Of a stretch of DNA of 52,533 nucleotides, positions 1 through 52,533 are shown piece by piece. The notes beneath the pieces were generated by a model. The model did no database searches. It was not told the DNA's origin and saw nothing but the letters and a program-made list of their open reading frames with translations. Made by a program: the position numbers and the translations under genes. The DNA comes from a virus (Duplodnaviria > Caudoviricetes), in the IMG/VR virus record IMGVR_UViG_3300021602_000010, positions 1 to 52,533 of that record. One strand, written 5' to 3'. The stretch's first letter is position 1, and each line of letters opens with the position of its first letter.

Positions 1-561
1 ATCATGTATGTCTATCCATTTTGAAAGGTGAATACTATCTAACTTGATATTAGGAATAAAATTTAAAAACTTTTTAAAAGTATTAAGTGTCCCGATATAC
101 AACACATCAGTAGTTAATTTAGTATCTGCTATTTTCCAGTTATTAGTAATTGTATGTATAATATTATCATACTTAACATTATCTACAATATGATTTACCA
201 AATCATATGACGGAAATAATGTAAAAATTAAATCCGGTCTTATAACAATAACAATATCATACTCAATGTTTTCAGCTACTACCTCAATGAGACCTCGTAT
301 TTTGTAAAGATATAGATGTATTCCACATGCTTCCGTCGTTGGTAAATCTTCAATTATTATTTTTTTAAAGTTCAATGATTTTTCAAGACTATCCCTATCA
401 ACAACTTCAGTTATTTTTTCATTATTGACGGGGTCGTCTTTGATACTTGTACTCCAAGTAGACATATAGATATCTAGATTGGGGATGTTTAAAAAGGGCC
501 AAAAGTTTTTAGCTATATTGAATTCTCGTAATTCACCTGCAATTAATAAAGCAATCTTCAT
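1..561 (-). CDS. Putative glycosyltransferase-like protein (MKIA..AG..R family), 3' end outside window; paralog of 2496..3281
   Basis: Not in the ORF track. ATG at 561 reads MKIALLIAGELREFNIAKNFWPFLNIPNLDIYMSTW...EYDIVIVIRPDLIF...TDVLYIG, and the frame is still open at position 1. Same motif layout as 2496..3281 (MKIAICLSGQFR...HSW...YDLVVKTRYD...SDTFFYG). Confidence 0.75.
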   Translation of the reverse strand, partial: MKIALLIAGELREFNIAKNFWPFLNIPNLDIYMSTWSTSIKDDPVNNEKITEVVDRDSLEKSLNFKKIIIEDLPTTEACGIHLYLYKIRGLIEVVAENIEYDIVIVIRPDLIFTLFPSYDLVNHIVDNVKYDNIIHTITNNWKIADTKLTTDVLYIGTLNTFKKFLNFIPNIKLDSIHLSKWIDIHD

Positions 562-564
562 ATA

Positions 565-1770
565 TTATTCGAAACTATGTATGTATAATCTATCTAATTC
601 ATTACTATCGGTTCCGCACATTTCCGCACAGTATGCCATTTTCCCATGTCTTATTGATTCTTTATCCCAAGACTTGGTAAATAATTCTTCTAATATACCT
701 GACTCGATAATGGTAAGTAAGTCACGTGAATTAAGGTCTAATTCTTTTATTTTAGCATTGACTTTATTTTTTATTTGTCTTACCTGAAAACTATCTATTC
801 CACTATCAAATTGTGTTCCAACATAACAACAAGGTAACAGTATTCCCTCAGCATTTACATAAATTTCTGAAAAATCATCATAAAGACTTTTACATTTAAT
901 ATTCTTTTTATTCAATGTTTCTTCATAGGTTCCCAACTCAACAGCCTCAATAGTTTCATCAAACTGATCTACTTTATTTTTTAATCTTGGGAAAAATTTT
1001 AATTTCTTAGCTTCATTAAGTTCAGTAACATCTATATTATAATCTCGGTCTTTGAATTCTAATCTTGAGCTAGAAATATGATATTGTTCCTGAGTAGGGG
1101 GCAATATCTTATATTGTGTTATTCCGTTTTTATCAAATGCCATTCTTGGTTTCAAATTGTTGTTTATTGGATCATCAAAGCCAAAAGCTCGTTTAGGCAA
1201 AAACAATTTAAATCCCATATCATATGCTAGTTTTTTTGCTTCTGATATTTGATGTTCATTATGCCTAAATACTAAGAACTCCCATGTGGCATTTCCGCCA
1301 GCACTAATAAAAGTTTTTACGTTAGTTATCAGAGTATTCCAATCAACATTTCTTCTATATAAATGATTGGTATCTTCCAACCCATCAATTGAAAATACCA
1401 ACCTCATGTTATTGTGTTTAAATAACTTACCCATATTTGTCCAAAACTCAGCATTCCTAATTCCACCGTTTGTATGTACAGTTTGATTACAGTTTGAATT
1501 TAGTTTATGTACATATTCAAATATGTCAAAGCAGTCTTTGGCCATTAATGGATCACCCATTGTGCCACAATATAATATTCTAGTAAATTCTTTTATACTA
1601 TCAACAGTGAAATAATTTTTAAATTTATCTAATGTGATTTGTGTTAGTTTTAAATCCGGTCGTACTACATCAGTGCCTTCATAAAATCTAGGGCACATTG
1701 GACAGGCAGCATTACAGAATGTTGAGAGTTCTATGTGCAATAATTTTGGTGTTAATTGTTTCCAGGTCAT
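565..1770 (-). CDS. Radical SAM protein with C-terminal SPASM/twitch-type auxiliary Fe-S domain
   Basis: CNAACPMC (CxxxCxxC), GTMGDP, HTNG and FSIDG core motifs. C-terminal C...IYVNAEG.LLPCC...CAEMC. Confidence 0.9.
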   Translation of the reverse strand: MTWKQLTPKLLHIELSTFCNAACPMCPRFYEGTDVVRPDLKLTQITLDKFKNYFTVDSIKEFTRILYCGTMGDPLMAKDCFDIFEYVHKLNSNCNQTVHTNGGIRNAEFWTNMGKLFKHNNMRLVFSIDGLEDTNHLYRRNVDWNTLITNVKTFISAGGNATWEFLVFRHNEHQISEAKKLAYDMGFKLFLPKRAFGFDDPINNNLKPRMAFDKNGITQYKILPPTQEQYHISSSRLEFKDRDYNIDVTELNEAKKLKFFPRLKNKVDQFDETIEAVELGTYEETLNKKNIKCKSLYDDFSEIYVNAEGILLPCCYVGTQFDSGIDSFQVRQIKNKVNAKIKELDLNSRDLLTIIESGILEELFTKSWDKESIRHGKMAYCAEMCGTDSNELDRLYIHSFE

Positions 1771-2499
1771 TTATAAATCCATATTCTGTAACAGGTCATT
1801 TTTTTCAATATATTCTAATAAGAAACGGGCCCATTGTTGATGACCTTCTTCTAATGGGTGATTATTAGGGCCGACACTTAATGAGTTATTTAATACAAAT
1901 CCCATAAATGATTCTTCTCTATAAATTCTAGGAGTATCATATAATAACAACTTTTGCTCTGGATTTATATGAGTAGCTTCAATATCTTTTTCCCATGATG
2001 ATAACATTGAATAGGTGATCAAATATGGTATTTTTAATTGCCTTAGGAAATTTTGAATTCCTAAAGTAATCATAAAATTATATGTATATATCGCACAATC
2101 ATGGCTAAAATCTTTAGTTAAAATTTCCCATAACTTATTCATATGTACATAGCCGTTTGGTGGAGCAGGTTGGTGATGCGCCATGAACAGCATGTAGTTT
2201 CCGTGATTATCACAAAATTCTCTCCTAATAGCAGAACTTAATGTTACTGTACAAAAAATTTCTTCAGGTTTGTATGTTGTTAATAATTTTGGAATATCGG
2301 TAATTAAACATCTATACACACGTTCGTTACTTCCGCCTTGCATGGAGTTATTCTGGTATTCTTCAATTTTTAACTTATCAGTTATTATACTAGAATAGCA
2401 ATGTTTTCTTCGGTAATCATCAAAAACGCTATGGTGTGCAGTTCCCAATTCTGCCCCGAACCCATAACTGTCTCCGTTAGCATATAAAAATTTAATCAT
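1771..2499 (-). CDS. SGNH/GDSL hydrolase-like protein (DUF6071-like), possible acyl esterase/transferase
   Basis: N-terminal LYANGDSY (GDS), GGSN block, and C-terminal NHPLEEGHQQWA (HP) match the SGNH-fold layout. Confidence 0.7.
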   Translation of the reverse strand: MIKFLYANGDSYGFGAELGTAHHSVFDDYRRKHCYSSIITDKLKIEEYQNNSMQGGSNERVYRCLITDIPKLLTTYKPEEIFCTVTLSSAIRREFCDNHGNYMLFMAHHQPAPPNGYVHMNKLWEILTKDFSHDCAIYTYNFMITLGIQNFLRQLKIPYLITYSMLSSWEKDIEATHINPEQKLLLYDTPRIYREESFMGFVLNNSLSVGPNNHPLEEGHQQWARFLLEYIEKNDLLQNMDL

Positions 2500-3281
2500 T
2501 TATACATCTCTCTATTTAACTCACTTAACCTATGATAGTCTTTAACCACATCTAGTCCTATTCCTGCATGTCTATAAATTACTTCCTGCATTCCTGCACT
2601 AGAAATACGCATATTATGTTTGGCAGAAAATTCGGACATTAAACAGCCAGGGCCCGGGCTATCAAAATCATATATGTTTACACCCAAATTTCTATAGTTC
2701 AGGTATCTATATAGATCACACATGATATCCATGGCAGTAGTATTGCCATAGAAAAAAGTATCAGATACATTAATCCTGCTATATTCCATATTCATTCTAT
2801 TGCTGCCATTGGTAAAAATTTCTAAATGGTCAGTCAATGGTTCATATTGGAGTTGAGAGATTGGATTAAAAGTTGATTCCGGGTAATAAACAAAATCATA
2901 TCGTGTTTTTACTACAAGATCATATTTGAAATTATTTTCAACTTCATATTCTTTCTTTAACCAATTTGCCATCATAAGGCTGTAGAACAATTCACTCCAA
3001 GGACCAACGTATTTTGCATCCTTGTGTGAATTTTCTTCTATGACTATTTTTTTTGGTTTTAATAATTCTTGAAGTGTAGATTCAATATAGTCTTTGTCAA
3101 ATTTACTATCAATAGTGTCTAATGATTTTCTATGCCTGTCAGGCGTAGCTAATCTCAGATTATTGTCTTGCCATGAATGACAAAAATAATCACAGTCGTG
3201 TCCTTGAAAAAAATTTAAAAGGGACGGCAAGGCATACTCACCTGTTCTGAACTGTCCTGATAAACAAATTGCTATTTTCAT
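2496..3281 (-). CDS. Putative glycosyltransferase-like protein (MKIAICLSGQ.R family)
   Basis: MKIAICLSGQFR, FCHSW, YDLVVKTRYD and SDTFFYG motifs, typical of phage and polysaccharide-locus GT-like proteins. ATGA overlaps with both neighbours. Confidence 0.65.
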   Translation of the reverse strand: MKIAICLSGQFRTGEYALPSLLNFFQGHDCDYFCHSWQDNNLRLATPDRHRKSLDTIDSKFDKDYIESTLQELLKPKKIVIEENSHKDAKYVGPWSELFYSLMMANWLKKEYEVENNFKYDLVVKTRYDFVYYPESTFNPISQLQYEPLTDHLEIFTNGSNRMNMEYSRINVSDTFFYGNTTAMDIMCDLYRYLNYRNLGVNIYDFDSPGPGCLMSEFSAKHNMRISSAGMQEVIYRHAGIGLDVVKDYHRLSELNREMYK

Positions 3282-3889
3282 TCTGTAATTTCTTTAAATT
3301 TATATATTCCCGGAATCATTTGTATAGCACAATATGTCTTTAAATTTAATGTTTTTAAATAATAATAAAATGCATGGCCCGGTGTTCTATCACCAAAAGC
3401 TTTATCATCAGATGCCAATTTTTCAATTTTTTCTTTAACGTTTACAAAATTTGAAGCTAAATCAAATATTCTTGACATACAATAAAACCCTGAGTTATCA
3501 ATTGAAGTTTTCCAGCTACTTTTATTAAAGAATCCTGAAAAGTAATGTAGAGAAAAGTCAGCACATTTAATATTATTAAATTTTAAATTCTCAATTGATG
3601 AGGTAATGTTTCCCACGTTAATTGCAATTACATAATGAAATTCTTTTTTACTATCTATTTCAAATTTTCTTTTTTTAAATGCAACTTGATATAAATTATC
3701 CCAAACTGACGTATTTGTTATTTCATAAAAATATGTAACATTGATGTGAGATTTAAATTTTTCATTGCATATTTCTAAAGAATGGGATATCAGTTCTGCA
3801 TTGATATTATCTCCATATAACACTATTGCAATTTTAGAATCATAATTTAACATGCCACTAGGATTATCATAATCTATATTATAAATCAT
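3278..3889 (-). CDS. Hypothetical protein (possibly a degenerate member of the same GT-like family)
   Basis: 203-aa ORF in the operon. KIAIVLYG and KKRKFEIDSKKEFHYVI loosely echo KIAICLSG and LKKEYEVENNFKYDLVV of 2496..3281. Confidence 0.55.
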   Translation of the reverse strand: MIYNIDYDNPSGMLNYDSKIAIVLYGDNINAELISHSLEICNEKFKSHINVTYFYEITNTSVWDNLYQVAFKKRKFEIDSKKEFHYVIAINVGNITSSIENLKFNNIKCADFSLHYFSGFFNKSSWKTSIDNSGFYCMSRIFDLASNFVNVKEKIEKLASDDKAFGDRTPGHAFYYYLKTLNLKTYCAIQMIPGIYKFKEITE

Positions 3890-3903
3890 TATATATTTTT
3901 TAT

Positions 3904-5337
3904 TTAAGGTTGGTACTCTTCCGTCTCATAATTACGAATTCCTTCATTAGTTAAGGGTTTAATTGTAAATACTTTATGAACAGTAATTGTATCATACCAT
4001 TCAGCAAGTTCTGGAAATGTTTCTATTAAGTTTTTATTTCTTCTTTCATCATACTGAGTAAAAAAACTTTTAAAATCAACAAATAATAAATTCTTATCTG
4101 TTGGGGCAAATACATGCCCACGGTCTAATACTTCAACATAATCTAGTAAGCGTTTAATCTGACTCATTTCACCTTCTACAAATAAAGGTGAATCTTTGTT
4201 CTTATCATACCATTTTTGTAATTTAGCATGAACTTGTGCTTTTATATTGTCCGGTAATGTTAGTGGGCTCATAAAACTAGGCCATCTCAACATATTCAAT
4301 GATAAGTTAGGCCTATGATGTCCATATTTGGCTTTTAATTCCATCATGTCATCAAAGAAATCAGTAATGCTGAATAGGCACAAATTATTGATAGTCATCA
4401 TTATAGTACATGCTCTAAACTTAGCATTTTCTAAGAACATAACTAAATTATTTCTCCATATATCATATTTTAAACCGTCTCTAATATATTCGGCATGAGC
4501 ACCAAAACTTTCATTACTAGTATAAAGGTCAAACTCTCTGATAGGCAATGTATGTGTTATTCCTATTAATTTTTCCATGGCCTTTTCGCTTGATCCTAAA
4601 TTACTATTAACAGCAAATCTAAGGTTAGAACAATCGCTAGCATGTAGTATATCTACAAATCTCCAAAAGTTTTGACTGACACTAGCTTCTCCACCAGTAA
4701 CTCTTATCTCATCTAAAGACTTTGATAATTCCGGCCACCAAGCAAAGAAAGCATCCATATATGGATTATTTTCTAAATGTCTTCCATTAACTTCAGCCCA
4801 ACTTCCGTCAGATTGATATGCACCGCCACCGCCTCCCGGAGCAATAAAATTTTGATAGGCTCCATTTTTTTCTACGTCTTGTGCCCAAGTTGAACTATAC
4901 CCTGCATTGCAATAGCTACAAGCAAAATTACATTGACGATCAAAACTTATTTCTAAAGTCTTTAGTGCTACATCGGCATCCCAAGGAAGGTCTTTTAATT
5001 TTCTAATATCTTCTGGTTTATAAATTTCACTTTTATAAATCCTATCACTAGGATTGTCTCTACCAATACCTTCTACTTTCCAACAGTAAGAACACTCTGC
5101 TGGCTTTTTACCCTCAAGCATCATTTTTCGCATTTGCTTTTTATGGTCAGTATTATGTATAGCAGATGGATTATTTTTAATTTGTTCAGGGTTAATAGGG
5201 TGCGGTAGCGGTAAATGACAACTCATTGTTTCTCCACTACCCAGATGTATACTTGCATTATACCATTTAGCCGCACAAAAACTAGGGCTAATAGAATTTA
5301 AATGCTTTTCTCTCCATTGAATTAAATGTTCACTCAT
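3904..5337 (-). CDS. Twitch-domain radical SAM protein (copy 2)
   Basis: Start moved to ATG 5337 (MSEHL), just after the upstream stop. N-terminal FCAAKW..SCH..ECSYCW module, CNFACSYC, TGGE, NSNL. Confidence 0.9.
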   Translation of the reverse strand: MSEHLIQWREKHLNSISPSFCAAKWYNASIHLGSGETMSCHLPLPHPINPEQIKNNPSAIHNTDHKKQMRKMMLEGKKPAECSYCWKVEGIGRDNPSDRIYKSEIYKPEDIRKLKDLPWDADVALKTLEISFDRQCNFACSYCNAGYSSTWAQDVEKNGAYQNFIAPGGGGGAYQSDGSWAEVNGRHLENNPYMDAFFAWWPELSKSLDEIRVTGGEASVSQNFWRFVDILHASDCSNLRFAVNSNLGSSEKAMEKLIGITHTLPIREFDLYTSNESFGAHAEYIRDGLKYDIWRNNLVMFLENAKFRACTIMMTINNLCLFSITDFFDDMMELKAKYGHHRPNLSLNMLRWPSFMSPLTLPDNIKAQVHAKLQKWYDKNKDSPLFVEGEMSQIKRLLDYVEVLDRGHVFAPTDKNLLFVDFKSFFTQYDERRNKNLIETFPELAEWYDTITVHKVFTIKPLTNEGIRNYETEEYQP

Positions 5338-5338
5338 G

Positions 5339-6793
5339 TCAATAAGGTCCTTGTGTTTGCCATCTGATAGTACACATTTTACATTGTGTAAAGAATTCTT
5401 CAAATTCTGGGAATGTTTCTAAGAAATTAGTGCCGCGGCGTGCATCATACTCAACTATGTATTCCGCAAACTGACCTCTTAAATGATTAAGTTTAGTTGA
5501 ATTTTTACCTAAAGAAATCATCTCATCTCTGATTACATAGAATAATCTTTCAAATCTGTTTACTTCATAATCAAAGAATCCTTTTCCACATAACGGGGGC
5601 CAATTCATTTGATGTATGTTTTTAAACATGTGTGTTACTGAATTTTCTACGTAGGGTAAAAAATCAGCAGAAGCTACCCATGGTGCTAAAAACTCAGGCC
5701 AACGTACATAAGGTACATCCAATGACACTGGGTTTTTGCGAATAGGTTGAATAGTATACTGATGTTTCATTTGAATGATATCATCCATTAACAATTTAAA
5801 ACTAGGTATGCTTAAAATATTATATGCGGCCATAACTGTAAGAAAACTATCAGGAATTTCCGAAAGAACACGATGACAATTATTCAACCATCTGTCATAG
5901 TTTAAGCCAAATCTAATATATTCTGCTTGTTTTCCGTGTGCTTCATTACTAGTATAGAGTTTAAAAGATTTAACCGCTTTTTTATCCTGAATAATTTGCA
6001 TCTTTTCAATGAACTTATTCATTAAGTCTAGTGGTACATCTAAATTAGAATTGATATTAAATTCCATTTGCGGTTGAGGATTTTCAATTAGGTAATCCAA
6101 TACCCTAAATACTTGTTTACTCATTAATGGTTCACCGCCGGTAATTCGGAACACATGCAAATCTTTAACTGCATCAGGCCACCATTTCCAAAAAGCCTCA
6201 ATATATGGATTGTGTTTTGTTATGGGCATAGGCATAGTATCAGTTTTAATCAAATAGTCTAAACTATGCAATGTCATATCTTGTAACTGATATGGTCCAT
6301 GCTGTTCTATCTCTTGTCTCCATGATGAAGAATACGACGGAGAACAGTATGCACATTTAAAATTACAAGTAGTATCAAATGATACTTCTAAATAAGTTGG
6401 ATTAACATCCGCATCCCATGGTCTTTTCTTTATATCATCTAGATAGGGTCTGGCCCAGTCCTCAGCACTTTTTGTAATTCTATCACTAAAAATAATACTT
6501 TCATTAGACTTGGTTAGTGCATCTTCTGCTCTCCAGCAATAATTACATTCTTGTGGTCTCTTACCTTCTAACATCATTTTTCGTTGCTGTTTTTTAAAAT
6601 CAGTATTATGCAATGCACTCGGAGATATTACAAGCTCCTCAATTGGAATTTTATGAGGTGATGGGTGATGACAACTATGTGTTGTTCCTGCACCCAAATG
6701 CATAGATACTTGATTCCATTTTGCTAAACAAAAACTAGGACTCACTGTGTCGAGTGAGTTTTTTGTATGTTGAAATTCATTATAATTATCCAT
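5339..6793 (-). CDS. Twitch-domain radical SAM protein (copy 1)
   Basis: Start at ATG 6793 (TAATG overlap with upstream stop). FCLAKW..SCHH..ECNYCW, CNFKCAYC, TGGEPL, NSNL. Clearly paralogous to 3904..5337. Confidence 0.9.
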   Translation of the reverse strand: MDNYNEFQHTKNSLDTVSPSFCLAKWNQVSMHLGAGTTHSCHHPSPHKIPIEELVISPSALHNTDFKKQQRKMMLEGKRPQECNYCWRAEDALTKSNESIIFSDRITKSAEDWARPYLDDIKKRPWDADVNPTYLEVSFDTTCNFKCAYCSPSYSSSWRQEIEQHGPYQLQDMTLHSLDYLIKTDTMPMPITKHNPYIEAFWKWWPDAVKDLHVFRITGGEPLMSKQVFRVLDYLIENPQPQMEFNINSNLDVPLDLMNKFIEKMQIIQDKKAVKSFKLYTSNEAHGKQAEYIRFGLNYDRWLNNCHRVLSEIPDSFLTVMAAYNILSIPSFKLLMDDIIQMKHQYTIQPIRKNPVSLDVPYVRWPEFLAPWVASADFLPYVENSVTHMFKNIHQMNWPPLCGKGFFDYEVNRFERLFYVIRDEMISLGKNSTKLNHLRGQFAEYIVEYDARRGTNFLETFPEFEEFFTQCKMCTIRWQTQGPY

Positions 6794-7743
6794 TACCAAC
6801 CTTCAATCTTTCTGATTACATCCATCTCTTTTACTAATGGACCTATGTTATACTTATCTGCATTATAATGTCTCTTAAAGAATTTACTTTGTTCAGTGTT
6901 TAATGTACACATTGGTAGTCCAAGTTTATTATTCAATGTCGTTCCCAAAAGTTCTGATTCAGTTGCAGGGTCTCTATGCTCATGTTCTTCCCAAAGAACT
7001 GTATAATTATCAAACCATTGTACGTTAGCAGGATCCCATTCAGTAAGCATAGTCATGTATGTACCAAGTCGTGCTCCATATATGGCCCATATACCATTTT
7101 CAACATCACTACCTACATTATGCCATATAGTTAAATTATTTAAGTTTCGACTTGCAACAGTTTCTTTAAATACATCCACTGTAGGTTTTGATCCACGGTC
7201 AAGAACCATTTTTACTCCTTCTCGGAATCCAGCTCGCCACGCTTGAAACGGAGTATAATTAGGATAAGTAGTAGAGTAGCAATCATGCATTGCCCAGTAT
7301 AAGTTATCTTTGCTGTCTAAACAAAAGTCAGCTATACGTGAAATATCCCCGTCAGTTTGATGCTCATGTGTTTTCATTTCACGCACATAAGTTTTTGTCC
7401 AAGAACTCATTCCACCATTGCCATAGCGTAATCCATTAATATTATTGATAGCTTTCCAACGATATTGCGCTAGTTTATAATTATCATCTTTTCCAGTGAA
7501 GTCAAGTTGGATGTTGAAGAAGGATTCTTCAGGCATGTTGTCACCGTCGATCAGAATAAAACGTTCTGTGTCACTTGCTTCACCTGCGGCTTTATGTGCG
7601 GCATCTGAACCTTTAACGTTGTCAACTCGTTTTGCCCAAGGAACCATGTTCTTTATTTTCAGCCAGAATTCTTCTTTTTGCGGTTCATCATAGCTTAGAT
7701 ATACGCAAGCTAAATCAGCCACATCAATTATATCAGAGTTCAT
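6793..7743 (-). CDS. Putative GT-A fold glycosyltransferase-like protein (SYDEP family)
   Basis: YLSYDEP, AAHKAA, FILIDGD (DxD), YGNGG and AWRAGFREGVK motifs. Confidence 0.6.
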   Translation of the reverse strand: MNSDIIDVADLACVYLSYDEPQKEEFWLKIKNMVPWAKRVDNVKGSDAAHKAAGEASDTERFILIDGDNMPEESFFNIQLDFTGKDDNYKLAQYRWKAINNINGLRYGNGGMSSWTKTYVREMKTHEHQTDGDISRIADFCLDSKDNLYWAMHDCYSTTYPNYTPFQAWRAGFREGVKMVLDRGSKPTVDVFKETVASRNLNNLTIWHNVGSDVENGIWAIYGARLGTYMTMLTEWDPANVQWFDNYTVLWEEHEHRDPATESELLGTTLNNKLGLPMCTLNTEQSKFFKRHYNADKYNIGPLVKEMDVIRKIEGW

Positions 7744-8071
7744 ACGTGTTTAGTTTCCATGTCATTGTTTCTCCTTGATAGTCATCATCGACCACAATAT
7801 TAAAATCTTCTGCTGCACACCGAATACCCGGACCCGGAACTAATCTGGAGACGACAACTGCTGAGATGCCCTCTACTAGTTTACCATTGACCACTCGCAG
7901 ATCAGGGCGACTTTGGGCAAAAGTTGAGGCATCCACAATGACGAAGTTACCGGGCAACGTGGTGTCACACGTATAACAAATCACCTTACCGACTTCGTCG
8001 TAGTATAAACGAAACTCAGGCTTGACCAGTTTAGGTGCCTCCCAGATTAGAGTAAAGTTTTTATCGTCCAT
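7733..8071 (-). CDS. Hypothetical protein
   Basis: ORF overlaps both neighbours by 11 nt; start taken at ATG 8071 (MDDKNF). Contains EFRLYYDEVGKVICY. Confidence 0.65.
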   Translation of the reverse strand: MDDKNFTLIWEAPKLVKPEFRLYYDEVGKVICYTCDTTLPGNFVIVDASTFAQSRPDLRVVNGKLVEGISAVVVSRLVPGPGIRCAAEDFNIVVDDDYQGETMTWKLNTYEL

Positions 8072-8855
8072 ATGCATCACTTATTGTATCAGAAAACGAT
8101 TTCAAATGATAGTGAAACGGGTATGATTGGACATATGAATTGACGCGCATCGGACGAAACTCAGTCACTAACACCTTAGTCCAGTCTTCGTGTGGCAGAC
8201 CGTTAACGTATTGCTTCATATGAACCATGCTCATTTCCGTGAAAGTTGGCAACATTGTTTTCTCCATACCCATTATGTGGCAGGCGATGGCGTATACCCA
8301 ATCAGTAGTGGCTTCTTCTTGTGAGGAACATTTCATCAAGGCACGATAGTCCGCCCAGTTTTCAAATATATCACGCACAATTTCAAAGAACTGCTTGGCC
8401 ACATCTGACTTTTTGAAGTATGTTATGGAGTTATACGCATCAGGTAGTTTATTATCATAGATGAATCGCCTATAAACTCTACAATCTGATATCTCTCCTT
8501 TAAAGTTTCTTATGACGGAACTCACTACCAGATCACGCGCACATAAAACGTCCCACCAGTATTCAATGGATTGTGGGATAATCATGTCAGCTTCAAGTTT
8601 GATTGTGTGATCATATGGGCTGGCTTCATATACCTGCCAGTCGTTAATGAGTTTCCATGTGCTCTTTGGGGCAAGATCACCATACGGCAATGGTACCACG
8701 TTATCAAACATTTCATCAGATTCGGCATGGTCAGATATGAGCGTAATGGATTCCTTCGGCATACAAGTACGAATTGACTTGGCCAACGTTCGGGCGCACT
8801 TCATGTAGTCAGTGCCATCGGCGTCTACTGCCAGAATAACAAAACCCCGGGTCAT
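8061..8855 (-). CDS. Nucleotide-diphospho-sugar transferase-like (GT8-like) protein
   Basis: MTRGFVILA...DYMKCA..LA.SI, SPYDHTIKLEADM (ExD), TTDWVYAIA and late His motifs. Paralog of 8852..9649. Confidence 0.65.
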   Translation of the reverse strand: MTRGFVILAVDADGTDYMKCARTLAKSIRTCMPKESITLISDHAESDEMFDNVVPLPYGDLAPKSTWKLINDWQVYEASPYDHTIKLEADMIIPQSIEYWWDVLCARDLVVSSVIRNFKGEISDCRVYRRFIYDNKLPDAYNSITYFKKSDVAKQFFEIVRDIFENWADYRALMKCSSQEEATTDWVYAIACHIMGMEKTMLPTFTEMSMVHMKQYVNGLPHEDWTKVLVTEFRPMRVNSYVQSYPFHYHLKSFSDTISDAYGR

Positions 8856-9649
8856 ATCAACTCCATAAAGTTAGCCTTGTTCATACAATGGAAGTCCATA
8901 TCCTTCAAGGTGATGTACTCCTTCTTTATCTTAGCTCGTTTCCAGCTGTCAAAAATTACTGTGTACTCAGTGTTGAGGTCATCATCAGAATTTCTAAATA
9001 TTGAAGTGTTCTTGCCGACATGAACAAGGTTCCAAGGAATGATATCCTGTGGATTAAAGGAGTGTCCGTTGGCTATCCGAAGGGCCAAGGTCAGAGCATA
9101 GTCGTTACGAAATACGCCACCGACGAAGTTATGTATGTTGGCGTAATGGTCATAGTTCTTTTGTACCATTTCCAGACAACCAAATATTTGTTCAGCCCTT
9201 CTTGTTTTCCTAAAAGTTACCACAGTTGCCCAAAGTGTCGTGAGAGAGTAGGCACTAAGAACTTCTTGAGGAACACCGGGGTGCATCAGAAAACTCGTGG
9301 TATCATGACAACAGAAGTCATCACAGAAGTCAAATGTTTTGAGCAGTGTATCTGAGTTGATCATGTAGTCAGTATCCAACAGAATGGTGTCGTCATATGG
9401 ACTAAGAGCATATGCACGATAACGGCCCTTATTGATCCAGGACGAATAGTCCCGTCGGTTACTCTTGTCGGCCGGTACCAATAACGTCTGATCAAAAACC
9501 GGATCGCATCGGCGCGATGACTCTGTATCCGTCACTATTGTAACAGGCAGATTAAGAAAGTGGGTTACTCGCTTCGCAGTTGCCACGGCCATGTCATAGT
9601 AGTTGAACTTTTCGTTGTTAAACGCAAAAAGCAGGACTCCTCGACTCAT
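8852..9649 (-). CDS. Nucleotide-diphospho-sugar transferase-like (GT8-like) protein
   Basis: MSRGVLLFAFNN..YYDMA, SPYDDTILLDTDY (DxD), FRNDYAL, DFHCMNK. Confidence 0.7.
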   Translation of the reverse strand: MSRGVLLFAFNNEKFNYYDMAVATAKRVTHFLNLPVTIVTDTESSRRCDPVFDQTLLVPADKSNRRDYSSWINKGRYRAYALSPYDDTILLDTDYMINSDTLLKTFDFCDDFCCHDTTSFLMHPGVPQEVLSAYSLTTLWATVVTFRKTRRAEQIFGCLEMVQKNYDHYANIHNFVGGVFRNDYALTLALRIANGHSFNPQDIIPWNLVHVGKNTSIFRNSDDDLNTEYTVIFDSWKRAKIKKEYITLKDMDFHCMNKANFMELI

Positions 9650-9963
9650 CTCTTGCTCTCAAGTTCTTTCCATTCTGCATACCAGGCGTTCATCACCGTG
9701 TTATACGTTTTCTGAAGAACTGCCAATAGAGCCGGGCCCTTAACCTGTACTGGATTATCAAAATTATCAATGACAATTATGGTGTCATCTATTGTGGAGT
9801 CGCTCTGGGCAATCAGAAATGAAATCAGTTGAGGACTGGCAGTCCATAATCCACCCTGTTCGGCAACTATTAGCTTGCTGGCGTATTTGTCTTTGAGGTA
9901 TGCTTTGGCTGAGTTGTGGGCGAAACGCGCCTTCACATCAGCAATTAATTGTGTGGTATCCAT
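9646..9963 (-). CDS. Hypothetical phage protein, first gene of the late modification operon
   Basis: 105 aa, AGGAG Shine-Dalgarno upstream, late promoter motif at 9980-9987, ATGA overlap with the next gene. Confidence 0.75.
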   Translation of the reverse strand: MDTTQLIADVKARFAHNSAKAYLKDKYASKLIVAEQGGLWTASPQLISFLIAQSDSTIDDTIIVIDNFDNPVQVKGPALLAVLQKTYNTVMNAWYAEWKELESKR

Positions 9964-9979
9964 CTATCACTCCTATGAG

Positions 9980-9987
9980 TATTTAGA
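9980..9987 (-). promoter_or_regulatory. T4-type late promoter (TCTAAATA)
   Basis: NNTAAATA in the intergenic gap, followed by CTCATAGGAGTGATAG-ATG. Confidence 0.6.
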
Positions 9988-10011
9988 TGGATTTGAGAGG
10001 GGCGAAATTAA

Positions 10012-10983
10012 TTAACTGCCCGAAACCGAGCCGGCTAGGGTGATGGTTCCCCAAGTATTTGCAAGATATGTCAGTTCCGGTGGTTTCACCGTAAGTGTAG
10101 TCGCCGAACCCGACGATACAGTAAGGCCGTTTGGAATTTCATCCCAAACAGTATAGAAGGTAATGACGCTGCCAGCGTCTCCATTAGATCCCTGTGTACC
10201 ATTGGATTTAGTAAGCACATTAATAAAGGTACCTAGATAGCCAGATGGGCCCGTTGATGCAGTCTGGAAGTATACGTTGGCATTCGTAATTGTCTGAGCG
10301 AAGTATCCGGATCCAGTGACATACACTGTCGGAGCAGTACCACCGCCCCCGACTCTAGTTAGTCCGGTGTATGAGCTACCAACTACAGTAATAGTCTCAG
10401 AAGTGGGGGCGCTCATAGTAAGTGTGCCGATATTAGATGCCAAACCATTTAGTAACAAGTTTATCCCGGTGCCGGCTGGGTGTGAACACGTCAGTGATAG
10501 TTGACCACCTGAATTAAAGAAATACCGAGCAGCATCGCCGTTGGCAAATGACGCTGTGTGAACGAAAGTAATCGCATTCACCCAAGTAGAACCATATGTC
10601 GCCGTGTTAGAAGAGGTGGTTCCTTGTGTAGCAGCATTGAGTTTGTTTGAATAAATTGTATTTAGGTTGGTCTGAATGTTAGCCTGATATGTAACTGAGC
10701 CGCCTACTACTGCACTTACCACACTACTCAGTGATGATCCTTGGTGGGAACCGCAGTTAGCAGTTTTCCCCATCAAACCAGTGAAAGCAGCAACGTTTCC
10801 CCACTCAGTGGCGCTGACAGATTGCCCTGTGATAACTGTGGCCAGCGGGGACTGGCCGTACCCATTTTTTGTACCGCCAGTGGCCCAAACTGTGTTTAGC
10901 ACATTGGTCGCTGTCGTCGGGTTTGTGCCGACCATTGTGTTATAGTCTGTAGCTTGTACTAATCCATATTGTGCCCAAGTCAT
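10012..10983 (-). CDS. Virion structural protein (tail fibre/baseplate associated)
   Basis: Gly/Thr/Ser-rich; GYGQ and ARYFFNSGG motifs typical of jumbo-phage structural proteins; adjacent to the fibre gene. Confidence 0.7.
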   Translation of the reverse strand: MTWAQYGLVQATDYNTMVGTNPTTATNVLNTVWATGGTKNGYGQSPLATVITGQSVSATEWGNVAAFTGLMGKTANCGSHQGSSLSSVVSAVVGGSVTYQANIQTNLNTIYSNKLNAATQGTTSSNTATYGSTWVNAITFVHTASFANGDAARYFFNSGGQLSLTCSHPAGTGINLLLNGLASNIGTLTMSAPTSETITVVGSSYTGLTRVGGGGTAPTVYVTGSGYFAQTITNANVYFQTASTGPSGYLGTFINVLTKSNGTQGSNGDAGSVITFYTVWDEIPNGLTVSSGSATTLTVKPPELTYLANTWGTITLAGSVSGS

Positions 10984-10986
10984 TTT

Positions 10987-12189
10987 TTATCCTTTAATTG
11001 TTACGATTGATTCAACGGTGCCAAGATCAGTTGTGAACTTATCTACGAGTGATCGCCCAATTGTATTAAACGCATTTGCCTCACCTTCACCGGCGGCCCT
11101 TGCAACACCATCTCCGGCACTAACTAATCTGTCACCTTTTCTTACCAGTCCAAATACCTTTACTGGCACCCGTCCGCCAATTGCCACTGCCGGATGAGTT
11201 TTATCATCCCCGGCGGCGGCATTCATTAGATATGCAGCATTTGTGCTGATGACACCGAGCACATTCTCACTCAATGCATTCTTCACTGCGGTAATTTCTG
11301 CTGAACCACCGATTTCAACAACAGTTCCTGCTTCATATTCAGCATCCGCAGCGAAGCGTTCAGCTAAGTCAGCGTAAGTTGCATTAAATTTTGATCCGGC
11401 AGTTAACGTCCAGTTACCAGTAATGGCACCTACGTTGGCGGTGCCACCAGCTGTTAAGTTACCTCCCCTGAAGATGACTACACCTGATGCTGCTCCAACT
11501 GTGCCGGTGTAGGTTGGTAGATACGCGCCTACATTTGCATCATTGTACGTTCCAGCGAATGAGACCGGATCTCCGTTTGCATAGAAATAGTTGTCAGTTC
11601 TGATACCAACTGTACTAAGGTTACCACCGGCAACAGTAAACGCATTTCCTGTTCCAGTTACTGTCCATGTTCCAGTCATGGCACCAGTTGTTCCTGCGGC
11701 GCCAGTGGTAATAATGCGAGTGTTTGCAGTTCCTACATTGAGCGTGGTGACATTTGCAGTGGCAATAGTTGCTACTGCGGTCACAGATAAATTAGTAAAG
11801 GTGCCATTGGCACCAGATACGTTGTTAGTGGCAATGACGTTATTTGCCTGAAGATCACCGGTTACTGTAACTGCACCGAATGTAGTTGTCCCTGAACTAC
11901 CAGACTGAGCCAGAGTCAGCCAAGAAGCGGGATTAGTGGTGCCGTCAGCAGGACAAACACATAGCGCATTGGCGTTTGTATTATACCATAATTGACCGCG
12001 AATTGGATTTGCCGGAGGCGAAGTGTAGGCAAAGTTTTCAAGTTGGTGAACAATGTTAGTGTCCAATGTGGCCCCGTAACCTGCATAATTTCTACCCGGA
12101 AGTCCCTGAGTTGTGCTAGTGGTGTTAATAGTACCATCTGCGATAGTAGTCAGTACTGTTCCGTCACTTTTAACAATTGTATATGCCAT
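10987..12189 (-). CDS. Tail fibre-like protein with C-terminal intramolecular-chaperone/autocleavage (peptidase G2/S74-like) domain
   Basis: N-terminal MAYTI...G.NYAGYG...LENFA...P..P..GQLWY attachment module; G/T/N-rich shaft; C-terminal YADLAERF..D..YEAGTVVEIGG...GRVPVKV.G.V.KGD.LV. Confidence 0.75.
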   Translation of the reverse strand: MAYTIVKSDGTVLTTIADGTINTTSTTQGLPGRNYAGYGATLDTNIVHQLENFAYTSPPANPIRGQLWYNTNANALCVCPADGTTNPASWLTLAQSGSSGTTTFGAVTVTGDLQANNVIATNNVSGANGTFTNLSVTAVATIATANVTTLNVGTANTRIITTGAAGTTGAMTGTWTVTGTGNAFTVAGGNLSTVGIRTDNYFYANGDPVSFAGTYNDANVGAYLPTYTGTVGAASGVVIFRGGNLTAGGTANVGAITGNWTLTAGSKFNATYADLAERFAADAEYEAGTVVEIGGSAEITAVKNALSENVLGVISTNAAYLMNAAAGDDKTHPAVAIGGRVPVKVFGLVRKGDRLVSAGDGVARAAGEGEANAFNTIGRSLVDKFTTDLGTVESIVTIKG

Positions 12190-12208
12190 TTTATTCTTTC
12201 CGATATTG

Positions 12209-12216
12209 TATTTATC
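12209..12216 (-). promoter_or_regulatory. T4-type late promoter (GATAAATA)
   Basis: Intergenic, upstream of the tail-fibre ATG at 12189. Confidence 0.6.
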
Positions 12217-12833
12217 TAGATAGTAACCATATTAGTTAACGCCTGGATACGCACAGTATAATCTATCTGGATCTGCCTGTTCAGACTCTTTTGAACAGGG
12301 TGAAAAATAACGTGGGTGAGCAGCCGGGTTATGATGTTACCGCTAGAATCAGTGCCGTAGTTCGCCAGAAGCCCTAGTTCATCAAAAACATACGTGGAAT
12401 CGGTATGGGTGCTGTTATCAAACGCTGCCTGCCCCGACGGTTCACCATAATCTAACAGACATTGGACCAGAATATCAGTATAAACCTTGCTTGTGGTATG
12501 TGTCACTGTCATCTTATTTCTAGTAGGATCCAGGTTAAAAACGCTGGTGTCATCTACGATTTTTTCATAGGTTTGGTTGTAAAGGGCGGCGTTTTGACCA
12601 GTGGTATTCGGAGGCAGATATGTAATGACGCCCGTTTCTGAAACTGAAGCACCCCCATTACCGAATGCCATTTGGTAAATTTCTCCGTAACCACGACTGC
12701 TTAGTGTATCGGCTAATGCTTCGGACATTGTTTCGTAGTTAATCTGGTTATCTTTATCAACAAAGATTTCCTTAGTAATTGGGTCAAATATTTTAATATG
12801 ACCTTTAACACCAATTGTAATAATCTGCTCCAT
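12216..12833 (-). CDS. Conserved virion structural protein
   Basis: GHIKIFD, MAFGNGG, LDYGEP, FDELGL and HVIFHPVQKSLNR.IQIDYTVRI motifs; structural-module context. Confidence 0.7.
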   Translation of the reverse strand: MEQIITIGVKGHIKIFDPITKEIFVDKDNQINYETMSEALADTLSSRGYGEIYQMAFGNGGASVSETGVITYLPPNTTGQNAALYNQTYEKIVDDTSVFNLDPTRNKMTVTHTTSKVYTDILVQCLLDYGEPSGQAAFDNSTHTDSTYVFDELGLLANYGTDSSGNIITRLLTHVIFHPVQKSLNRQIQIDYTVRIQALTNMVTI

Positions 12834-13498
12834 TATACTTCCTTATCCCTTTTGCTGGCATTGCAGCCTGTGCCATGTCTAATTGCTGTCCATCCGTTTC
12901 TACTATTGTAAATTTCACTGAAATTTAGTTGCGAATCTCTTACCCACTTCCTAAGTGCTGTTATTTGCAGTGCGGTTCCATCCGGTGTTATTACGGTCCA
13001 GGAAAGTGCGTTATGATTTTTTTCACCTGTACGCTGCTCTGTCATTAATTTCTTTGTTGATTCTTTGGCTTTCGTACCTAGTTTTTTGTTACGCATTAAT
13101 TGCCGTGCGGCTGGACTCTTAACACTCCCGGTTCTATGCTCTGCTATCTTTTTGCAATGTTCCTCGCTGCGAGGGCGCTTGTGCTTTACTCCCAACGGAG
13201 ATCCGCCTGGCCCATAATGATCTGTTTTGTTATAATAGCTAGGATCAGTTTTAACATTATTGGGTTTTAGATATTGCTTCGCTTCTATTGTTCTAAGTTC
13301 TTTATTTTCGATATCACCGCAGTCTTCTATAACAATCTTAATAAACACGGCGACCCCTAATATTTCAATATCTCTCCTAAGGTCGCGACTTGAACCAAAA
13401 TACTTTGGATTGTTATTTTGGTCACTGCCAAGGTATCGCCAGGGGCAAATGCCTTGTTCTTTGTTATGTAAATTAATTGTCTCGTAAATTATCGCCAT
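12833..13498 (-). CDS. Free-standing GIY-YIG (Seg-like) homing endonuclease with NUMOD3-like repeats
   Basis: IIYETIN...YLGS...YFGSS...E...YYN catalytic domain, followed by three helical repeats (RSEEHCKKIAEHRTG, KSPAARQLMRNKKLG, AKESTKKLMTEQRTG). Confidence 0.8.
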   Translation of the reverse strand: MAIIYETINLHNKEQGICPWRYLGSDQNNNPKYFGSSRDLRRDIEILGVAVFIKIVIEDCGDIENKELRTIEAKQYLKPNNVKTDPSYYNKTDHYGPGGSPLGVKHKRPRSEEHCKKIAEHRTGSVKSPAARQLMRNKKLGTKAKESTKKLMTEQRTGEKNHNALSWTVITPDGTALQITALRKWVRDSQLNFSEIYNSRNGWTAIRHGTGCNASKRDKEV

Positions 13499-13502
13499 AT
13501 CA

Positions 13503-13634
13503 TTAATCGCCCCGTGTTTGTACTAAAATTTCTTTGGTTTCAGGATCAGTAATCTTCAGAAAAGACGAAAAGTAAAATCCACCAGATTCATCCGGGGTCA
13601 CTTCTGGCTTCTCTTTAGGCTCATCCGTATTCAT
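13503..13634 (-). CDS. 43-aa small late protein resembling the N-terminus of 12216..12833
   Basis: Not in the ORF track: MNTDEPKEKPEVTPDESGGFYFSSFLKITDPETKEILVQTRGD*. It fills the gap and is preceded by GATAAATA. Confidence 0.7.
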   Translation of the reverse strand: MNTDEPKEKPEVTPDESGGFYFSSFLKITDPETKEILVQTRGD

Positions 13635-13639
13635 ATCTT

Positions 13640-13647
13640 TATTTATC
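13640..13647 (-). promoter_or_regulatory. T4-type late promoter (GATAAATA)
   Basis: 5 nt upstream of ATG 13634. Confidence 0.6.
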
Positions 13648-16600
13648 ATTGGTTATTACTCGTTCTTAGGAAAACGGCTCCGGTTGTATCGCTGATTTGC
13701 AGTGGCAACGCTGACTCACCAGATATGAAGTTCCATGAACTGTCGTAAATAGGAGTTGCCATTCTATTCTCGGAAAGTACTCCATAAACTTCTGTGTACT
13801 TAGGAATCAGGGCGCGAACACCGGTTCCATTGGTACCTCTTTGAAGCCCACTGATTGAATTTGCACTAAAATCAACTATAGTGAACCTGATTTGTTCCCC
13901 GAACACATAAATCAGATTGCCCTCAATCGTGGTGATGGTCAATGAGTCACCAGTAGACACCTCAACAGTAATATTAACGACTGGGGCAGTATCTACAGTT
14001 CCCACAAAGTAACTTGTCGGATTCAGTGTTGTACTAGTTGTATTATTGTACACGATGACTTGAGAAATGATGCGCTTATCAGCCAGTAAACCAATAGTCC
14101 TGTTTCCATATAGACCAATGGCAGGTGCCGTAGCATTTTGCACAATGGTGTTGGTGATCTTAGATAGATCATCCACGTAAATGACTTCATCAGTAAAGAC
14201 AAGTGGTTCAACTAACCAGGTCCGTGACTCCGGTCCTGCTCTAAAGACCGACCCGGTGCTGGATTTGTTGACATTCTGAATATACACAAGTTCATTTGGT
14301 GTTGCACTTGGCATCATTCTCGTAATTGTCACTGTATCCAACGGGTTAATCTCTGTTAATATGCTTAGGTTGTTTTCAGGATTAATGCGAAGCGATGACG
14401 ATGGTACCCGATATCCATTCACAGTAACCCATAGACGATCCACATTCGTTTGTTCCCATTGTGTGAGGCTCATGCTACCCGAGTCTGTCGTCGGAACAAA
14501 CTCCGCACCCTGGTATGTCTCAGAGATAGTAATCTCAGATGCTCCTACGTTAATAGCTAGAATGTAGTAAGTTCTCCCGGATTCTATTGTACCAAAGGTA
14601 TTACCGGAGAATACGACAGGGGTGTCAATGATTAGATCCACTATACTATTACATTTGATGGGACCACTGGCGTATGTATCAGTGACGAGTGTGTTTATCA
14701 TGGTGAAAGTGCCTGCGAGCCATGCGTAACCACCACCGCCCCAGGTATTAATATCTGTCACCGGGTAGTTTATAGAGCCGAACTCAGGGTAATACCAGTC
14801 AGAATACAGATCAAACGACACATCAGTAATTTTCTTGGCATAGAATACATTGTTATTCAGTTGAAGTGATCCAATGGTACCGTCTATCATAACGCGGTCG
14901 TTATCAACGAAGCCGTGCGGAATGCCCGTGGTGATTCTTACTGCAGGAGTTCCGCCGACTGTAGCAACCATTGGTGTTGCACTATTTGATAGTGCAAATA
15001 CAGCACCGCCCAAGGTGTCGGATATGGTAAACGTGTTAATGGATGCAACGTTCTTCACGTAATAGACAGTCCCGGTGACATCAATGTTACCTATAGTCGG
15101 TCCACCTGCAACCACCTGGAAGATAACCGTTTGATCAGCAATGAACCCGGTGGTGCTATCACATGTTATCAAATTGGTACCGACGGCAGTTGAGATTACA
15201 TTAGTTCTGGCAATTGGCAGAGTAATCATATTGCTGACATTGGTAAGCCCTGCAACAATCTTACCAGCGATGCCATAGTCAGTATATAGATACTGGCGAG
15301 CAGTCAGATTGTAAGTAGTTATGGCAATCAGGTCAGTACCAGCTGGTGCTCCTGAGAACGTGATTGTATTAAGTGCAGGATCAATGGTATATCCGCTTTC
15401 CAATCGGAGTCCGTTCATCTCAACAATGGCATTCGTTGGGTTATCCCCATCAACGTATCCGCTTATCGGGAATACCAATGACACGTTATCACCATAGAAA
15501 GTTTGTGTCTCTGGCAGAGTGTATCCATACTGAGCCGGTGTTGTTTCGCCGAATACCGTGTATGTCAGATAATCTGTTTGATCATATGAGGCAGCAAAGA
15601 TTATCTTGGCTGATATTCCATTATCGGCAATGCCGAAAGCGTAATCATTCACAATGACCAGAGCACCTCCCCATGCATTTGTTAATGGCAATTCAAAGCC
15701 AGGGTTTAGCGGATCCTCAAGAGTGAACTCGTTGACATCAAATATACTAAGCACAGTATAAACAGTATTCGGTTCAATCACACCACCAAACATACTAGCA
15801 TCAAATACCACCGAGCAACCAACAACCATACCTGCAGTGGTATTACATGTCACGGCATTGTTTGATGCCTTAGTCTGTGTAACTGTGCTGTAGGAGCCGA
15901 ATAACAATGGTGTTCCGTTGCAATGGACAATAGGTGTCGTCCACGGAGTGCCTTCTCCTATTTGGATGATAACGCTCATGCTGCCTATGTCAGCAGTCAG
16001 AACAAAAGTTGATCCTGCTATACCCGATACTTGAGTAGCGGATATCGTAATCTTGTGTGTGACCAAACTAATGGTCTTCACGTAGTAAGTCGTATCCTCA
16101 GCAACTCCACCGAACACAGCGCCTTGGAAAGACACAGGCCCGTTTAGAATAAACTTCTCAATGCCAGTACATGTAATGGTGTTATCCGGACTAGCATCAG
16201 TCTCAGTTGCCAACACTTGAATTGGATCTGACCCCTGCATGATTACTCCGGATCCGGATGCTATAGGTGCAGAATAGTTACAGTTCAACACCACTTCATT
16301 GAAGCCCGTTAGAGTGTTCATCATTAGTGGATCAATCTGTGTATTTGACTTTTCAAGTTGGTCGCCGTTACCAACTTCATACACATCAAGTCGTAGACTT
16401 TCCGTACCATACGTCAATGGTGTGTTCAGCACGACAATCTTATTGATCCAGTCAACTGAGTAATCCATGGAGTAGAGAGAGGTTGCAAGACCAGTTGCAC
16501 GATTGATGATGGCAAGCGCAACCTGAGCAGGAACCTGAACGACATTGACAAAACTATATGAAGTTTGTAATGCTGTAGTCGGAACCAGTTCATTGGATAC

Positions 16601-19600
16601 AACGTTGTATCCGACATGTGCATATTGCTGTGCAGACCAACTTGTCCCTGGCCGTGTAGTCACAACCATAGACAGGTTATCACTGATTACCCCGGGAACA
16701 AGTTCTTCCGGTCCATAACCAGATGTGAACGTGTCGCCTTGGATGACATATTCAGCGGATCCCAACGTGGTAAACGGCTGATCCTGTAAAATCGTATCCA
16801 GAGTAAACTCGTCATTAGGATCAAACGCATTACCATAGTAGGTACCGTTAGGATACGTGACTCCGTTGACCAGTTGTGTGAAGTCAAGCCCCGGCATATT
16901 CACCGTTGGCTGATAGTAACCAAATATACGATCCAAGGCATTGATCTTTATATTCTCACTCAACAGAAGTTCCCACTTACCAAAGACAAATGTCGGGTCA
17001 TTATTGCTGATGATACATTGATAAAGTTGATGATTATATCTGACAATGCTCTGATCAAAGTAGAACGGTTCAGGTAGAACAACGTAGTCGCCAACCTTAG
17101 CCATGGTGCATGAGCCTATCTCGTCGGACACCGCCACAATTGAACTAGGTGTGTTGATAGCAGTTAGAATATTCATGGTGTTCAGGAAATAGTCAATGTT
17201 GTATGTATAATAAACCTTTCCGACTTCTATTCCACCGAATACATCTCCTGTAAATAAGACCGGATCATTATCGCTGAATTCACTAAGATCAGCAAAGGAC
17301 AAGGTAAATGGCGATGAAGTGTTTTCCAATGTAGCAGATGTAATTCCCTTATATATGAATGAATCTACATTCACTGGTTGAGTCATTAATGGATCAGTGA
17401 AAACTTCGCACTCGGTTGCTGCTACTACCTTTAAGTAGTATTGGGTGACGATTTCATTTGGTGTTCCTGATGCGGCCGCCATGTACAACTTACCAATGCC
17501 ATTGTCAGTAACCGTCATGTATCCAGTATCGTCGGTCAGAGTTATCGTTGGGTCACCACGTACCTCAGAGATGGCGATTGTGTTCGTAGATAGAACGGTA
17601 ACATAATAAACTTGCCCTATTACGATACTACCAAATGATGTCCCACTGAATGTAATCGGATCATCGTTTTCAAGACCGAGTGTGGTGTCACATGTAATTT
17701 CACCAGCGGCGGTAGAGGTGGATGCATATACAATGACACTTATGTTATTTACAGTGAGGACCAGATCATTATCAGGAGATACACCGTCTAAATCAGTACC
17801 CGGTATTGTTAAGGTATTGCCCACAGCGAACCCGCTACCAGGATTGGTGATCATTGTGCGATATCCACCGCGGATCCAGCTTACATCAAACCGTGCTGCG
17901 ACAGCTGGGTCAGCTACCTGAGTTATCGCTGTTTGTGCCGAGTCATCTGAAAGAGCGATAACGGCTCCACCGACGGCAGCAGATACTTTAATGTAGGTCT
18001 CACCAGTAACTGTCATTCTCAGTGGTCCTACGTATGATGCCGGCGTAAATCCAATAACAGTGAAGGTAAAGCTGTCAACAACTGCTGCAACAATATACGA
18101 AACGTTCAGTTGGGTTCCACCCAATGATGTTCCACTGAATGTAACAGGCATCCCGGCGTAGAATCCCGCAGTGCTTGGGCAAGTGAAGCCAGATACTCCG
18201 GTTGCAGAAACTACAGTACCCACTGTTCCAATTTCTCTGATGTAATAAGTGGTACCGGTTGTCAATCCACCGTAATTATCTGATACCTTCACCGGCATAT
18301 TTATGTACGCATCAGATAGCCATCTGCTATCAGCCCATACTGATAACTGATTAACAGTTGACAGCGCCGAACGAACAATGCTCGTCACCAGATTACCTAT
18401 TGGCAGTGAAGGTGACAGTCCTGGTTTTTGTGATGATGTTGGGTAGAACGATACTAACTGGCCGTTGACTTGACCTGGACTGATAGGCAGACCAACGTTG
18501 ATCGTCATGCTGCCAGTATCAGTCGTAAGTTGAACGATATCGGCCTGGTTAGTCATATGACATGATCCAGCGTCGGTGCCCGGGTCAAGCACTGACCCGA
18601 AAGGAACGGCCATTAAGGTGAAAAGATTGTAATCATCAATGGAATGAATATAGTATGTGACACCCGAAACAATATTTCCGAACACATTCGCCGGGACCCC
18701 GAGCGAAACCATATTGTTGAAGATGACTGGATCTCCTACTGTCAGTGCCCATGTGCCTTCACCAGTAACTTGATTGGTTCCTGAACTAACTGAAGTAATA
18801 GTAAGTATCGTCGGCGCACTATTCTTTGAGATGGTAATGGTTTGATTATCCACTACTGTGGTAACGTAGTATGGCTCATTTTCAATGATGCCGCCTATCA
18901 TTGTTCCGACGAAGAAGATAGGTAGTCCTGGATAGAACCCAGTGGTTCCGGCGTTACCACTCGGAGTCATTGGGATAGTAAGATAGTTAGTGATGGTAGC
19001 AGAGTTAGTCACCGTTGAAATACCAGGATAATCAATGGTCACGAACGTTCTGTACACCACTTCACCAATATAGCATAACAATCCGGCTACGCTTATTGTC
19101 AAGTCAGATAGTACAACCGGAACACCATTACCATCTACAAGAGTGAAGTCTGTGTCGTTGATAATGGAACCTACGTAGTAGATCGTTTCGTTCACAAGTC
19201 CCGAGGTTCCAACAGCCCCGTCAAAACGGACTGGCATACCAACGTAGAAGCCGAGCGTTGGTCCGAATAACGGTGTCACTTCTGCACCACCTTCAGATGG
19301 GATGATAGTTATTATGTTTCCTGTAGCAGAGGTAGCTGTTACGTTTCTTGTACGGCCTGACCATGTCAACGTATCGGTTCCACGGAAAGATTCTAATTCA
19401 AACGCAGCACCAGAAGCACTGGCCATAACAGAATCTATAACTGGAAATTCACTGTCAAGTAACAGAGAGGAACTGGCTAGAATCGGTCCACTACCAAAAT
19501 CACCGGCGAAGAAAGATCCATAGAACGCAGATTCTTTCCAGTCAACGATCTTTGATCCATAGCTTGTTCGGTCAAACTTTATGGATATCTGATTTTCTCT

Positions 19601-22600
19601 TATCGGAGAAGCGGTAGAAACACATGATGCCCGAGCAGTAACGTTAAGATAACTATCACCGGTTCCAGTAGAGTAAATGATTACTCTATCTGTATCAGTA
19701 AGAGAGTTTGAGTAGTTTGTGTACAGGGCCACGATGAATGTTGGCACTGTTTGTAACACACCAACATAGTAGTATTGATTGTCGTCAAGACCACCTGGTA
19801 TCGTGGTGCCCACTGCCGAGTTGAACTTGATTAGATCACCAGTGGCAAGCAATGGCGTTGAAAGTTCAATGGTGCTTGTCAGAGTATTCACACTTGACGA
19901 TGCAAAGGTAACTACGATAGATGGTTCAATGACGATATCTGGAAGGACCATGTAGCCCTCACCAGGGTCAACCACAGTGACACTCTGTATTGTGTCAAGG
20001 CTCATCACCGGAACTAAAACTGCCTCACGAATCGGCGGTGGATAAAGAGTGGTGTCTATGACTGCTGTAATTCTTGGTGGGTTGCCGTATGCTCTTCCGG
20101 CATCAAGCAGTAATACAGCTGGTAGGTCAATGTAGATAGGCTCATCGGGAAGATGGGTTGTAACGTTAGTTCCATTTACACCACGGGTAAGACCATTGAG
20201 AGTACTCAGTGACCTATTCACATTTGAATAGCCAATCAACTCTGTGCCTATTCTGATGACACCAGATACTGGGAAACCAAATGGATTGTTGACTGCGAAT
20301 GAGGACGAGTTTAACGCAATATACGAAGTGGTAAATGTAATCTGGTAGTTATCGATACCAGTCAGGCTTACACCACGGTTTTGATACCAGGCAGCATATG
20401 GCTGTGTTTGCCAGATTGGATCACCGAGGGCGTACTCACTATCACCACTGGCGTTTGCGTACACTAACTCAGGAGAGATGAACTGATTTACTGACGATGT
20501 CCATTGGGCGGGGATATCAAAGTCGGTTATGTTGCCACCGTAAACTTCTGTCCCGGTATACTTGAACACAAATTCCTTGATGACCACGTGGTATGGCTTG
20601 GTCTCATTGAGATATCCAGTAAGGAAGTCTTGATTATCTGATTGGAAAACAGATATCGGACGCAACTCACGAATCGTATGGTCAACATCAATAAAGGATG
20701 TCTTATTCAACCACGGCAGATAGTTCTGTGTTTCACCGGTCTCGCTCTGGATGTATTCAAACAACAGAACAAGACTCTTATTACGGTGAATTAGCAACTC
20801 ATTAGAATATATTTCTTCATTCAGCGCACGAATAATCTGACGGGTTTCTTCTGATGGGTAAAGATCAAATACAGAGGTGTCAAAGAAGTTATCTCCGAAA
20901 CCAAGGCGATACGTTTCATAATCCCAAAGTGCTGCTTTGAACGCAATCGTCCCGCTTTGCAGACCGATTCTCTCCCATGTTCCGAGAGAAGTATACACGT
21001 ATGTTTCTGACTTACCAACACCATTAGTCTGCACAGATACGATTAGACCAACGGCCGCATTTATGGCGTATAAATCAGCATACACAGGAACCTGAATGGC
21101 CGCTTTAGTATTGTCATCATATCCTGGTGCCCACCAGTTGATGAACTCCCAATATTTCATGGTATCAAAGAATATCTCTGATGAGCCAATCCATGCGGGG
21201 TTACTAAGAGTTGACGGGTTCACATCTCCGACTGTCTTAAGGAAGAATGCCGGGCGTGATTCAGCAATAGGATATTGTGCCAGCACTTCATTGGCATACG
21301 TCAGATAGTTTTTCAAAGCACCGAATCGGTTGTAGAAGAAACTTTGACGAGGGCGCGATTGAATACCAGTTTGAACCATCAAAGGCAGATACGGATCAGG
21401 AACTACTGAGCCTGCATCATCAACGCCGCACAAGCTGTCAAGCATCTTGATGTACAAAGATTCTGGTATGGTAATGGATGATGTGTTCGGTAGTCCTGGC
21501 AAGAAGTCATCAGCATAATCAGTTCTGATTAAATTGAACAGGGAGTGAGATACGTCATCGTTGGTACCAGTTAGATATCCGATATGAAGCACTGAGTCGT
21601 TAGCATTTATATTCTCACCGGAGTTATACATTGCAAACACATTCTGACGCACGGGTGCAAAGTAACTTATACCGGTGTTTTGTGGATACGTAATGTATGA
21701 CTCAAGTACGGTATCAGAAAGAGTTTTTCCAATAGCAGTAAACACCACGTTGGTGTTACGCACCCAATAGAAATATTGTGGTACTAATTGACCAGCAGGA
21801 TTTAGTATTTGTTCGGTTGAGTACGAGGTAACGTCATATGGTGTACCTGGACCCGGATACTGACTTGGTAGGTAGTTGCTTACTACCCAGCTATAGATTG
21901 ACACATTGCTACCAGGAAACACCGTTCCCCAATATCTGCTGTCATACACTACATCACCTTGGTGATAGTTAACAAAGCGAGTGTTCGTGGTGTTAAACCA
22001 AAGTTGACCAACTTTATCTGAACCCCATACTAAGCCGCCACGCGAATATCCAGCAGGATCAACATTTGAGATGACATCAATATTTTCTCTGATGGCGCCA
22101 AGCAGTTTACCTTGTAACGGATCCATGAAGTCAAGGTTGTCCAGTGTGGTGTTAGTCAATGCACTGAACAACTGAATGTCCTGTATACGTGCCACATCAA
22201 CGATCGGACCTGATTGTCTATGGACTGCCCAATCTGTTCCGATAGTAGTTGTGTACTTAGTCACTTGACCATTGATGTCACCTGGCCTGAATCCGGGTGT
22301 ACCAATCATAACAACGTTGCTATTGAACTCCAATGCATGTCCATACATCGGTTGTGCGCCGTAATTAGCGTTAATGTCATTGATGCTTTGTGCATACACG
22401 AAGTTACCAATGTTTGTCAGACTTTCTGCATAGTTACCAAGATAATCAAACATGTATACAGCACCGGCATTGGCAAACGTATCAACCCACTGGGTGGTAT
22501 TGTTGTCAAATACAGTATCGTTATCGTTTTCATCATCGGTGAAGTCAAACGTTGTTGCTTCAAATCGGGTCCCAGACGGAGCAGATGCTACGAATGAGCC

Positions 22601-25600
22601 GAATTCGTTAAACTTAACTGTGGAGCCGAACTGACTAGTTTTCTCTGTGTGAGGAGCCATAATCAACTGAGTTTGAGTGTATACTTGAATACCAGTTTGA
22701 GCTAACACACCAGTGTCATTTGCAGTCAGCGTAAGTTTATTATTTGGAATGGCCAGTGACTGATTGATCAACTGAATGATCAGCTTGTTGTTAGATACCG
22801 CCGCCTGAATGTTAGTGATGCCGGCACCATTTATTGCGGCCGCTGCTGCTGTGGCATTGCCGATTGGCAGAGTCACTGCATATCCATTGAGCAGAATAGT
22901 CACAGGTGAAACAATGGTGCAATCTTCAGTGCCGATGATCATGCCGTATTTGCATCCGGCGTTGGTAAATCTGAACACGGCACCTTCAATCTGTTGTGTG
23001 TCAAGTTCAAACGGAGCGCCAACTATAATTTCGCTGGCATATCGCGTGGTGTCATTTGAGTTTCCGAACTTCACGCCGATTCTCGGAGTCGTTTCAGTGG
23101 TGAGTGTTTGTTCCAGAACGAAATCAGATGTTCCGACATTTACGATATCACCCGCAGTTAGTCCACCGACATACACAAATATGTTATTGACCACGGCATA
23201 CTTGTTGTCAGCAACGGTCGTTCCATTTACATTTACCTGCAGTGGAGTTTGAAAATTACTTGTCATTGTGCCAGAAGCAGTTAGCAGAGATATTGGACCT
23301 ACTGCACCCCTTGTCAATGCAATGGAAAAGTGGTATGTATCGGTTATGGAATGAACATAATAAACAACGTTAGGTGAGATGTTGCTGAATATCGCGCCTG
23401 CGCCCGCAGAGAACATCACAGGATCTCCGATGTTATATGTCACTGGTTCGTCCCAACCTATTATCTGTAGGTTGTTAGTCACCGAAGAAGTTGACTCAAT
23501 CGTGTTGGTGTGCGTTCCAGGAGATAGGATCCACGCAGGAGTGAATACCTGTTGTTGTGCCTGCGGGCTTGTGTATGTTGCTTCCCAATTTTGGGTGCCG
23601 CGAACGAACACATAAGTATAACCCCAGTTTTCAAGTGAGCCACTGTTTTGATCAGGTGCGCCAACTACCAGAGTATCGCCGTAGTAATCAGTTGACAGAG
23701 AGTAACCGAAGTTATCATCCGCCCCAGTGACACCGTAATCCCAACCATTTATGATCGTGGCATATTCGTATTGAGAGGTAATGGCAGACCAACGGTAAAC
23801 ATAAACTATGTTATTGGCAATATCAGATACATACAACCAGTTCTTATCACCAGAGATGGCAGTTGCACTTCCCCAAGATGTTATACCGATACTTGGTGCC
23901 TCTATAGTTTGCACCAACTGAAGTTCATTGGTAAGAATAGTGGTGATCAGTTCATACACGTAAACTTTTCTGTCAGTATAGGCAGCACCAGTGGGCTGCG
24001 ATACGACAAAGATGTTATCAGCATGGGATATAGTAGAGCCGAACGATGCACCTTGTGGTAACTCCTGGCTCAACTCATATTCTTTGCTTAGGGCATTGTA
24101 GATGTATCTGTACGCTTTACCAGCATCAGCATCACCAATCAGGTAGCCTAACTTATCAGTAAACGCCACGGCTGATCCAAACGAAAGTGAACCGGCTTTT
24201 GTGACTTCCGGAGTATGGGCATAGTTGATGCTCTTACGATACACAGCCCACTCACCGTCAGTATTTGTATCAACCCACACGGTGTTCTTGGTGAACTCGC
24301 TATCAAGCAACGGCAGATTGATGATGTCGCTCGGTTGATCCACTCGTTGCGATTGGAAACGGAAGCCGATACCGATGCCACTAATATTAGCAATCGTCGG
24401 ATTTAGTATCAGGTTGATGGTAATTCTAAACGGGTCAACAATTGTAGCTGCGATGTAGTAGCCGTCAACATCCGAGTTGAAGTTCGTGATGGCAAGCGAT
24501 TGATACTTCGTCAGATTATGCAGTTGATCAAAAGTTATCGTTACTGTGCCATTGCGATTATTAGCAGCATTTGTGATTTGTCCCAGTGACACCGGGGTGT
24601 ATGTCTGCCAAGTTCCTAACTGATTGGCAATCCACACATAATCCCTGACATAAAGATCATTCAACGGAACAATGACTCCTGAGGAATCAACTGCGGTTGT
24701 CATACCTGAATAGAAGTAAGATGACATCTTCACATCATTGAAGTTGACATATCCCGCATCAGGGAAAAGCATAGATGGCGCATGACCATTAAGCAATGGT
24801 AAGACATCGGGTGAGGTGATTGCTCTGCCGTAGTTGAACAGTGAGTACGTTTGTATCTCTTGTTGGACGCCGGCAGTCGGGGCACCACGGGTCAACCCAA
24901 CAATACTTGGATTACCAGTTAGATCACCTTCATTCAACCGCAGTTCAATGAAGTTGCTATTAAGGGTGCCGCCGTACTCAGCAGATTTGATGGCCCAGTT
25001 TTCATAGATGTTATAGTCAATACCACCTTGAGAAAGGGTGGCGCCCTTAAAGGCGTTCACGGCATTTCTGGTGCCCTTGTTCTTGATCATGTTTCGGTAA
25101 ACATTGATCTGAGTGATATCAGTCAGATCAGCCACTGCCAGATAGTCGCGCGGTCGGAAACCAATGAGAGAGAAGCTCAACAGGTCTGCGTCTTTTTCCA
25201 GATTGGCAGTGTTGATGTCATAGTATAGAGTACTCTCATATGAGCGTGTACTGGAGTTAGGCAACAGTCCCTTTTGTATCTCGTTGTAGTCAGTGCGTTT
25301 CCATTGCGTTTCATCAAACTTCTCTTGTGCCTGAACAATCTCAATGGCAATCCAGTATTTGTTCTTGTATTTTACAATGGAACCAGTAGTATACTTAACG
25401 GTGTTGCTCCAATCAGCGATGTTGTCCTGATTCAGGATGAAGCCTTGGGCATCAATAACACCGGTCCAATCAGCAGTCTTGCTACCACGAACCACAATAC
25501 GATCCTGACGCAAACCTGTAGTCAGATTATAGATGACATCATTGAAAACGGTGACGTTATCAAAAACAATACCATGTTCAATATTACTGATGTTGAAGGT

Positions 25601-28600
25601 ACCATAGGAAATGGTATCGCCCTCGTTCAATGGTTCAGTAGAGAACAGAGTCCCGTCTCGTACCACAGCAAGATCAATTGATTGAATCGGATACAGATTT
25701 TGATTCAACACAAAGTTCTGTTGTTGCAGAGTCAGCGGCTGAACAATATTACTGTCCTTGTTAATGGTCAGAAGTTTAGCAGCCGGATTGACATTGATGA
25801 TGCTGCCGGCTTCCCAACCAGTTTGTGCCCAGTATAGAAACTCGGAAACCATTTGAACCCATGTAATCTCCAGCCCATTCTCAATCTTGTCAAAGACCAT
25901 ACCCTGAGATTGGAGATATCGTCCATAACTTGCCAGGAACTGGGCAACCTCTTGGACAGAGTAAAACTCTGTGCCGTACGGTATTACCATTTCTGTGTCA
26001 TAATAGTCGTTTGCCACCTGAACACTAAGATTGTCAATCTGGACCCGTTCATAGTTTCCATTGATCTTGGGTTTAATCACTGAAAAGTATGCATTAGTTT
26101 GTGAGTTACCAAAAATCTTGTATCCACCACGTGGGATAATCTGGATGGCAACACTGCTGTAAACAACACGGTCAAACGGTTGGTTATCGTAGAGCAGCAC
26201 GGCGTAACTTTCGTCAGGGATCAGCAGTGAACTATTGTTGCTATTCGGCGTTCCCTTCTCCACATAGAACTTCAGCATGTTCTTATCACTGAACCCGGCG
26301 GCACGATAGACCAACCTGACATCAAGATTGCTCAACAGGTCAGTGATTTGTTGAGTGGCGTCAATTCCAAGTTGTTTCTCATAATCAACGATCCAGTTGA
26401 TGTAACTTGTTTTTGGTGTACCGGATCCATATATTTCAACGTCACTGATTACAAGGTGACTACGACCATTTACAAGATACTGGTTGAACTCGGTATTGTA
26501 CTTGTAGTTGTCAACATCTACACCGAGGTTAAAGAACTCTGCTGGTTTGGTCAACGCCAGAATACGCATCAGGTCAAACGGCCAAGAACTACTGCGACGA
26601 TAGCTGAACTCTGCCGGGCCAACATCACCGACTGCCCAATCGTGGATGAATGTCTGGTTGATGTAGTTACCAACTAACGAGACAAATGGAGAAACAAGAT
26701 TACCCGCGGTGTCAACTGGCAGAACCCGCAGTAACTCAGGACGTACTGCCTGAGGAATCACCACCGGGTCGCCGTTGTTCCAGTTTATACCTTGGGCAAG
26801 GTCGCCCCATAGAACCAAGTTATCACTGGTGTATGGCATCGGGCCATAGCGAGTTTCCCACCATGATGGCTGGCTGGTGAAGCCAAGCATTTCCCAAGGC
26901 GTTAACTCAGGAGAACTTGTGTCGTAAAAATACTCATATGCGCCGCGCCAAAAACCTTGCTCAATCGGGGCGTTGTTTATCTTGTTGCCGGAGTTACGGT
27001 AGTTATACGTGAACTCATCGTTGGCCATGTAGTGCTGAGTTTTGTAATCAATCCTGTTTTGACCGACCCAGTTTAGGAAACTCTCTGAGTAAATCTGTAG
27101 GATTTCCGAGTAACTATATCCGGTATCACGGAAGAATCCAGGCAAGACCTCATATTCCTGAATAGGTATGACATTGCTCAGTTTCAGGTTGTTATAGATG
27201 CGCTTCTCAAACTCCAATAGAACTTGGTCCTTGAAGTCCATAAGTCGTCCGGTAATTTCGTCATAGTCACCGTATAACTTATTGTAAGATCCGTCGTGAC
27301 CGACGATGAAGTAGGTCGGGGTAGAATATGAGGTATCCAAATAAACTGTAGGAATTGTTGCAGGATATAGTCCTAATTTTGTAGGGGTATTAGGAACATA
27401 GCTGCCATATGTTTGTGTGTATTCTTTAATTACAATCTCGTCACCAGGGGCCAGAGCAAGAGTTATTGTTAGAGACGGGGTATCAGTTGACACGGAATAA
27501 TCAGTTCCTTTAATTAGCTGAATTGTCTGTAGGAACCCGTCAATGGTCCTTTTCAAGTAGACAAGAACACCGTAGTAGTTGGCCTTGGTAAAGTCATATA
27601 TTCTGCTAAGAGGGTAGATACTTACATCAAGCGAGTTTGAAAATAGATATGTGTTTGATATATAGGATGCCTTAGCCGGAAGCATGTCACTCCAGAAGAA
27701 GGTATCGGTTCCTGACTTTACTGCCGTGATCTGATCAAACGCATCATCAAGCATTGATGCTGCTGATTGGAACACCGAGTATTCAGTATTATTAATGGTA
27801 TCAACTAATAATGTCTTGAATGTGACATACTCTCTGCTATTGAACATCAACGCATTGAATAGATTATGGTTTTGCTTACGAAGGAACGTTCCCGGAAGTA
27901 CCAGTGATGCGCTATTTTGAATAATTGAAGAACCGTAAGAAACAAGATCACCGGAGTCTCGGTAGTTGTTAGATCCGAATACTAAGCCAGTAAGTCCCGG
28001 GGCATTGTAGAAGATACTCTGATACTGTCCACGAATGTCACCGATGTTTACCACGGTAACATCTGCGTTGAATGGATTGTTACTTAGATTGATAGGAAGA
28101 GTGTAGTAGGCATTGGCACTTACTTGATCACTCAGCAGCAGAATCTGGATTACGTTGTCAATCAATGGTTCAGGGTTTATAAAAGTGACTGTGGTGACAT
28201 CTGTTACTGCGACAGTGTAGGCCGAATCTACCTGGAACACGTTGTTCAGGTATACCTGTACTGACGGCCAAGAGTTAGTACTCTGTGGTGTCATTGGAAT
28301 ATCGCACACATACGTTGTTGTTGGTGCAGTGACCGAATAAGCAAATTCAAATGCCTGGTACTGGACGCTCGGTGCAATAGCAGTCTGCCAACCTAACTGA
28401 CGAATATGGTCTGACGGAGATGAATAGTTGAAAACAAACCCGGTGTTAACCTTCTTTGTTTCAGGTGTTGTCCCCGATACATACGAGAATGAATCAAGGT
28501 TGATACTCACATCAAAACTGATATCACCAATATTATCAACTGAACTGTATCTAACAGGGAAACCTAATACGGTGTCGTTAATCCCGGAACCAATTCCATA

Positions 28601-31069
28601 AGAAAATAACTTGGTACCCTTAAATGAAGAACCAAGATATAACGTCTGGTCGGCAAAACTAATGTTGTGGTCATCAAATACATCAAACAATGGTGGTTGA
28701 TTTACGCTTATCTTCTGTTGACCGTATTCCCATGAGAGCCCGTTGAAGAAGAATGTTTCCCCGGCATAATGGTATCCACGATACGCCACTGTTTGTTCGT
28801 TGGCAAGTACGGCACCGTCTTCTGCCTCTGACAGAGTGATAACAGGTGTTGTTCCTGAAACAGTTGAGAAGTTTGCCACGAAAATCTTATTCCTCACGGC
28901 GAGGGTTGTGTCACTTGCAAATACTACTCGGGCTCCGTCAAAAAGAGCGTAGTTATCCACAGTAGTAGTTGTCGCAACTAAGGAAACCCCTGTTGTTCCC
29001 GAAAGGGTTACTGCACCATCCCATGTCAGCCAGATAGTCTGCGTGGTTCCTATTGTTGTAATATCAGTGATATAAGTATTTTCAGGAAGAACAAACGCGG
29101 TGTCTGAAACATATTGCCCAATAGCTAGGGTGCCGTTAATGGCAGAGGTTTCAAACACCATAGTCGTTGTTGTTCCGGTGGTAACGGGAGCAATTACACC
29201 AGTATAGTCCGTGTACACTTCAACGTCGGGATAGTATTGTTGTTGTCCGGCGACATAAGTGAGGGCATCGGTTGTCCTAAAGTCAAAGAAATCAATTGGG
29301 TTCTTTCCAAACGTACCGGCATCAAACATAGCAAGGTTGGGATAGAACTCAATAATCGGACGCTTCGCCTTGTTTTCATGTGTGGCAACATTTGCCAAAT
29401 CAGGATCATTGTTGTAAACTGCCGTGGCATTGATCACATCAATGTGGAACCATCGGTTACTTCTGGACCATGCATTTTTGTTAATGGCGTTTCGTGAGAT
29501 TGTTATATAGTCTTGATCAACGGGCACGTATAGTTGACTGTCAAAGTTACCAATATCATACCCAGTTGAATCATACGGAATGTACGCGCCGGACGAAAAT
29601 AGTTCTGGAACAATAAGATCATTCACAAGAATTAGTTCAATGGCACTTCCAACTCCCTCAACATAGTATTCATTGTTTTTGAAACTAGTTGGGTAGATAG
29701 CACCTTGGAACATAACCTTTAGCCCGTTGGTGAACACAACGCCGCTCGGTGAGGTGTAGGTCTTTTTGCCTAAAATATCTAATATATTAAGGGTGTTTGT
29801 GGTGTTGCTCTCAATCAACTTAATAACACCAACTTTATTACCTGTGGTGCCGTCTTGGTAGTAGAGTGTATTCAGTGGAGCACTGATATACGGAATCAGT
29901 TCAATGTATCCGTACGTGTCTCTAAAGAAATTTCTATTTACCCATTGAGTACCATACACTGCTGTAATCTTTTCATCAGTGGGAATGGATGACACAGGAA
30001 TGAGTTGAATGATTGGATCGCTTGGATCAACTGGATTCGGCAGAAAGTGTATTTGAAAGAACCAACTACTCACCGGTTGGTAAATCATTCCATCGTCATC
30101 AAAACTCACATTCATCAAAATGTTGCTCTGATCAAATTCTTGTACATCGTATGCACCGAAATTAGCAATTTCATCTGCCAGCCCATTATAGAACATCAGT
30201 GTTAGTCCATCTAAAGAGGTGATGCCGTCTATATTCCCACCTATCTCAGATAGGCGGCGACCGTTGATCTGTCCAAAACCTAATGTAGTTACTACGTCAA
30301 CAGGGTTATTTCCTGGAAAGTTGTAGTAGTCCTGAGCCGTTTTGCTCGGAACAGTAAACGTGACAACCCCAGTCTCTGCGCCATTATTTGATACACCATA
30401 GACATCTCTTGTCTGCATATTAGGTTGCGAGTTCGAGAACCCCGTGACACCAGGCTCGCCCTGAATCCAGAACTGACTATTCTGATTTACGGAGAACGTG
30501 TATGTGCCTCCGCGCAACAGAGTAAGAGTAGGATTGGTGGAGCCATGTGAGCCAGTACCGGAATAAATGTTATACCCATTTACCACACTGTCAACAATGT
30601 AATCTGTGGCAGAATACACCGTAGCGGCATCAATGATCACGGCCCTAGGACCAGTTGGTAACCAGTAGTATTGGTTGAAGTTTATGATCTTATCAAGATT
30701 TGTAAAAGAGTCCCATGAATAAAACTCACTTGAAAATAATCGTGAGTTGTCATTAGTTAGGCCACCTTCTACTTTTAGGGCATCAATGATACCAGGATAA
30801 CTGATGAAGTCTTGAGCGGTGCTTGTGTTATTTTTCAGGAAGGCAACACCTGGTGCCAGTTGATAATCCGTGCGAACCTTAGTTGGTTCGGTTACATACT
30901 TGTCCTTGGCATTAATACCGTACCCTAACTTGCTACCTATGTATCCCTCAACTCGTTGAATGTTAGGTTGGTCAACAACCTGATCCAATGTTGCGCGTAG
31001 GAATTGCGAGTTTGTCGGTGTTCTGAATATATCCGGAAGAAAGTTTAATGTCCTAATTCTTGGTGCCAT
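13646..31069 (-). CDS. Giant 5807-aa virion structural protein (baseplate wedge/fibre-network protein) with FG-GAP propeller, CBM-like motifs and repeated beta domains
   Basis: Single uninterrupted ORF directly downstream of the gp6-like gene. KIINFNQYYWLP.GP and NAWSRSNRWFH.DV motifs, seven FG-GAP-like repeats, a KPYH motif, and about 13 copies of a G.PV.F.G..FG....YYV domain. Confidence 0.85.
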   Translation of the reverse strand: MAPRIRTLNFLPDIFRTPTNSQFLRATLDQVVDQPNIQRVEGYIGSKLGYGINAKDKYVTEPTKVRTDYQLAPGVAFLKNNTSTAQDFISYPGIIDALKVEGGLTNDNSRLFSSEFYSWDSFTNLDKIINFNQYYWLPTGPRAVIIDAATVYSATDYIVDSVVNGYNIYSGTGSHGSTNPTLTLLRGGTYTFSVNQNSQFWIQGEPGVTGFSNSQPNMQTRDVYGVSNNGAETGVVTFTVPSKTAQDYYNFPGNNPVDVVTTLGFGQINGRRLSEIGGNIDGITSLDGLTLMFYNGLADEIANFGAYDVQEFDQSNILMNVSFDDDGMIYQPVSSWFFQIHFLPNPVDPSDPIIQLIPVSSIPTDEKITAVYGTQWVNRNFFRDTYGYIELIPYISAPLNTLYYQDGTTGNKVGVIKLIESNTTNTLNILDILGKKTYTSPSGVVFTNGLKVMFQGAIYPTSFKNNEYYVEGVGSAIELILVNDLIVPELFSSGAYIPYDSTGYDIGNFDSQLYVPVDQDYITISRNAINKNAWSRSNRWFHIDVINATAVYNNDPDLANVATHENKAKRPIIEFYPNLAMFDAGTFGKNPIDFFDFRTTDALTYVAGQQQYYPDVEVYTDYTGVIAPVTTGTTTTMVFETSAINGTLAIGQYVSDTAFVLPENTYITDITTIGTTQTIWLTWDGAVTLSGTTGVSLVATTTTVDNYALFDGARVVFASDTTLAVRNKIFVANFSTVSGTTPVITLSEAEDGAVLANEQTVAYRGYHYAGETFFFNGLSWEYGQQKISVNQPPLFDVFDDHNISFADQTLYLGSSFKGTKLFSYGIGSGINDTVLGFPVRYSSVDNIGDISFDVSINLDSFSYVSGTTPETKKVNTGFVFNYSSPSDHIRQLGWQTAIAPSVQYQAFEFAYSVTAPTTTYVCDIPMTPQSTNSWPSVQVYLNNVFQVDSAYTVAVTDVTTVTFINPEPLIDNVIQILLLSDQVSANAYYTLPINLSNNPFNADVTVVNIGDIRGQYQSIFYNAPGLTGLVFGSNNYRDSGDLVSYGSSIIQNSASLVLPGTFLRKQNHNLFNALMFNSREYVTFKTLLVDTINNTEYSVFQSAASMLDDAFDQITAVKSGTDTFFWSDMLPAKASYISNTYLFSNSLDVSIYPLSRIYDFTKANYYGVLVYLKRTIDGFLQTIQLIKGTDYSVSTDTPSLTITLALAPGDEIVIKEYTQTYGSYVPNTPTKLGLYPATIPTVYLDTSYSTPTYFIVGHDGSYNKLYGDYDEITGRLMDFKDQVLLEFEKRIYNNLKLSNVIPIQEYEVLPGFFRDTGYSYSEILQIYSESFLNWVGQNRIDYKTQHYMANDEFTYNYRNSGNKINNAPIEQGFWRGAYEYFYDTSSPELTPWEMLGFTSQPSWWETRYGPMPYTSDNLVLWGDLAQGINWNNGDPVVIPQAVRPELLRVLPVDTAGNLVSPFVSLVGNYINQTFIHDWAVGDVGPAEFSYRRSSSWPFDLMRILALTKPAEFFNLGVDVDNYKYNTEFNQYLVNGRSHLVISDVEIYGSGTPKTSYINWIVDYEKQLGIDATQQITDLLSNLDVRLVYRAAGFSDKNMLKFYVEKGTPNSNNSSLLIPDESYAVLLYDNQPFDRVVYSSVAIQIIPRGGYKIFGNSQTNAYFSVIKPKINGNYERVQIDNLSVQVANDYYDTEMVIPYGTEFYSVQEVAQFLASYGRYLQSQGMVFDKIENGLEITWVQMVSEFLYWAQTGWEAGSIINVNPAAKLLTINKDSNIVQPLTLQQQNFVLNQNLYPIQSIDLAVVRDGTLFSTEPLNEGDTISYGTFNISNIEHGIVFDNVTVFNDVIYNLTTGLRQDRIVVRGSKTADWTGVIDAQGFILNQDNIADWSNTVKYTTGSIVKYKNKYWIAIEIVQAQEKFDETQWKRTDYNEIQKGLLPNSSTRSYESTLYYDINTANLEKDADLLSFSLIGFRPRDYLAVADLTDITQINVYRNMIKNKGTRNAVNAFKGATLSQGGIDYNIYENWAIKSAEYGGTLNSNFIELRLNEGDLTGNPSIVGLTRGAPTAGVQQEIQTYSLFNYGRAITSPDVLPLLNGHAPSMLFPDAGYVNFNDVKMSSYFYSGMTTAVDSSGVIVPLNDLYVRDYVWIANQLGTWQTYTPVSLGQITNAANNRNGTVTITFDQLHNLTKYQSLAITNFNSDVDGYYIAATIVDPFRITINLILNPTIANISGIGIGFRFQSQRVDQPSDIINLPLLDSEFTKNTVWVDTNTDGEWAVYRKSINYAHTPEVTKAGSLSFGSAVAFTDKLGYLIGDADAGKAYRYIYNALSKEYELSQELPQGASFGSTISHADNIFVVSQPTGAAYTDRKVYVYELITTILTNELQLVQTIEAPSIGITSWGSATAISGDKNWLYVSDIANNIVYVYRWSAITSQYEYATIINGWDYGVTGADDNFGYSLSTDYYGDTLVVGAPDQNSGSLENWGYTYVFVRGTQNWEATYTSPQAQQQVFTPAWILSPGTHTNTIESTSSVTNNLQIIGWDEPVTYNIGDPVMFSAGAGAIFSNISPNVVYYVHSITDTYHFSIALTRGAVGPISLLTASGTMTSNFQTPLQVNVNGTTVADNKYAVVNNIFVYVGGLTAGDIVNVGTSDFVLEQTLTTETTPRIGVKFGNSNDTTRYASEIIVGAPFELDTQQIEGAVFRFTNAGCKYGMIIGTEDCTIVSPVTILLNGYAVTLPIGNATAAAAAINGAGITNIQAAVSNNKLIIQLINQSLAIPNNKLTLTANDTGVLAQTGIQVYTQTQLIMAPHTEKTSQFGSTVKFNEFGSFVASAPSGTRFEATTFDFTDDENDNDTVFDNNTTQWVDTFANAGAVYMFDYLGNYAESLTNIGNFVYAQSINDINANYGAQPMYGHALEFNSNVVMIGTPGFRPGDINGQVTKYTTTIGTDWAVHRQSGPIVDVARIQDIQLFSALTNTTLDNLDFMDPLQGKLLGAIRENIDVISNVDPAGYSRGGLVWGSDKVGQLWFNTTNTRFVNYHQGDVVYDSRYWGTVFPGSNVSIYSWVVSNYLPSQYPGPGTPYDVTSYSTEQILNPAGQLVPQYFYWVRNTNVVFTAIGKTLSDTVLESYITYPQNTGISYFAPVRQNVFAMYNSGENINANDSVLHIGYLTGTNDDVSHSLFNLIRTDYADDFLPGLPNTSSITIPESLYIKMLDSLCGVDDAGSVVPDPYLPLMVQTGIQSRPRQSFFYNRFGALKNYLTYANEVLAQYPIAESRPAFFLKTVGDVNPSTLSNPAWIGSSEIFFDTMKYWEFINWWAPGYDDNTKAAIQVPVYADLYAINAAVGLIVSVQTNGVGKSETYVYTSLGTWERIGLQSGTIAFKAALWDYETYRLGFGDNFFDTSVFDLYPSEETRQIIRALNEEIYSNELLIHRNKSLVLLFEYIQSETGETQNYLPWLNKTSFIDVDHTIRELRPISVFQSDNQDFLTGYLNETKPYHVVIKEFVFKYTGTEVYGGNITDFDIPAQWTSSVNQFISPELVYANASGDSEYALGDPIWQTQPYAAWYQNRGVSLTGIDNYQITFTTSYIALNSSSFAVNNPFGFPVSGVIRIGTELIGYSNVNRSLSTLNGLTRGVNGTNVTTHLPDEPIYIDLPAVLLLDAGRAYGNPPRITAVIDTTLYPPPIREAVLVPVMSLDTIQSVTVVDPGEGYMVLPDIVIEPSIVVTFASSSVNTLTSTIELSTPLLATGDLIKFNSAVGTTIPGGLDDNQYYYVGVLQTVPTFIVALYTNYSNSLTDTDRVIIYSTGTGDSYLNVTARASCVSTASPIRENQISIKFDRTSYGSKIVDWKESAFYGSFFAGDFGSGPILASSSLLLDSEFPVIDSVMASASGAAFELESFRGTDTLTWSGRTRNVTATSATGNIITIIPSEGGAEVTPLFGPTLGFYVGMPVRFDGAVGTSGLVNETIYYVGSIINDTDFTLVDGNGVPVVLSDLTISVAGLLCYIGEVVYRTFVTIDYPGISTVTNSATITNYLTIPMTPSGNAGTTGFYPGLPIFFVGTMIGGIIENEPYYVTTVVDNQTITISKNSAPTILTITSVSSGTNQVTGEGTWALTVGDPVIFNNMVSLGVPANVFGNIVSGVTYYIHSIDDYNLFTLMAVPFGSVLDPGTDAGSCHMTNQADIVQLTTDTGSMTINVGLPISPGQVNGQLVSFYPTSSQKPGLSPSLPIGNLVTSIVRSALSTVNQLSVWADSRWLSDAYINMPVKVSDNYGGLTTGTTYYIREIGTVGTVVSATGVSGFTCPSTAGFYAGMPVTFSGTSLGGTQLNVSYIVAAVVDSFTFTVIGFTPASYVGPLRMTVTGETYIKVSAAVGGAVIALSDDSAQTAITQVADPAVAARFDVSWIRGGYRTMITNPGSGFAVGNTLTIPGTDLDGVSPDNDLVLTVNNISVIVYASTSTAAGEITCDTTLGLENDDPITFSGTSFGSIVIGQVYYVTVLSTNTIAISEVRGDPTITLTDDTGYMTVTDNGIGKLYMAAASGTPNEIVTQYYLKVVAATECEVFTDPLMTQPVNVDSFIYKGITSATLENTSSPFTLSFADLSEFSDNDPVLFTGDVFGGIEVGKVYYTYNIDYFLNTMNILTAINTPSSIVAVSDEIGSCTMAKVGDYVVLPEPFYFDQSIVRYNHQLYQCIISNNDPTFVFGKWELLLSENIKINALDRIFGYYQPTVNMPGLDFTQLVNGVTYPNGTYYGNAFDPNDEFTLDTILQDQPFTTLGSAEYVIQGDTFTSGYGPEELVPGVISDNLSMVVTTRPGTSWSAQQYAHVGYNVVSNELVPTTALQTSYSFVNVVQVPAQVALAIINRATGLATSLYSMDYSVDWINKIVVLNTPLTYGTESLRLDVYEVGNGDQLEKSNTQIDPLMMNTLTGFNEVVLNCNYSAPIASGSGVIMQGSDPIQVLATETDASPDNTITCTGIEKFILNGPVSFQGAVFGGVAEDTTYYVKTISLVTHKITISATQVSGIAGSTFVLTADIGSMSVIIQIGEGTPWTTPIVHCNGTPLLFGSYSTVTQTKASNNAVTCNTTAGMVVGCSVVFDASMFGGVIEPNTVYTVLSIFDVNEFTLEDPLNPGFELPLTNAWGGALVIVNDYAFGIADNGISAKIIFAASYDQTDYLTYTVFGETTPAQYGYTLPETQTFYGDNVSLVFPISGYVDGDNPTNAIVEMNGLRLESGYTIDPALNTITFSGAPAGTDLIAITTYNLTARQYLYTDYGIAGKIVAGLTNVSNMITLPIARTNVISTAVGTNLITCDSTTGFIADQTVIFQVVAGGPTIGNIDVTGTVYYVKNVASINTFTISDTLGGAVFALSNSATPMVATVGGTPAVRITTGIPHGFVDNDRVMIDGTIGSLQLNNNVFYAKKITDVSFDLYSDWYYPEFGSINYPVTDINTWGGGGYAWLAGTFTMINTLVTDTYASGPIKCNSIVDLIIDTPVVFSGNTFGTIESGRTYYILAINVGASEITISETYQGAEFVPTTDSGSMSLTQWEQTNVDRLWVTVNGYRVPSSSLRINPENNLSILTEINPLDTVTITRMMPSATPNELVYIQNVNKSSTGSVFRAGPESRTWLVEPLVFTDEVIYVDDLSKITNTIVQNATAPAIGLYGNRTIGLLADKRIISQVIVYNNTTSTTLNPTSYFVGTVDTAPVVNITVEVSTGDSLTITTIEGNLIYVFGEQIRFTIVDFSANSISGLQRGTNGTGVRALIPKYTEVYGVLSENRMATPIYDSSWNFISGESALPLQISDTTGAVFLRTSNNQ

Positions 31070-31076
31070 GTTTATC

Positions 31077-34000
31077 TCATCTTATTTGTAGTTCGACCGG
31101 TGTTAACGCTGCAATTACAACAATATTTGCTGCTGTGGCTCCGTTAACGAATATTTCATATGGAGACGATTTTATTTCGTACAGATCACCGAACGACATT
31201 GTAGGATCGTTTGGTACCAATACAACTGAACTGACGAGTTCACCCACCTGATCGTGTAGGTATGCGCTAAGTTCGGAGAAGTAAAAAGTATCTCCGAAGT
31301 TCCAGTTATTGATGTCAAAATAAGTATTAATTGCTGTCAGTGTGGCGCTTCGTATTTCACTGTCGCTGGCATCAGTCTTCTGAGCCTTAATGACTTTGAT
31401 GGTGGCACGAAGAGCCGGGTCTGCTTTATTGCCGAACAATGGCTTAAACGTCACACTATTTAGAATGACAGAATCACTCAACATCTTATAGTCTTGTACT
31501 TTGCTATATGCCTGATTCAACTCGTTTATCGTTGGACGATTCGGTTTAACCACTGTATTTGTTGTATCCTGAATCCAGTTACGGTAAGCGGTATAGTATG
31601 CTTGGGTAACAACATACAAATCAATGATGTTCGTAGTCGCCGGGTCAATACGAGTTGTATTATTTGAATTGTGTCTGTATTGGAACGCCAAACCTTGACG
31701 GCCCGGCTTCATTGAGTACTGTAACTGCTCTACTAAAGTATAGTATGGAGTAAGCACTGTATGATCCTGCACTGAGGTATAAAACTTATTATCAGAATAG
31801 GCATAGAATAGCTGCCCCACTGGATAATCATATTTCACCACTTCTATTTGGTTTGATGTGGCGTATTGATAACTAACTGACGAAGATGCAATCAGTTGTT
31901 CTCTTGTGAGGTTAATGGCATCTTCTATTGTTATGAAGAAGGTGTATATACCAATGTTTGTGTTACCAACTTGATACCCGGTGATTACTTTAAAGAAGTC
32001 TGGATTAGTCACTACAGTTCGGTCATTGACATCAATGCTGGCAATCTCAACTTGGAAGTCATTTACATACCCATCAGCTTCAACAGTCTGACCAATGATA
32101 CTTGCTGTTATATCAGAACTCATTGGATAGTTGGTAGCGGGCTGTGTATTTGAAGTAAGTACCTTGACGAAGTCCTGTAGGATTCGTCCGCTCACCGGGT
32201 CAAATACAAGTTTACCGGTTTCAAAGGAGAACCGTGTGTCGGCAACACTACCAAAGAAATATGCCAAGCTGCGATAATATATGGTGTATTCATTGGTACC
32301 CGACTTAGCCTGGAAGTTTACGAACCACCCAGCGGCGTCATACGCATCTATGCTCCAACGGTCTTGTGCAATAGTCAGGGAGTTGTTGAATAGCAGAGAG
32401 AAGTTCTGTTGAAGTTCCATTCTGGTTACACATTCCTCTATCAAAGAGTTCGGCAGAGTATTATCAAACGACGGAATAACCTGAGTAAGGATAGCACCAG
32501 TGGGTACGTACCCATTGAGAGTTATTGGGCCGGTGCCATTAGTAAATGCCCCGTCACCATTATTATAACCATCTCCGATTACATTTAACACTGTGATCCA
32601 AATGAGTGTGGTGTCTGACGGAGAGGCAATCCCGGACACCAGACGATTATTCTTGTCAAAGTACTTTCCGGGTGGCGCCTCAAACTTTATCAGAGCACCT
32701 TTCGTAAGATACTTGATGTTATGCGTGGAAAACACACCAGTGGCGATAGGAACGTTTCCACTGATATTAGTATTGTAGAAGTATCCAGTCAGGCTATTGG
32801 CATCTACTGTACACCCTTGCCAATATACTGTGCCATCTCCGGATGCAGTGTTGATGCTATATCTCGGGAAGTTCTGTAGATAGTATTGCGTGGCTCTGTT
32901 ACCCCCGAGGATAACAGTTAGCTTGTCTGACAGAAAGGCGCGGATATCTCCGCTGCTTGTGACTCTCAGAAGTTCTGTTCCGGCAGCACCGTTCTGATAT
33001 ATGCCGCCATCGTTAGCAAACGAATTAGTGCTGGAATACTTACCAGTTGGATCAAGCAGGTCAAAGTTCCTGGAGACACCAACAGAACTACGGTTCACTG
33101 CCTTACTCTTGATAATGGAACTATAAAGGGTATACGGAAAGTTGTTATAATCTTCGCCGTTGACCATACGGTTTTGTGTATAGTAACGAGTCGGTGCGCG
33201 TTGCTTAATGTCAGCAATTGATTCTCTGGCAAGGGCGTTTGAAACCGGTGAAGTCAGAGCAAGAGTCATCGTCAGTGTTTCTTGACGACCAACTCGGCTG
33301 ATGTATGGAATGTTGACACTGATGCCCTGCATCTCACTAGGATCAATGGTGTATGTCAGGGCATTACCAGCGCGAACATACGCTCGGAAGGTACCAACTG
33401 GGATGACTGAGAATACCCCGTCACCAAATGTGTAACTTACTTGATCGTTGAATCTGGAAACTACTGAGAAGATTCTACGGATACTTGATTCTGTTTGTAG
33501 ATAGGCATCGGCATATACGTTCTCAACTTGCTTCCATAGAGTCGGTGCGCCGTTGGAAGAACTGAGTTGATATAACCAAGTATCAGTGTTGTTGATGCCC
33601 TGAATATCAATGTCAACAACCTGGTTGGAGATTTGCTGTGCCAGATTGAATGTGTAGTTCTGTAACTGACCCTGCTTGAAGTAGAAGAAGAAGCCGGTAT
33701 TGGGGCTGCCGTATCCTAACTTGTCGTTACGATAGAGCATGTTGAACTGACTTGTTGGTCCTGGTGGTAGTTCATATACATAGTCAGTTCCTACACTGGT
33801 CACACTACATAACTCAAAGTTCATCGTGGTGCCGTTAATTGAGGATGTGAATGGTACAACTGGTTGTGTAGTTGACGGGATGCTGATGGCATACTCATCG
33901 GTCTTGATTCCAAGAAGTTGCGCTGAGTTACCTGGATGACCAACACGCTGAGTATTTGTCAGCGCGGCGTTAACAACTGTGTTGTATTGTGCAAGCCAGT

Positions 34001-34451
34001 TAGGGTTAGCAGGATCGTTCCAAAGAATAGGGAGATTTGACAGGTTCAATCCATTGAGGTCATTGATGTTCTGTGTTGTCTTTATGCTGGTGACCTTTAA
34101 GTAGCCTTGCCCTGCAAGATTTCTCTTGGAAGTGTAACTTACAAGATTGGCCAGCTTGACAACTGAATCTCGGCGTTCCGCAGTATCAATGAAATTTTCA
34201 CGGGTGTTCAGGTCGTTTCTGAAGGCAAGTCCCTGACCCATGAAGGCCATGACATCAAGCAGGGCAATGAACTCCGAACTTTCAATGTAGTCATTGAATG
34301 TCTCTGGATAATAAGCACGAAGATAGTCAATGAAACTCTTACGCAGTGTTTCGTAGTCATACGACCGAAAATCTGCTTCACGAAACGTCTGGTAAATGGC
34401 CTTCCAGTCATTTACACCGAATAATGAGGATTGACGGGATGATGTTGCCAT
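31077..34451 (-). CDS. gp6: Baseplate wedge subunit, T4 gp6-like
   Basis: DF.SYDYETLR...FNDYIESSEFIALLD..A..GQ.LAFR.DLN.RENF.DTA.RR.SV..LA..V.Y, FGDG and ES...IK..AP..Y..QNRMV..EDY are the gp6/baseplate-J signature blocks. Confidence 0.85.
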   Translation of the reverse strand: MATSSRQSSLFGVNDWKAIYQTFREADFRSYDYETLRKSFIDYLRAYYPETFNDYIESSEFIALLDVMAFMGQGLAFRNDLNTRENFIDTAERRDSVVKLANLVSYTSKRNLAGQGYLKVTSIKTTQNINDLNGLNLSNLPILWNDPANPNWLAQYNTVVNAALTNTQRVGHPGNSAQLLGIKTDEYAISIPSTTQPVVPFTSSINGTTMNFELCSVTSVGTDYVYELPPGPTSQFNMLYRNDKLGYGSPNTGFFFYFKQGQLQNYTFNLAQQISNQVVDIDIQGINNTDTWLYQLSSSNGAPTLWKQVENVYADAYLQTESSIRRIFSVVSRFNDQVSYTFGDGVFSVIPVGTFRAYVRAGNALTYTIDPSEMQGISVNIPYISRVGRQETLTMTLALTSPVSNALARESIADIKQRAPTRYYTQNRMVNGEDYNNFPYTLYSSIIKSKAVNRSSVGVSRNFDLLDPTGKYSSTNSFANDGGIYQNGAAGTELLRVTSSGDIRAFLSDKLTVILGGNRATQYYLQNFPRYSINTASGDGTVYWQGCTVDANSLTGYFYNTNISGNVPIATGVFSTHNIKYLTKGALIKFEAPPGKYFDKNNRLVSGIASPSDTTLIWITVLNVIGDGYNNGDGAFTNGTGPITLNGYVPTGAILTQVIPSFDNTLPNSLIEECVTRMELQQNFSLLFNNSLTIAQDRWSIDAYDAAGWFVNFQAKSGTNEYTIYYRSLAYFFGSVADTRFSFETGKLVFDPVSGRILQDFVKVLTSNTQPATNYPMSSDITASIIGQTVEADGYVNDFQVEIASIDVNDRTVVTNPDFFKVITGYQVGNTNIGIYTFFITIEDAINLTREQLIASSSVSYQYATSNQIEVVKYDYPVGQLFYAYSDNKFYTSVQDHTVLTPYYTLVEQLQYSMKPGRQGLAFQYRHNSNNTTRIDPATTNIIDLYVVTQAYYTAYRNWIQDTTNTVVKPNRPTINELNQAYSKVQDYKMLSDSVILNSVTFKPLFGNKADPALRATIKVIKAQKTDASDSEIRSATLTAINTYFDINNWNFGDTFYFSELSAYLHDQVGELVSSVVLVPNDPTMSFGDLYEIKSSPYEIFVNGATAANIVVIAALTPVELQIR

Positions 34452-34471
34452 AGTATTCTCTTGTAATAGAG

Positions 34472-34479
34472 TATTTATA
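34472..34479 (-). promoter_or_regulatory. T4 late promoter, perfect TATAAATA
   Basis: Exact T4 consensus in the gap upstream of the gp6-like ATG at 34451. Confidence 0.75.
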
Positions 34480-34501
34480 CTAAACCGAAAACCCCGTTTG
34501 G

Positions 34502-34951
34502 TTATTGAATGGAGGCTGTGTTATTGAAATTGTTGAAGAAAATACTCACTGACTGAGCATTATTGAAGGGCGACACTGCCAGTTCTACCTCAAGTAGAAT
34601 GCCGTTTTCCCGTGGATATACATTGATGGAATTTACGATAAGTCGGGTATCAAGGTTTGCTACGCGGCGCAATTCATTCTCAAGTTGAAACTGAACATCA
34701 GCAGTATTAGGTTCAAATACAAACGTCCAAAGAGTGGTGCCGTATGCCGGATTACCCACCTTTTGCCCCTGTGGTATATTTAGCGCATTGAGGAAATCCT
34801 GGATTACTAGTTTCTCATCTACCAGAGTGGTCTTTTTGCCATAGATTATAGGCGCTACAACACTACCAGTACCACCAGCGGGACCTGGTTGAAGATAAGT
34901 TGAACGCGGTTTGTTGGCGTTGATTGTAGAAAATCCAATAAATGTAGGCAT
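34502..34951 (-). CDS. gp25: Baseplate wedge/sheath initiator, T4 gp25-like
   Basis: Start moved to ATG 34951 (MPTFIGFST). LN.L.IPQG.K.G.PAYGT.LW..VFEP and D.R motifs of the GPW/gp25 family. Confidence 0.85.
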   Translation of the reverse strand: MPTFIGFSTINANKPRSTYLQPGPAGGTGSVVAPIIYGKKTTLVDEKLVIQDFLNALNIPQGQKVGNPAYGTTLWTFVFEPNTADVQFQLENELRRVANLDTRLIVNSINVYPRENGILLEVELAVSPFNNAQSVSIFFNNFNNTASIQ

Positions 34952-34955
34952 ATGG

Positions 34956-34963
34956 TATTTATG
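34956..34963 (-). promoter_or_regulatory. T4-type late promoter (CATAAATA)
   Basis: Overlaps the upstream stop codon, 4 nt before ATG 34951. Confidence 0.6.
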
Positions 34964-36056
34964 CTGCTCGTAAACCAGCAACCTTCTTCTCAAGGGCAGT
35001 TAGTTTTGCCATTTCTGCTAACCAAGTTTCTTTAGCACATTCAATCTGTGCATCTCCTTGTGGGAGTTCGTTCTTTGCCTTCTCGTATGCCGCAAGAGCA
35101 TTACGCATCACCACGGACTGAGCAAAAGAATCATCAGTTGCCTGGGCAATGAGTTCTTTGTTCTCGTTATACTTCTTGGTTTCCTCGTCTGACGGCATTT
35201 TCATGAACGTAGCCGGATTACCAGAGTAGTTAGGCACCTGAATACCCGGACCTAACTGACCTCCCATAGCGGCTGCTATGGCTCCCCTAGTTGTCACGGT
35301 ATCAAATGCAGTCACAGGTAGCCCAATTGAACCCGAACTCCCAAATGATGCCGTTAACGCTGTCATGGCTGAGGCTGACATACCTTGTGGCAGACCCTGA
35401 GATAGGTTAGGAAGAGACGGTAAAGAAAACTTACCTGTTAGTGCCGTTGCTGATAATGTGCTTCCACTTGCCTTAACACTAGCCAACAGGCTAGCTGTCG
35501 CTGCAGGATTACCAATGGCAGCAGTTATTCCGGCTGTTCCTGGTATTTTATTAAGAGCACCAGTGGCATTATTAACTACAGTGGATATAGCTTGCTGCCC
35601 ACCGGGGATAACATTTACTCCACTGGCGATTCCCGAAGCGAATGAAGCGGCTGATTTTACCGCACTAGCAACTCCGCCAACTGTGGTATCAGTCTCTTTC
35701 ACTACCTTTTCGGCCGCTACTTTTTCTAGATCCTGGACTACCCCCGGTTTAAACTCTCCCCACCCATTTAAAATTGATGAAAATGCTGCCCCAGTTACTC
35801 CTTTTTTCAGATCAATCGTTGGGACAGCCGGAAGACTAGGAATACTCGGTAATACTGGCAACCCTGGTAGAGTCGGTAATCCTGGCAGGGATGGTAACCC
35901 CGGAAGAGATGGAACTTTTGGCAAAGAGTTAAGGGCGCCAACTCCTGCCGCAATAGAACTTACACCACCTGTGGCAAGTGCGGCTACACTGCTTGCGTAT
36001 GAGCCAGAAGAAATGGCAGTTGCTGCGCTACCGACTAATGAGTTAAGTGTTGGCAT
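34959..36056 (-). CDS. Low-complexity Ala/Gly/Ser-rich baseplate-associated protein with (LPx)n tract
   Basis: AGGAGG SD and TAATG coupling; LPKVPSLPGLPSLPGLPTLPGLPVLPSIPSLP tract; C-terminal coiled coil. Confidence 0.6.
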   Translation of the reverse strand: MPTLNSLVGSAATAISSGSYASSVAALATGGVSSIAAGVGALNSLPKVPSLPGLPSLPGLPTLPGLPVLPSIPSLPAVPTIDLKKGVTGAAFSSILNGWGEFKPGVVQDLEKVAAEKVVKETDTTVGGVASAVKSAASFASGIASGVNVIPGGQQAISTVVNNATGALNKIPGTAGITAAIGNPAATASLLASVKASGSTLSATALTGKFSLPSLPNLSQGLPQGMSASAMTALTASFGSSGSIGLPVTAFDTVTTRGAIAAAMGGQLGPGIQVPNYSGNPATFMKMPSDEETKKYNENKELIAQATDDSFAQSVVMRNALAAYEKAKNELPQGDAQIECAKETWLAEMAKLTALEKKVAGLRAA

Positions 36057-36628
36057 TAGATCCTCCTAGAGTTCTTGACGAAATCAACAGTGGCAGCAAC
36101 ACCAACGGTGGCACCGGACATTACCAATCCGGATATTTGTGTCGGATCCTCTTTCCCGGTTAGTACACCGGCAGCGGCAAGCGCCGACTGTGACTGCCTA
36201 AGGTTTGCCACCATAACCATCGTTTGTGCCGATATACTATTGACAAGAGCCGGAAGGGAATGCACCCCGCCTCTTCCCGTGAACAGATTAGGCGTCATCA
36301 CTTTGTCAACCGCTTTTCCGGCATTCACCAACTTTATAATAAGAGCGGCTGATCCGAACTTTAGAATACCGGCATTTTCAAGTTGTGCCGGACTCAGTCC
36401 GAACTTACCAACTACTACGGTATATGGAGGTCGGCCTGATCCATTAAGAGATATGGTTTGATATCCCAGATTTTGCCAGTTTGGATACTGTGTAGTAAGC
36501 AATGGATTTTGCCCGATGATAGACGACACCGTTGCCACTAATGCTGATGTAGTATTTCGGTCAATTGAATTGCTCACTGGCTCCGCCGGCGGAGCAGTGG
36601 CAATTACAGCAGTTGTTACACGGGTCAT
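36056..36628 (-). CDS. Hypothetical baseplate-hub-associated protein
   Basis: ATGA coupling to the gp5-like gene; GKFGLSPAQLENAGILK motif. Confidence 0.6.
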   Translation of the reverse strand: MTRVTTAVIATAPPAEPVSNSIDRNTTSALVATVSSIIGQNPLLTTQYPNWQNLGYQTISLNGSGRPPYTVVVGKFGLSPAQLENAGILKFGSAALIIKLVNAGKAVDKVMTPNLFTGRGGVHSLPALVNSISAQTMVMVANLRQSQSALAAAGVLTGKEDPTQISGLVMSGATVGVAATVDFVKNSRRI

Positions 36629-38127
36629 AGACCTGCCGCCTTGTTCGCATCTACTGTCGCCGGAGATGGTTCACCGGGGAGAGAATCACCAGAACTGAAG
36701 TTAACTTTGACATCCACTCCCTGACCGGCGCTTGCCCATGGAGAATGAGCAGGTGCTCTGGATACGATACTCTTTAACTTACCTGGTGCCGCAGCAAATC
36801 CTTTGGCGTCATCGTATAGGGTGTCGGTATGGGCCAGTATTTTTATGGGTTTTACATCTTGTGGGACAAGTCCGGCGGCGCCAGTATTTAGATTGACATT
36901 AGAGCCGTTGATGTACGTAGTGGAATTACTAAGATATGATGCCTCGCCGGACGAGGCCATGCTCATTCCGGCTCCTACCTTGACTGTGTATTTCCCAATA
37001 GAATATAAGCTAAAGTCAGTACCTACTTTTTGTGTAGTTTCTTTTGTTGACTCAATCCTAATGCTTTCAGCAGATACGTTCAGCCCTTTAGCAGCATTTA
37101 TGTTTATATTGTTGTCGGCATGAAGATTCAGATCACCCTGTGTTCTGATGTTGACGCTGTTGCTGGCATACATGTCAATGGTGCCTTCTTTACCAAGTTC
37201 AATCCAGGTCTGACCATTGGCATGAGCAATGAAAAGGCACTGTCCGTCATCACTCATCAATATTTGATGGCCAAGTGAGGTGCGTATTCTGATGAGTTGG
37301 TCTCGCCCCTGTACGTCGCCGTCGTCCATAACTAGAGTGTGTCCTGCCCGGCGAGAGACGACTGCAAGGTCGGAGTCAGGCGCAGTAGCAGCAGAACTTA
37401 GAATTGATTCATCAGTGAACCCACCTTGATAAATTGGTCTACCCGGGGTACTAACTCCCCAACCCACTCTTGACGGAGATTCGCGCTGAGATGAACTTCC
37501 GATTACACCACGAATCGGGTCTCTTATAAGTCCTTGTTGTGCAAGGGCAGCAGCAACATAACTATGAACTGGCTTTGGAGTTTTGAGGAACTCTGATGAA
37601 TTTGCCTTGGACAAGTTATTGGTGTTCATGTTAGTCACTGGCAGCACTGTTGCTCCTCCGTAACTCTTTGCTTCACCTTGGTTCATAGTGACTTTAGTAC
37701 TGCCACCGATAGCAGGAACCATATGTAGAGCCTCTGCCTCTGGAATACATCCGATGTAGTAACCATAGTTAGGGTCACCCTTAATGAAAAGACAGATTAC
37801 TTGAGTTCCGATATCAGGAGGGCTGGTCCACATTCCATACGACACCGGATTCTTTTTATAGTCTCCATAGGAATCAGACGAGGATGGACCGGTTGCTTTT
37901 GTAAGTCCATAGAAAGGACTCATGTAACTCACTGGCGTCCATGATCTACTATCATTTGGATCTTTACCGCCGAATTCAGATAGATATACCCAGATTCTTC
38001 CTGCACGTATAGGATCAATATTGTCCTTGACAATACCGATCAGCGGGGCCATGCGTGGGTTTGCGCCGCCTGCTTCTGGTGTGAAGGCTTTCGGGACGCC
38101 TTGTGGTTTAATTAGATTAATTGCCAT
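36625..38127 (-). CDS. gp5: Baseplate hub/central spike, gp5/VgrG-like OB-fold plus beta-helix, no lysozyme domain evident
   Basis: IGIVKDNIDP.RAGRIWVY...W..V.Y..PFYG...SYGMW..PPDIGT.V.C.F..GD OB-fold; GH.LVMDDG...IRIRT..GHQILM.D; beta-helical repeats. Confidence 0.8.
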   Translation of the reverse strand: MAINLIKPQGVPKAFTPEAGGANPRMAPLIGIVKDNIDPIRAGRIWVYLSEFGGKDPNDSRSWTPVSYMSPFYGLTKATGPSSSDSYGDYKKNPVSYGMWTSPPDIGTQVICLFIKGDPNYGYYIGCIPEAEALHMVPAIGGSTKVTMNQGEAKSYGGATVLPVTNMNTNNLSKANSSEFLKTPKPVHSYVAAALAQQGLIRDPIRGVIGSSSQRESPSRVGWGVSTPGRPIYQGGFTDESILSSAATAPDSDLAVVSRRAGHTLVMDDGDVQGRDQLIRIRTSLGHQILMSDDGQCLFIAHANGQTWIELGKEGTIDMYASNSVNIRTQGDLNLHADNNININAAKGLNVSAESIRIESTKETTQKVGTDFSLYSIGKYTVKVGAGMSMASSGEASYLSNSTTYINGSNVNLNTGAAGLVPQDVKPIKILAHTDTLYDDAKGFAAAPGKLKSIVSRAPAHSPWASAGQGVDVKVNFSSGDSLPGEPSPATVDANKAAGL

Positions 38128-38130
38128 TCA

Positions 38131-40434
38131 TTATGCTCCGGATGCTTTATCTGTTTGTGATAGTGCAGCATCATCGTCTGTAACTGGGCCGGTCGGCGTC
38201 GATACTGTTATCTGGGTTGCACCTAGTTTTCTATACTTTGCTGATGCATTGGGATTACCAAAGGCGGCGCCACCACCACCAAGGGCAATAGCCGATTCGG
38301 CTCCGCCGGCAGCAACCCATCCATTGGATGCCGCATTAGCTTGTTCAGCAGTGGCGCCACCTTGACCACCACGACCAGCACCAGGGCCAGTAGCACTAGG
38401 TGTAGTAACTGTAGCGTTGGGAAATGTATTAATTGCAGTGGTCAGATCCTGAGTGAATGACCCTTTGGCGAACGTGCTTACTACGCTTACCAGCAAGTAA
38501 CTCATTGCCCCATTTAGTTTTTTGCGAACATCGTCCGGATATGGGAAAAATTCAATATTACCGTTAACTTTCAAAGTTCCCGTGCTGTTCATATAATCCT
38601 GCGCCTCCTTATATGAAACTTCAATGAACGGCTGTCCACCGGTTGGATTAAGGGTATAACCATCAGCAGTATAATAACCAGAGGACTGCGATGAGTCAGG
38701 CATCAGATAATCAGGGTCGCCTAGAATTTGTATCTTTGTTTTGGTGTAGGCATTAGGGTCTCTCAGCCTTGTTATAGTTGCATCTACGTTTACGGTTCCG
38801 ACTCCCTCTCTGCCCTGTTGCTCCACGTTAGTTTTAAAGTTTGGGTTATTCGGTACACCATCTGTACCAGACCCCATATACATAGTGTTAAAATAAGCAT
38901 AATCAAATTGCTGTTCAATTTTTATCACTTCAGAATTTTTTCCGGTTAGCCAATAGTCATACCTCTTGTATGCCCCGTAATATTTTTTAGGCGCTTCAGA
39001 GAATGAGGTTGCCGTTGCCGGAATGGAATACGGCCCGATAATGTAAGTTATTTTATAGGCGAAATCATTTTGTTGATCATTCCATCCGATTATCTCAACA
39101 TCAGAACTGATATTAAACCACCTGTACTCTGCACTTGCAGTGACCGTTATAGCATTTTCAGTTTCATCATCTGGTTCTGGCTTGCTGGCCTGTATAATCT
39201 TTAAAGAATCCTCAACCCAAGAACTAAACTTCATAATCTGCGTTATTGCTGTGATAATAGAGGTTCCGCTTCTGATCATGACGTTCTTAACATTGACATT
39301 CAGTATGGCCTTTTGTGCTGCTTTTTCTGTGGAGCCCGACGAGTCGCTAATCGTGACCCCAGGTGAATTATCTTTAGAGGTGTCTGCTAAACTTTTTAGT
39401 CTGGCTTTTTTAAACGTTTCCTGATCAGTGTCACTACCGACCCACTTAACCTTATACACATTGGGGTAAGCCAATCGGGGTTTAGCAGCCTCGGACGCTT
39501 GATTCTTTACATCTACTGGCGGATGCGCCAGTTTTTTCTGAGCATCATTGATCTGTGTCAGCAACCCATGTATTCCTGGTGGATCATTATCTGAATCTAT
39601 ATCTCCACCAATGGCGTCAGCAACATACTCAGCAACAACCGTGATATCTTCGGCCACGGTTCCTCTATTAATACCAAACGAAGTCGTAGGTGCCAGTGTT
39701 GCTGCACTAATATCATACCTTGTTTCTCTGCCATCTAACTTGAACTTCAATGAGGTAATAATTATTTCATAGAAGTGATCAAACACTTCTCCTGATTCAG
39801 TAGTTAGTGCGTTTTGACTGGCAATGTCTGAACTGGTCATGACCTTACCATTGGAGTCATATCCTCTGAAACCAACTGACAGAATGAAGAACTGCCGTGT
39901 CGGATTAAATGTGGCAGTTGAGGTGCTATATCCTGGGATCGTTGAAACGCTACGGATTGTGTTCAGTGCCTGATTTAACTTGGTGATGAATGAGAACCCA
40001 TACGGTTCAGTAATGCTAAATGATAAAGCAGTTGTTGTAGGGCTTGCTGCCGGAAGAACCGTGGTGATTTTTAGATTATCAATGAAGAAATCTAATTCAA
40101 ATCCGTCTGCTCTTGTAGTTGGGACTGAGTTTGGTGTGCCGCCACTCTGGGCAATGATATATGCCCCGGGTGTCTTTGCGTTTATATTCTTTCTGCCAGA
40201 TTGAACAAAGGCATTATATGCATCAGGTGACACCATGTATAAAGTCAGATGATAAGTAGAACTGGAGAAATTACTAAGGGGATTGTTTGGTCGTTTGGGC
40301 AACCTCTTGCCCACGATAGTCACAGGGGCAAACTCTGTTGTGCCAGTTACAGGTGTTACATTGGTGGTAAAGGCGCTCCCACCTTTATCCCCGCCTTTAT
40401 CCCCGTCTGCTGCACCGATGATTTGATCAGGCAT
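38131..40434 (-). CDS. Baseplate hub protein (gp27/gpD-like position)
   Basis: NPL..FSS.TY..TLY, F.ITEPYG.SF, KRYDYW.TGKNSEV, I.ILGDPDYL and F.KG.FTQ.L motifs; located between the gp53-like and gp5-like genes. Confidence 0.65.
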   Translation of the reverse strand: MPDQIIGAADGDKGGDKGGSAFTTNVTPVTGTTEFAPVTIVGKRLPKRPNNPLSNFSSSTYHLTLYMVSPDAYNAFVQSGRKNINAKTPGAYIIAQSGGTPNSVPTTRADGFELDFFIDNLKITTVLPAASPTTTALSFSITEPYGFSFITKLNQALNTIRSVSTIPGYSTSTATFNPTRQFFILSVGFRGYDSNGKVMTSSDIASQNALTTESGEVFDHFYEIIITSLKFKLDGRETRYDISAATLAPTTSFGINRGTVAEDITVVAEYVADAIGGDIDSDNDPPGIHGLLTQINDAQKKLAHPPVDVKNQASEAAKPRLAYPNVYKVKWVGSDTDQETFKKARLKSLADTSKDNSPGVTISDSSGSTEKAAQKAILNVNVKNVMIRSGTSIITAITQIMKFSSWVEDSLKIIQASKPEPDDETENAITVTASAEYRWFNISSDVEIIGWNDQQNDFAYKITYIIGPYSIPATATSFSEAPKKYYGAYKRYDYWLTGKNSEVIKIEQQFDYAYFNTMYMGSGTDGVPNNPNFKTNVEQQGREGVGTVNVDATITRLRDPNAYTKTKIQILGDPDYLMPDSSQSSGYYTADGYTLNPTGGQPFIEVSYKEAQDYMNSTGTLKVNGNIEFFPYPDDVRKKLNGAMSYLLVSVVSTFAKGSFTQDLTTAINTFPNATVTTPSATGPGAGRGGQGGATAEQANAASNGWVAAGGAESAIALGGGGAAFGNPNASAKYRKLGATQITVSTPTGPVTDDDAALSQTDKASGA

Positions 40435-40435
40435 T

Positions 40436-40735
40436 TTAGAATCCTAATGCGGTCTGAAGTGTGGTAGCAGTGGGCAGATAAATGCCGACTCCGGTAACAA
40501 AATCAAAAAACGGATCTGCAAGCCTGTTCGGATTTCTGCTGCCAAACACCCACCAGAGCCTGGAATCTGTATATAGATCATACGCCAACAGATCAGGTCG
40601 CAGATTATAAACTGGAGTAATTTCCCAGTATACATCTCCTGGTTGGCTTGGGATCAGACGATTCTGCATGACATCTAAATAGTTGCCATTGGTTACATCA
40701 GTGAGATAATACGGACTTGTTGCTGGATATGACAT
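40436..40735 (-). CDS. gp53: Baseplate wedge protein, T4 gp53-like (LysM-like)
   Basis: Start at ATG 40735 (TAATG). RPDLLAYDLY.DSRLWWVF..RN...L.DP..DF..G..IYLP signature. Confidence 0.85.
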   Translation of the reverse strand: MSYPATSPYYLTDVTNGNYLDVMQNRLIPSQPGDVYWEITPVYNLRPDLLAYDLYTDSRLWWVFGSRNPNRLADPFFDFVTGVGIYLPTATTLQTALGF

Positions 40736-42465
40736 TACCAAATACCTCCACCTTTACGTTTTGTGCCTTGTAGTAACTCACCTGTGGCATATTTCGTCAG
40801 GCTAAAGTTATTGCTGATGTCGCTTCGCGTTACGACTGGGTATGCTGTGATAGCTATTTGCATTTTAGTCGGGACATAAGTTGGCTTGGTGTAAGGAGTT
40901 GATGAACTAAACGCTGGTGGGGCCGAAAGCCCACCGGGTGTTAGCCCTGGACCAAGCCGGGTAGTTGATGCCGTAAGATTATTACCTTTAGCTTGTGATC
41001 CGATACTACCAACACCCGCCCTCACATAATCAACATCAGTTGGCAGGGTGTAGTTAAAAGATGTAATGACCAACGGGTGAGCATCAAATTGATATTCACC
41101 CAGACCTGATAGATAACATAGAGGCGGAGGGGTTCCATTCAATGGATCCTGATCGTTTCCATAGAACATCTTAGTCACTGATCTGAAAAAGTGAATTACT
41201 GCCAGCAGATAGTTTGCCTCAAATGTATCCTGAGCAGTAAATTCTGCTGTGATCGTCACAATATCTACACTACTTGAACCATATTGAAATATCTTATAGT
41301 TGGAATGGGTAAGGGTAGTCGGCTCGTAGTGAGCGGCGTACGCCACTGTAATATTAGGAGTATACGGGAAGATGACACCGTCAGTGGCAACTAGCGGTAA
41401 CAGTATTCCTTCAGCGCCCTTCGCCTTATACAGATAGTTTGCACCTGGTGATAAACTCAGACGAACTCGCCAGTCTTCTTTTGCCTGGAAGTTAGTGGCA
41501 TCTTGTGCGTTCGCAGTTTCCTGAGTTACTGCCTTTTCAGCAGTTAATCCGCGACGACTTTCTCTGAGTAATTCAGCTTCGGCTTCTCTAGCTGCCTGTT
41601 CATCTGCTGCTATCTGATCCGCTTCTATTTGATCAAGAGCCTGTTGATTCTCAGCATCTTTTTGATCTTGAACGTTATTGTATCCAGTACTAAAGGCATA
41701 ATCTTGATCTGCTTCCTGTTGGGCTTGAATGGCGTCTGCCATCAAATCCGGTGGTGTCTCTAAATTTTGTTCTGATAGGGCAGCAACCTGATCGGCAATT
41801 ACTGCATCAGCAGCGGCGTTTGCGGCGATTTGTTCATCAATTCCAGTTACGTCAATTGATTGTATAATACCAACGTTGGCTGCGGCCTCTGCTTCTCCGG
41901 CGTTTCCTTCATTTACTAATGGAACAACTTGAGCGGCAGCTATTTCGTTGGAATCCGGAGGTGTCGGTTGTCCTGAAGCCGGCTGTTCTGCTGGCGGGGC
42001 CGGTGAGGTTACTACTGGTGTGACTGGTGTTGTTACTGTAGTATTACTTTGACCCGGGGTAACAGTTGCCGGTGGGGTGTTTACTGCTGTAGTAGGAGCG
42101 CCCGATGATGCAGTTGCGGCCTGTGTATCGGCATTCTTTATAGTTGCCTGTAATGTTTGCACCTGTGATACTACTTGATTATAATTACCGGTTGCCTGAC
42201 TAAAGGCTTCTTGGGCAGCATAATAGGTACTTCTTGCTGCTTGCCATTCAGTGTATCCGGGAGAGGAGGGGTCAACTCCATTTAATCCAGGAAACAAGGT
42301 CATCCAATAAGTTATTGAATATTGACTTTTTGTTTTTGTTACAGCAAACTGGGCAGCAGTAACGTCAGCCAGTGCTGCATTTTGTGCCGCAATTGCGGCA
42401 GGCAACTGCGCTGCGGCATTACTTGATACTTGTTGCCATTCTGCTGCTGTTGTTGGGTCTGCCAT
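40735..42465 (-). CDS. Tail-tube initiator/baseplate protein (gp48/gp54-like) with long low-complexity N-terminal extension
   Basis: C-terminal DWRVRLS...GVIFPYTP.I...Y.A.Y......HSNY...FTAQ...EA.YLLAV.HFFRSVTKMFYG...G.PPP...L.G.G domain. The N-terminal ~320 aa is Ala/Gln/Pro/Thr-rich. Confidence 0.65.
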   Translation of the reverse strand: MADPTTAAEWQQVSSNAAAQLPAAIAAQNAALADVTAAQFAVTKTKSQYSITYWMTLFPGLNGVDPSSPGYTEWQAARSTYYAAQEAFSQATGNYNQVVSQVQTLQATIKNADTQAATASSGAPTTAVNTPPATVTPGQSNTTVTTPVTPVVTSPAPPAEQPASGQPTPPDSNEIAAAQVVPLVNEGNAGEAEAAANVGIIQSIDVTGIDEQIAANAAADAVIADQVAALSEQNLETPPDLMADAIQAQQEADQDYAFSTGYNNVQDQKDAENQQALDQIEADQIAADEQAAREAEAELLRESRRGLTAEKAVTQETANAQDATNFQAKEDWRVRLSLSPGANYLYKAKGAEGILLPLVATDGVIFPYTPNITVAYAAHYEPTTLTHSNYKIFQYGSSSVDIVTITAEFTAQDTFEANYLLAVIHFFRSVTKMFYGNDQDPLNGTPPPLCYLSGLGEYQFDAHPLVITSFNYTLPTDVDYVRAGVGSIGSQAKGNNLTASTTRLGPGLTPGGLSAPPAFSSSTPYTKPTYVPTKMQIAITAYPVVTRSDISNNFSLTKYATGELLQGTKRKGGGIW

Positions 42466-42483
42466 GATAGTGTTTCCTATTAG

Positions 42484-42491
42484 TATTTATC
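42484..42491 (-). promoter_or_regulatory. T4-type late promoter (GATAAATA) heading the baseplate operon
   Basis: Followed by CTAATAGGAAACACTATC-ATG (42465). Confidence 0.65.
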
Positions 42492-42523
42492 TGTGAAAAA
42501 TCCCACCTTTTTTACTAATATAC

Positions 42524-42552
42524 TTGTTTTCTGCCATTGAATATGTTATAAT
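42524..42552 (+). promoter_or_regulatory. Sigma70-type (early/middle) promoter for gp55
   Basis: TTGTTT (42524-42529), 17-nt spacer, extended -10 TGnTATAAT (TATAAT 42547-42552). Confidence 0.65.
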
Positions 42553-42583
42553 TACAGAGCATAACAATAAGATAAGGAAAACT

Positions 42584-43489
42584 ATGTCACTACTACCAGC
42601 CCCGAGGAAGCCAGTCAATTATCTGAACAATAGAGACATTCTGAAAGAAATACATACCAGTAAAAATACCTACTGTCATTTCACGGACCCGGAAGTCCAT
42701 CGGTACGATATGATTGTGGATATGCCCCAGGCGCCACTTGATGAAAGTTTGGCGTATGCGTTTCGTCCCGAAAGTATTCAGTTGGCCAAAGAAAATCGGG
42801 CAATCCGTCTGAGCCAGGAAGCCGGAGTCAAAGATTCGGTCAAGGCTGCTGATATCCTAACCACTGACTTAGTATTTAGGGTGATGACTTGGACCCATGT
42901 CCCAGTGGCACCAAAACAACCAAGGAAAACGGTAAAAAAGAAAACGGCCAAGGACATATTTGAGTTCGAGGAAGCCGATCCTGATGAGAAGTTTGCTGAT
43001 CTGGAAGACAACGTGACCAAAGCAGAAGTAGATGACATGGTTCATGTAAAGGTAAACTTCCCACCGTTTCAACACTATAAAATTGACCCAAATAACACAT
43101 TCTTCTGCGTTGGTAAGTCTCACTGGCAGGGTGATTTAGAAAGTGGTGTGTTCAATAAAGACCATGGGCAAGCCACTAACAAACTGGCGCGCATGTATAT
43201 TATGATGTGTGAAAAGTATGCCATGAAGTATAACTGGCGCGGATATACTTATCGTGACGAGATGCAAAACTCAGCTATCCTTCAACTCACCTATGTTGGT
43301 CTCCGATTCAACGAAGCTAAATCCGCAAACCCGTTTGCGTTCTACACCGCAGTCATCACCAACTCATTCTGTCGTGTTCTTAACACTGAAAAACGAAATC
43401 AAAATATTCGGGACGACATACTAGAAATCAACGGCCTCAACCCAAGTTGGTCTCGGTCATCAATTAGTTCAACTCACTTTGACGAGTAA
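42584..43489 (+). CDS. gp55: Late-transcription sigma factor, T4 gp55-like
   Basis: Start at ATG 42584 after AAGGA. VNYLNN.D.L and YA...NWRGYTYRDEM..SA...L......FN..KS.NPFAFYT....NSF.R.LN.EK match gp55. Lies upstream of gp47/gp46 as in T4. Confidence 0.85.
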   Translation: MSLLPAPRKPVNYLNNRDILKEIHTSKNTYCHFTDPEVHRYDMIVDMPQAPLDESLAYAFRPESIQLAKENRAIRLSQEAGVKDSVKAADILTTDLVFRVMTWTHVPVAPKQPRKTVKKKTAKDIFEFEEADPDEKFADLEDNVTKAEVDDMVHVKVNFPPFQHYKIDPNNTFFCVGKSHWQGDLESGVFNKDHGQATNKLARMYIMMCEKYAMKYNWRGYTYRDEMQNSAILQLTYVGLRFNEAKSANPFAFYTAVITNSFCRVLNTEKRNQNIRDDILEINGLNPSWSRSSISSTHFDE

Positions 43490-44060
43490 TATATTTCCAG
43501 CCGCGCGTAGTTTTATACTTGCCATTGATTAGTCTACTTGCGCTTCCCTGGTCAACATCCTGGGTGGTGACGAACTCATATTGCGTCATTTGAACCGTTA
43601 CTCCGGTTTCTATGTTGTGAAAAGTATGAATAGTAGGATCATACTTTGAGTTTTTTATGCCTTTGTTTCTACCAGTAAATGGATTTACATATCCCGGTTT
43701 AGAGATTCTATCCTTGGTATGACTTGAACCATCCGCTCGCTTTTGCCACGGATGTGTACCTTTCTCTAATCTATGTAGGTGATTCAATTTAGCGATTTCG
43801 GAAATTTGCTCTGTGGACCATTTCATTTTTGCTGCGATGCGGAGACATGCTGTCCAATCACCCTGTTTATGGTGAACATCGTAGTGATCTTGTATTGAAA
43901 TGGCTATAAGATTTTCAGGATTATTGTTATGGCTATTACCATCCTTGTGGTGGATTTCATATTTTCGTCCCGAATCTTCTCTTGGGATTGGCCCATAATA
44001 TTGCTCGTATAGTTTACGATAGTTAACTTTAGTGCGTCTTTGTTTATTATAAATAGTCAT
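43464..44060 (-). CDS. Free-standing HNH homing endonuclease
   Basis: Start at ATG 44060 after AAGGAG. YEIHHKDGNSHNNNPENLIAISIQDHYDVH HNH motif; C-terminal HTH-like tail. Inserted antisense between gp55 and gp47. Confidence 0.85.
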   Translation of the reverse strand: MTIYNKQRRTKVNYRKLYEQYYGPIPREDSGRKYEIHHKDGNSHNNNPENLIAISIQDHYDVHHKQGDWTACLRIAAKMKWSTEQISEIAKLNHLHRLEKGTHPWQKRADGSSHTKDRISKPGYVNPFTGRNKGIKNSKYDPTIHTFHNIETGVTVQMTQYEFVTTQDVDQGSASRLINGKYKTTRGWKYITRQSELN

Positions 44061-44127
44061 GCTGGTGCTCCTTTTTAGCGTTAGAGAGGGCGGAGGTCGT
44101 AACTCGTGGCTCTCACTACTATTTATC
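44050..44127 (-). promoter_or_regulatory. Late promoter (GATAAATA, 44120-44127) plus structured leader of the HNH gene
   Basis: ATAAATAGT pairs with ACTATTTAT (codons 2-4); inner GAGAG/CTCTC and GCT/AGC stems, the last covering the SD. Confidence 0.6.
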
Positions 44128-44143
44128 ATTTTGCCCAAGCATA

Positions 44144-44173
44144 TTGCTTTTGTCGCATCACCTGTAGTACAAT
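44144..44173 (+). promoter_or_regulatory. Sigma70-type promoter for gp47-gp46
   Basis: TTGCTT (44144-44149), 18-nt spacer, TACAAT (44168-44173), 5 nt before ATG 44179. Confidence 0.5.
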
Positions 44174-44178
44174 AAGAA

Positions 44179-45195
44179 ATGTCTAATCTATTCAAAAAAG
44201 CAGCGGTCCTAACGGATCTACATCTTGGTCTCAAGAGTAACAGTTTGGTTCACAACGAGGATTGCGTGAACTTCGTCACATGGTTTGTGGCTAAGGCCAA
44301 AGAAGAAAAGTGTGATACCGTTATTGTATGTGGAGACTGGCACAACCATCGTGCCAGCATCAACGTGCTGAGTTTACACTACTCCATGAAATGTCTGGAG
44401 ATGCTGAATGCCAACTTCTCTCAGGTATTTTTCATCACAGGTAACCACGATCTTTACTATCGTGAGAAACGGGACATTCATTCGGTTGCTTGGGCAGGAT
44501 ACCTACCCAATGTAACTATTGTCAATGACCCGTTTACTGAAGGCAACGTCACTCTTTGCCCATGGATGGTCGGCGAAGATCATGCCGCAATCAAGAAGAT
44601 CAAGTCCACATACACCTTTGGGCATTTTGAACTGCCCTACTTCCTGATGAATGCCCAGATTGAAATGCCCGATCATGGTCTGATCAGCCTGGATGATTTC
44701 GGGTCTACGGGCACCGTATTCAGTGGACATTTTCACAAACGACAGGCCAAGAAGAACATCTGGTACATCGGCAATGCTTTTCCGCATAACTATGCTGACG
44801 CCGGTGATGATGCCCGCGGTATGATGATACTGGCCTGGGGACAAACTCCCGAGTTCTATTCATGGCCTGGTCAACCCAAGTATCGTGTGCATAAACTGAG
44901 CGACATTCTGGAGAAGACCAAAGAGTTATTGCTGCCTGATTCGCATGTTCGTGTTCATCTAGACATTGACATTTCCTACGAGGAAGCGAACTTCATTCGG
45001 GAAACACTTATCCCTGATTATAATCTTCGGGAGATGGCACTGATTCCTATGCGAGTGGAGCAACAGGCCACTGGTGCTGAATCCGGAGAGATAAAGTTTG
45101 AATCGGTAGATCAAATAGTTTTGGATCAGATTAACTCTATTGAATCAAAGACTTACGACAAGAAAATTCTACTGGAAATCTACAACACTATATGA
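44179..45195 (+). CDS. gp47: Recombination endonuclease subunit, T4 gp47 / Mre11 / SbcD-like
   Basis: Metallophosphoesterase motifs TDLHLG, GDWH, GNHD, GHFE, SGHFH and YIGN. Confidence 0.93.
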   Translation: MSNLFKKAAVLTDLHLGLKSNSLVHNEDCVNFVTWFVAKAKEEKCDTVIVCGDWHNHRASINVLSLHYSMKCLEMLNANFSQVFFITGNHDLYYREKRDIHSVAWAGYLPNVTIVNDPFTEGNVTLCPWMVGEDHAAIKKIKSTYTFGHFELPYFLMNAQIEMPDHGLISLDDFGSTGTVFSGHFHKRQAKKNIWYIGNAFPHNYADAGDDARGMMILAWGQTPEFYSWPGQPKYRVHKLSDILEKTKELLLPDSHVRVHLDIDISYEEANFIRETLIPDYNLREMALIPMRVEQQATGAESGEIKFESVDQIVLDQINSIESKTYDKKILLEIYNTI

Positions 45196-47270
45196 TATTG
45201 CTCAAGGATATTACAATACGCAACTTTTTAAGCGTGGGGGCCTGCACTCAAGCAGTCAACTTTGACCGGACTGACCTGACACTGATTCTCGGAGAGAATC
45301 TTGATCTTGGTGGTGATGGCGCTCGTAACGGCACCGGAAAGACCTCGTTGATCCAAGGTCTTTCTTATGCCTTGTTCGGTGTGCCTATCAATAGCATCCG
45401 AAAAGACAACCTGGTCAATCGCACCAACGGCAAGAACATGCTGGTCACCCTGACTTTCAGTGTTGATGGAGTGGAGTACAAGATTGAGCGAGGACGCAAG
45501 CCTAATCTGTTGAAGTTCTACGTGAACAACACGCTACAGAAGCAACAGGATGATGCCCAAGGAGAGAACAAAGAAACTCAAGCAGCCATTGAGCGAGTAA
45601 TCAACATGTCAGCAGACATGTTCAAGCACATCGTGGCACTGAATACCTACTCTGAACCGTTTCTTGCTCTGAAGAATAGTGATCAACGAGCAATCATTGA
45701 GCAACTACTTGGCATTACCATTCTGAGCGAGAAGGCCGAGAATGTAAAGGAACTGCTTACCACCAGTAAAGATGCCATACGAACCGAAGAGTTCCGTATT
45801 AAGGCAGTTGAAGAGGCTAACAAGCGTATCCTTGAACAGATTGAAGGGCTGAAACGCCGTCAACGACTATGGACAACTAAGAAAGATTCAGACCTTGCCG
45901 CCTATGTGGAATCGTATGATACTCTGTCCAAAATAGATATCGTGGCAGAACTACAAGCGCACAAAGACCTCGTGGTCTACAACAAGAACAAAGAAGTAAA
46001 CCAGAACTACATGTCGTTGACTGCCCGCTCTACCGCATGGTTTGATAAGAATAAACGAGAAGGCGTGGAGTTGCAGAAGGCGTACGACAAAAAGAACTCC
46101 ATTGATATCGTCAAGGAACTACAAAAGCACCGACAGGTCGCCGAGTACAACCAACGAGTCAAGGATAAGGCAACACAAGACGCTGATATCAAGCGGGCAA
46201 CCGGTGATTGTGTCAGGCATGATAAGGAAATCAAAAAACTTGAAGCCGAAATCGCTCAACTTCACGAACACAAGTGTTATGCCTGTGGGCAGGAGTTACA
46301 TGACGAGCAACACACCGTTGTCCTTGATGCGAAAGAAGAGGCGTTAGTTCTGGCAATAAGCAGCCACAACACTTCTCTTGACCTCCTCATTCATCTAAGA
46401 GAAAATAAGATTTCTCTTGGTAAGATGCCATCAACCCTATACAAGACAGAAGAAGAAGCGTTCAAACACTCCAGCGAACTGGAAAGCATCCGTCATAAGA
46501 TCACAGACAAAGAAAACGAAGCTGATCCGTATGCCGAGCAAGCCAATGAACTGCTCAATAGTGTGACCACCTTATCCAAGCCACCAGTTACCGTTTATGA
46601 CACCGAAGCGGAAGCGGTGACGCATAGTTCAACTATGGCCAATCTACTGACACAAATGGAAAGCAAAAGCGAAGAGGTTGATCCGTATGAGGAACAAATC
46701 GTTGATATGGAGCAGAAGGCTCTACAGGTAACGAACTTTGACATGATCAACTCACTGACAAAGACCATGGATCATCAGAAGTTCCTGTTGGAACTGCTCA
46801 CCAGCAAGGATTCGTTTGTTCGTAAGAAGATCATTGATCAAAATCTGGCATTTTTGAATGCCAGGTTGACTCACTATCTTGATAAGATCGGTCTGCCACA
46901 TCAGGTTGTCTTCCAAAACGACCTGAACGTGGAGATTACTGAGTTAGGGCGTGAACTTGACTTTGATAACCTGTCCCGTGGTGAGCGCAACAGGCTGATT
47001 CTTGGTTTGTCGTTTGCTTTCCGTGATGTTTGGGAAAACCTATACAAGCCGGTCAATACCCTGTTCATTGACGAGTTGATTGACTCCGGTCTTGATACCA
47101 TGGGCGTAGAAAACGCCATTGCCATTCTCAAGGACATGAGCCGTCGTCGTCAGAAATCTATTTGGCTTGTCTCTCACAGAGAAGAACTTGCAGGGCGAGT
47201 ACCGAGTGTTCTGAAGGTGGTTAAGACTGGGGGATTCACTGAATATTCCACAGCGACAGACACGGAGTAG
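45192..47270 (+). CDS. gp46: Recombination ATPase subunit, T4 gp46 / Rad50 / SbcC-like
   Basis: NFLSVG, Walker A GARNGTGKTS, coiled coils, Zn hook CYAC, signature LSRGE, Walker B LFIDELIDSGLD, and SH switch. Confidence 0.93.
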   Translation: MILLKDITIRNFLSVGACTQAVNFDRTDLTLILGENLDLGGDGARNGTGKTSLIQGLSYALFGVPINSIRKDNLVNRTNGKNMLVTLTFSVDGVEYKIERGRKPNLLKFYVNNTLQKQQDDAQGENKETQAAIERVINMSADMFKHIVALNTYSEPFLALKNSDQRAIIEQLLGITILSEKAENVKELLTTSKDAIRTEEFRIKAVEEANKRILEQIEGLKRRQRLWTTKKDSDLAAYVESYDTLSKIDIVAELQAHKDLVVYNKNKEVNQNYMSLTARSTAWFDKNKREGVELQKAYDKKNSIDIVKELQKHRQVAEYNQRVKDKATQDADIKRATGDCVRHDKEIKKLEAEIAQLHEHKCYACGQELHDEQHTVVLDAKEEALVLAISSHNTSLDLLIHLRENKISLGKMPSTLYKTEEEAFKHSSELESIRHKITDKENEADPYAEQANELLNSVTTLSKPPVTVYDTEAEAVTHSSTMANLLTQMESKSEEVDPYEEQIVDMEQKALQVTNFDMINSLTKTMDHQKFLLELLTSKDSFVRKKIIDQNLAFLNARLTHYLDKIGLPHQVVFQNDLNVEITELGRELDFDNLSRGERNRLILGLSFAFRDVWENLYKPVNTLFIDELIDSGLDTMGVENAIAILKDMSRRRQKSIWLVSHREELAGRVPSVLKVVKTGGFTEYSTATDTE

Positions 47271-47296
47271 TTGAAATATGGATTCACTTGTTATGG

Positions 47297-47304
47297 TATA
47301 AATA
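47297..47304 (+). promoter_or_regulatory. T4 late promoter, perfect TATAAATA
   Basis: 5 nt upstream of ATG 47310. Confidence 0.7.
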
Positions 47305-47309
47305 GTTAT

Positions 47310-47984
47310 ATGAATAACTATTATGTTTATATGTATACTAGATCCGTTGATTCTCCTACCGCTAAAGCAGGGACACCATATTATATCGGAAAGGGCAGAG
47401 GGAGGAGGCGGTTTGAAAAGCACTCTGTTACCATCCCAAATGATGAGCATAATGTAATAGTGTTTGAAAACTTACTTGAGATGGGAGCATTTATCATTGA
47501 GAGAACTCTCATCAGGTGGTATGGACGTAAGGACTTAACTTACACGGACAGACCACCTGGTATTCTACGAAATATGACTGATGGTGGTGACGGTGGGAGC
47601 GGCAGAAAAGATTCCGACGATACGAAACAGCGTCGAGGTAAGTCAAATACTGGAAAACGACGAACGATTGAGTCAAAGAATAAAATATCGGCGGCAGTTA
47701 AGGCGGCACGGATAAGATTGGGTAACTGGTGGATTGATAAAAAGCACTCGGATGACACGAAGCAGATAATGTCTGCCAAGAAGAAAGGCAAGTCTTACGA
47801 GGAAATTTTTGGACCGCGCGCGGCAGAAATGCGAGAGAGAAGAAGGATAGAATCATCTGGGATACCCAAGGGGCCGCAATGTCAGGTCATATGCCCGCAT
47901 TGCGGCAAGGTGGGCGGGACCGGCATTATGAAACGCTGGCACGGCGATAGGTGTAAGTACAATACTTCTACGGAGATGGACTAA
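47310..47984 (+). CDS. GIY-YIG homing endonuclease with NUMOD3-like repeats and C-terminal Zn ribbon
   Basis: Start moved to ATG 47310. YYVYMY...PYYIGKG.G.R...E..LI..YGR...L.N.TDGGDG; [10 protein letters not shown] repeats; CPHCGK.....MKRWH...C. Confidence 0.85.
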
Positions 47985-47986
47985 TG

Positions 47987-47994
47987 GCTAAATA
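47987..47994 (+). promoter_or_regulatory. T4-type late promoter (GCTAAATA)
   Basis: 6 nt upstream of ATG 48001. Confidence 0.55.
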
Positions 47995-48000
47995 TCTCAC

Positions 48001-48444
48001 ATGGATACAGGTCATTGGGAGTTCCCACACGTTTTTGAAATTGACGACTGGTTCGGTTTTCTTTACCGAATTACAGAGATAAGCACCGGCATGGAATACG
48101 TCGGCAAGAAGCAACTGCATCAGCATCTAAGAAAAACAGTCAAGGGCAGAAAAAATAAGAAGAAGGTGATCAAGGAGTCTGATTGGAAAACCTATATGGG
48201 TTCTTCAGTCAGACTCAACACCTCGATTGCCACTAATGGCAAAGACAACTATCGCTTTGAGATAATTTCCCTGCATAAGACACGCGCATCGCTCGTTTAT
48301 GCGGAAGTAAAACTTCAAATTATGGAAGATGTTCTACGAACAAAACTACCTAACGGCACACGGAAAAGTTACAACGGCCTTATCTCAGGCATCAAGTTTC
48401 TTCCTCCAGAGGAAACGGCCGAAGAGGCAAAAATGAAAAGATAG
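48001..48444 (+). CDS. Short GIY-YIG (Seg-like) nuclease, catalytic domain only
   Basis: GFLYRIT...TG..YVGKK...ESDWKTYMGSS...EII......L.YAE...YN. The protein ends right after the catalytic domain and has a basic insert RKTVKGRKNKKKVIK. Confidence 0.75.
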   Translation: MDTGHWEFPHVFEIDDWFGFLYRITEISTGMEYVGKKQLHQHLRKTVKGRKNKKKVIKESDWKTYMGSSVRLNTSIATNGKDNYRFEIISLHKTRASLVYAEVKLQIMEDVLRTKLPNGTRKSYNGLISGIKFLPPEETAEEAKMKR

Positions 48445-48488
48445 TTACCCAAATACAGTATAATTTTCGTACGGAACGTGTTATACTT

Positions 48489-48496
48489 GCTAAATA
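48489..48496 (+). promoter_or_regulatory. T4-type late promoter (GCTAAATA) upstream of a non-coding structured region
   Basis: Same octamer as 47987; no credible + strand ORF follows. Confidence 0.5.
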
Positions 48497-48499
48497 AAC

Positions 48500-49055
48500 A
48501 GACACCAGGTCAAATCAAATTCCCCGTCACTAGCCTGACACCAAACACTGGCACAAAGCCTTAGCCTAATTCGTCTAGTCGGGACGCCCGACTCTCCTTG
48601 AGGTTGTACAGATTGTGCTGTGCCGTCAGATACTGGAGTATAGCCTTGGTATTGCGCTAATAATACCAGGGGAATACCGACAGGGCTCTCACCATGGTAG
48701 AAATGTGAACCCTGAATGAGTCTGTGCCTACTTTGTCGTGATGGTACAGAACATGCGTTGCTGGGAGGTATGGTGAAGTTTAAGCCATATTGTCCCAACT
48801 ACAGATCCATAACAACTTTACAGAGCAACCGGTAGCAGATAGTAGTAGACGCCTAATTATCTGGGATAGAGACAACAGAGGGGATAGGGTGAAACTTTCC
48901 ATTTGGTAGTGCTAATTTAGCACTACCATGGCTCCAAGGTGAAGTGGATATCCGATAAGCAAATAGAGAAAAGAAAAGAGTAGAATAAAAAAGAATTAGA
49001 GTGATACCGAGCGAAGCGAAGGGATCAGATGTGCGTAGCACATCTCTAAAGAGAG
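48500..49055 (+). ncRNA. Candidate large structured non-coding RNA (family unassigned); alternatively a replication origin region
   Basis: About 550 nt with at least 8 stem-loops, several containing G-U pairs that only form on the + strand. Boundaries are approximate. Confidence 0.5.
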
Positions 49056-49090
49056 CAAAATATAAATGACAAATAATGGAATGGAATACC

Positions 49091-49114
49091 AAAAGAAAAG
49101 ACACCGAAGTGTCT
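49091..49114 (-). terminator. Rho-independent terminator
   Basis: Minus strand AGACAC-TTCG-GTGTCT followed by TTTCTTTT; C(UUCG)G tetraloop immediately at the TAG of the upstream ORF. Confidence 0.8.
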
Positions 49115-49289
49115 AAAAGAATGGTAGTTTGCTTTCTTTCGTGGTCTTGAGGTTATCAGATATGATCTGATTTATTTGGTTTCGTTCCTCCATAGACATG
49201 TTCAACACATCCTCATAGGATACTCCACCCCGCATGTACCAAGAGCAAGTAAGAGCATTTTTCTTAATTGCAGTACACTCATCTTCCAT
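49113..49289 (-). CDS. Small hub/tail-assembly chaperone ORF (58 aa), probably the -1 frameshift extension of 49337..50164
   Basis: Not in the ORF track: MEDECTAIKKNALTCSWYMRGGVSYEDVLNMSMEERNQINQIISDNLKTTKESKLPFF*. Its frame is open back to the slippery site at 49349. Confidence 0.75.
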   Translation of the reverse strand: MEDECTAIKKNALTCSWYMRGGVSYEDVLNMSMEERNQINQIISDNLKTTKESKLPFF

Positions 49290-49336
49290 ATCATCTAATA
49301 GCTTCTGTACACCTTCGGGGTCAAGGTGCAGAAGCC

Positions 49337-50164
49337 TTACCCGAAAAAATCAGCGGCGTTTATTGAGAACGGCTGTGAGTATTCGTGACCGCAACTGATA
49401 CATTTCACCGGAAGTGGTTTTACCTCAGACTTAGTTTTAAGACTGGTATTGTGTGATCTGATTGCTTCAAACATATTCTTGTCACAGTTCTTCAGGAAGT
49501 CAAGAATGAAGTCCTTCTGATCTACGAATGAACTGGGAGTTTTGATATATTCAATGGTCTTAGATAGCAGATTCATTGTGACATCAGTGATAGTTTTCAG
49601 AGCCTCACGCTGCTTAGTTGTCTTTTCAGTGAGATTTTCCAGCGTGTCAATTGCTGCAAACATCTTCTGTAGTTCAAACTGACCAAGACCCACTTCAGTC
49701 ATTTCCTTGTAGGTCAGCGGACGTAGTTTAATCAGCAGATCATTCACAGCAAGTTCAGTGTCATAATCACCCGATTTGATTGAGGTTAATAGTCCTACAA
49801 GATTCACACCATATGTAGATGCTTCTTGGCAAGCCGGGCATGTCGTTTCAATTTCCATGTCATTGCCACCTGAGGCTGACTTGATTGCCAACAGCACAGT
49901 GTCAAGATCAACGCTGGATAGTCTCCACGGATCCTTGATATTCGGTACACAACTTGTGATAATTTCAACGATGGCACTGCCGTTGAATAACGCATCAGGC
50001 GTATTTACTGTGATTTCGTCAATGGCAGTCATCGGGAAGACCGGTAGTTCCCCTGCCTCTGGCACATCAATGACTCCTTCGGGATAATTTTTATACCCGC
50101 TTGGTAGTTTGATATAAATTGATGGGCGGCGAAAATATTGTCTTAGCGGATTGTTTTCAATCAT
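49337..50164 (-). CDS. gp26: Baseplate hub/tail assembly chaperone, T4 gp26/gp51-like
   Basis: NPLRQYFRRP.IYI.LPS, PMTA.DEI....PDAL.NG, D.D..LLAI..AS, two CxxC pairs (CPAC, CISC), C-terminal DFFG; adjacent to the tape-measure-like gene. Confidence 0.7.
   Translation of the reverse strand: MIENNPLRQYFRRPSIYIKLPSGYKNYPEGVIDVPEAGELPVFPMTAIDEITVNTPDALFNGSAIVEIITSCVPNIKDPWRLSSVDLDTVLLAIKSASGGNDMEIETTCPACQEASTYGVNLVGLLTSIKSGDYDTELAVNDLLIKLRPLTYKEMTEVGLGQFELQKMFAAIDTLENLTEKTTKQREALKTITDVTMNLLSKTIEYIKTPSSFVDQKDFILDFLKNCDKNMFEAIRSHNTSLKTKSEVKPLPVKCISCGHEYSQPFSINAADFFG
49343..49349 (-). promoter_or_regulatory. Putative -1 ribosomal frameshift slippery heptamer T TTT TTC
   Basis: GAT TTT TTC GGG TAA gives an in-frame X XXY YYZ one codon before the stop; the -1 frame stays open for 76 further codons. 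Confidence 0.7.
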
Positions 50165-50190
50165 TTTTGTTCCTTGGGTAAACAGTGATG

Positions 50191-50198
50191 TATTTAGT
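50191..50198 (-). promoter_or_regulatory. T4-type late promoter (ACTAAATA) for the gp26-like gene
   Basis: Upstream of the AAGGA SD and ATG 50164; divergent from the 50237 promoter. Confidence 0.6.
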
Positions 50199-50236
50199 GT
50201 ATGAAAAATAGGGTAAATTTAATGGTATTGTAAATG

Positions 50237-50244
50237 AATAAATA
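50237..50244 (+). promoter_or_regulatory. T4-type late promoter (AATAAATA) for the tape-measure-like gene
   Basis: 17 nt upstream of ATG 50262. Confidence 0.55.
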
Positions 50245-50261
50245 CATGAAAGAGCCCAAAT

Positions 50262-52533
50262 ATGTCAACACCTGAAGAAGTACAAGAACAAATACTGGCA
50301 TCCATACAGAGTATGGCTGATGCCATGTCAAACATCGTTCCTGCATTGACATCTATGGGAACACAAATTCAGCGACAAGCTGACATTACAAAAACCCAAT
50401 ACGATGAAGAAGTTATACGATTAGCGGACCTAAAAAAACAAGCAGACGAACGGAAAACGTTAGAGGGTGATCGACTCAAAGAAGAGGCTCTCAAAAACGG
50501 TCGGATAAAGGCATCGAGTGTAGAAGAGGCTCAGCGTAACAGGGAGCTAAGAAAACAATTCACGAATAGATTAGGGATTGAAGAGGAAATTAATCCTAGA
50601 TTAAAGGCGGTTCTTGACAACCGATCCACCATTGAACAAAAATTAGTTGACGCTGCCAAACGTCAATATGGTGATGACGTTTTTATCTCTGCACAACGAA
50701 ATAAGTTATACAGAGAACAAATAGCACAGTATAGCGCTGGGAATTTGGCATATGGCGGAGTTGTAACTCAGTTTAAAGACCTCAGCAAGGATCAGCAGAA
50801 AGCAATAGTAGACGCTGCCAAAACACAGAAAAAGTTAAAAGAAGAACAAGAAAAGTTCACACAAACTGTTCAAACGTTGGCAAACCCCGGTGAAACATTT
50901 AAAGGCATCACTGGCAAAGTTACATCATTATCAAGCGCATTAGAGTCTGGAAAAGATGGATTAATTAAAATGGCCGGCGGAGGGGTCGGGGCACAAATAG
51001 CATTTGAATCTATAGCAGTCGCCGGGAAGGCACTCGTTGCTTCCTTTATGTCAATGTCAACTGCTCTTTATGCTGGTCAGCGCGGAGCGGCAGTGGGAGT
51101 TAACGCAATGGCTGCTGCTGTAGGCAAGGTTACTCCACTTATGTATGGACTAGCCGGGGCACTATTTATTATGGGTGGTCCGATCCTTAAGATTCTAGGG
51201 GTTGCTGCCCTCGCTGCCACCGCCGCACTTGACCTGTATACTGAATCACAAAAAAAGGGAGCCGAACAGAACGATGCTCTATTCAAATCGTATAATGATC
51301 TGGCTCAAGCCGGTCTTGCCACAGCCGATGGATTAACCGGCTTGTTTGATATGACCCAAAAGTTGGGTCTAACTGTTAAGGAAATTGAAAAACTAGGTCC
51401 ATTACTAAAGGAACATGCCAAAGATTTAGCATTGATGGGAGGAACTGCATCTGAAGGTGCTAAGGCATTCGCTAATGTTGCTACGGAGCTGAAGAGGGCT
51501 GATATAGGAGAACGATTAGAAAGATTAGGTATAACTTCAGACCAACAACGGGAGCATACACTAAGTTACATGGCACAGCAAACAAGAATGGGGACATTAC
51601 TTAATAAGTCCCAAGCTGACCAAATTGCCGGTGCGAAAAATTATATGGAAGAACTGGATAAGATGGCGGCACTTACCGGAGCATCCAGAAAGGAACAAGA
51701 AGAAGCAAGAGAGGCCATGTTAGCGATTGATGCTGCTCGGGCAGGGTTAGATGAAGTTGCAGAACAAGCAAAGGCTGGTGTACCGGGTGCAGAGAAGCGA
51801 TTACAAGAAATGCAAGCTGGTATAAAACTTGCTTCACTGCTCCAAACACAAGGGTTAAACGTATTGGCTAAAGGACAGGCCCAGCTTTCTGGATCTGAAG
51901 GAACTCCGACTACTGCTGAATCAACTGCTGCATTTCAAAGTTTAAGTGGCAGTCACCGTGCGATTAAAGAAGGAAAGGGTGATGCTGAGATAGCGTTAGC
52001 TGCTGGTGTCTCAATGGAACAGGCGTCTAAGTTAATGCGGACTAACGCAAAGTATAACGGGGAAACTAGTGCGTTTCTTGGTGACACGTATGCAAAGGGA
52101 AGAGATTTTCAAATAAAAATGTCTAAGGCAGCGGAGTTGATGAAAAAAACTCCAGGGATGGACATTGACGCAGCACTAAAGCAAACCCAACTTGCAAAAG
52201 AAAACACCCCGGAACCACAATTAGCTGCAAACGTGAGTGCAGGGAGAACGCAACAGGCTGCAGCCATGCTTCAGGACAGTGCAATTAAACACTTTGACCA
52301 ATCAGCAATAATAAACAAAGCGGCCAGTGAGATGTTTGAATCAGCAGTTGTGTCCTTCAATAACACTGTTGGCGCAAAACTTCCGGTTGGTGGTACTCCG
52401 CAAGTAGGAACAAACCCAGGAAAGAAAGAAAACTCAACACCGGCTGCAACACCGATAGCATCAACTACTCCTGCTGTGTCACCAAAACCAACACCGGCTG
52501 CAACACCGATAGCATCAACTACTCCTGCTGTGT
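50262..52533 (+). CDS. Tape measure-like protein, 3' end outside window
   Basis: Not in the ORF track because it has no stop in the window. MSTPEEVQEQILASIQSMADAM..., helical Ala/Lys/Glu/Gln-rich sequence, hydrophobic Gly/Ala segment near 51100-51230, Y..ELDKMAALTGASRKEQ motif; next to the chaperone gene. Confidence 0.75.
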   Translation, partial: MSTPEEVQEQILASIQSMADAMSNIVPALTSMGTQIQRQADITKTQYDEEVIRLADLKKQADERKTLEGDRLKEEALKNGRIKASSVEEAQRNRELRKQFTNRLGIEEEINPRLKAVLDNRSTIEQKLVDAAKRQYGDDVFISAQRNKLYREQIAQYSAGNLAYGGVVTQFKDLSKDQQKAIVDAAKTQKKLKEEQEKFTQTVQTLANPGETFKGITGKVTSLSSALESGKDGLIKMAGGGVGAQIAFESIAVAGKALVASFMSMSTALYAGQRGAAVGVNAMAAAVGKVTPLMYGLAGALFIMGGPILKILGVAALAATAALDLYTESQKKGAEQNDALFKSYNDLAQAGLATADGLTGLFDMTQKLGLTVKEIEKLGPLLKEHAKDLALMGGTASEGAKAFANVATELKRADIGERLERLGITSDQQREHTLSYMAQQTRMGTLLNKSQADQIAGAKNYMEELDKMAALTGASRKEQEEAREAMLAIDAARAGLDEVAEQAKAGVPGAEKRLQEMQAGIKLASLLQTQGLNVLAKGQAQLSGSEGTPTTAESTAAFQSLSGSHRAIKEGKGDAEIALAAGVSMEQASKLMRTNAKYNGETSAFLGDTYAKGRDFQIKMSKAAELMKKTPGMDIDAALKQTQLAKENTPEPQLAANVSAGRTQQAAAMLQDSAIKHFDQSAIINKAASEMFESAVVSFNNTVGAKLPVGGTPQVGTNPGKKENSTPAATPIASTTPAVSPKPTPAATPIASTTPAV
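52435..52533 (+). repeat. 54-bp tandem repeat (18 aa TPAATPIASTTPAVSPKP), truncated by window end
   Basis: caacaccggctgcaacaccgatagcatcaactactcctgctgtgt occurs identically at 52435 and 52489. Confidence 0.9.

What the first reader, a model, noticed from the sequence alone, without database searches (positions are those of the whole stretch)
48001..49055. Candidate ~550-nt structured ncRNA directly downstream of a catalytic-domain-only GIY-YIG nuclease
Seen: this is the only long non-coding stretch in a densely coding window, and it starts after a GCTAAATA late promoter identical to the one before the nuclease gene. It is packed with stems: AGTCGGG/CCCGACT (48577-48593), GTACAG/CTGTGC (48606-48623), CCTTGGTATTG/TAATACCAGGG (48644-48671), CAGGG..TCAC/GTGA..CCCTG (48681-48714), TCTGTGCC/GGTACAGA (48721-48750), TGGGA..TATGG/CCATA..TCCCA (48762-48797) enclosed by GTTGCT/AGCAAC, CAGATAGT/ATTATCTG (48836-48863), and CCAT..GGTAGTGCTAA/TTAGCACTACC.ATGG (48899-48931). 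At least four stems need G-U pairs that would be A-C mismatches on the other strand, as expected for a + strand RNA. The upstream 147-aa GIY-YIG protein lacks the NUMOD/Zn/HTH DNA-binding tail of the other three endonucleases here and instead has a very basic insert. Inference: protein and RNA may form a ribonucleoprotein in which the RNA supplies scaffold or targeting, by analogy to HEARO/OMEGA nuclease-RNA pairs. I could not match the RNA by eye to tmRNA, RNase P or an intron.
Basis: partly seen in the sequence, partly recalled or inferred. Interest (0 to 1): 0.85.

Follow-up and report, generated by a model that had tools for sequence, protein, structure and literature searches.

The report
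Large structured RNA in jumbo phages
A roughly 480-base, intricately folded non-coding RNA gene shared by a whole lineage of freshwater giant phages is real and matches nothing in the RNA family database, but it is not tied to the small nuclease gene that happens to sit beside it here.

Summary
The non-coding stretch is a genuine structured RNA gene. They recur in at least 120 non-redundant copies from related IMG/VR phage contigs, with heavy compensatory change. By domain: core 97.4% paired, 25 of 34 pairs with double changes; 5' domain 21 of 25; 3' domain 10 of 26. I also found two pseudoknots. G-U pairs outnumber A-C mismatches 366 to 48, which fits a + strand RNA. Rfam 15, ARAGORN and blastn against cultured phages gave no match.

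The proposed RNA-nuclease particle is not supported. In 114 of 116 copies with enough flank, the upstream gene is a PDDEXK_15 resolvase-like nuclease. A GIY-YIG gene sits there in only 2, plus this window. The 147-aa protein is 66% identical to the N-terminal domain of a 360-aa homing endonuclease that has disrupted the resolvase gene in a relative.

The best reading is a new, vertically inherited, large pseudoknotted phage ncRNA of unknown function. A second, unrelated-looking RNA family occupies the same locus in a sister clade.

The parts
48563..49045 (+). Whole conserved RNA element, about 480 nt: 5' domain, core junction, 3' domain, variable A-rich linker and 3' module
   Evidence: Covariance-model hits R2 48563-48687, R1 48674-48837 and R3 48825-48949. 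3' module located. The ends are inferred, not mapped.
48563..48575 (+). Conserved A/T-rich box just upstream of H1 (family consensus UAAMAAUUYG; window AGCCTAATTCGTC). It could be a promoter -10-like element or a 5' leader.
   Evidence: Column frequencies over 95 distinct sequences. Function not tested.
48577..48593 (+). H1 hairpin (AGTCGGG/CCCGACT)
   Evidence: All 7 pairs show changes on both sides among 95 distinct sequences. 90 distinct hairpin sequences fold here.
48594..48638 (+). H2/H3 irregular hairpin: CUCC/GGAG clamp, conserved internal loop (UUGA / GGAUNCU), closing pair 48602-48627, and H3 GTACAG/CTGTGC
   Evidence: H2 100% paired with one compensatory C-G to U-A; the closing pair is GC 67, AU 17, GU 11; H3 has 5 of 6 pairs with double changes.
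48644..48671 (+). H4 variable-length hairpin (CCTTGGTATTG/TAATACCAGGG)
   Evidence: 7 of 7 modelled pairs have double changes and 98.1% of cells are paired.
48675..48834 (+). Core multi-helix junction. Ha 48675-79/48830-34. Hb 48681-85/48710-14 plus 48689-91/48706-08. Hc 48716-18/48752-54 plus 48721-28/48743-50. Hd 48757-62/48824-29. He 48762-66/48793-97.
   Evidence: Model R1. 90 distinct sequences, 97.4% of cells paired, 25 of 34 pairs with double changes; slid controls 29-40% paired.
48733..48738 (+). Pseudoknot PK1, 5' strand, in the loop of Hc
   Evidence: Mutual information, then pair counts: 6 consecutive pairs, 93-97 of 98 sequences canonical, 3 pairs clearly covary. Confirmed on the unfitted MAFFT alignment A1. 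The window keeps 5 of the 6 pairs.
48870..48875 (+). Pseudoknot PK1, 3' strand (AGACAA)
48805..48808 (+). Pseudoknot PK2, 5' strand (AUCC here, UCCC in the consensus), in the junction strand between He and Hd
   Evidence: Pair types UA 68, AU 9, CG 7, GC 6 at the variable pair. The window itself carries compensatory AU/UA changes. Also.
48864..48867 (+). Pseudoknot PK2, 3' strand (GGAU here, GGGA in the consensus)
48836..48863 (+). H10 hairpin (CAGATAGT.../...ATTATCTG)
   Evidence: 8 of 10 pairs with double changes and about 99% paired.
48900..48931 (+). H11 long hairpin with almost invariant sequence (GGTAGTGCT...AGCACTACC), with a CCATGG palindrome at its base
   Evidence: Inner 9 pairs: 5 never vary, and only the top pair covaries (UA 77, AU 14, CG 4). 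The outer 4 pairs are broken in 5-25 of 95 sequences. Sequence-level constraint; RNA pairing is not proven by covariation.
48932..48949 (+). Conserved tail after H11 (consensus CUUCAAAGCGGCAAU; divergent in the window)
   Evidence: Alignments A1 and A6. Its N of NCGGCAA tracks the base at the 5' arm of the Hx hairpin.
49003..49045 (+). 3' module: GA-rich hairpin (49003-49026) directly followed by the hairpin AGATGTGC-GTA-GCACATCT (49027-49045)
   Evidence: Seen by eye in all 39 distinct tails printed, with covarying stems and GAA/GUA/GUAA/GAAA loops. It is shared with the sister RNA family. A profile built from the sister family hits 13 of 111 tails at E<0.01, all on the + strand.
48001..48444 (+). 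147-aa GIY-YIG catalytic-domain-only gene (SegE_GIY-YIG; phrog_447). Read here as derived from a homing endonuclease, not as an RNA partner.
   Evidence: 66% identical to residues 1-147 of the 360-aa endonuclease in L004.
47271..47984 (+). 237-aa GIY-YIG-type homing endonuclease with NUMOD3 repeats. This is a second mobile endonuclease in the same hot spot.
49099..49114 (-). Terminator-like hairpin plus T-run just after orf58 on the minus strand. It lies outside the RNA and suggests the baseplate transcript stops before reaching it.
   Evidence: Consensus scan. Not evidence of function.
49113..49289 (-). orf58, a conserved 58-aa gene convergent with the RNA, probably gp51-like (baseplate hub module)
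   Evidence: Present downstream of the RNA in 114 of 115 copies with flank, with gp26 first in the remaining copy. Atlas feature hit to a Gp51_C cluster at 0.91, a lead only.

Best explanation
Window ~48563-49045 (+ strand) is a stand-alone gene for a ~480-nt non-coding RNA with several domains and two pseudoknots. It is a vertically inherited core feature of a lineage of uncultured freshwater T4-like jumbo phages. It always lies between the recombination-nuclease module (gp47, gp46, a small nuclease gene) and the convergently transcribed baseplate-hub module (gp51-like orf58, gp26-like).

Shown: conservation, secondary structure, two pseudoknots, strand preference, fixed synteny, and independence from the GIY-YIG gene.

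Inferred: the RNA is made either from the A/T-rich box just upstream of H1 or by read-through from the nuclease gene. It ends at the 3' two-hairpin module. It then acts in trans through its fold, as a ribozyme-like RNA or as a scaffold that binds protein or RNA. The many invariant unpaired nucleotides and the sequence-invariant H11 hairpin would be its functional surface.

The 147-aa GIY-YIG gene is a remnant or short form of a free-standing homing endonuclease. In this sub-lineage it replaced the usual PDDEXK_15 resolvase-like gene. Endonuclease genes pile up here because the site is flanked by two highly conserved sequences, gp46 and the RNA gene.
For: Conservation: single-sequence nhmmer finds the element in 58 of 80 loci collected through the neighbouring gp26-like gene, at 66-74% DNA identity where gp26 proteins are 46-63% identical.

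Structure: RNAalifold gives 57 pairs, 34 of them compensatory. Covariance-model alignments of 100 copies give: core 97.4% paired with 25 of 34 pairs doubly changed; 5' domain 94.6% with 21 of 25; 3' domain 95.9% with 10 of 26. Slid controls are 23-47% paired.

Pseudoknots: found by mutual information outside the modelled structure and confirmed on an unfitted MAFFT alignment, 94.8% paired with 6 of 10 pairs doubly changed.

Strand: 366 G-U against 48 A-C cells. The 3' module has GNRA-type loops on the + strand only.

Synteny and independence: upstream gene is PDDEXK_15 in 114 of 116, GIY-YIG in 2 of 116; the orf58/gp26 module is downstream in 115 of 115.

Origin of the GIY-YIG gene.

No coding potential is conserved.

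No match in Rfam 15 at gathering or at E<=10, on the window and on 5 relatives. ARAGORN finds nothing. Cultured phages give nothing. The H11 pattern gives only one hit in 185,579 prokaryote species genomes, inside an ORF and without an R1 match, so a chance hit.

Weak hint of expression: contigs from two metatranscriptome runs of one study cover 48748-49226.
Against: No strand-specific transcript, 5' end or 3' end has been shown. The metatranscriptome evidence consists of assembled contigs that may contain DNA, are unstranded, and run on into orf58.

Function is entirely inferred.

The RNA starts 0-70 nt after the upstream nuclease's stop codon in nearly all copies. It could therefore be a co-transcribed 3' UTR rather than an independent gene.

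H11, the most conserved part, shows almost no covariation, so a DNA-level role for that palindrome is not excluded.

Both RNA families are always next to some small nuclease gene lacking a DNA-binding domain. A looser nuclease-RNA link therefore cannot be fully dismissed.

All contigs are fragments: the window record is about 15% complete. The absence of a PDDEXK_15 gene from the three GIY-type records does not show that those genomes lack it.
Confidence: 0.7

Rival explanations
1. Cis-acting 3' UTR. The structured region is co-transcribed with the upstream small nuclease gene and works in cis. It might stabilise the mRNA, control it, or act as a terminator or insulator between the convergent recombination and baseplate transcription units. 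It would not be a separate trans-acting RNA.
For: The RNA begins 0-70 nt after the nuclease stop codon in nearly all copies and is on the same strand. It sits exactly where two convergent units meet, and the 3' module ends in a stem followed by a short U-rich run.
Against: About 400 nt of multi-domain fold with two pseudoknots and dozens of invariant unpaired bases is far more than known terminators or stabilisers need. The RNA is kept unchanged when the upstream gene is swapped for an unrelated nuclease. A conserved A/T-rich box lies directly before H1.
Confidence: 0.15
2. First reader's model. The 147-aa GIY-YIG protein and the RNA form a ribonucleoprotein in which the RNA supplies the scaffold or the targeting, like IscB/TnpB with their omega RNAs.
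For: The protein lacks any DNA-binding tail. In the sister clade a short GIY-YIG gene sits directly upstream of the other large structured RNA in 45 of 48 loci with flank. Small nucleases without DNA-binding domains always flank these RNAs.
Against: Only 2 of 116 copies of this RNA, plus the window, have a GIY-YIG gene upstream; 114 have PDDEXK_15. All four nuclease/RNA combinations occur: 114, 2, 45 and 3. This argues against a co-evolving specific pair. The protein is 66% identical to the catalytic domain of a 360-aa endonuclease with its own NUMOD-like repeats and zinc finger, which disrupted the resolvase gene in L004. Short SegE-like proteins are a widespread phage family of their own, phrog_447 with a profile length of 148. 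There is no Rfam HEARO hit. No guide-like segment that is both hypervariable and unstructured was seen: the variable parts are hairpins and an A-rich linker.
Confidence: 0.04
3. The RNA is a highly diverged member of a known class (group I or II intron remnant, RNase P RNA, tmRNA, ROOL/GOLLD-like), too far from the Rfam models to score.
For: The size (about 400-480 nt), the pseudoknots and the phage context resemble several of these classes. Homing endonuclease genes cluster beside it, as they do beside introns.
Against: No Rfam family reaches E<=10 consistently on the window or on five relatives. ARAGORN finds no tmRNA or tRNA. The element interrupts no gene: it lies between the 3' ends of convergent genes. 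From my recollection of their architectures, not from a computed comparison, the order of helices and pseudoknots does not match P3-P7 of group I introns or P4 of RNase P.
Confidence: 0.04
4. The conservation reflects a DNA-level element rather than an RNA: a replication origin, a packaging site, a protein-binding palindrome or a homing-endonuclease target.
For: H11 is a nearly perfect, sequence-invariant DNA palindrome containing CCATGG. The site is a hot spot for endonuclease insertion.
Against: DNA sites do not produce 60 or more compensatory base-pair positions, long-range helices, pseudoknots and a 366:48 excess of G-U over A-C.
Confidence: 0.03

Closest known systems
GOLLD and ROOL RNAs (large 'ornate' ncRNAs often carried by phages and prophages; Rfam families; cryo-EM in PMC12286853, of which I saw only the search listing and the start of the abstract)
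   Same: Hundreds of nucleotides long, multi-domain, pseudoknotted, strongly covarying, encoded by phages, no known function, first seen in environmental sequence.
   Different: No sequence or structure match to either Rfam model. This RNA is shorter, about 400-480 nt. It has a fixed position between recombination and baseplate genes of T4-like jumbo phages rather than next to tRNA clusters; that usual tRNA context is recalled, not tested. Oligomerisation is untested.
HEARO / omega RNAs of IscB and TnpB (OMEGA systems)
   Same: A structured RNA of a few hundred nucleotides lying directly beside a small nuclease gene.
   Different: The nuclease here is GIY-YIG or PDDEXK, not RuvC/HNH. RNA and nuclease do not co-vary in occurrence: 114, 2, 45 and 3 for the four combinations. 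No HEARO match. No transposon ends or guide segment were identified.
Free-standing Seg-type GIY-YIG homing endonucleases of T4-like phages. SegB in the T4 tRNA gene cluster is recalled from the literature and was not checked here.
   Same: GIY-YIG genes inserted sporadically between conserved genes, next to a conserved structured-RNA gene. The window's 147-aa protein matches Pfam SegE_GIY-YIG and the N-terminus of a full-length 360-aa endonuclease at the same site.
   Different: The window's copy has no DNA-binding region and ends at the domain boundary, as do L003 and L145. Whether it is active, and what it cuts, is unknown.
PA5oct ncRNA001-004 (jumbo phage ncRNAs found by RNA-seq; PMC7318152, passages and Table 1 read)
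   Same: Unannotated non-coding transcripts of 236-619 nt in a distantly related jumbo phage (gp46 43% identical).
   Different: None of the four lies in the syntenic gp46 to baseplate-hub interval, about 74.4-77.9 kb. Models R1-R3 and nhmmer find nothing in that interval.

Membership tests
HEARO / OMEGA nuclease-guide RNA pairs | The RNA matches the HEARO covariance model (Rfam) | tested here: not met
   No hit at the gathering threshold or at E<=10.
HEARO / OMEGA nuclease-guide RNA pairs | RNA and nuclease gene co-occur as a unit | tested here: not met
   GIY-YIG is upstream of this RNA in 2 of 116 copies and PDDEXK_15 in 114. The pattern is reversed, 45 against 3 of 48, for the sister RNA.
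HEARO / OMEGA nuclease-guide RNA pairs | A variable guide segment next to a conserved scaffold, matching a DNA target | tested here: inconclusive
   By eye, the variable parts are hairpins H4 and He and an A-rich linker. No target search was done.
Known Rfam RNA classes (group I/II intron, RNase P, tmRNA, ROOL, GOLLD, OLE, 6S, and others) | Score against the curated covariance model | tested here: not met
   0 gathering hits over the whole window. In E<=10 mode only unrelated chance hits, a different one in each sequence.
tmRNA / tRNA-like | tRNA-like acceptor and T arm, and a tag reading frame | tested here: not met
   ARAGORN finds 0 genes in the window.
Self-splicing intron | Interrupts a host gene whose exons flank it | tested here: not met
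   The element lies between the 3' ends of convergent genes in 115 of 115 copies with downstream flank.
Seg-type free-standing GIY-YIG homing endonuclease (for the 147-aa gene) | GIY-YIG catalytic domain | tested here: met
   Pfam SegE_GIY-YIG, E 3.8e-33, full profile coverage.
Seg-type free-standing GIY-YIG homing endonuclease (for the 147-aa gene) | C-terminal DNA-binding region (NUMOD, HTH or zinc finger) | tested here: not met
   The protein ends 19 residues after the catalytic domain. The 360-aa homologue in L004 carries such a tail.
Seg-type free-standing GIY-YIG homing endonuclease (for the 147-aa gene) | Sporadic presence at an intergenic site between conserved genes | tested here: met
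   Directly upstream of the RNA in 2 of 116 copies, and further upstream of it in L004 and L118. Other endonuclease-sized ORFs of 336-373 aa lie in the same gap in several loci.
Large ornate phage-borne ncRNAs (a descriptive kind, not a homologous family) | More than about 400 nt, multi-domain, pseudoknotted, covariation-supported, phage-encoded, no coding potential | tested here: met
Large ornate phage-borne ncRNAs (a descriptive kind, not a homologous family) | Stable, abundant transcript in infected cells | not testable with these tools
   Only unstranded metatranscriptome contigs over 48748-49226 are available.

The most novel reading that the evidence does not exclude
This is a new class of large, doubly pseudoknotted phage RNA with an intrinsic activity: catalysis, or self-assembly into an RNA-only or RNA-protein machine. 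The invariant H11 hairpin with its CCAUGG palindrome would be the active or contact surface. It would be essential to a whole lineage of freshwater jumbo phages. A second, structurally different RNA at the same locus in the sister clade shares the same 3' module and would perform the same job, making this a case of replacement between non-homologous RNAs.
Probability: 0.3. Interest if true: 0.85.

Novelty: new variant of a known kind. Interest (0 to 1): 0.62.

Why it matters
Large structured non-coding RNAs are rare. Almost every class that has been understood (ribosome, RNase P, introns, riboswitches, guide RNAs) turned out to do something fundamental. This one is as conserved as the structural genes around it in hundreds of uncultured jumbo phage contigs. 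It has a complex fold with two pseudoknots and many invariant unpaired bases, and it matches nothing in Rfam 15 or in cultured phages. A sister RNA at the same locus suggests an RNA-based function that these phages cannot do without.

The result also corrects an attractive but unsupported idea of an RNA-guided GIY-YIG nuclease. In its place it documents an endonuclease insertion hot spot beside a conserved RNA gene, and an apparent swap between PDDEXK and GIY-YIG small nucleases.

Tried and rejected
Searches of known families led nowhere: Rfam gathering on the window; Rfam at E<=10 on 48300-49300 and on five relatives; ARAGORN.

Searches of cultured phages led nowhere: blastn with the window RNA, a more typical relative and the H11 region gave either nothing or E of about 5.

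The syntenic intervals of Atu_ph07 and PA5oct hold only small hypothetical ORFs. They gave no nhmmer or covariance-model hit. PA5oct's four published ncRNAs lie elsewhere.

The H11 pattern in 185,579 prokaryote species genomes gave one hit, inside a 385-aa ORF of a MAG contig, with no R1 match. I treat it as chance.

The 'GCTAAATA promoter' is rejected as evidence: 5 found against 3.76 expected.

The sigma-70 and terminator scan of 47200-50400 was at shuffle level. It gave only the minus-strand hairpin after orf58.

Metatranscriptome contigs left parts uncovered: 48532-48725 was not covered in any of the 4 runs laid, and runs X21 and X22 laid nothing. This is no evidence of absence.

PF24608 was not found in the three GIY-type records, which are 3-21% complete. 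A positive control on two other records worked. Absence from fragments proves nothing.

I considered orf58 as an RNA partner and rejected it. It looks like a gp51-type baseplate gene (atlas lead only).

Literature: three full-text searches for a described phage RNA of this kind found nothing matching. A fourth search found the PA5oct paper. Fremin et al. 2023 (PMC10690425, passages read) predicted 8,495 short candidate motifs from IMG/VR intergenic regions.

I did not use structure prediction, complex prediction, the search for homologous proteins or the search of protein representatives. No protein-protein binding claim is made.
Full report
Setting. The window is a 52.5-kb fragment of an uncultured virus record, about 15% complete. 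It has T4-like and jumbo-phage genes. The gp46-like Rad50-type nuclease (45192-47270) is at most 43% identical to cultured jumbo phages such as PA5oct. Around the finding the order is as follows:
- gp47-like phosphoesterase, 44179-45195
- gp46
- a 237-aa GIY-YIG/NUMOD3 endonuclease, 47271-47984
- the 147-aa GIY-YIG protein, 48001-48444
- 668 nt without a conserved ORF, 48445-49112
- on the other strand, a 58-aa ORF (49113-49289), a gp26-like baseplate hub gene (49337-50164), and then a gp29-like gene

Observation check. The stretch is the longest in the window without a conserved ORF. Its two minus-strand ORFs are not conserved in relatives. Folding the single sequence gives only a modest signal: z = -2.30 on the + strand and -1.46 on the - strand. 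The real evidence is therefore comparative.

The 147-aa protein is a complete SegE-type GIY-YIG catalytic domain and nothing else. Its basic stretch belongs to that family's profile and is not an insert. The 'GCTAAATA late promoter' is not supported: GCTAAATR occurs 5 times against 3.76 expected, and the conserved element begins about 75 nt further on.

Comparative evidence. Using the neighbouring gp26-like protein I collected 80 related IMG/VR loci. The non-coding region is conserved at the DNA level, 66-74% identity over about 350 nt, in loci whose gp26 proteins are only about 46-63% identical. nhmmer with the window sequence alone finds it in 58 of the 80. The misses are contigs that end too early, plus a more distant clade. 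After removing duplicates there are 120 full-length copies besides the window's.

Structure. RNAalifold on a MAFFT alignment of 41 sequences predicts 57 pairs, 34 of them with compensatory changes, including long-range helices. I built three covariance models: R2 for the 5' domain, R1 for the core, R3 for the 3' domain. I aligned 100 copies to each.
- Core (window 48674-48837): 97.4% of cells form pairs, and 25 of 34 pairs change on both sides. When the 3' partners are slid by 1-3 columns, only 29-40% pair.
- 5' domain (48563-48687): 94.6% paired, 21 of 25 pairs doubly changed.
- 3' domain (48825-48949): 95.9% paired, 10 of 26 doubly changed. The shortfall comes from the long hairpin H11, whose sequence hardly varies at all.

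These alignments are fitted to the models, which favours the structure. The slid controls and the unfitted RNAalifold result point the same way.

Pseudoknots. A mutual-information scan across the joined alignments recovered the known pairs. It also found two sets of pairs outside the models.
- PK1 is six consecutive pairs between the loop of helix Hc and the strand after H10. It is canonical in 93-97 of 98 sequences, with UA/CG and AU/GC alternation.
- PK2 is four pairs between the junction strand UCCC and GGGA.

Both hold on the original MAFFT alignment, which was fitted to nothing: 94.8% paired, 6 of 10 pairs doubly changed, slid controls 34-63%. The window's own copy keeps PK2 through two compensatory changes, AUCC with GGAU, and keeps 5 of the 6 PK1 pairs.

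The overall architecture is a hairpin (H1), a kinked long hairpin (H2/H3) and a variable hairpin (H4). These are followed by a closed multi-helix junction (Ha-He), H10, a strand that threads back to form PK2 and PK1, a small GGCA-loop hairpin (Hx), and the invariant H11.

Strand and ends. Over all modelled pairs, G-U cells number 366 and A-C cells 48, which fits a + strand RNA.

About 55-80 variable, A-rich nucleotides after H11 comes a two-hairpin 3' module (window 49003-49045). Its stems covary and its loops are GAA, GUA, GUAA or GAAA on the + strand. Beyond it, on the minus strand, a terminator-like hairpin follows orf58.

Directly before H1 there is a conserved A/T-rich box with consensus UAAMAAUUYG. 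It may be a promoter element or a leader, and I could not decide which.

Contigs from two metatranscriptome runs of one study cover 48748-49226. These are unstranded assemblies that may include DNA, so this is only a weak hint of expression.

Relation to the GIY-YIG gene. Among the 120 copies, 116 have enough upstream sequence. In 114 of those the gene immediately upstream, on the same strand, is a protein of about 188 aa. It belongs to Pfam PDDEXK_15 (E 5.5e-27) and phrog_244, labelled 'RusA-like Holliday junction resolvase'. In only two copies is it a homologue of the 147-aa GIY-YIG protein: L003, a 97% identical relative of the window, and L145. The orf58/gp26 module is downstream in all 115 copies with flank.

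In L004 a 360-aa endonuclease sits between gp46 and a PDDEXK gene that has lost its first 68 or so codons. The endonuclease's first 147 residues are 66% identical to the window's protein. It continues into NUMOD-like repeats and a C-terminal zinc finger.

The simplest history is this. A Seg-type homing endonuclease invaded the site. In the window's sub-lineage its DNA-binding half and the resolvase remnant were then lost. Alternatively, the short form is a member of the widespread stand-alone family phrog_447. Other loci carry different endonuclease-sized ORFs in the same gap, and the window itself has a second one. The site is therefore an insertion hot spot flanked by two very conserved sequences. 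From memory, the T4 SegB endonuclease in the tRNA cluster is a precedent for such genes lying beside RNA genes. I did not check this.

A sister RNA. The distant clade that lacks this RNA has, at the same position, another conserved non-coding region of about 480-520 nt. A 21-base invariant from it finds 67 IMG/VR contigs. RNAalifold on 28 copies gives 83 pairs, 45 of them compensatory. My three models do not detect it, but it ends in the same two-hairpin 3' module. In this clade the upstream gene is a short GIY-YIG in 45 of 48 loci with flank and PDDEXK_15 in 3. All four nuclease/RNA combinations therefore exist. This speaks against a specific co-evolving RNA-protein pair and for a swap between two small nucleases at one locus. 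One caveat remains: some small nuclease without a DNA-binding domain is always next door, so a looser functional link is not excluded.

Identity. There is no Rfam 15 match on the window or on relatives, no tRNA or tmRNA, and nothing in 50,697 cultured-phage records. The prokaryote species genomes gave only a chance hit. The syntenic regions of Atu_ph07 and PA5oct gave nothing, and PA5oct's four published ncRNAs lie elsewhere (passages and Table 1 of PMC7318152 read). Three full-text searches found no description of it. A large IMG/VR motif screen (PMC10690425, passages read) may list fragments of it in supplements I could not open.

Mechanism. Shown: a conserved, intricately folded element with + strand pairing signatures, fixed in synteny and independent of the GIY-YIG gene. 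Inferred: it is transcribed as, or processed to, an RNA of about 480 nt that acts through its fold. The density of invariant unpaired nucleotides, two pseudoknots that clamp a multi-helix junction, and a sequence-invariant hairpin are what one sees in ribozymes and in RNAs that dock onto proteins or other RNAs. I favour such a trans-acting role (overall confidence 0.7 for the combined statement). The rivals, with my confidence in each, are:
- a cis-acting 3' UTR or insulator, 0.15
- the GIY-YIG ribonucleoprotein, 0.04
- a diverged member of a known class, 0.04
- a DNA-level element, 0.03

Verdict. The ribonucleoprotein interpretation is not supported. Function is unknown, no cultured host-phage pair carries it, and expression has not been shown. 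Those limits keep the score moderate to high rather than high.

Noticed in passing
L077:6065-7206 (minus strand of the locus), and likewise L073, L081, L082, L204-L270: A second large structured RNA family of about 480-520 nt, with the invariant GGGGTACCGGCTGACCGCCTC. It sits at the same locus (gp46, nuclease, RNA, orf58, gp26) in a sister clade. It occurs in 67 IMG/VR contigs. RNAalifold predicts 83 pairs, 45 of them compensatory. Models of the first RNA do not detect it, but it shares the 3' two-hairpin module.
   Followed up: partly
Loci; window 48001-48444: PDDEXK_15 resolvase-like genes and short GIY-YIG genes look interchangeable at one position: 114 against 2 beside the first RNA, and 3 against 45 beside the sister RNA. 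The short GIY-YIG may have taken over the resolvase's role, or it may simply have displaced it.
   Followed up: partly
L004:1073-3193 (gap between orf58 and gp46): A 360-aa full-length SegE-like homing endonuclease has inserted into the PDDEXK_15 gene and truncated it. Only residues matching 69-184 of the resolvase remain. This looks like an intermediate state of the replacement seen in the window.
   Followed up: yes
Window ~48886-48899 and 48932-48949; alignment A7 columns 77 and 151: The base in the 5' arm of the small GGCA-loop hairpin (Hx) and the first base of the tail motif NCGGCAA are identical in nearly every sequence (GG 67, UU 15, CC 10). This suggests that two strands compete for one partner, as in a switch, or that there is a triple interaction. 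It is unexplained.
   Followed up: no
Window 48900-48931: H11 is nearly invariant in sequence across at least 95 distinct copies and carries the self-complementary CCAUGG at its base. The Hx 5' arm contains a similar CAUGG. This could be an intermolecular or alternative pairing site, or a protein-binding site.
   Followed up: no
Window 13646-31069 (-): A single open reading frame of 5,807 aa.
   Followed up: no
Window 565-1770, 3904-5403, 5339-6799 (-): Three ORFs with radical-SAM domains lie clustered near one end of the window, together with a DUF6071 gene at 1771-2499. Two of the three radical-SAM matches fall below Pfam's cut-off.
   Followed up: no
Window 43464-44234 (-): An HNH_3 endonuclease gene lies between the baseplate genes and gp47, overlapping neighbouring ORFs. 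This is a third mobile-type endonuclease within 5 kb.
   Followed up: no
Window 48967, 10 bases: Both metatranscriptome contigs and the close relative L003 lack about 10 bases of the A-rich linker (AAAGAAAAG repeat). This is length variation in the only unstructured part of the RNA.
   Followed up: no
Window 49113-49289 (-): orf58 is conserved in both clades. By language-model features it resembles clusters annotated Gp51_C (score 0.91, a lead only). It is probably a baseplate hub assembly gene rather than an RNA partner.
   Followed up: partly
Window 48445-48562; L145 upstream of its RNA: The GIY-YIG cassette brings its own 3' flank of about 100-120 nt, containing AAACAGACACCARGTCA. This occurs once in the window and twice as a direct repeat in L145. 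The flank is absent from copies that have PDDEXK upstream.
   Followed up: no
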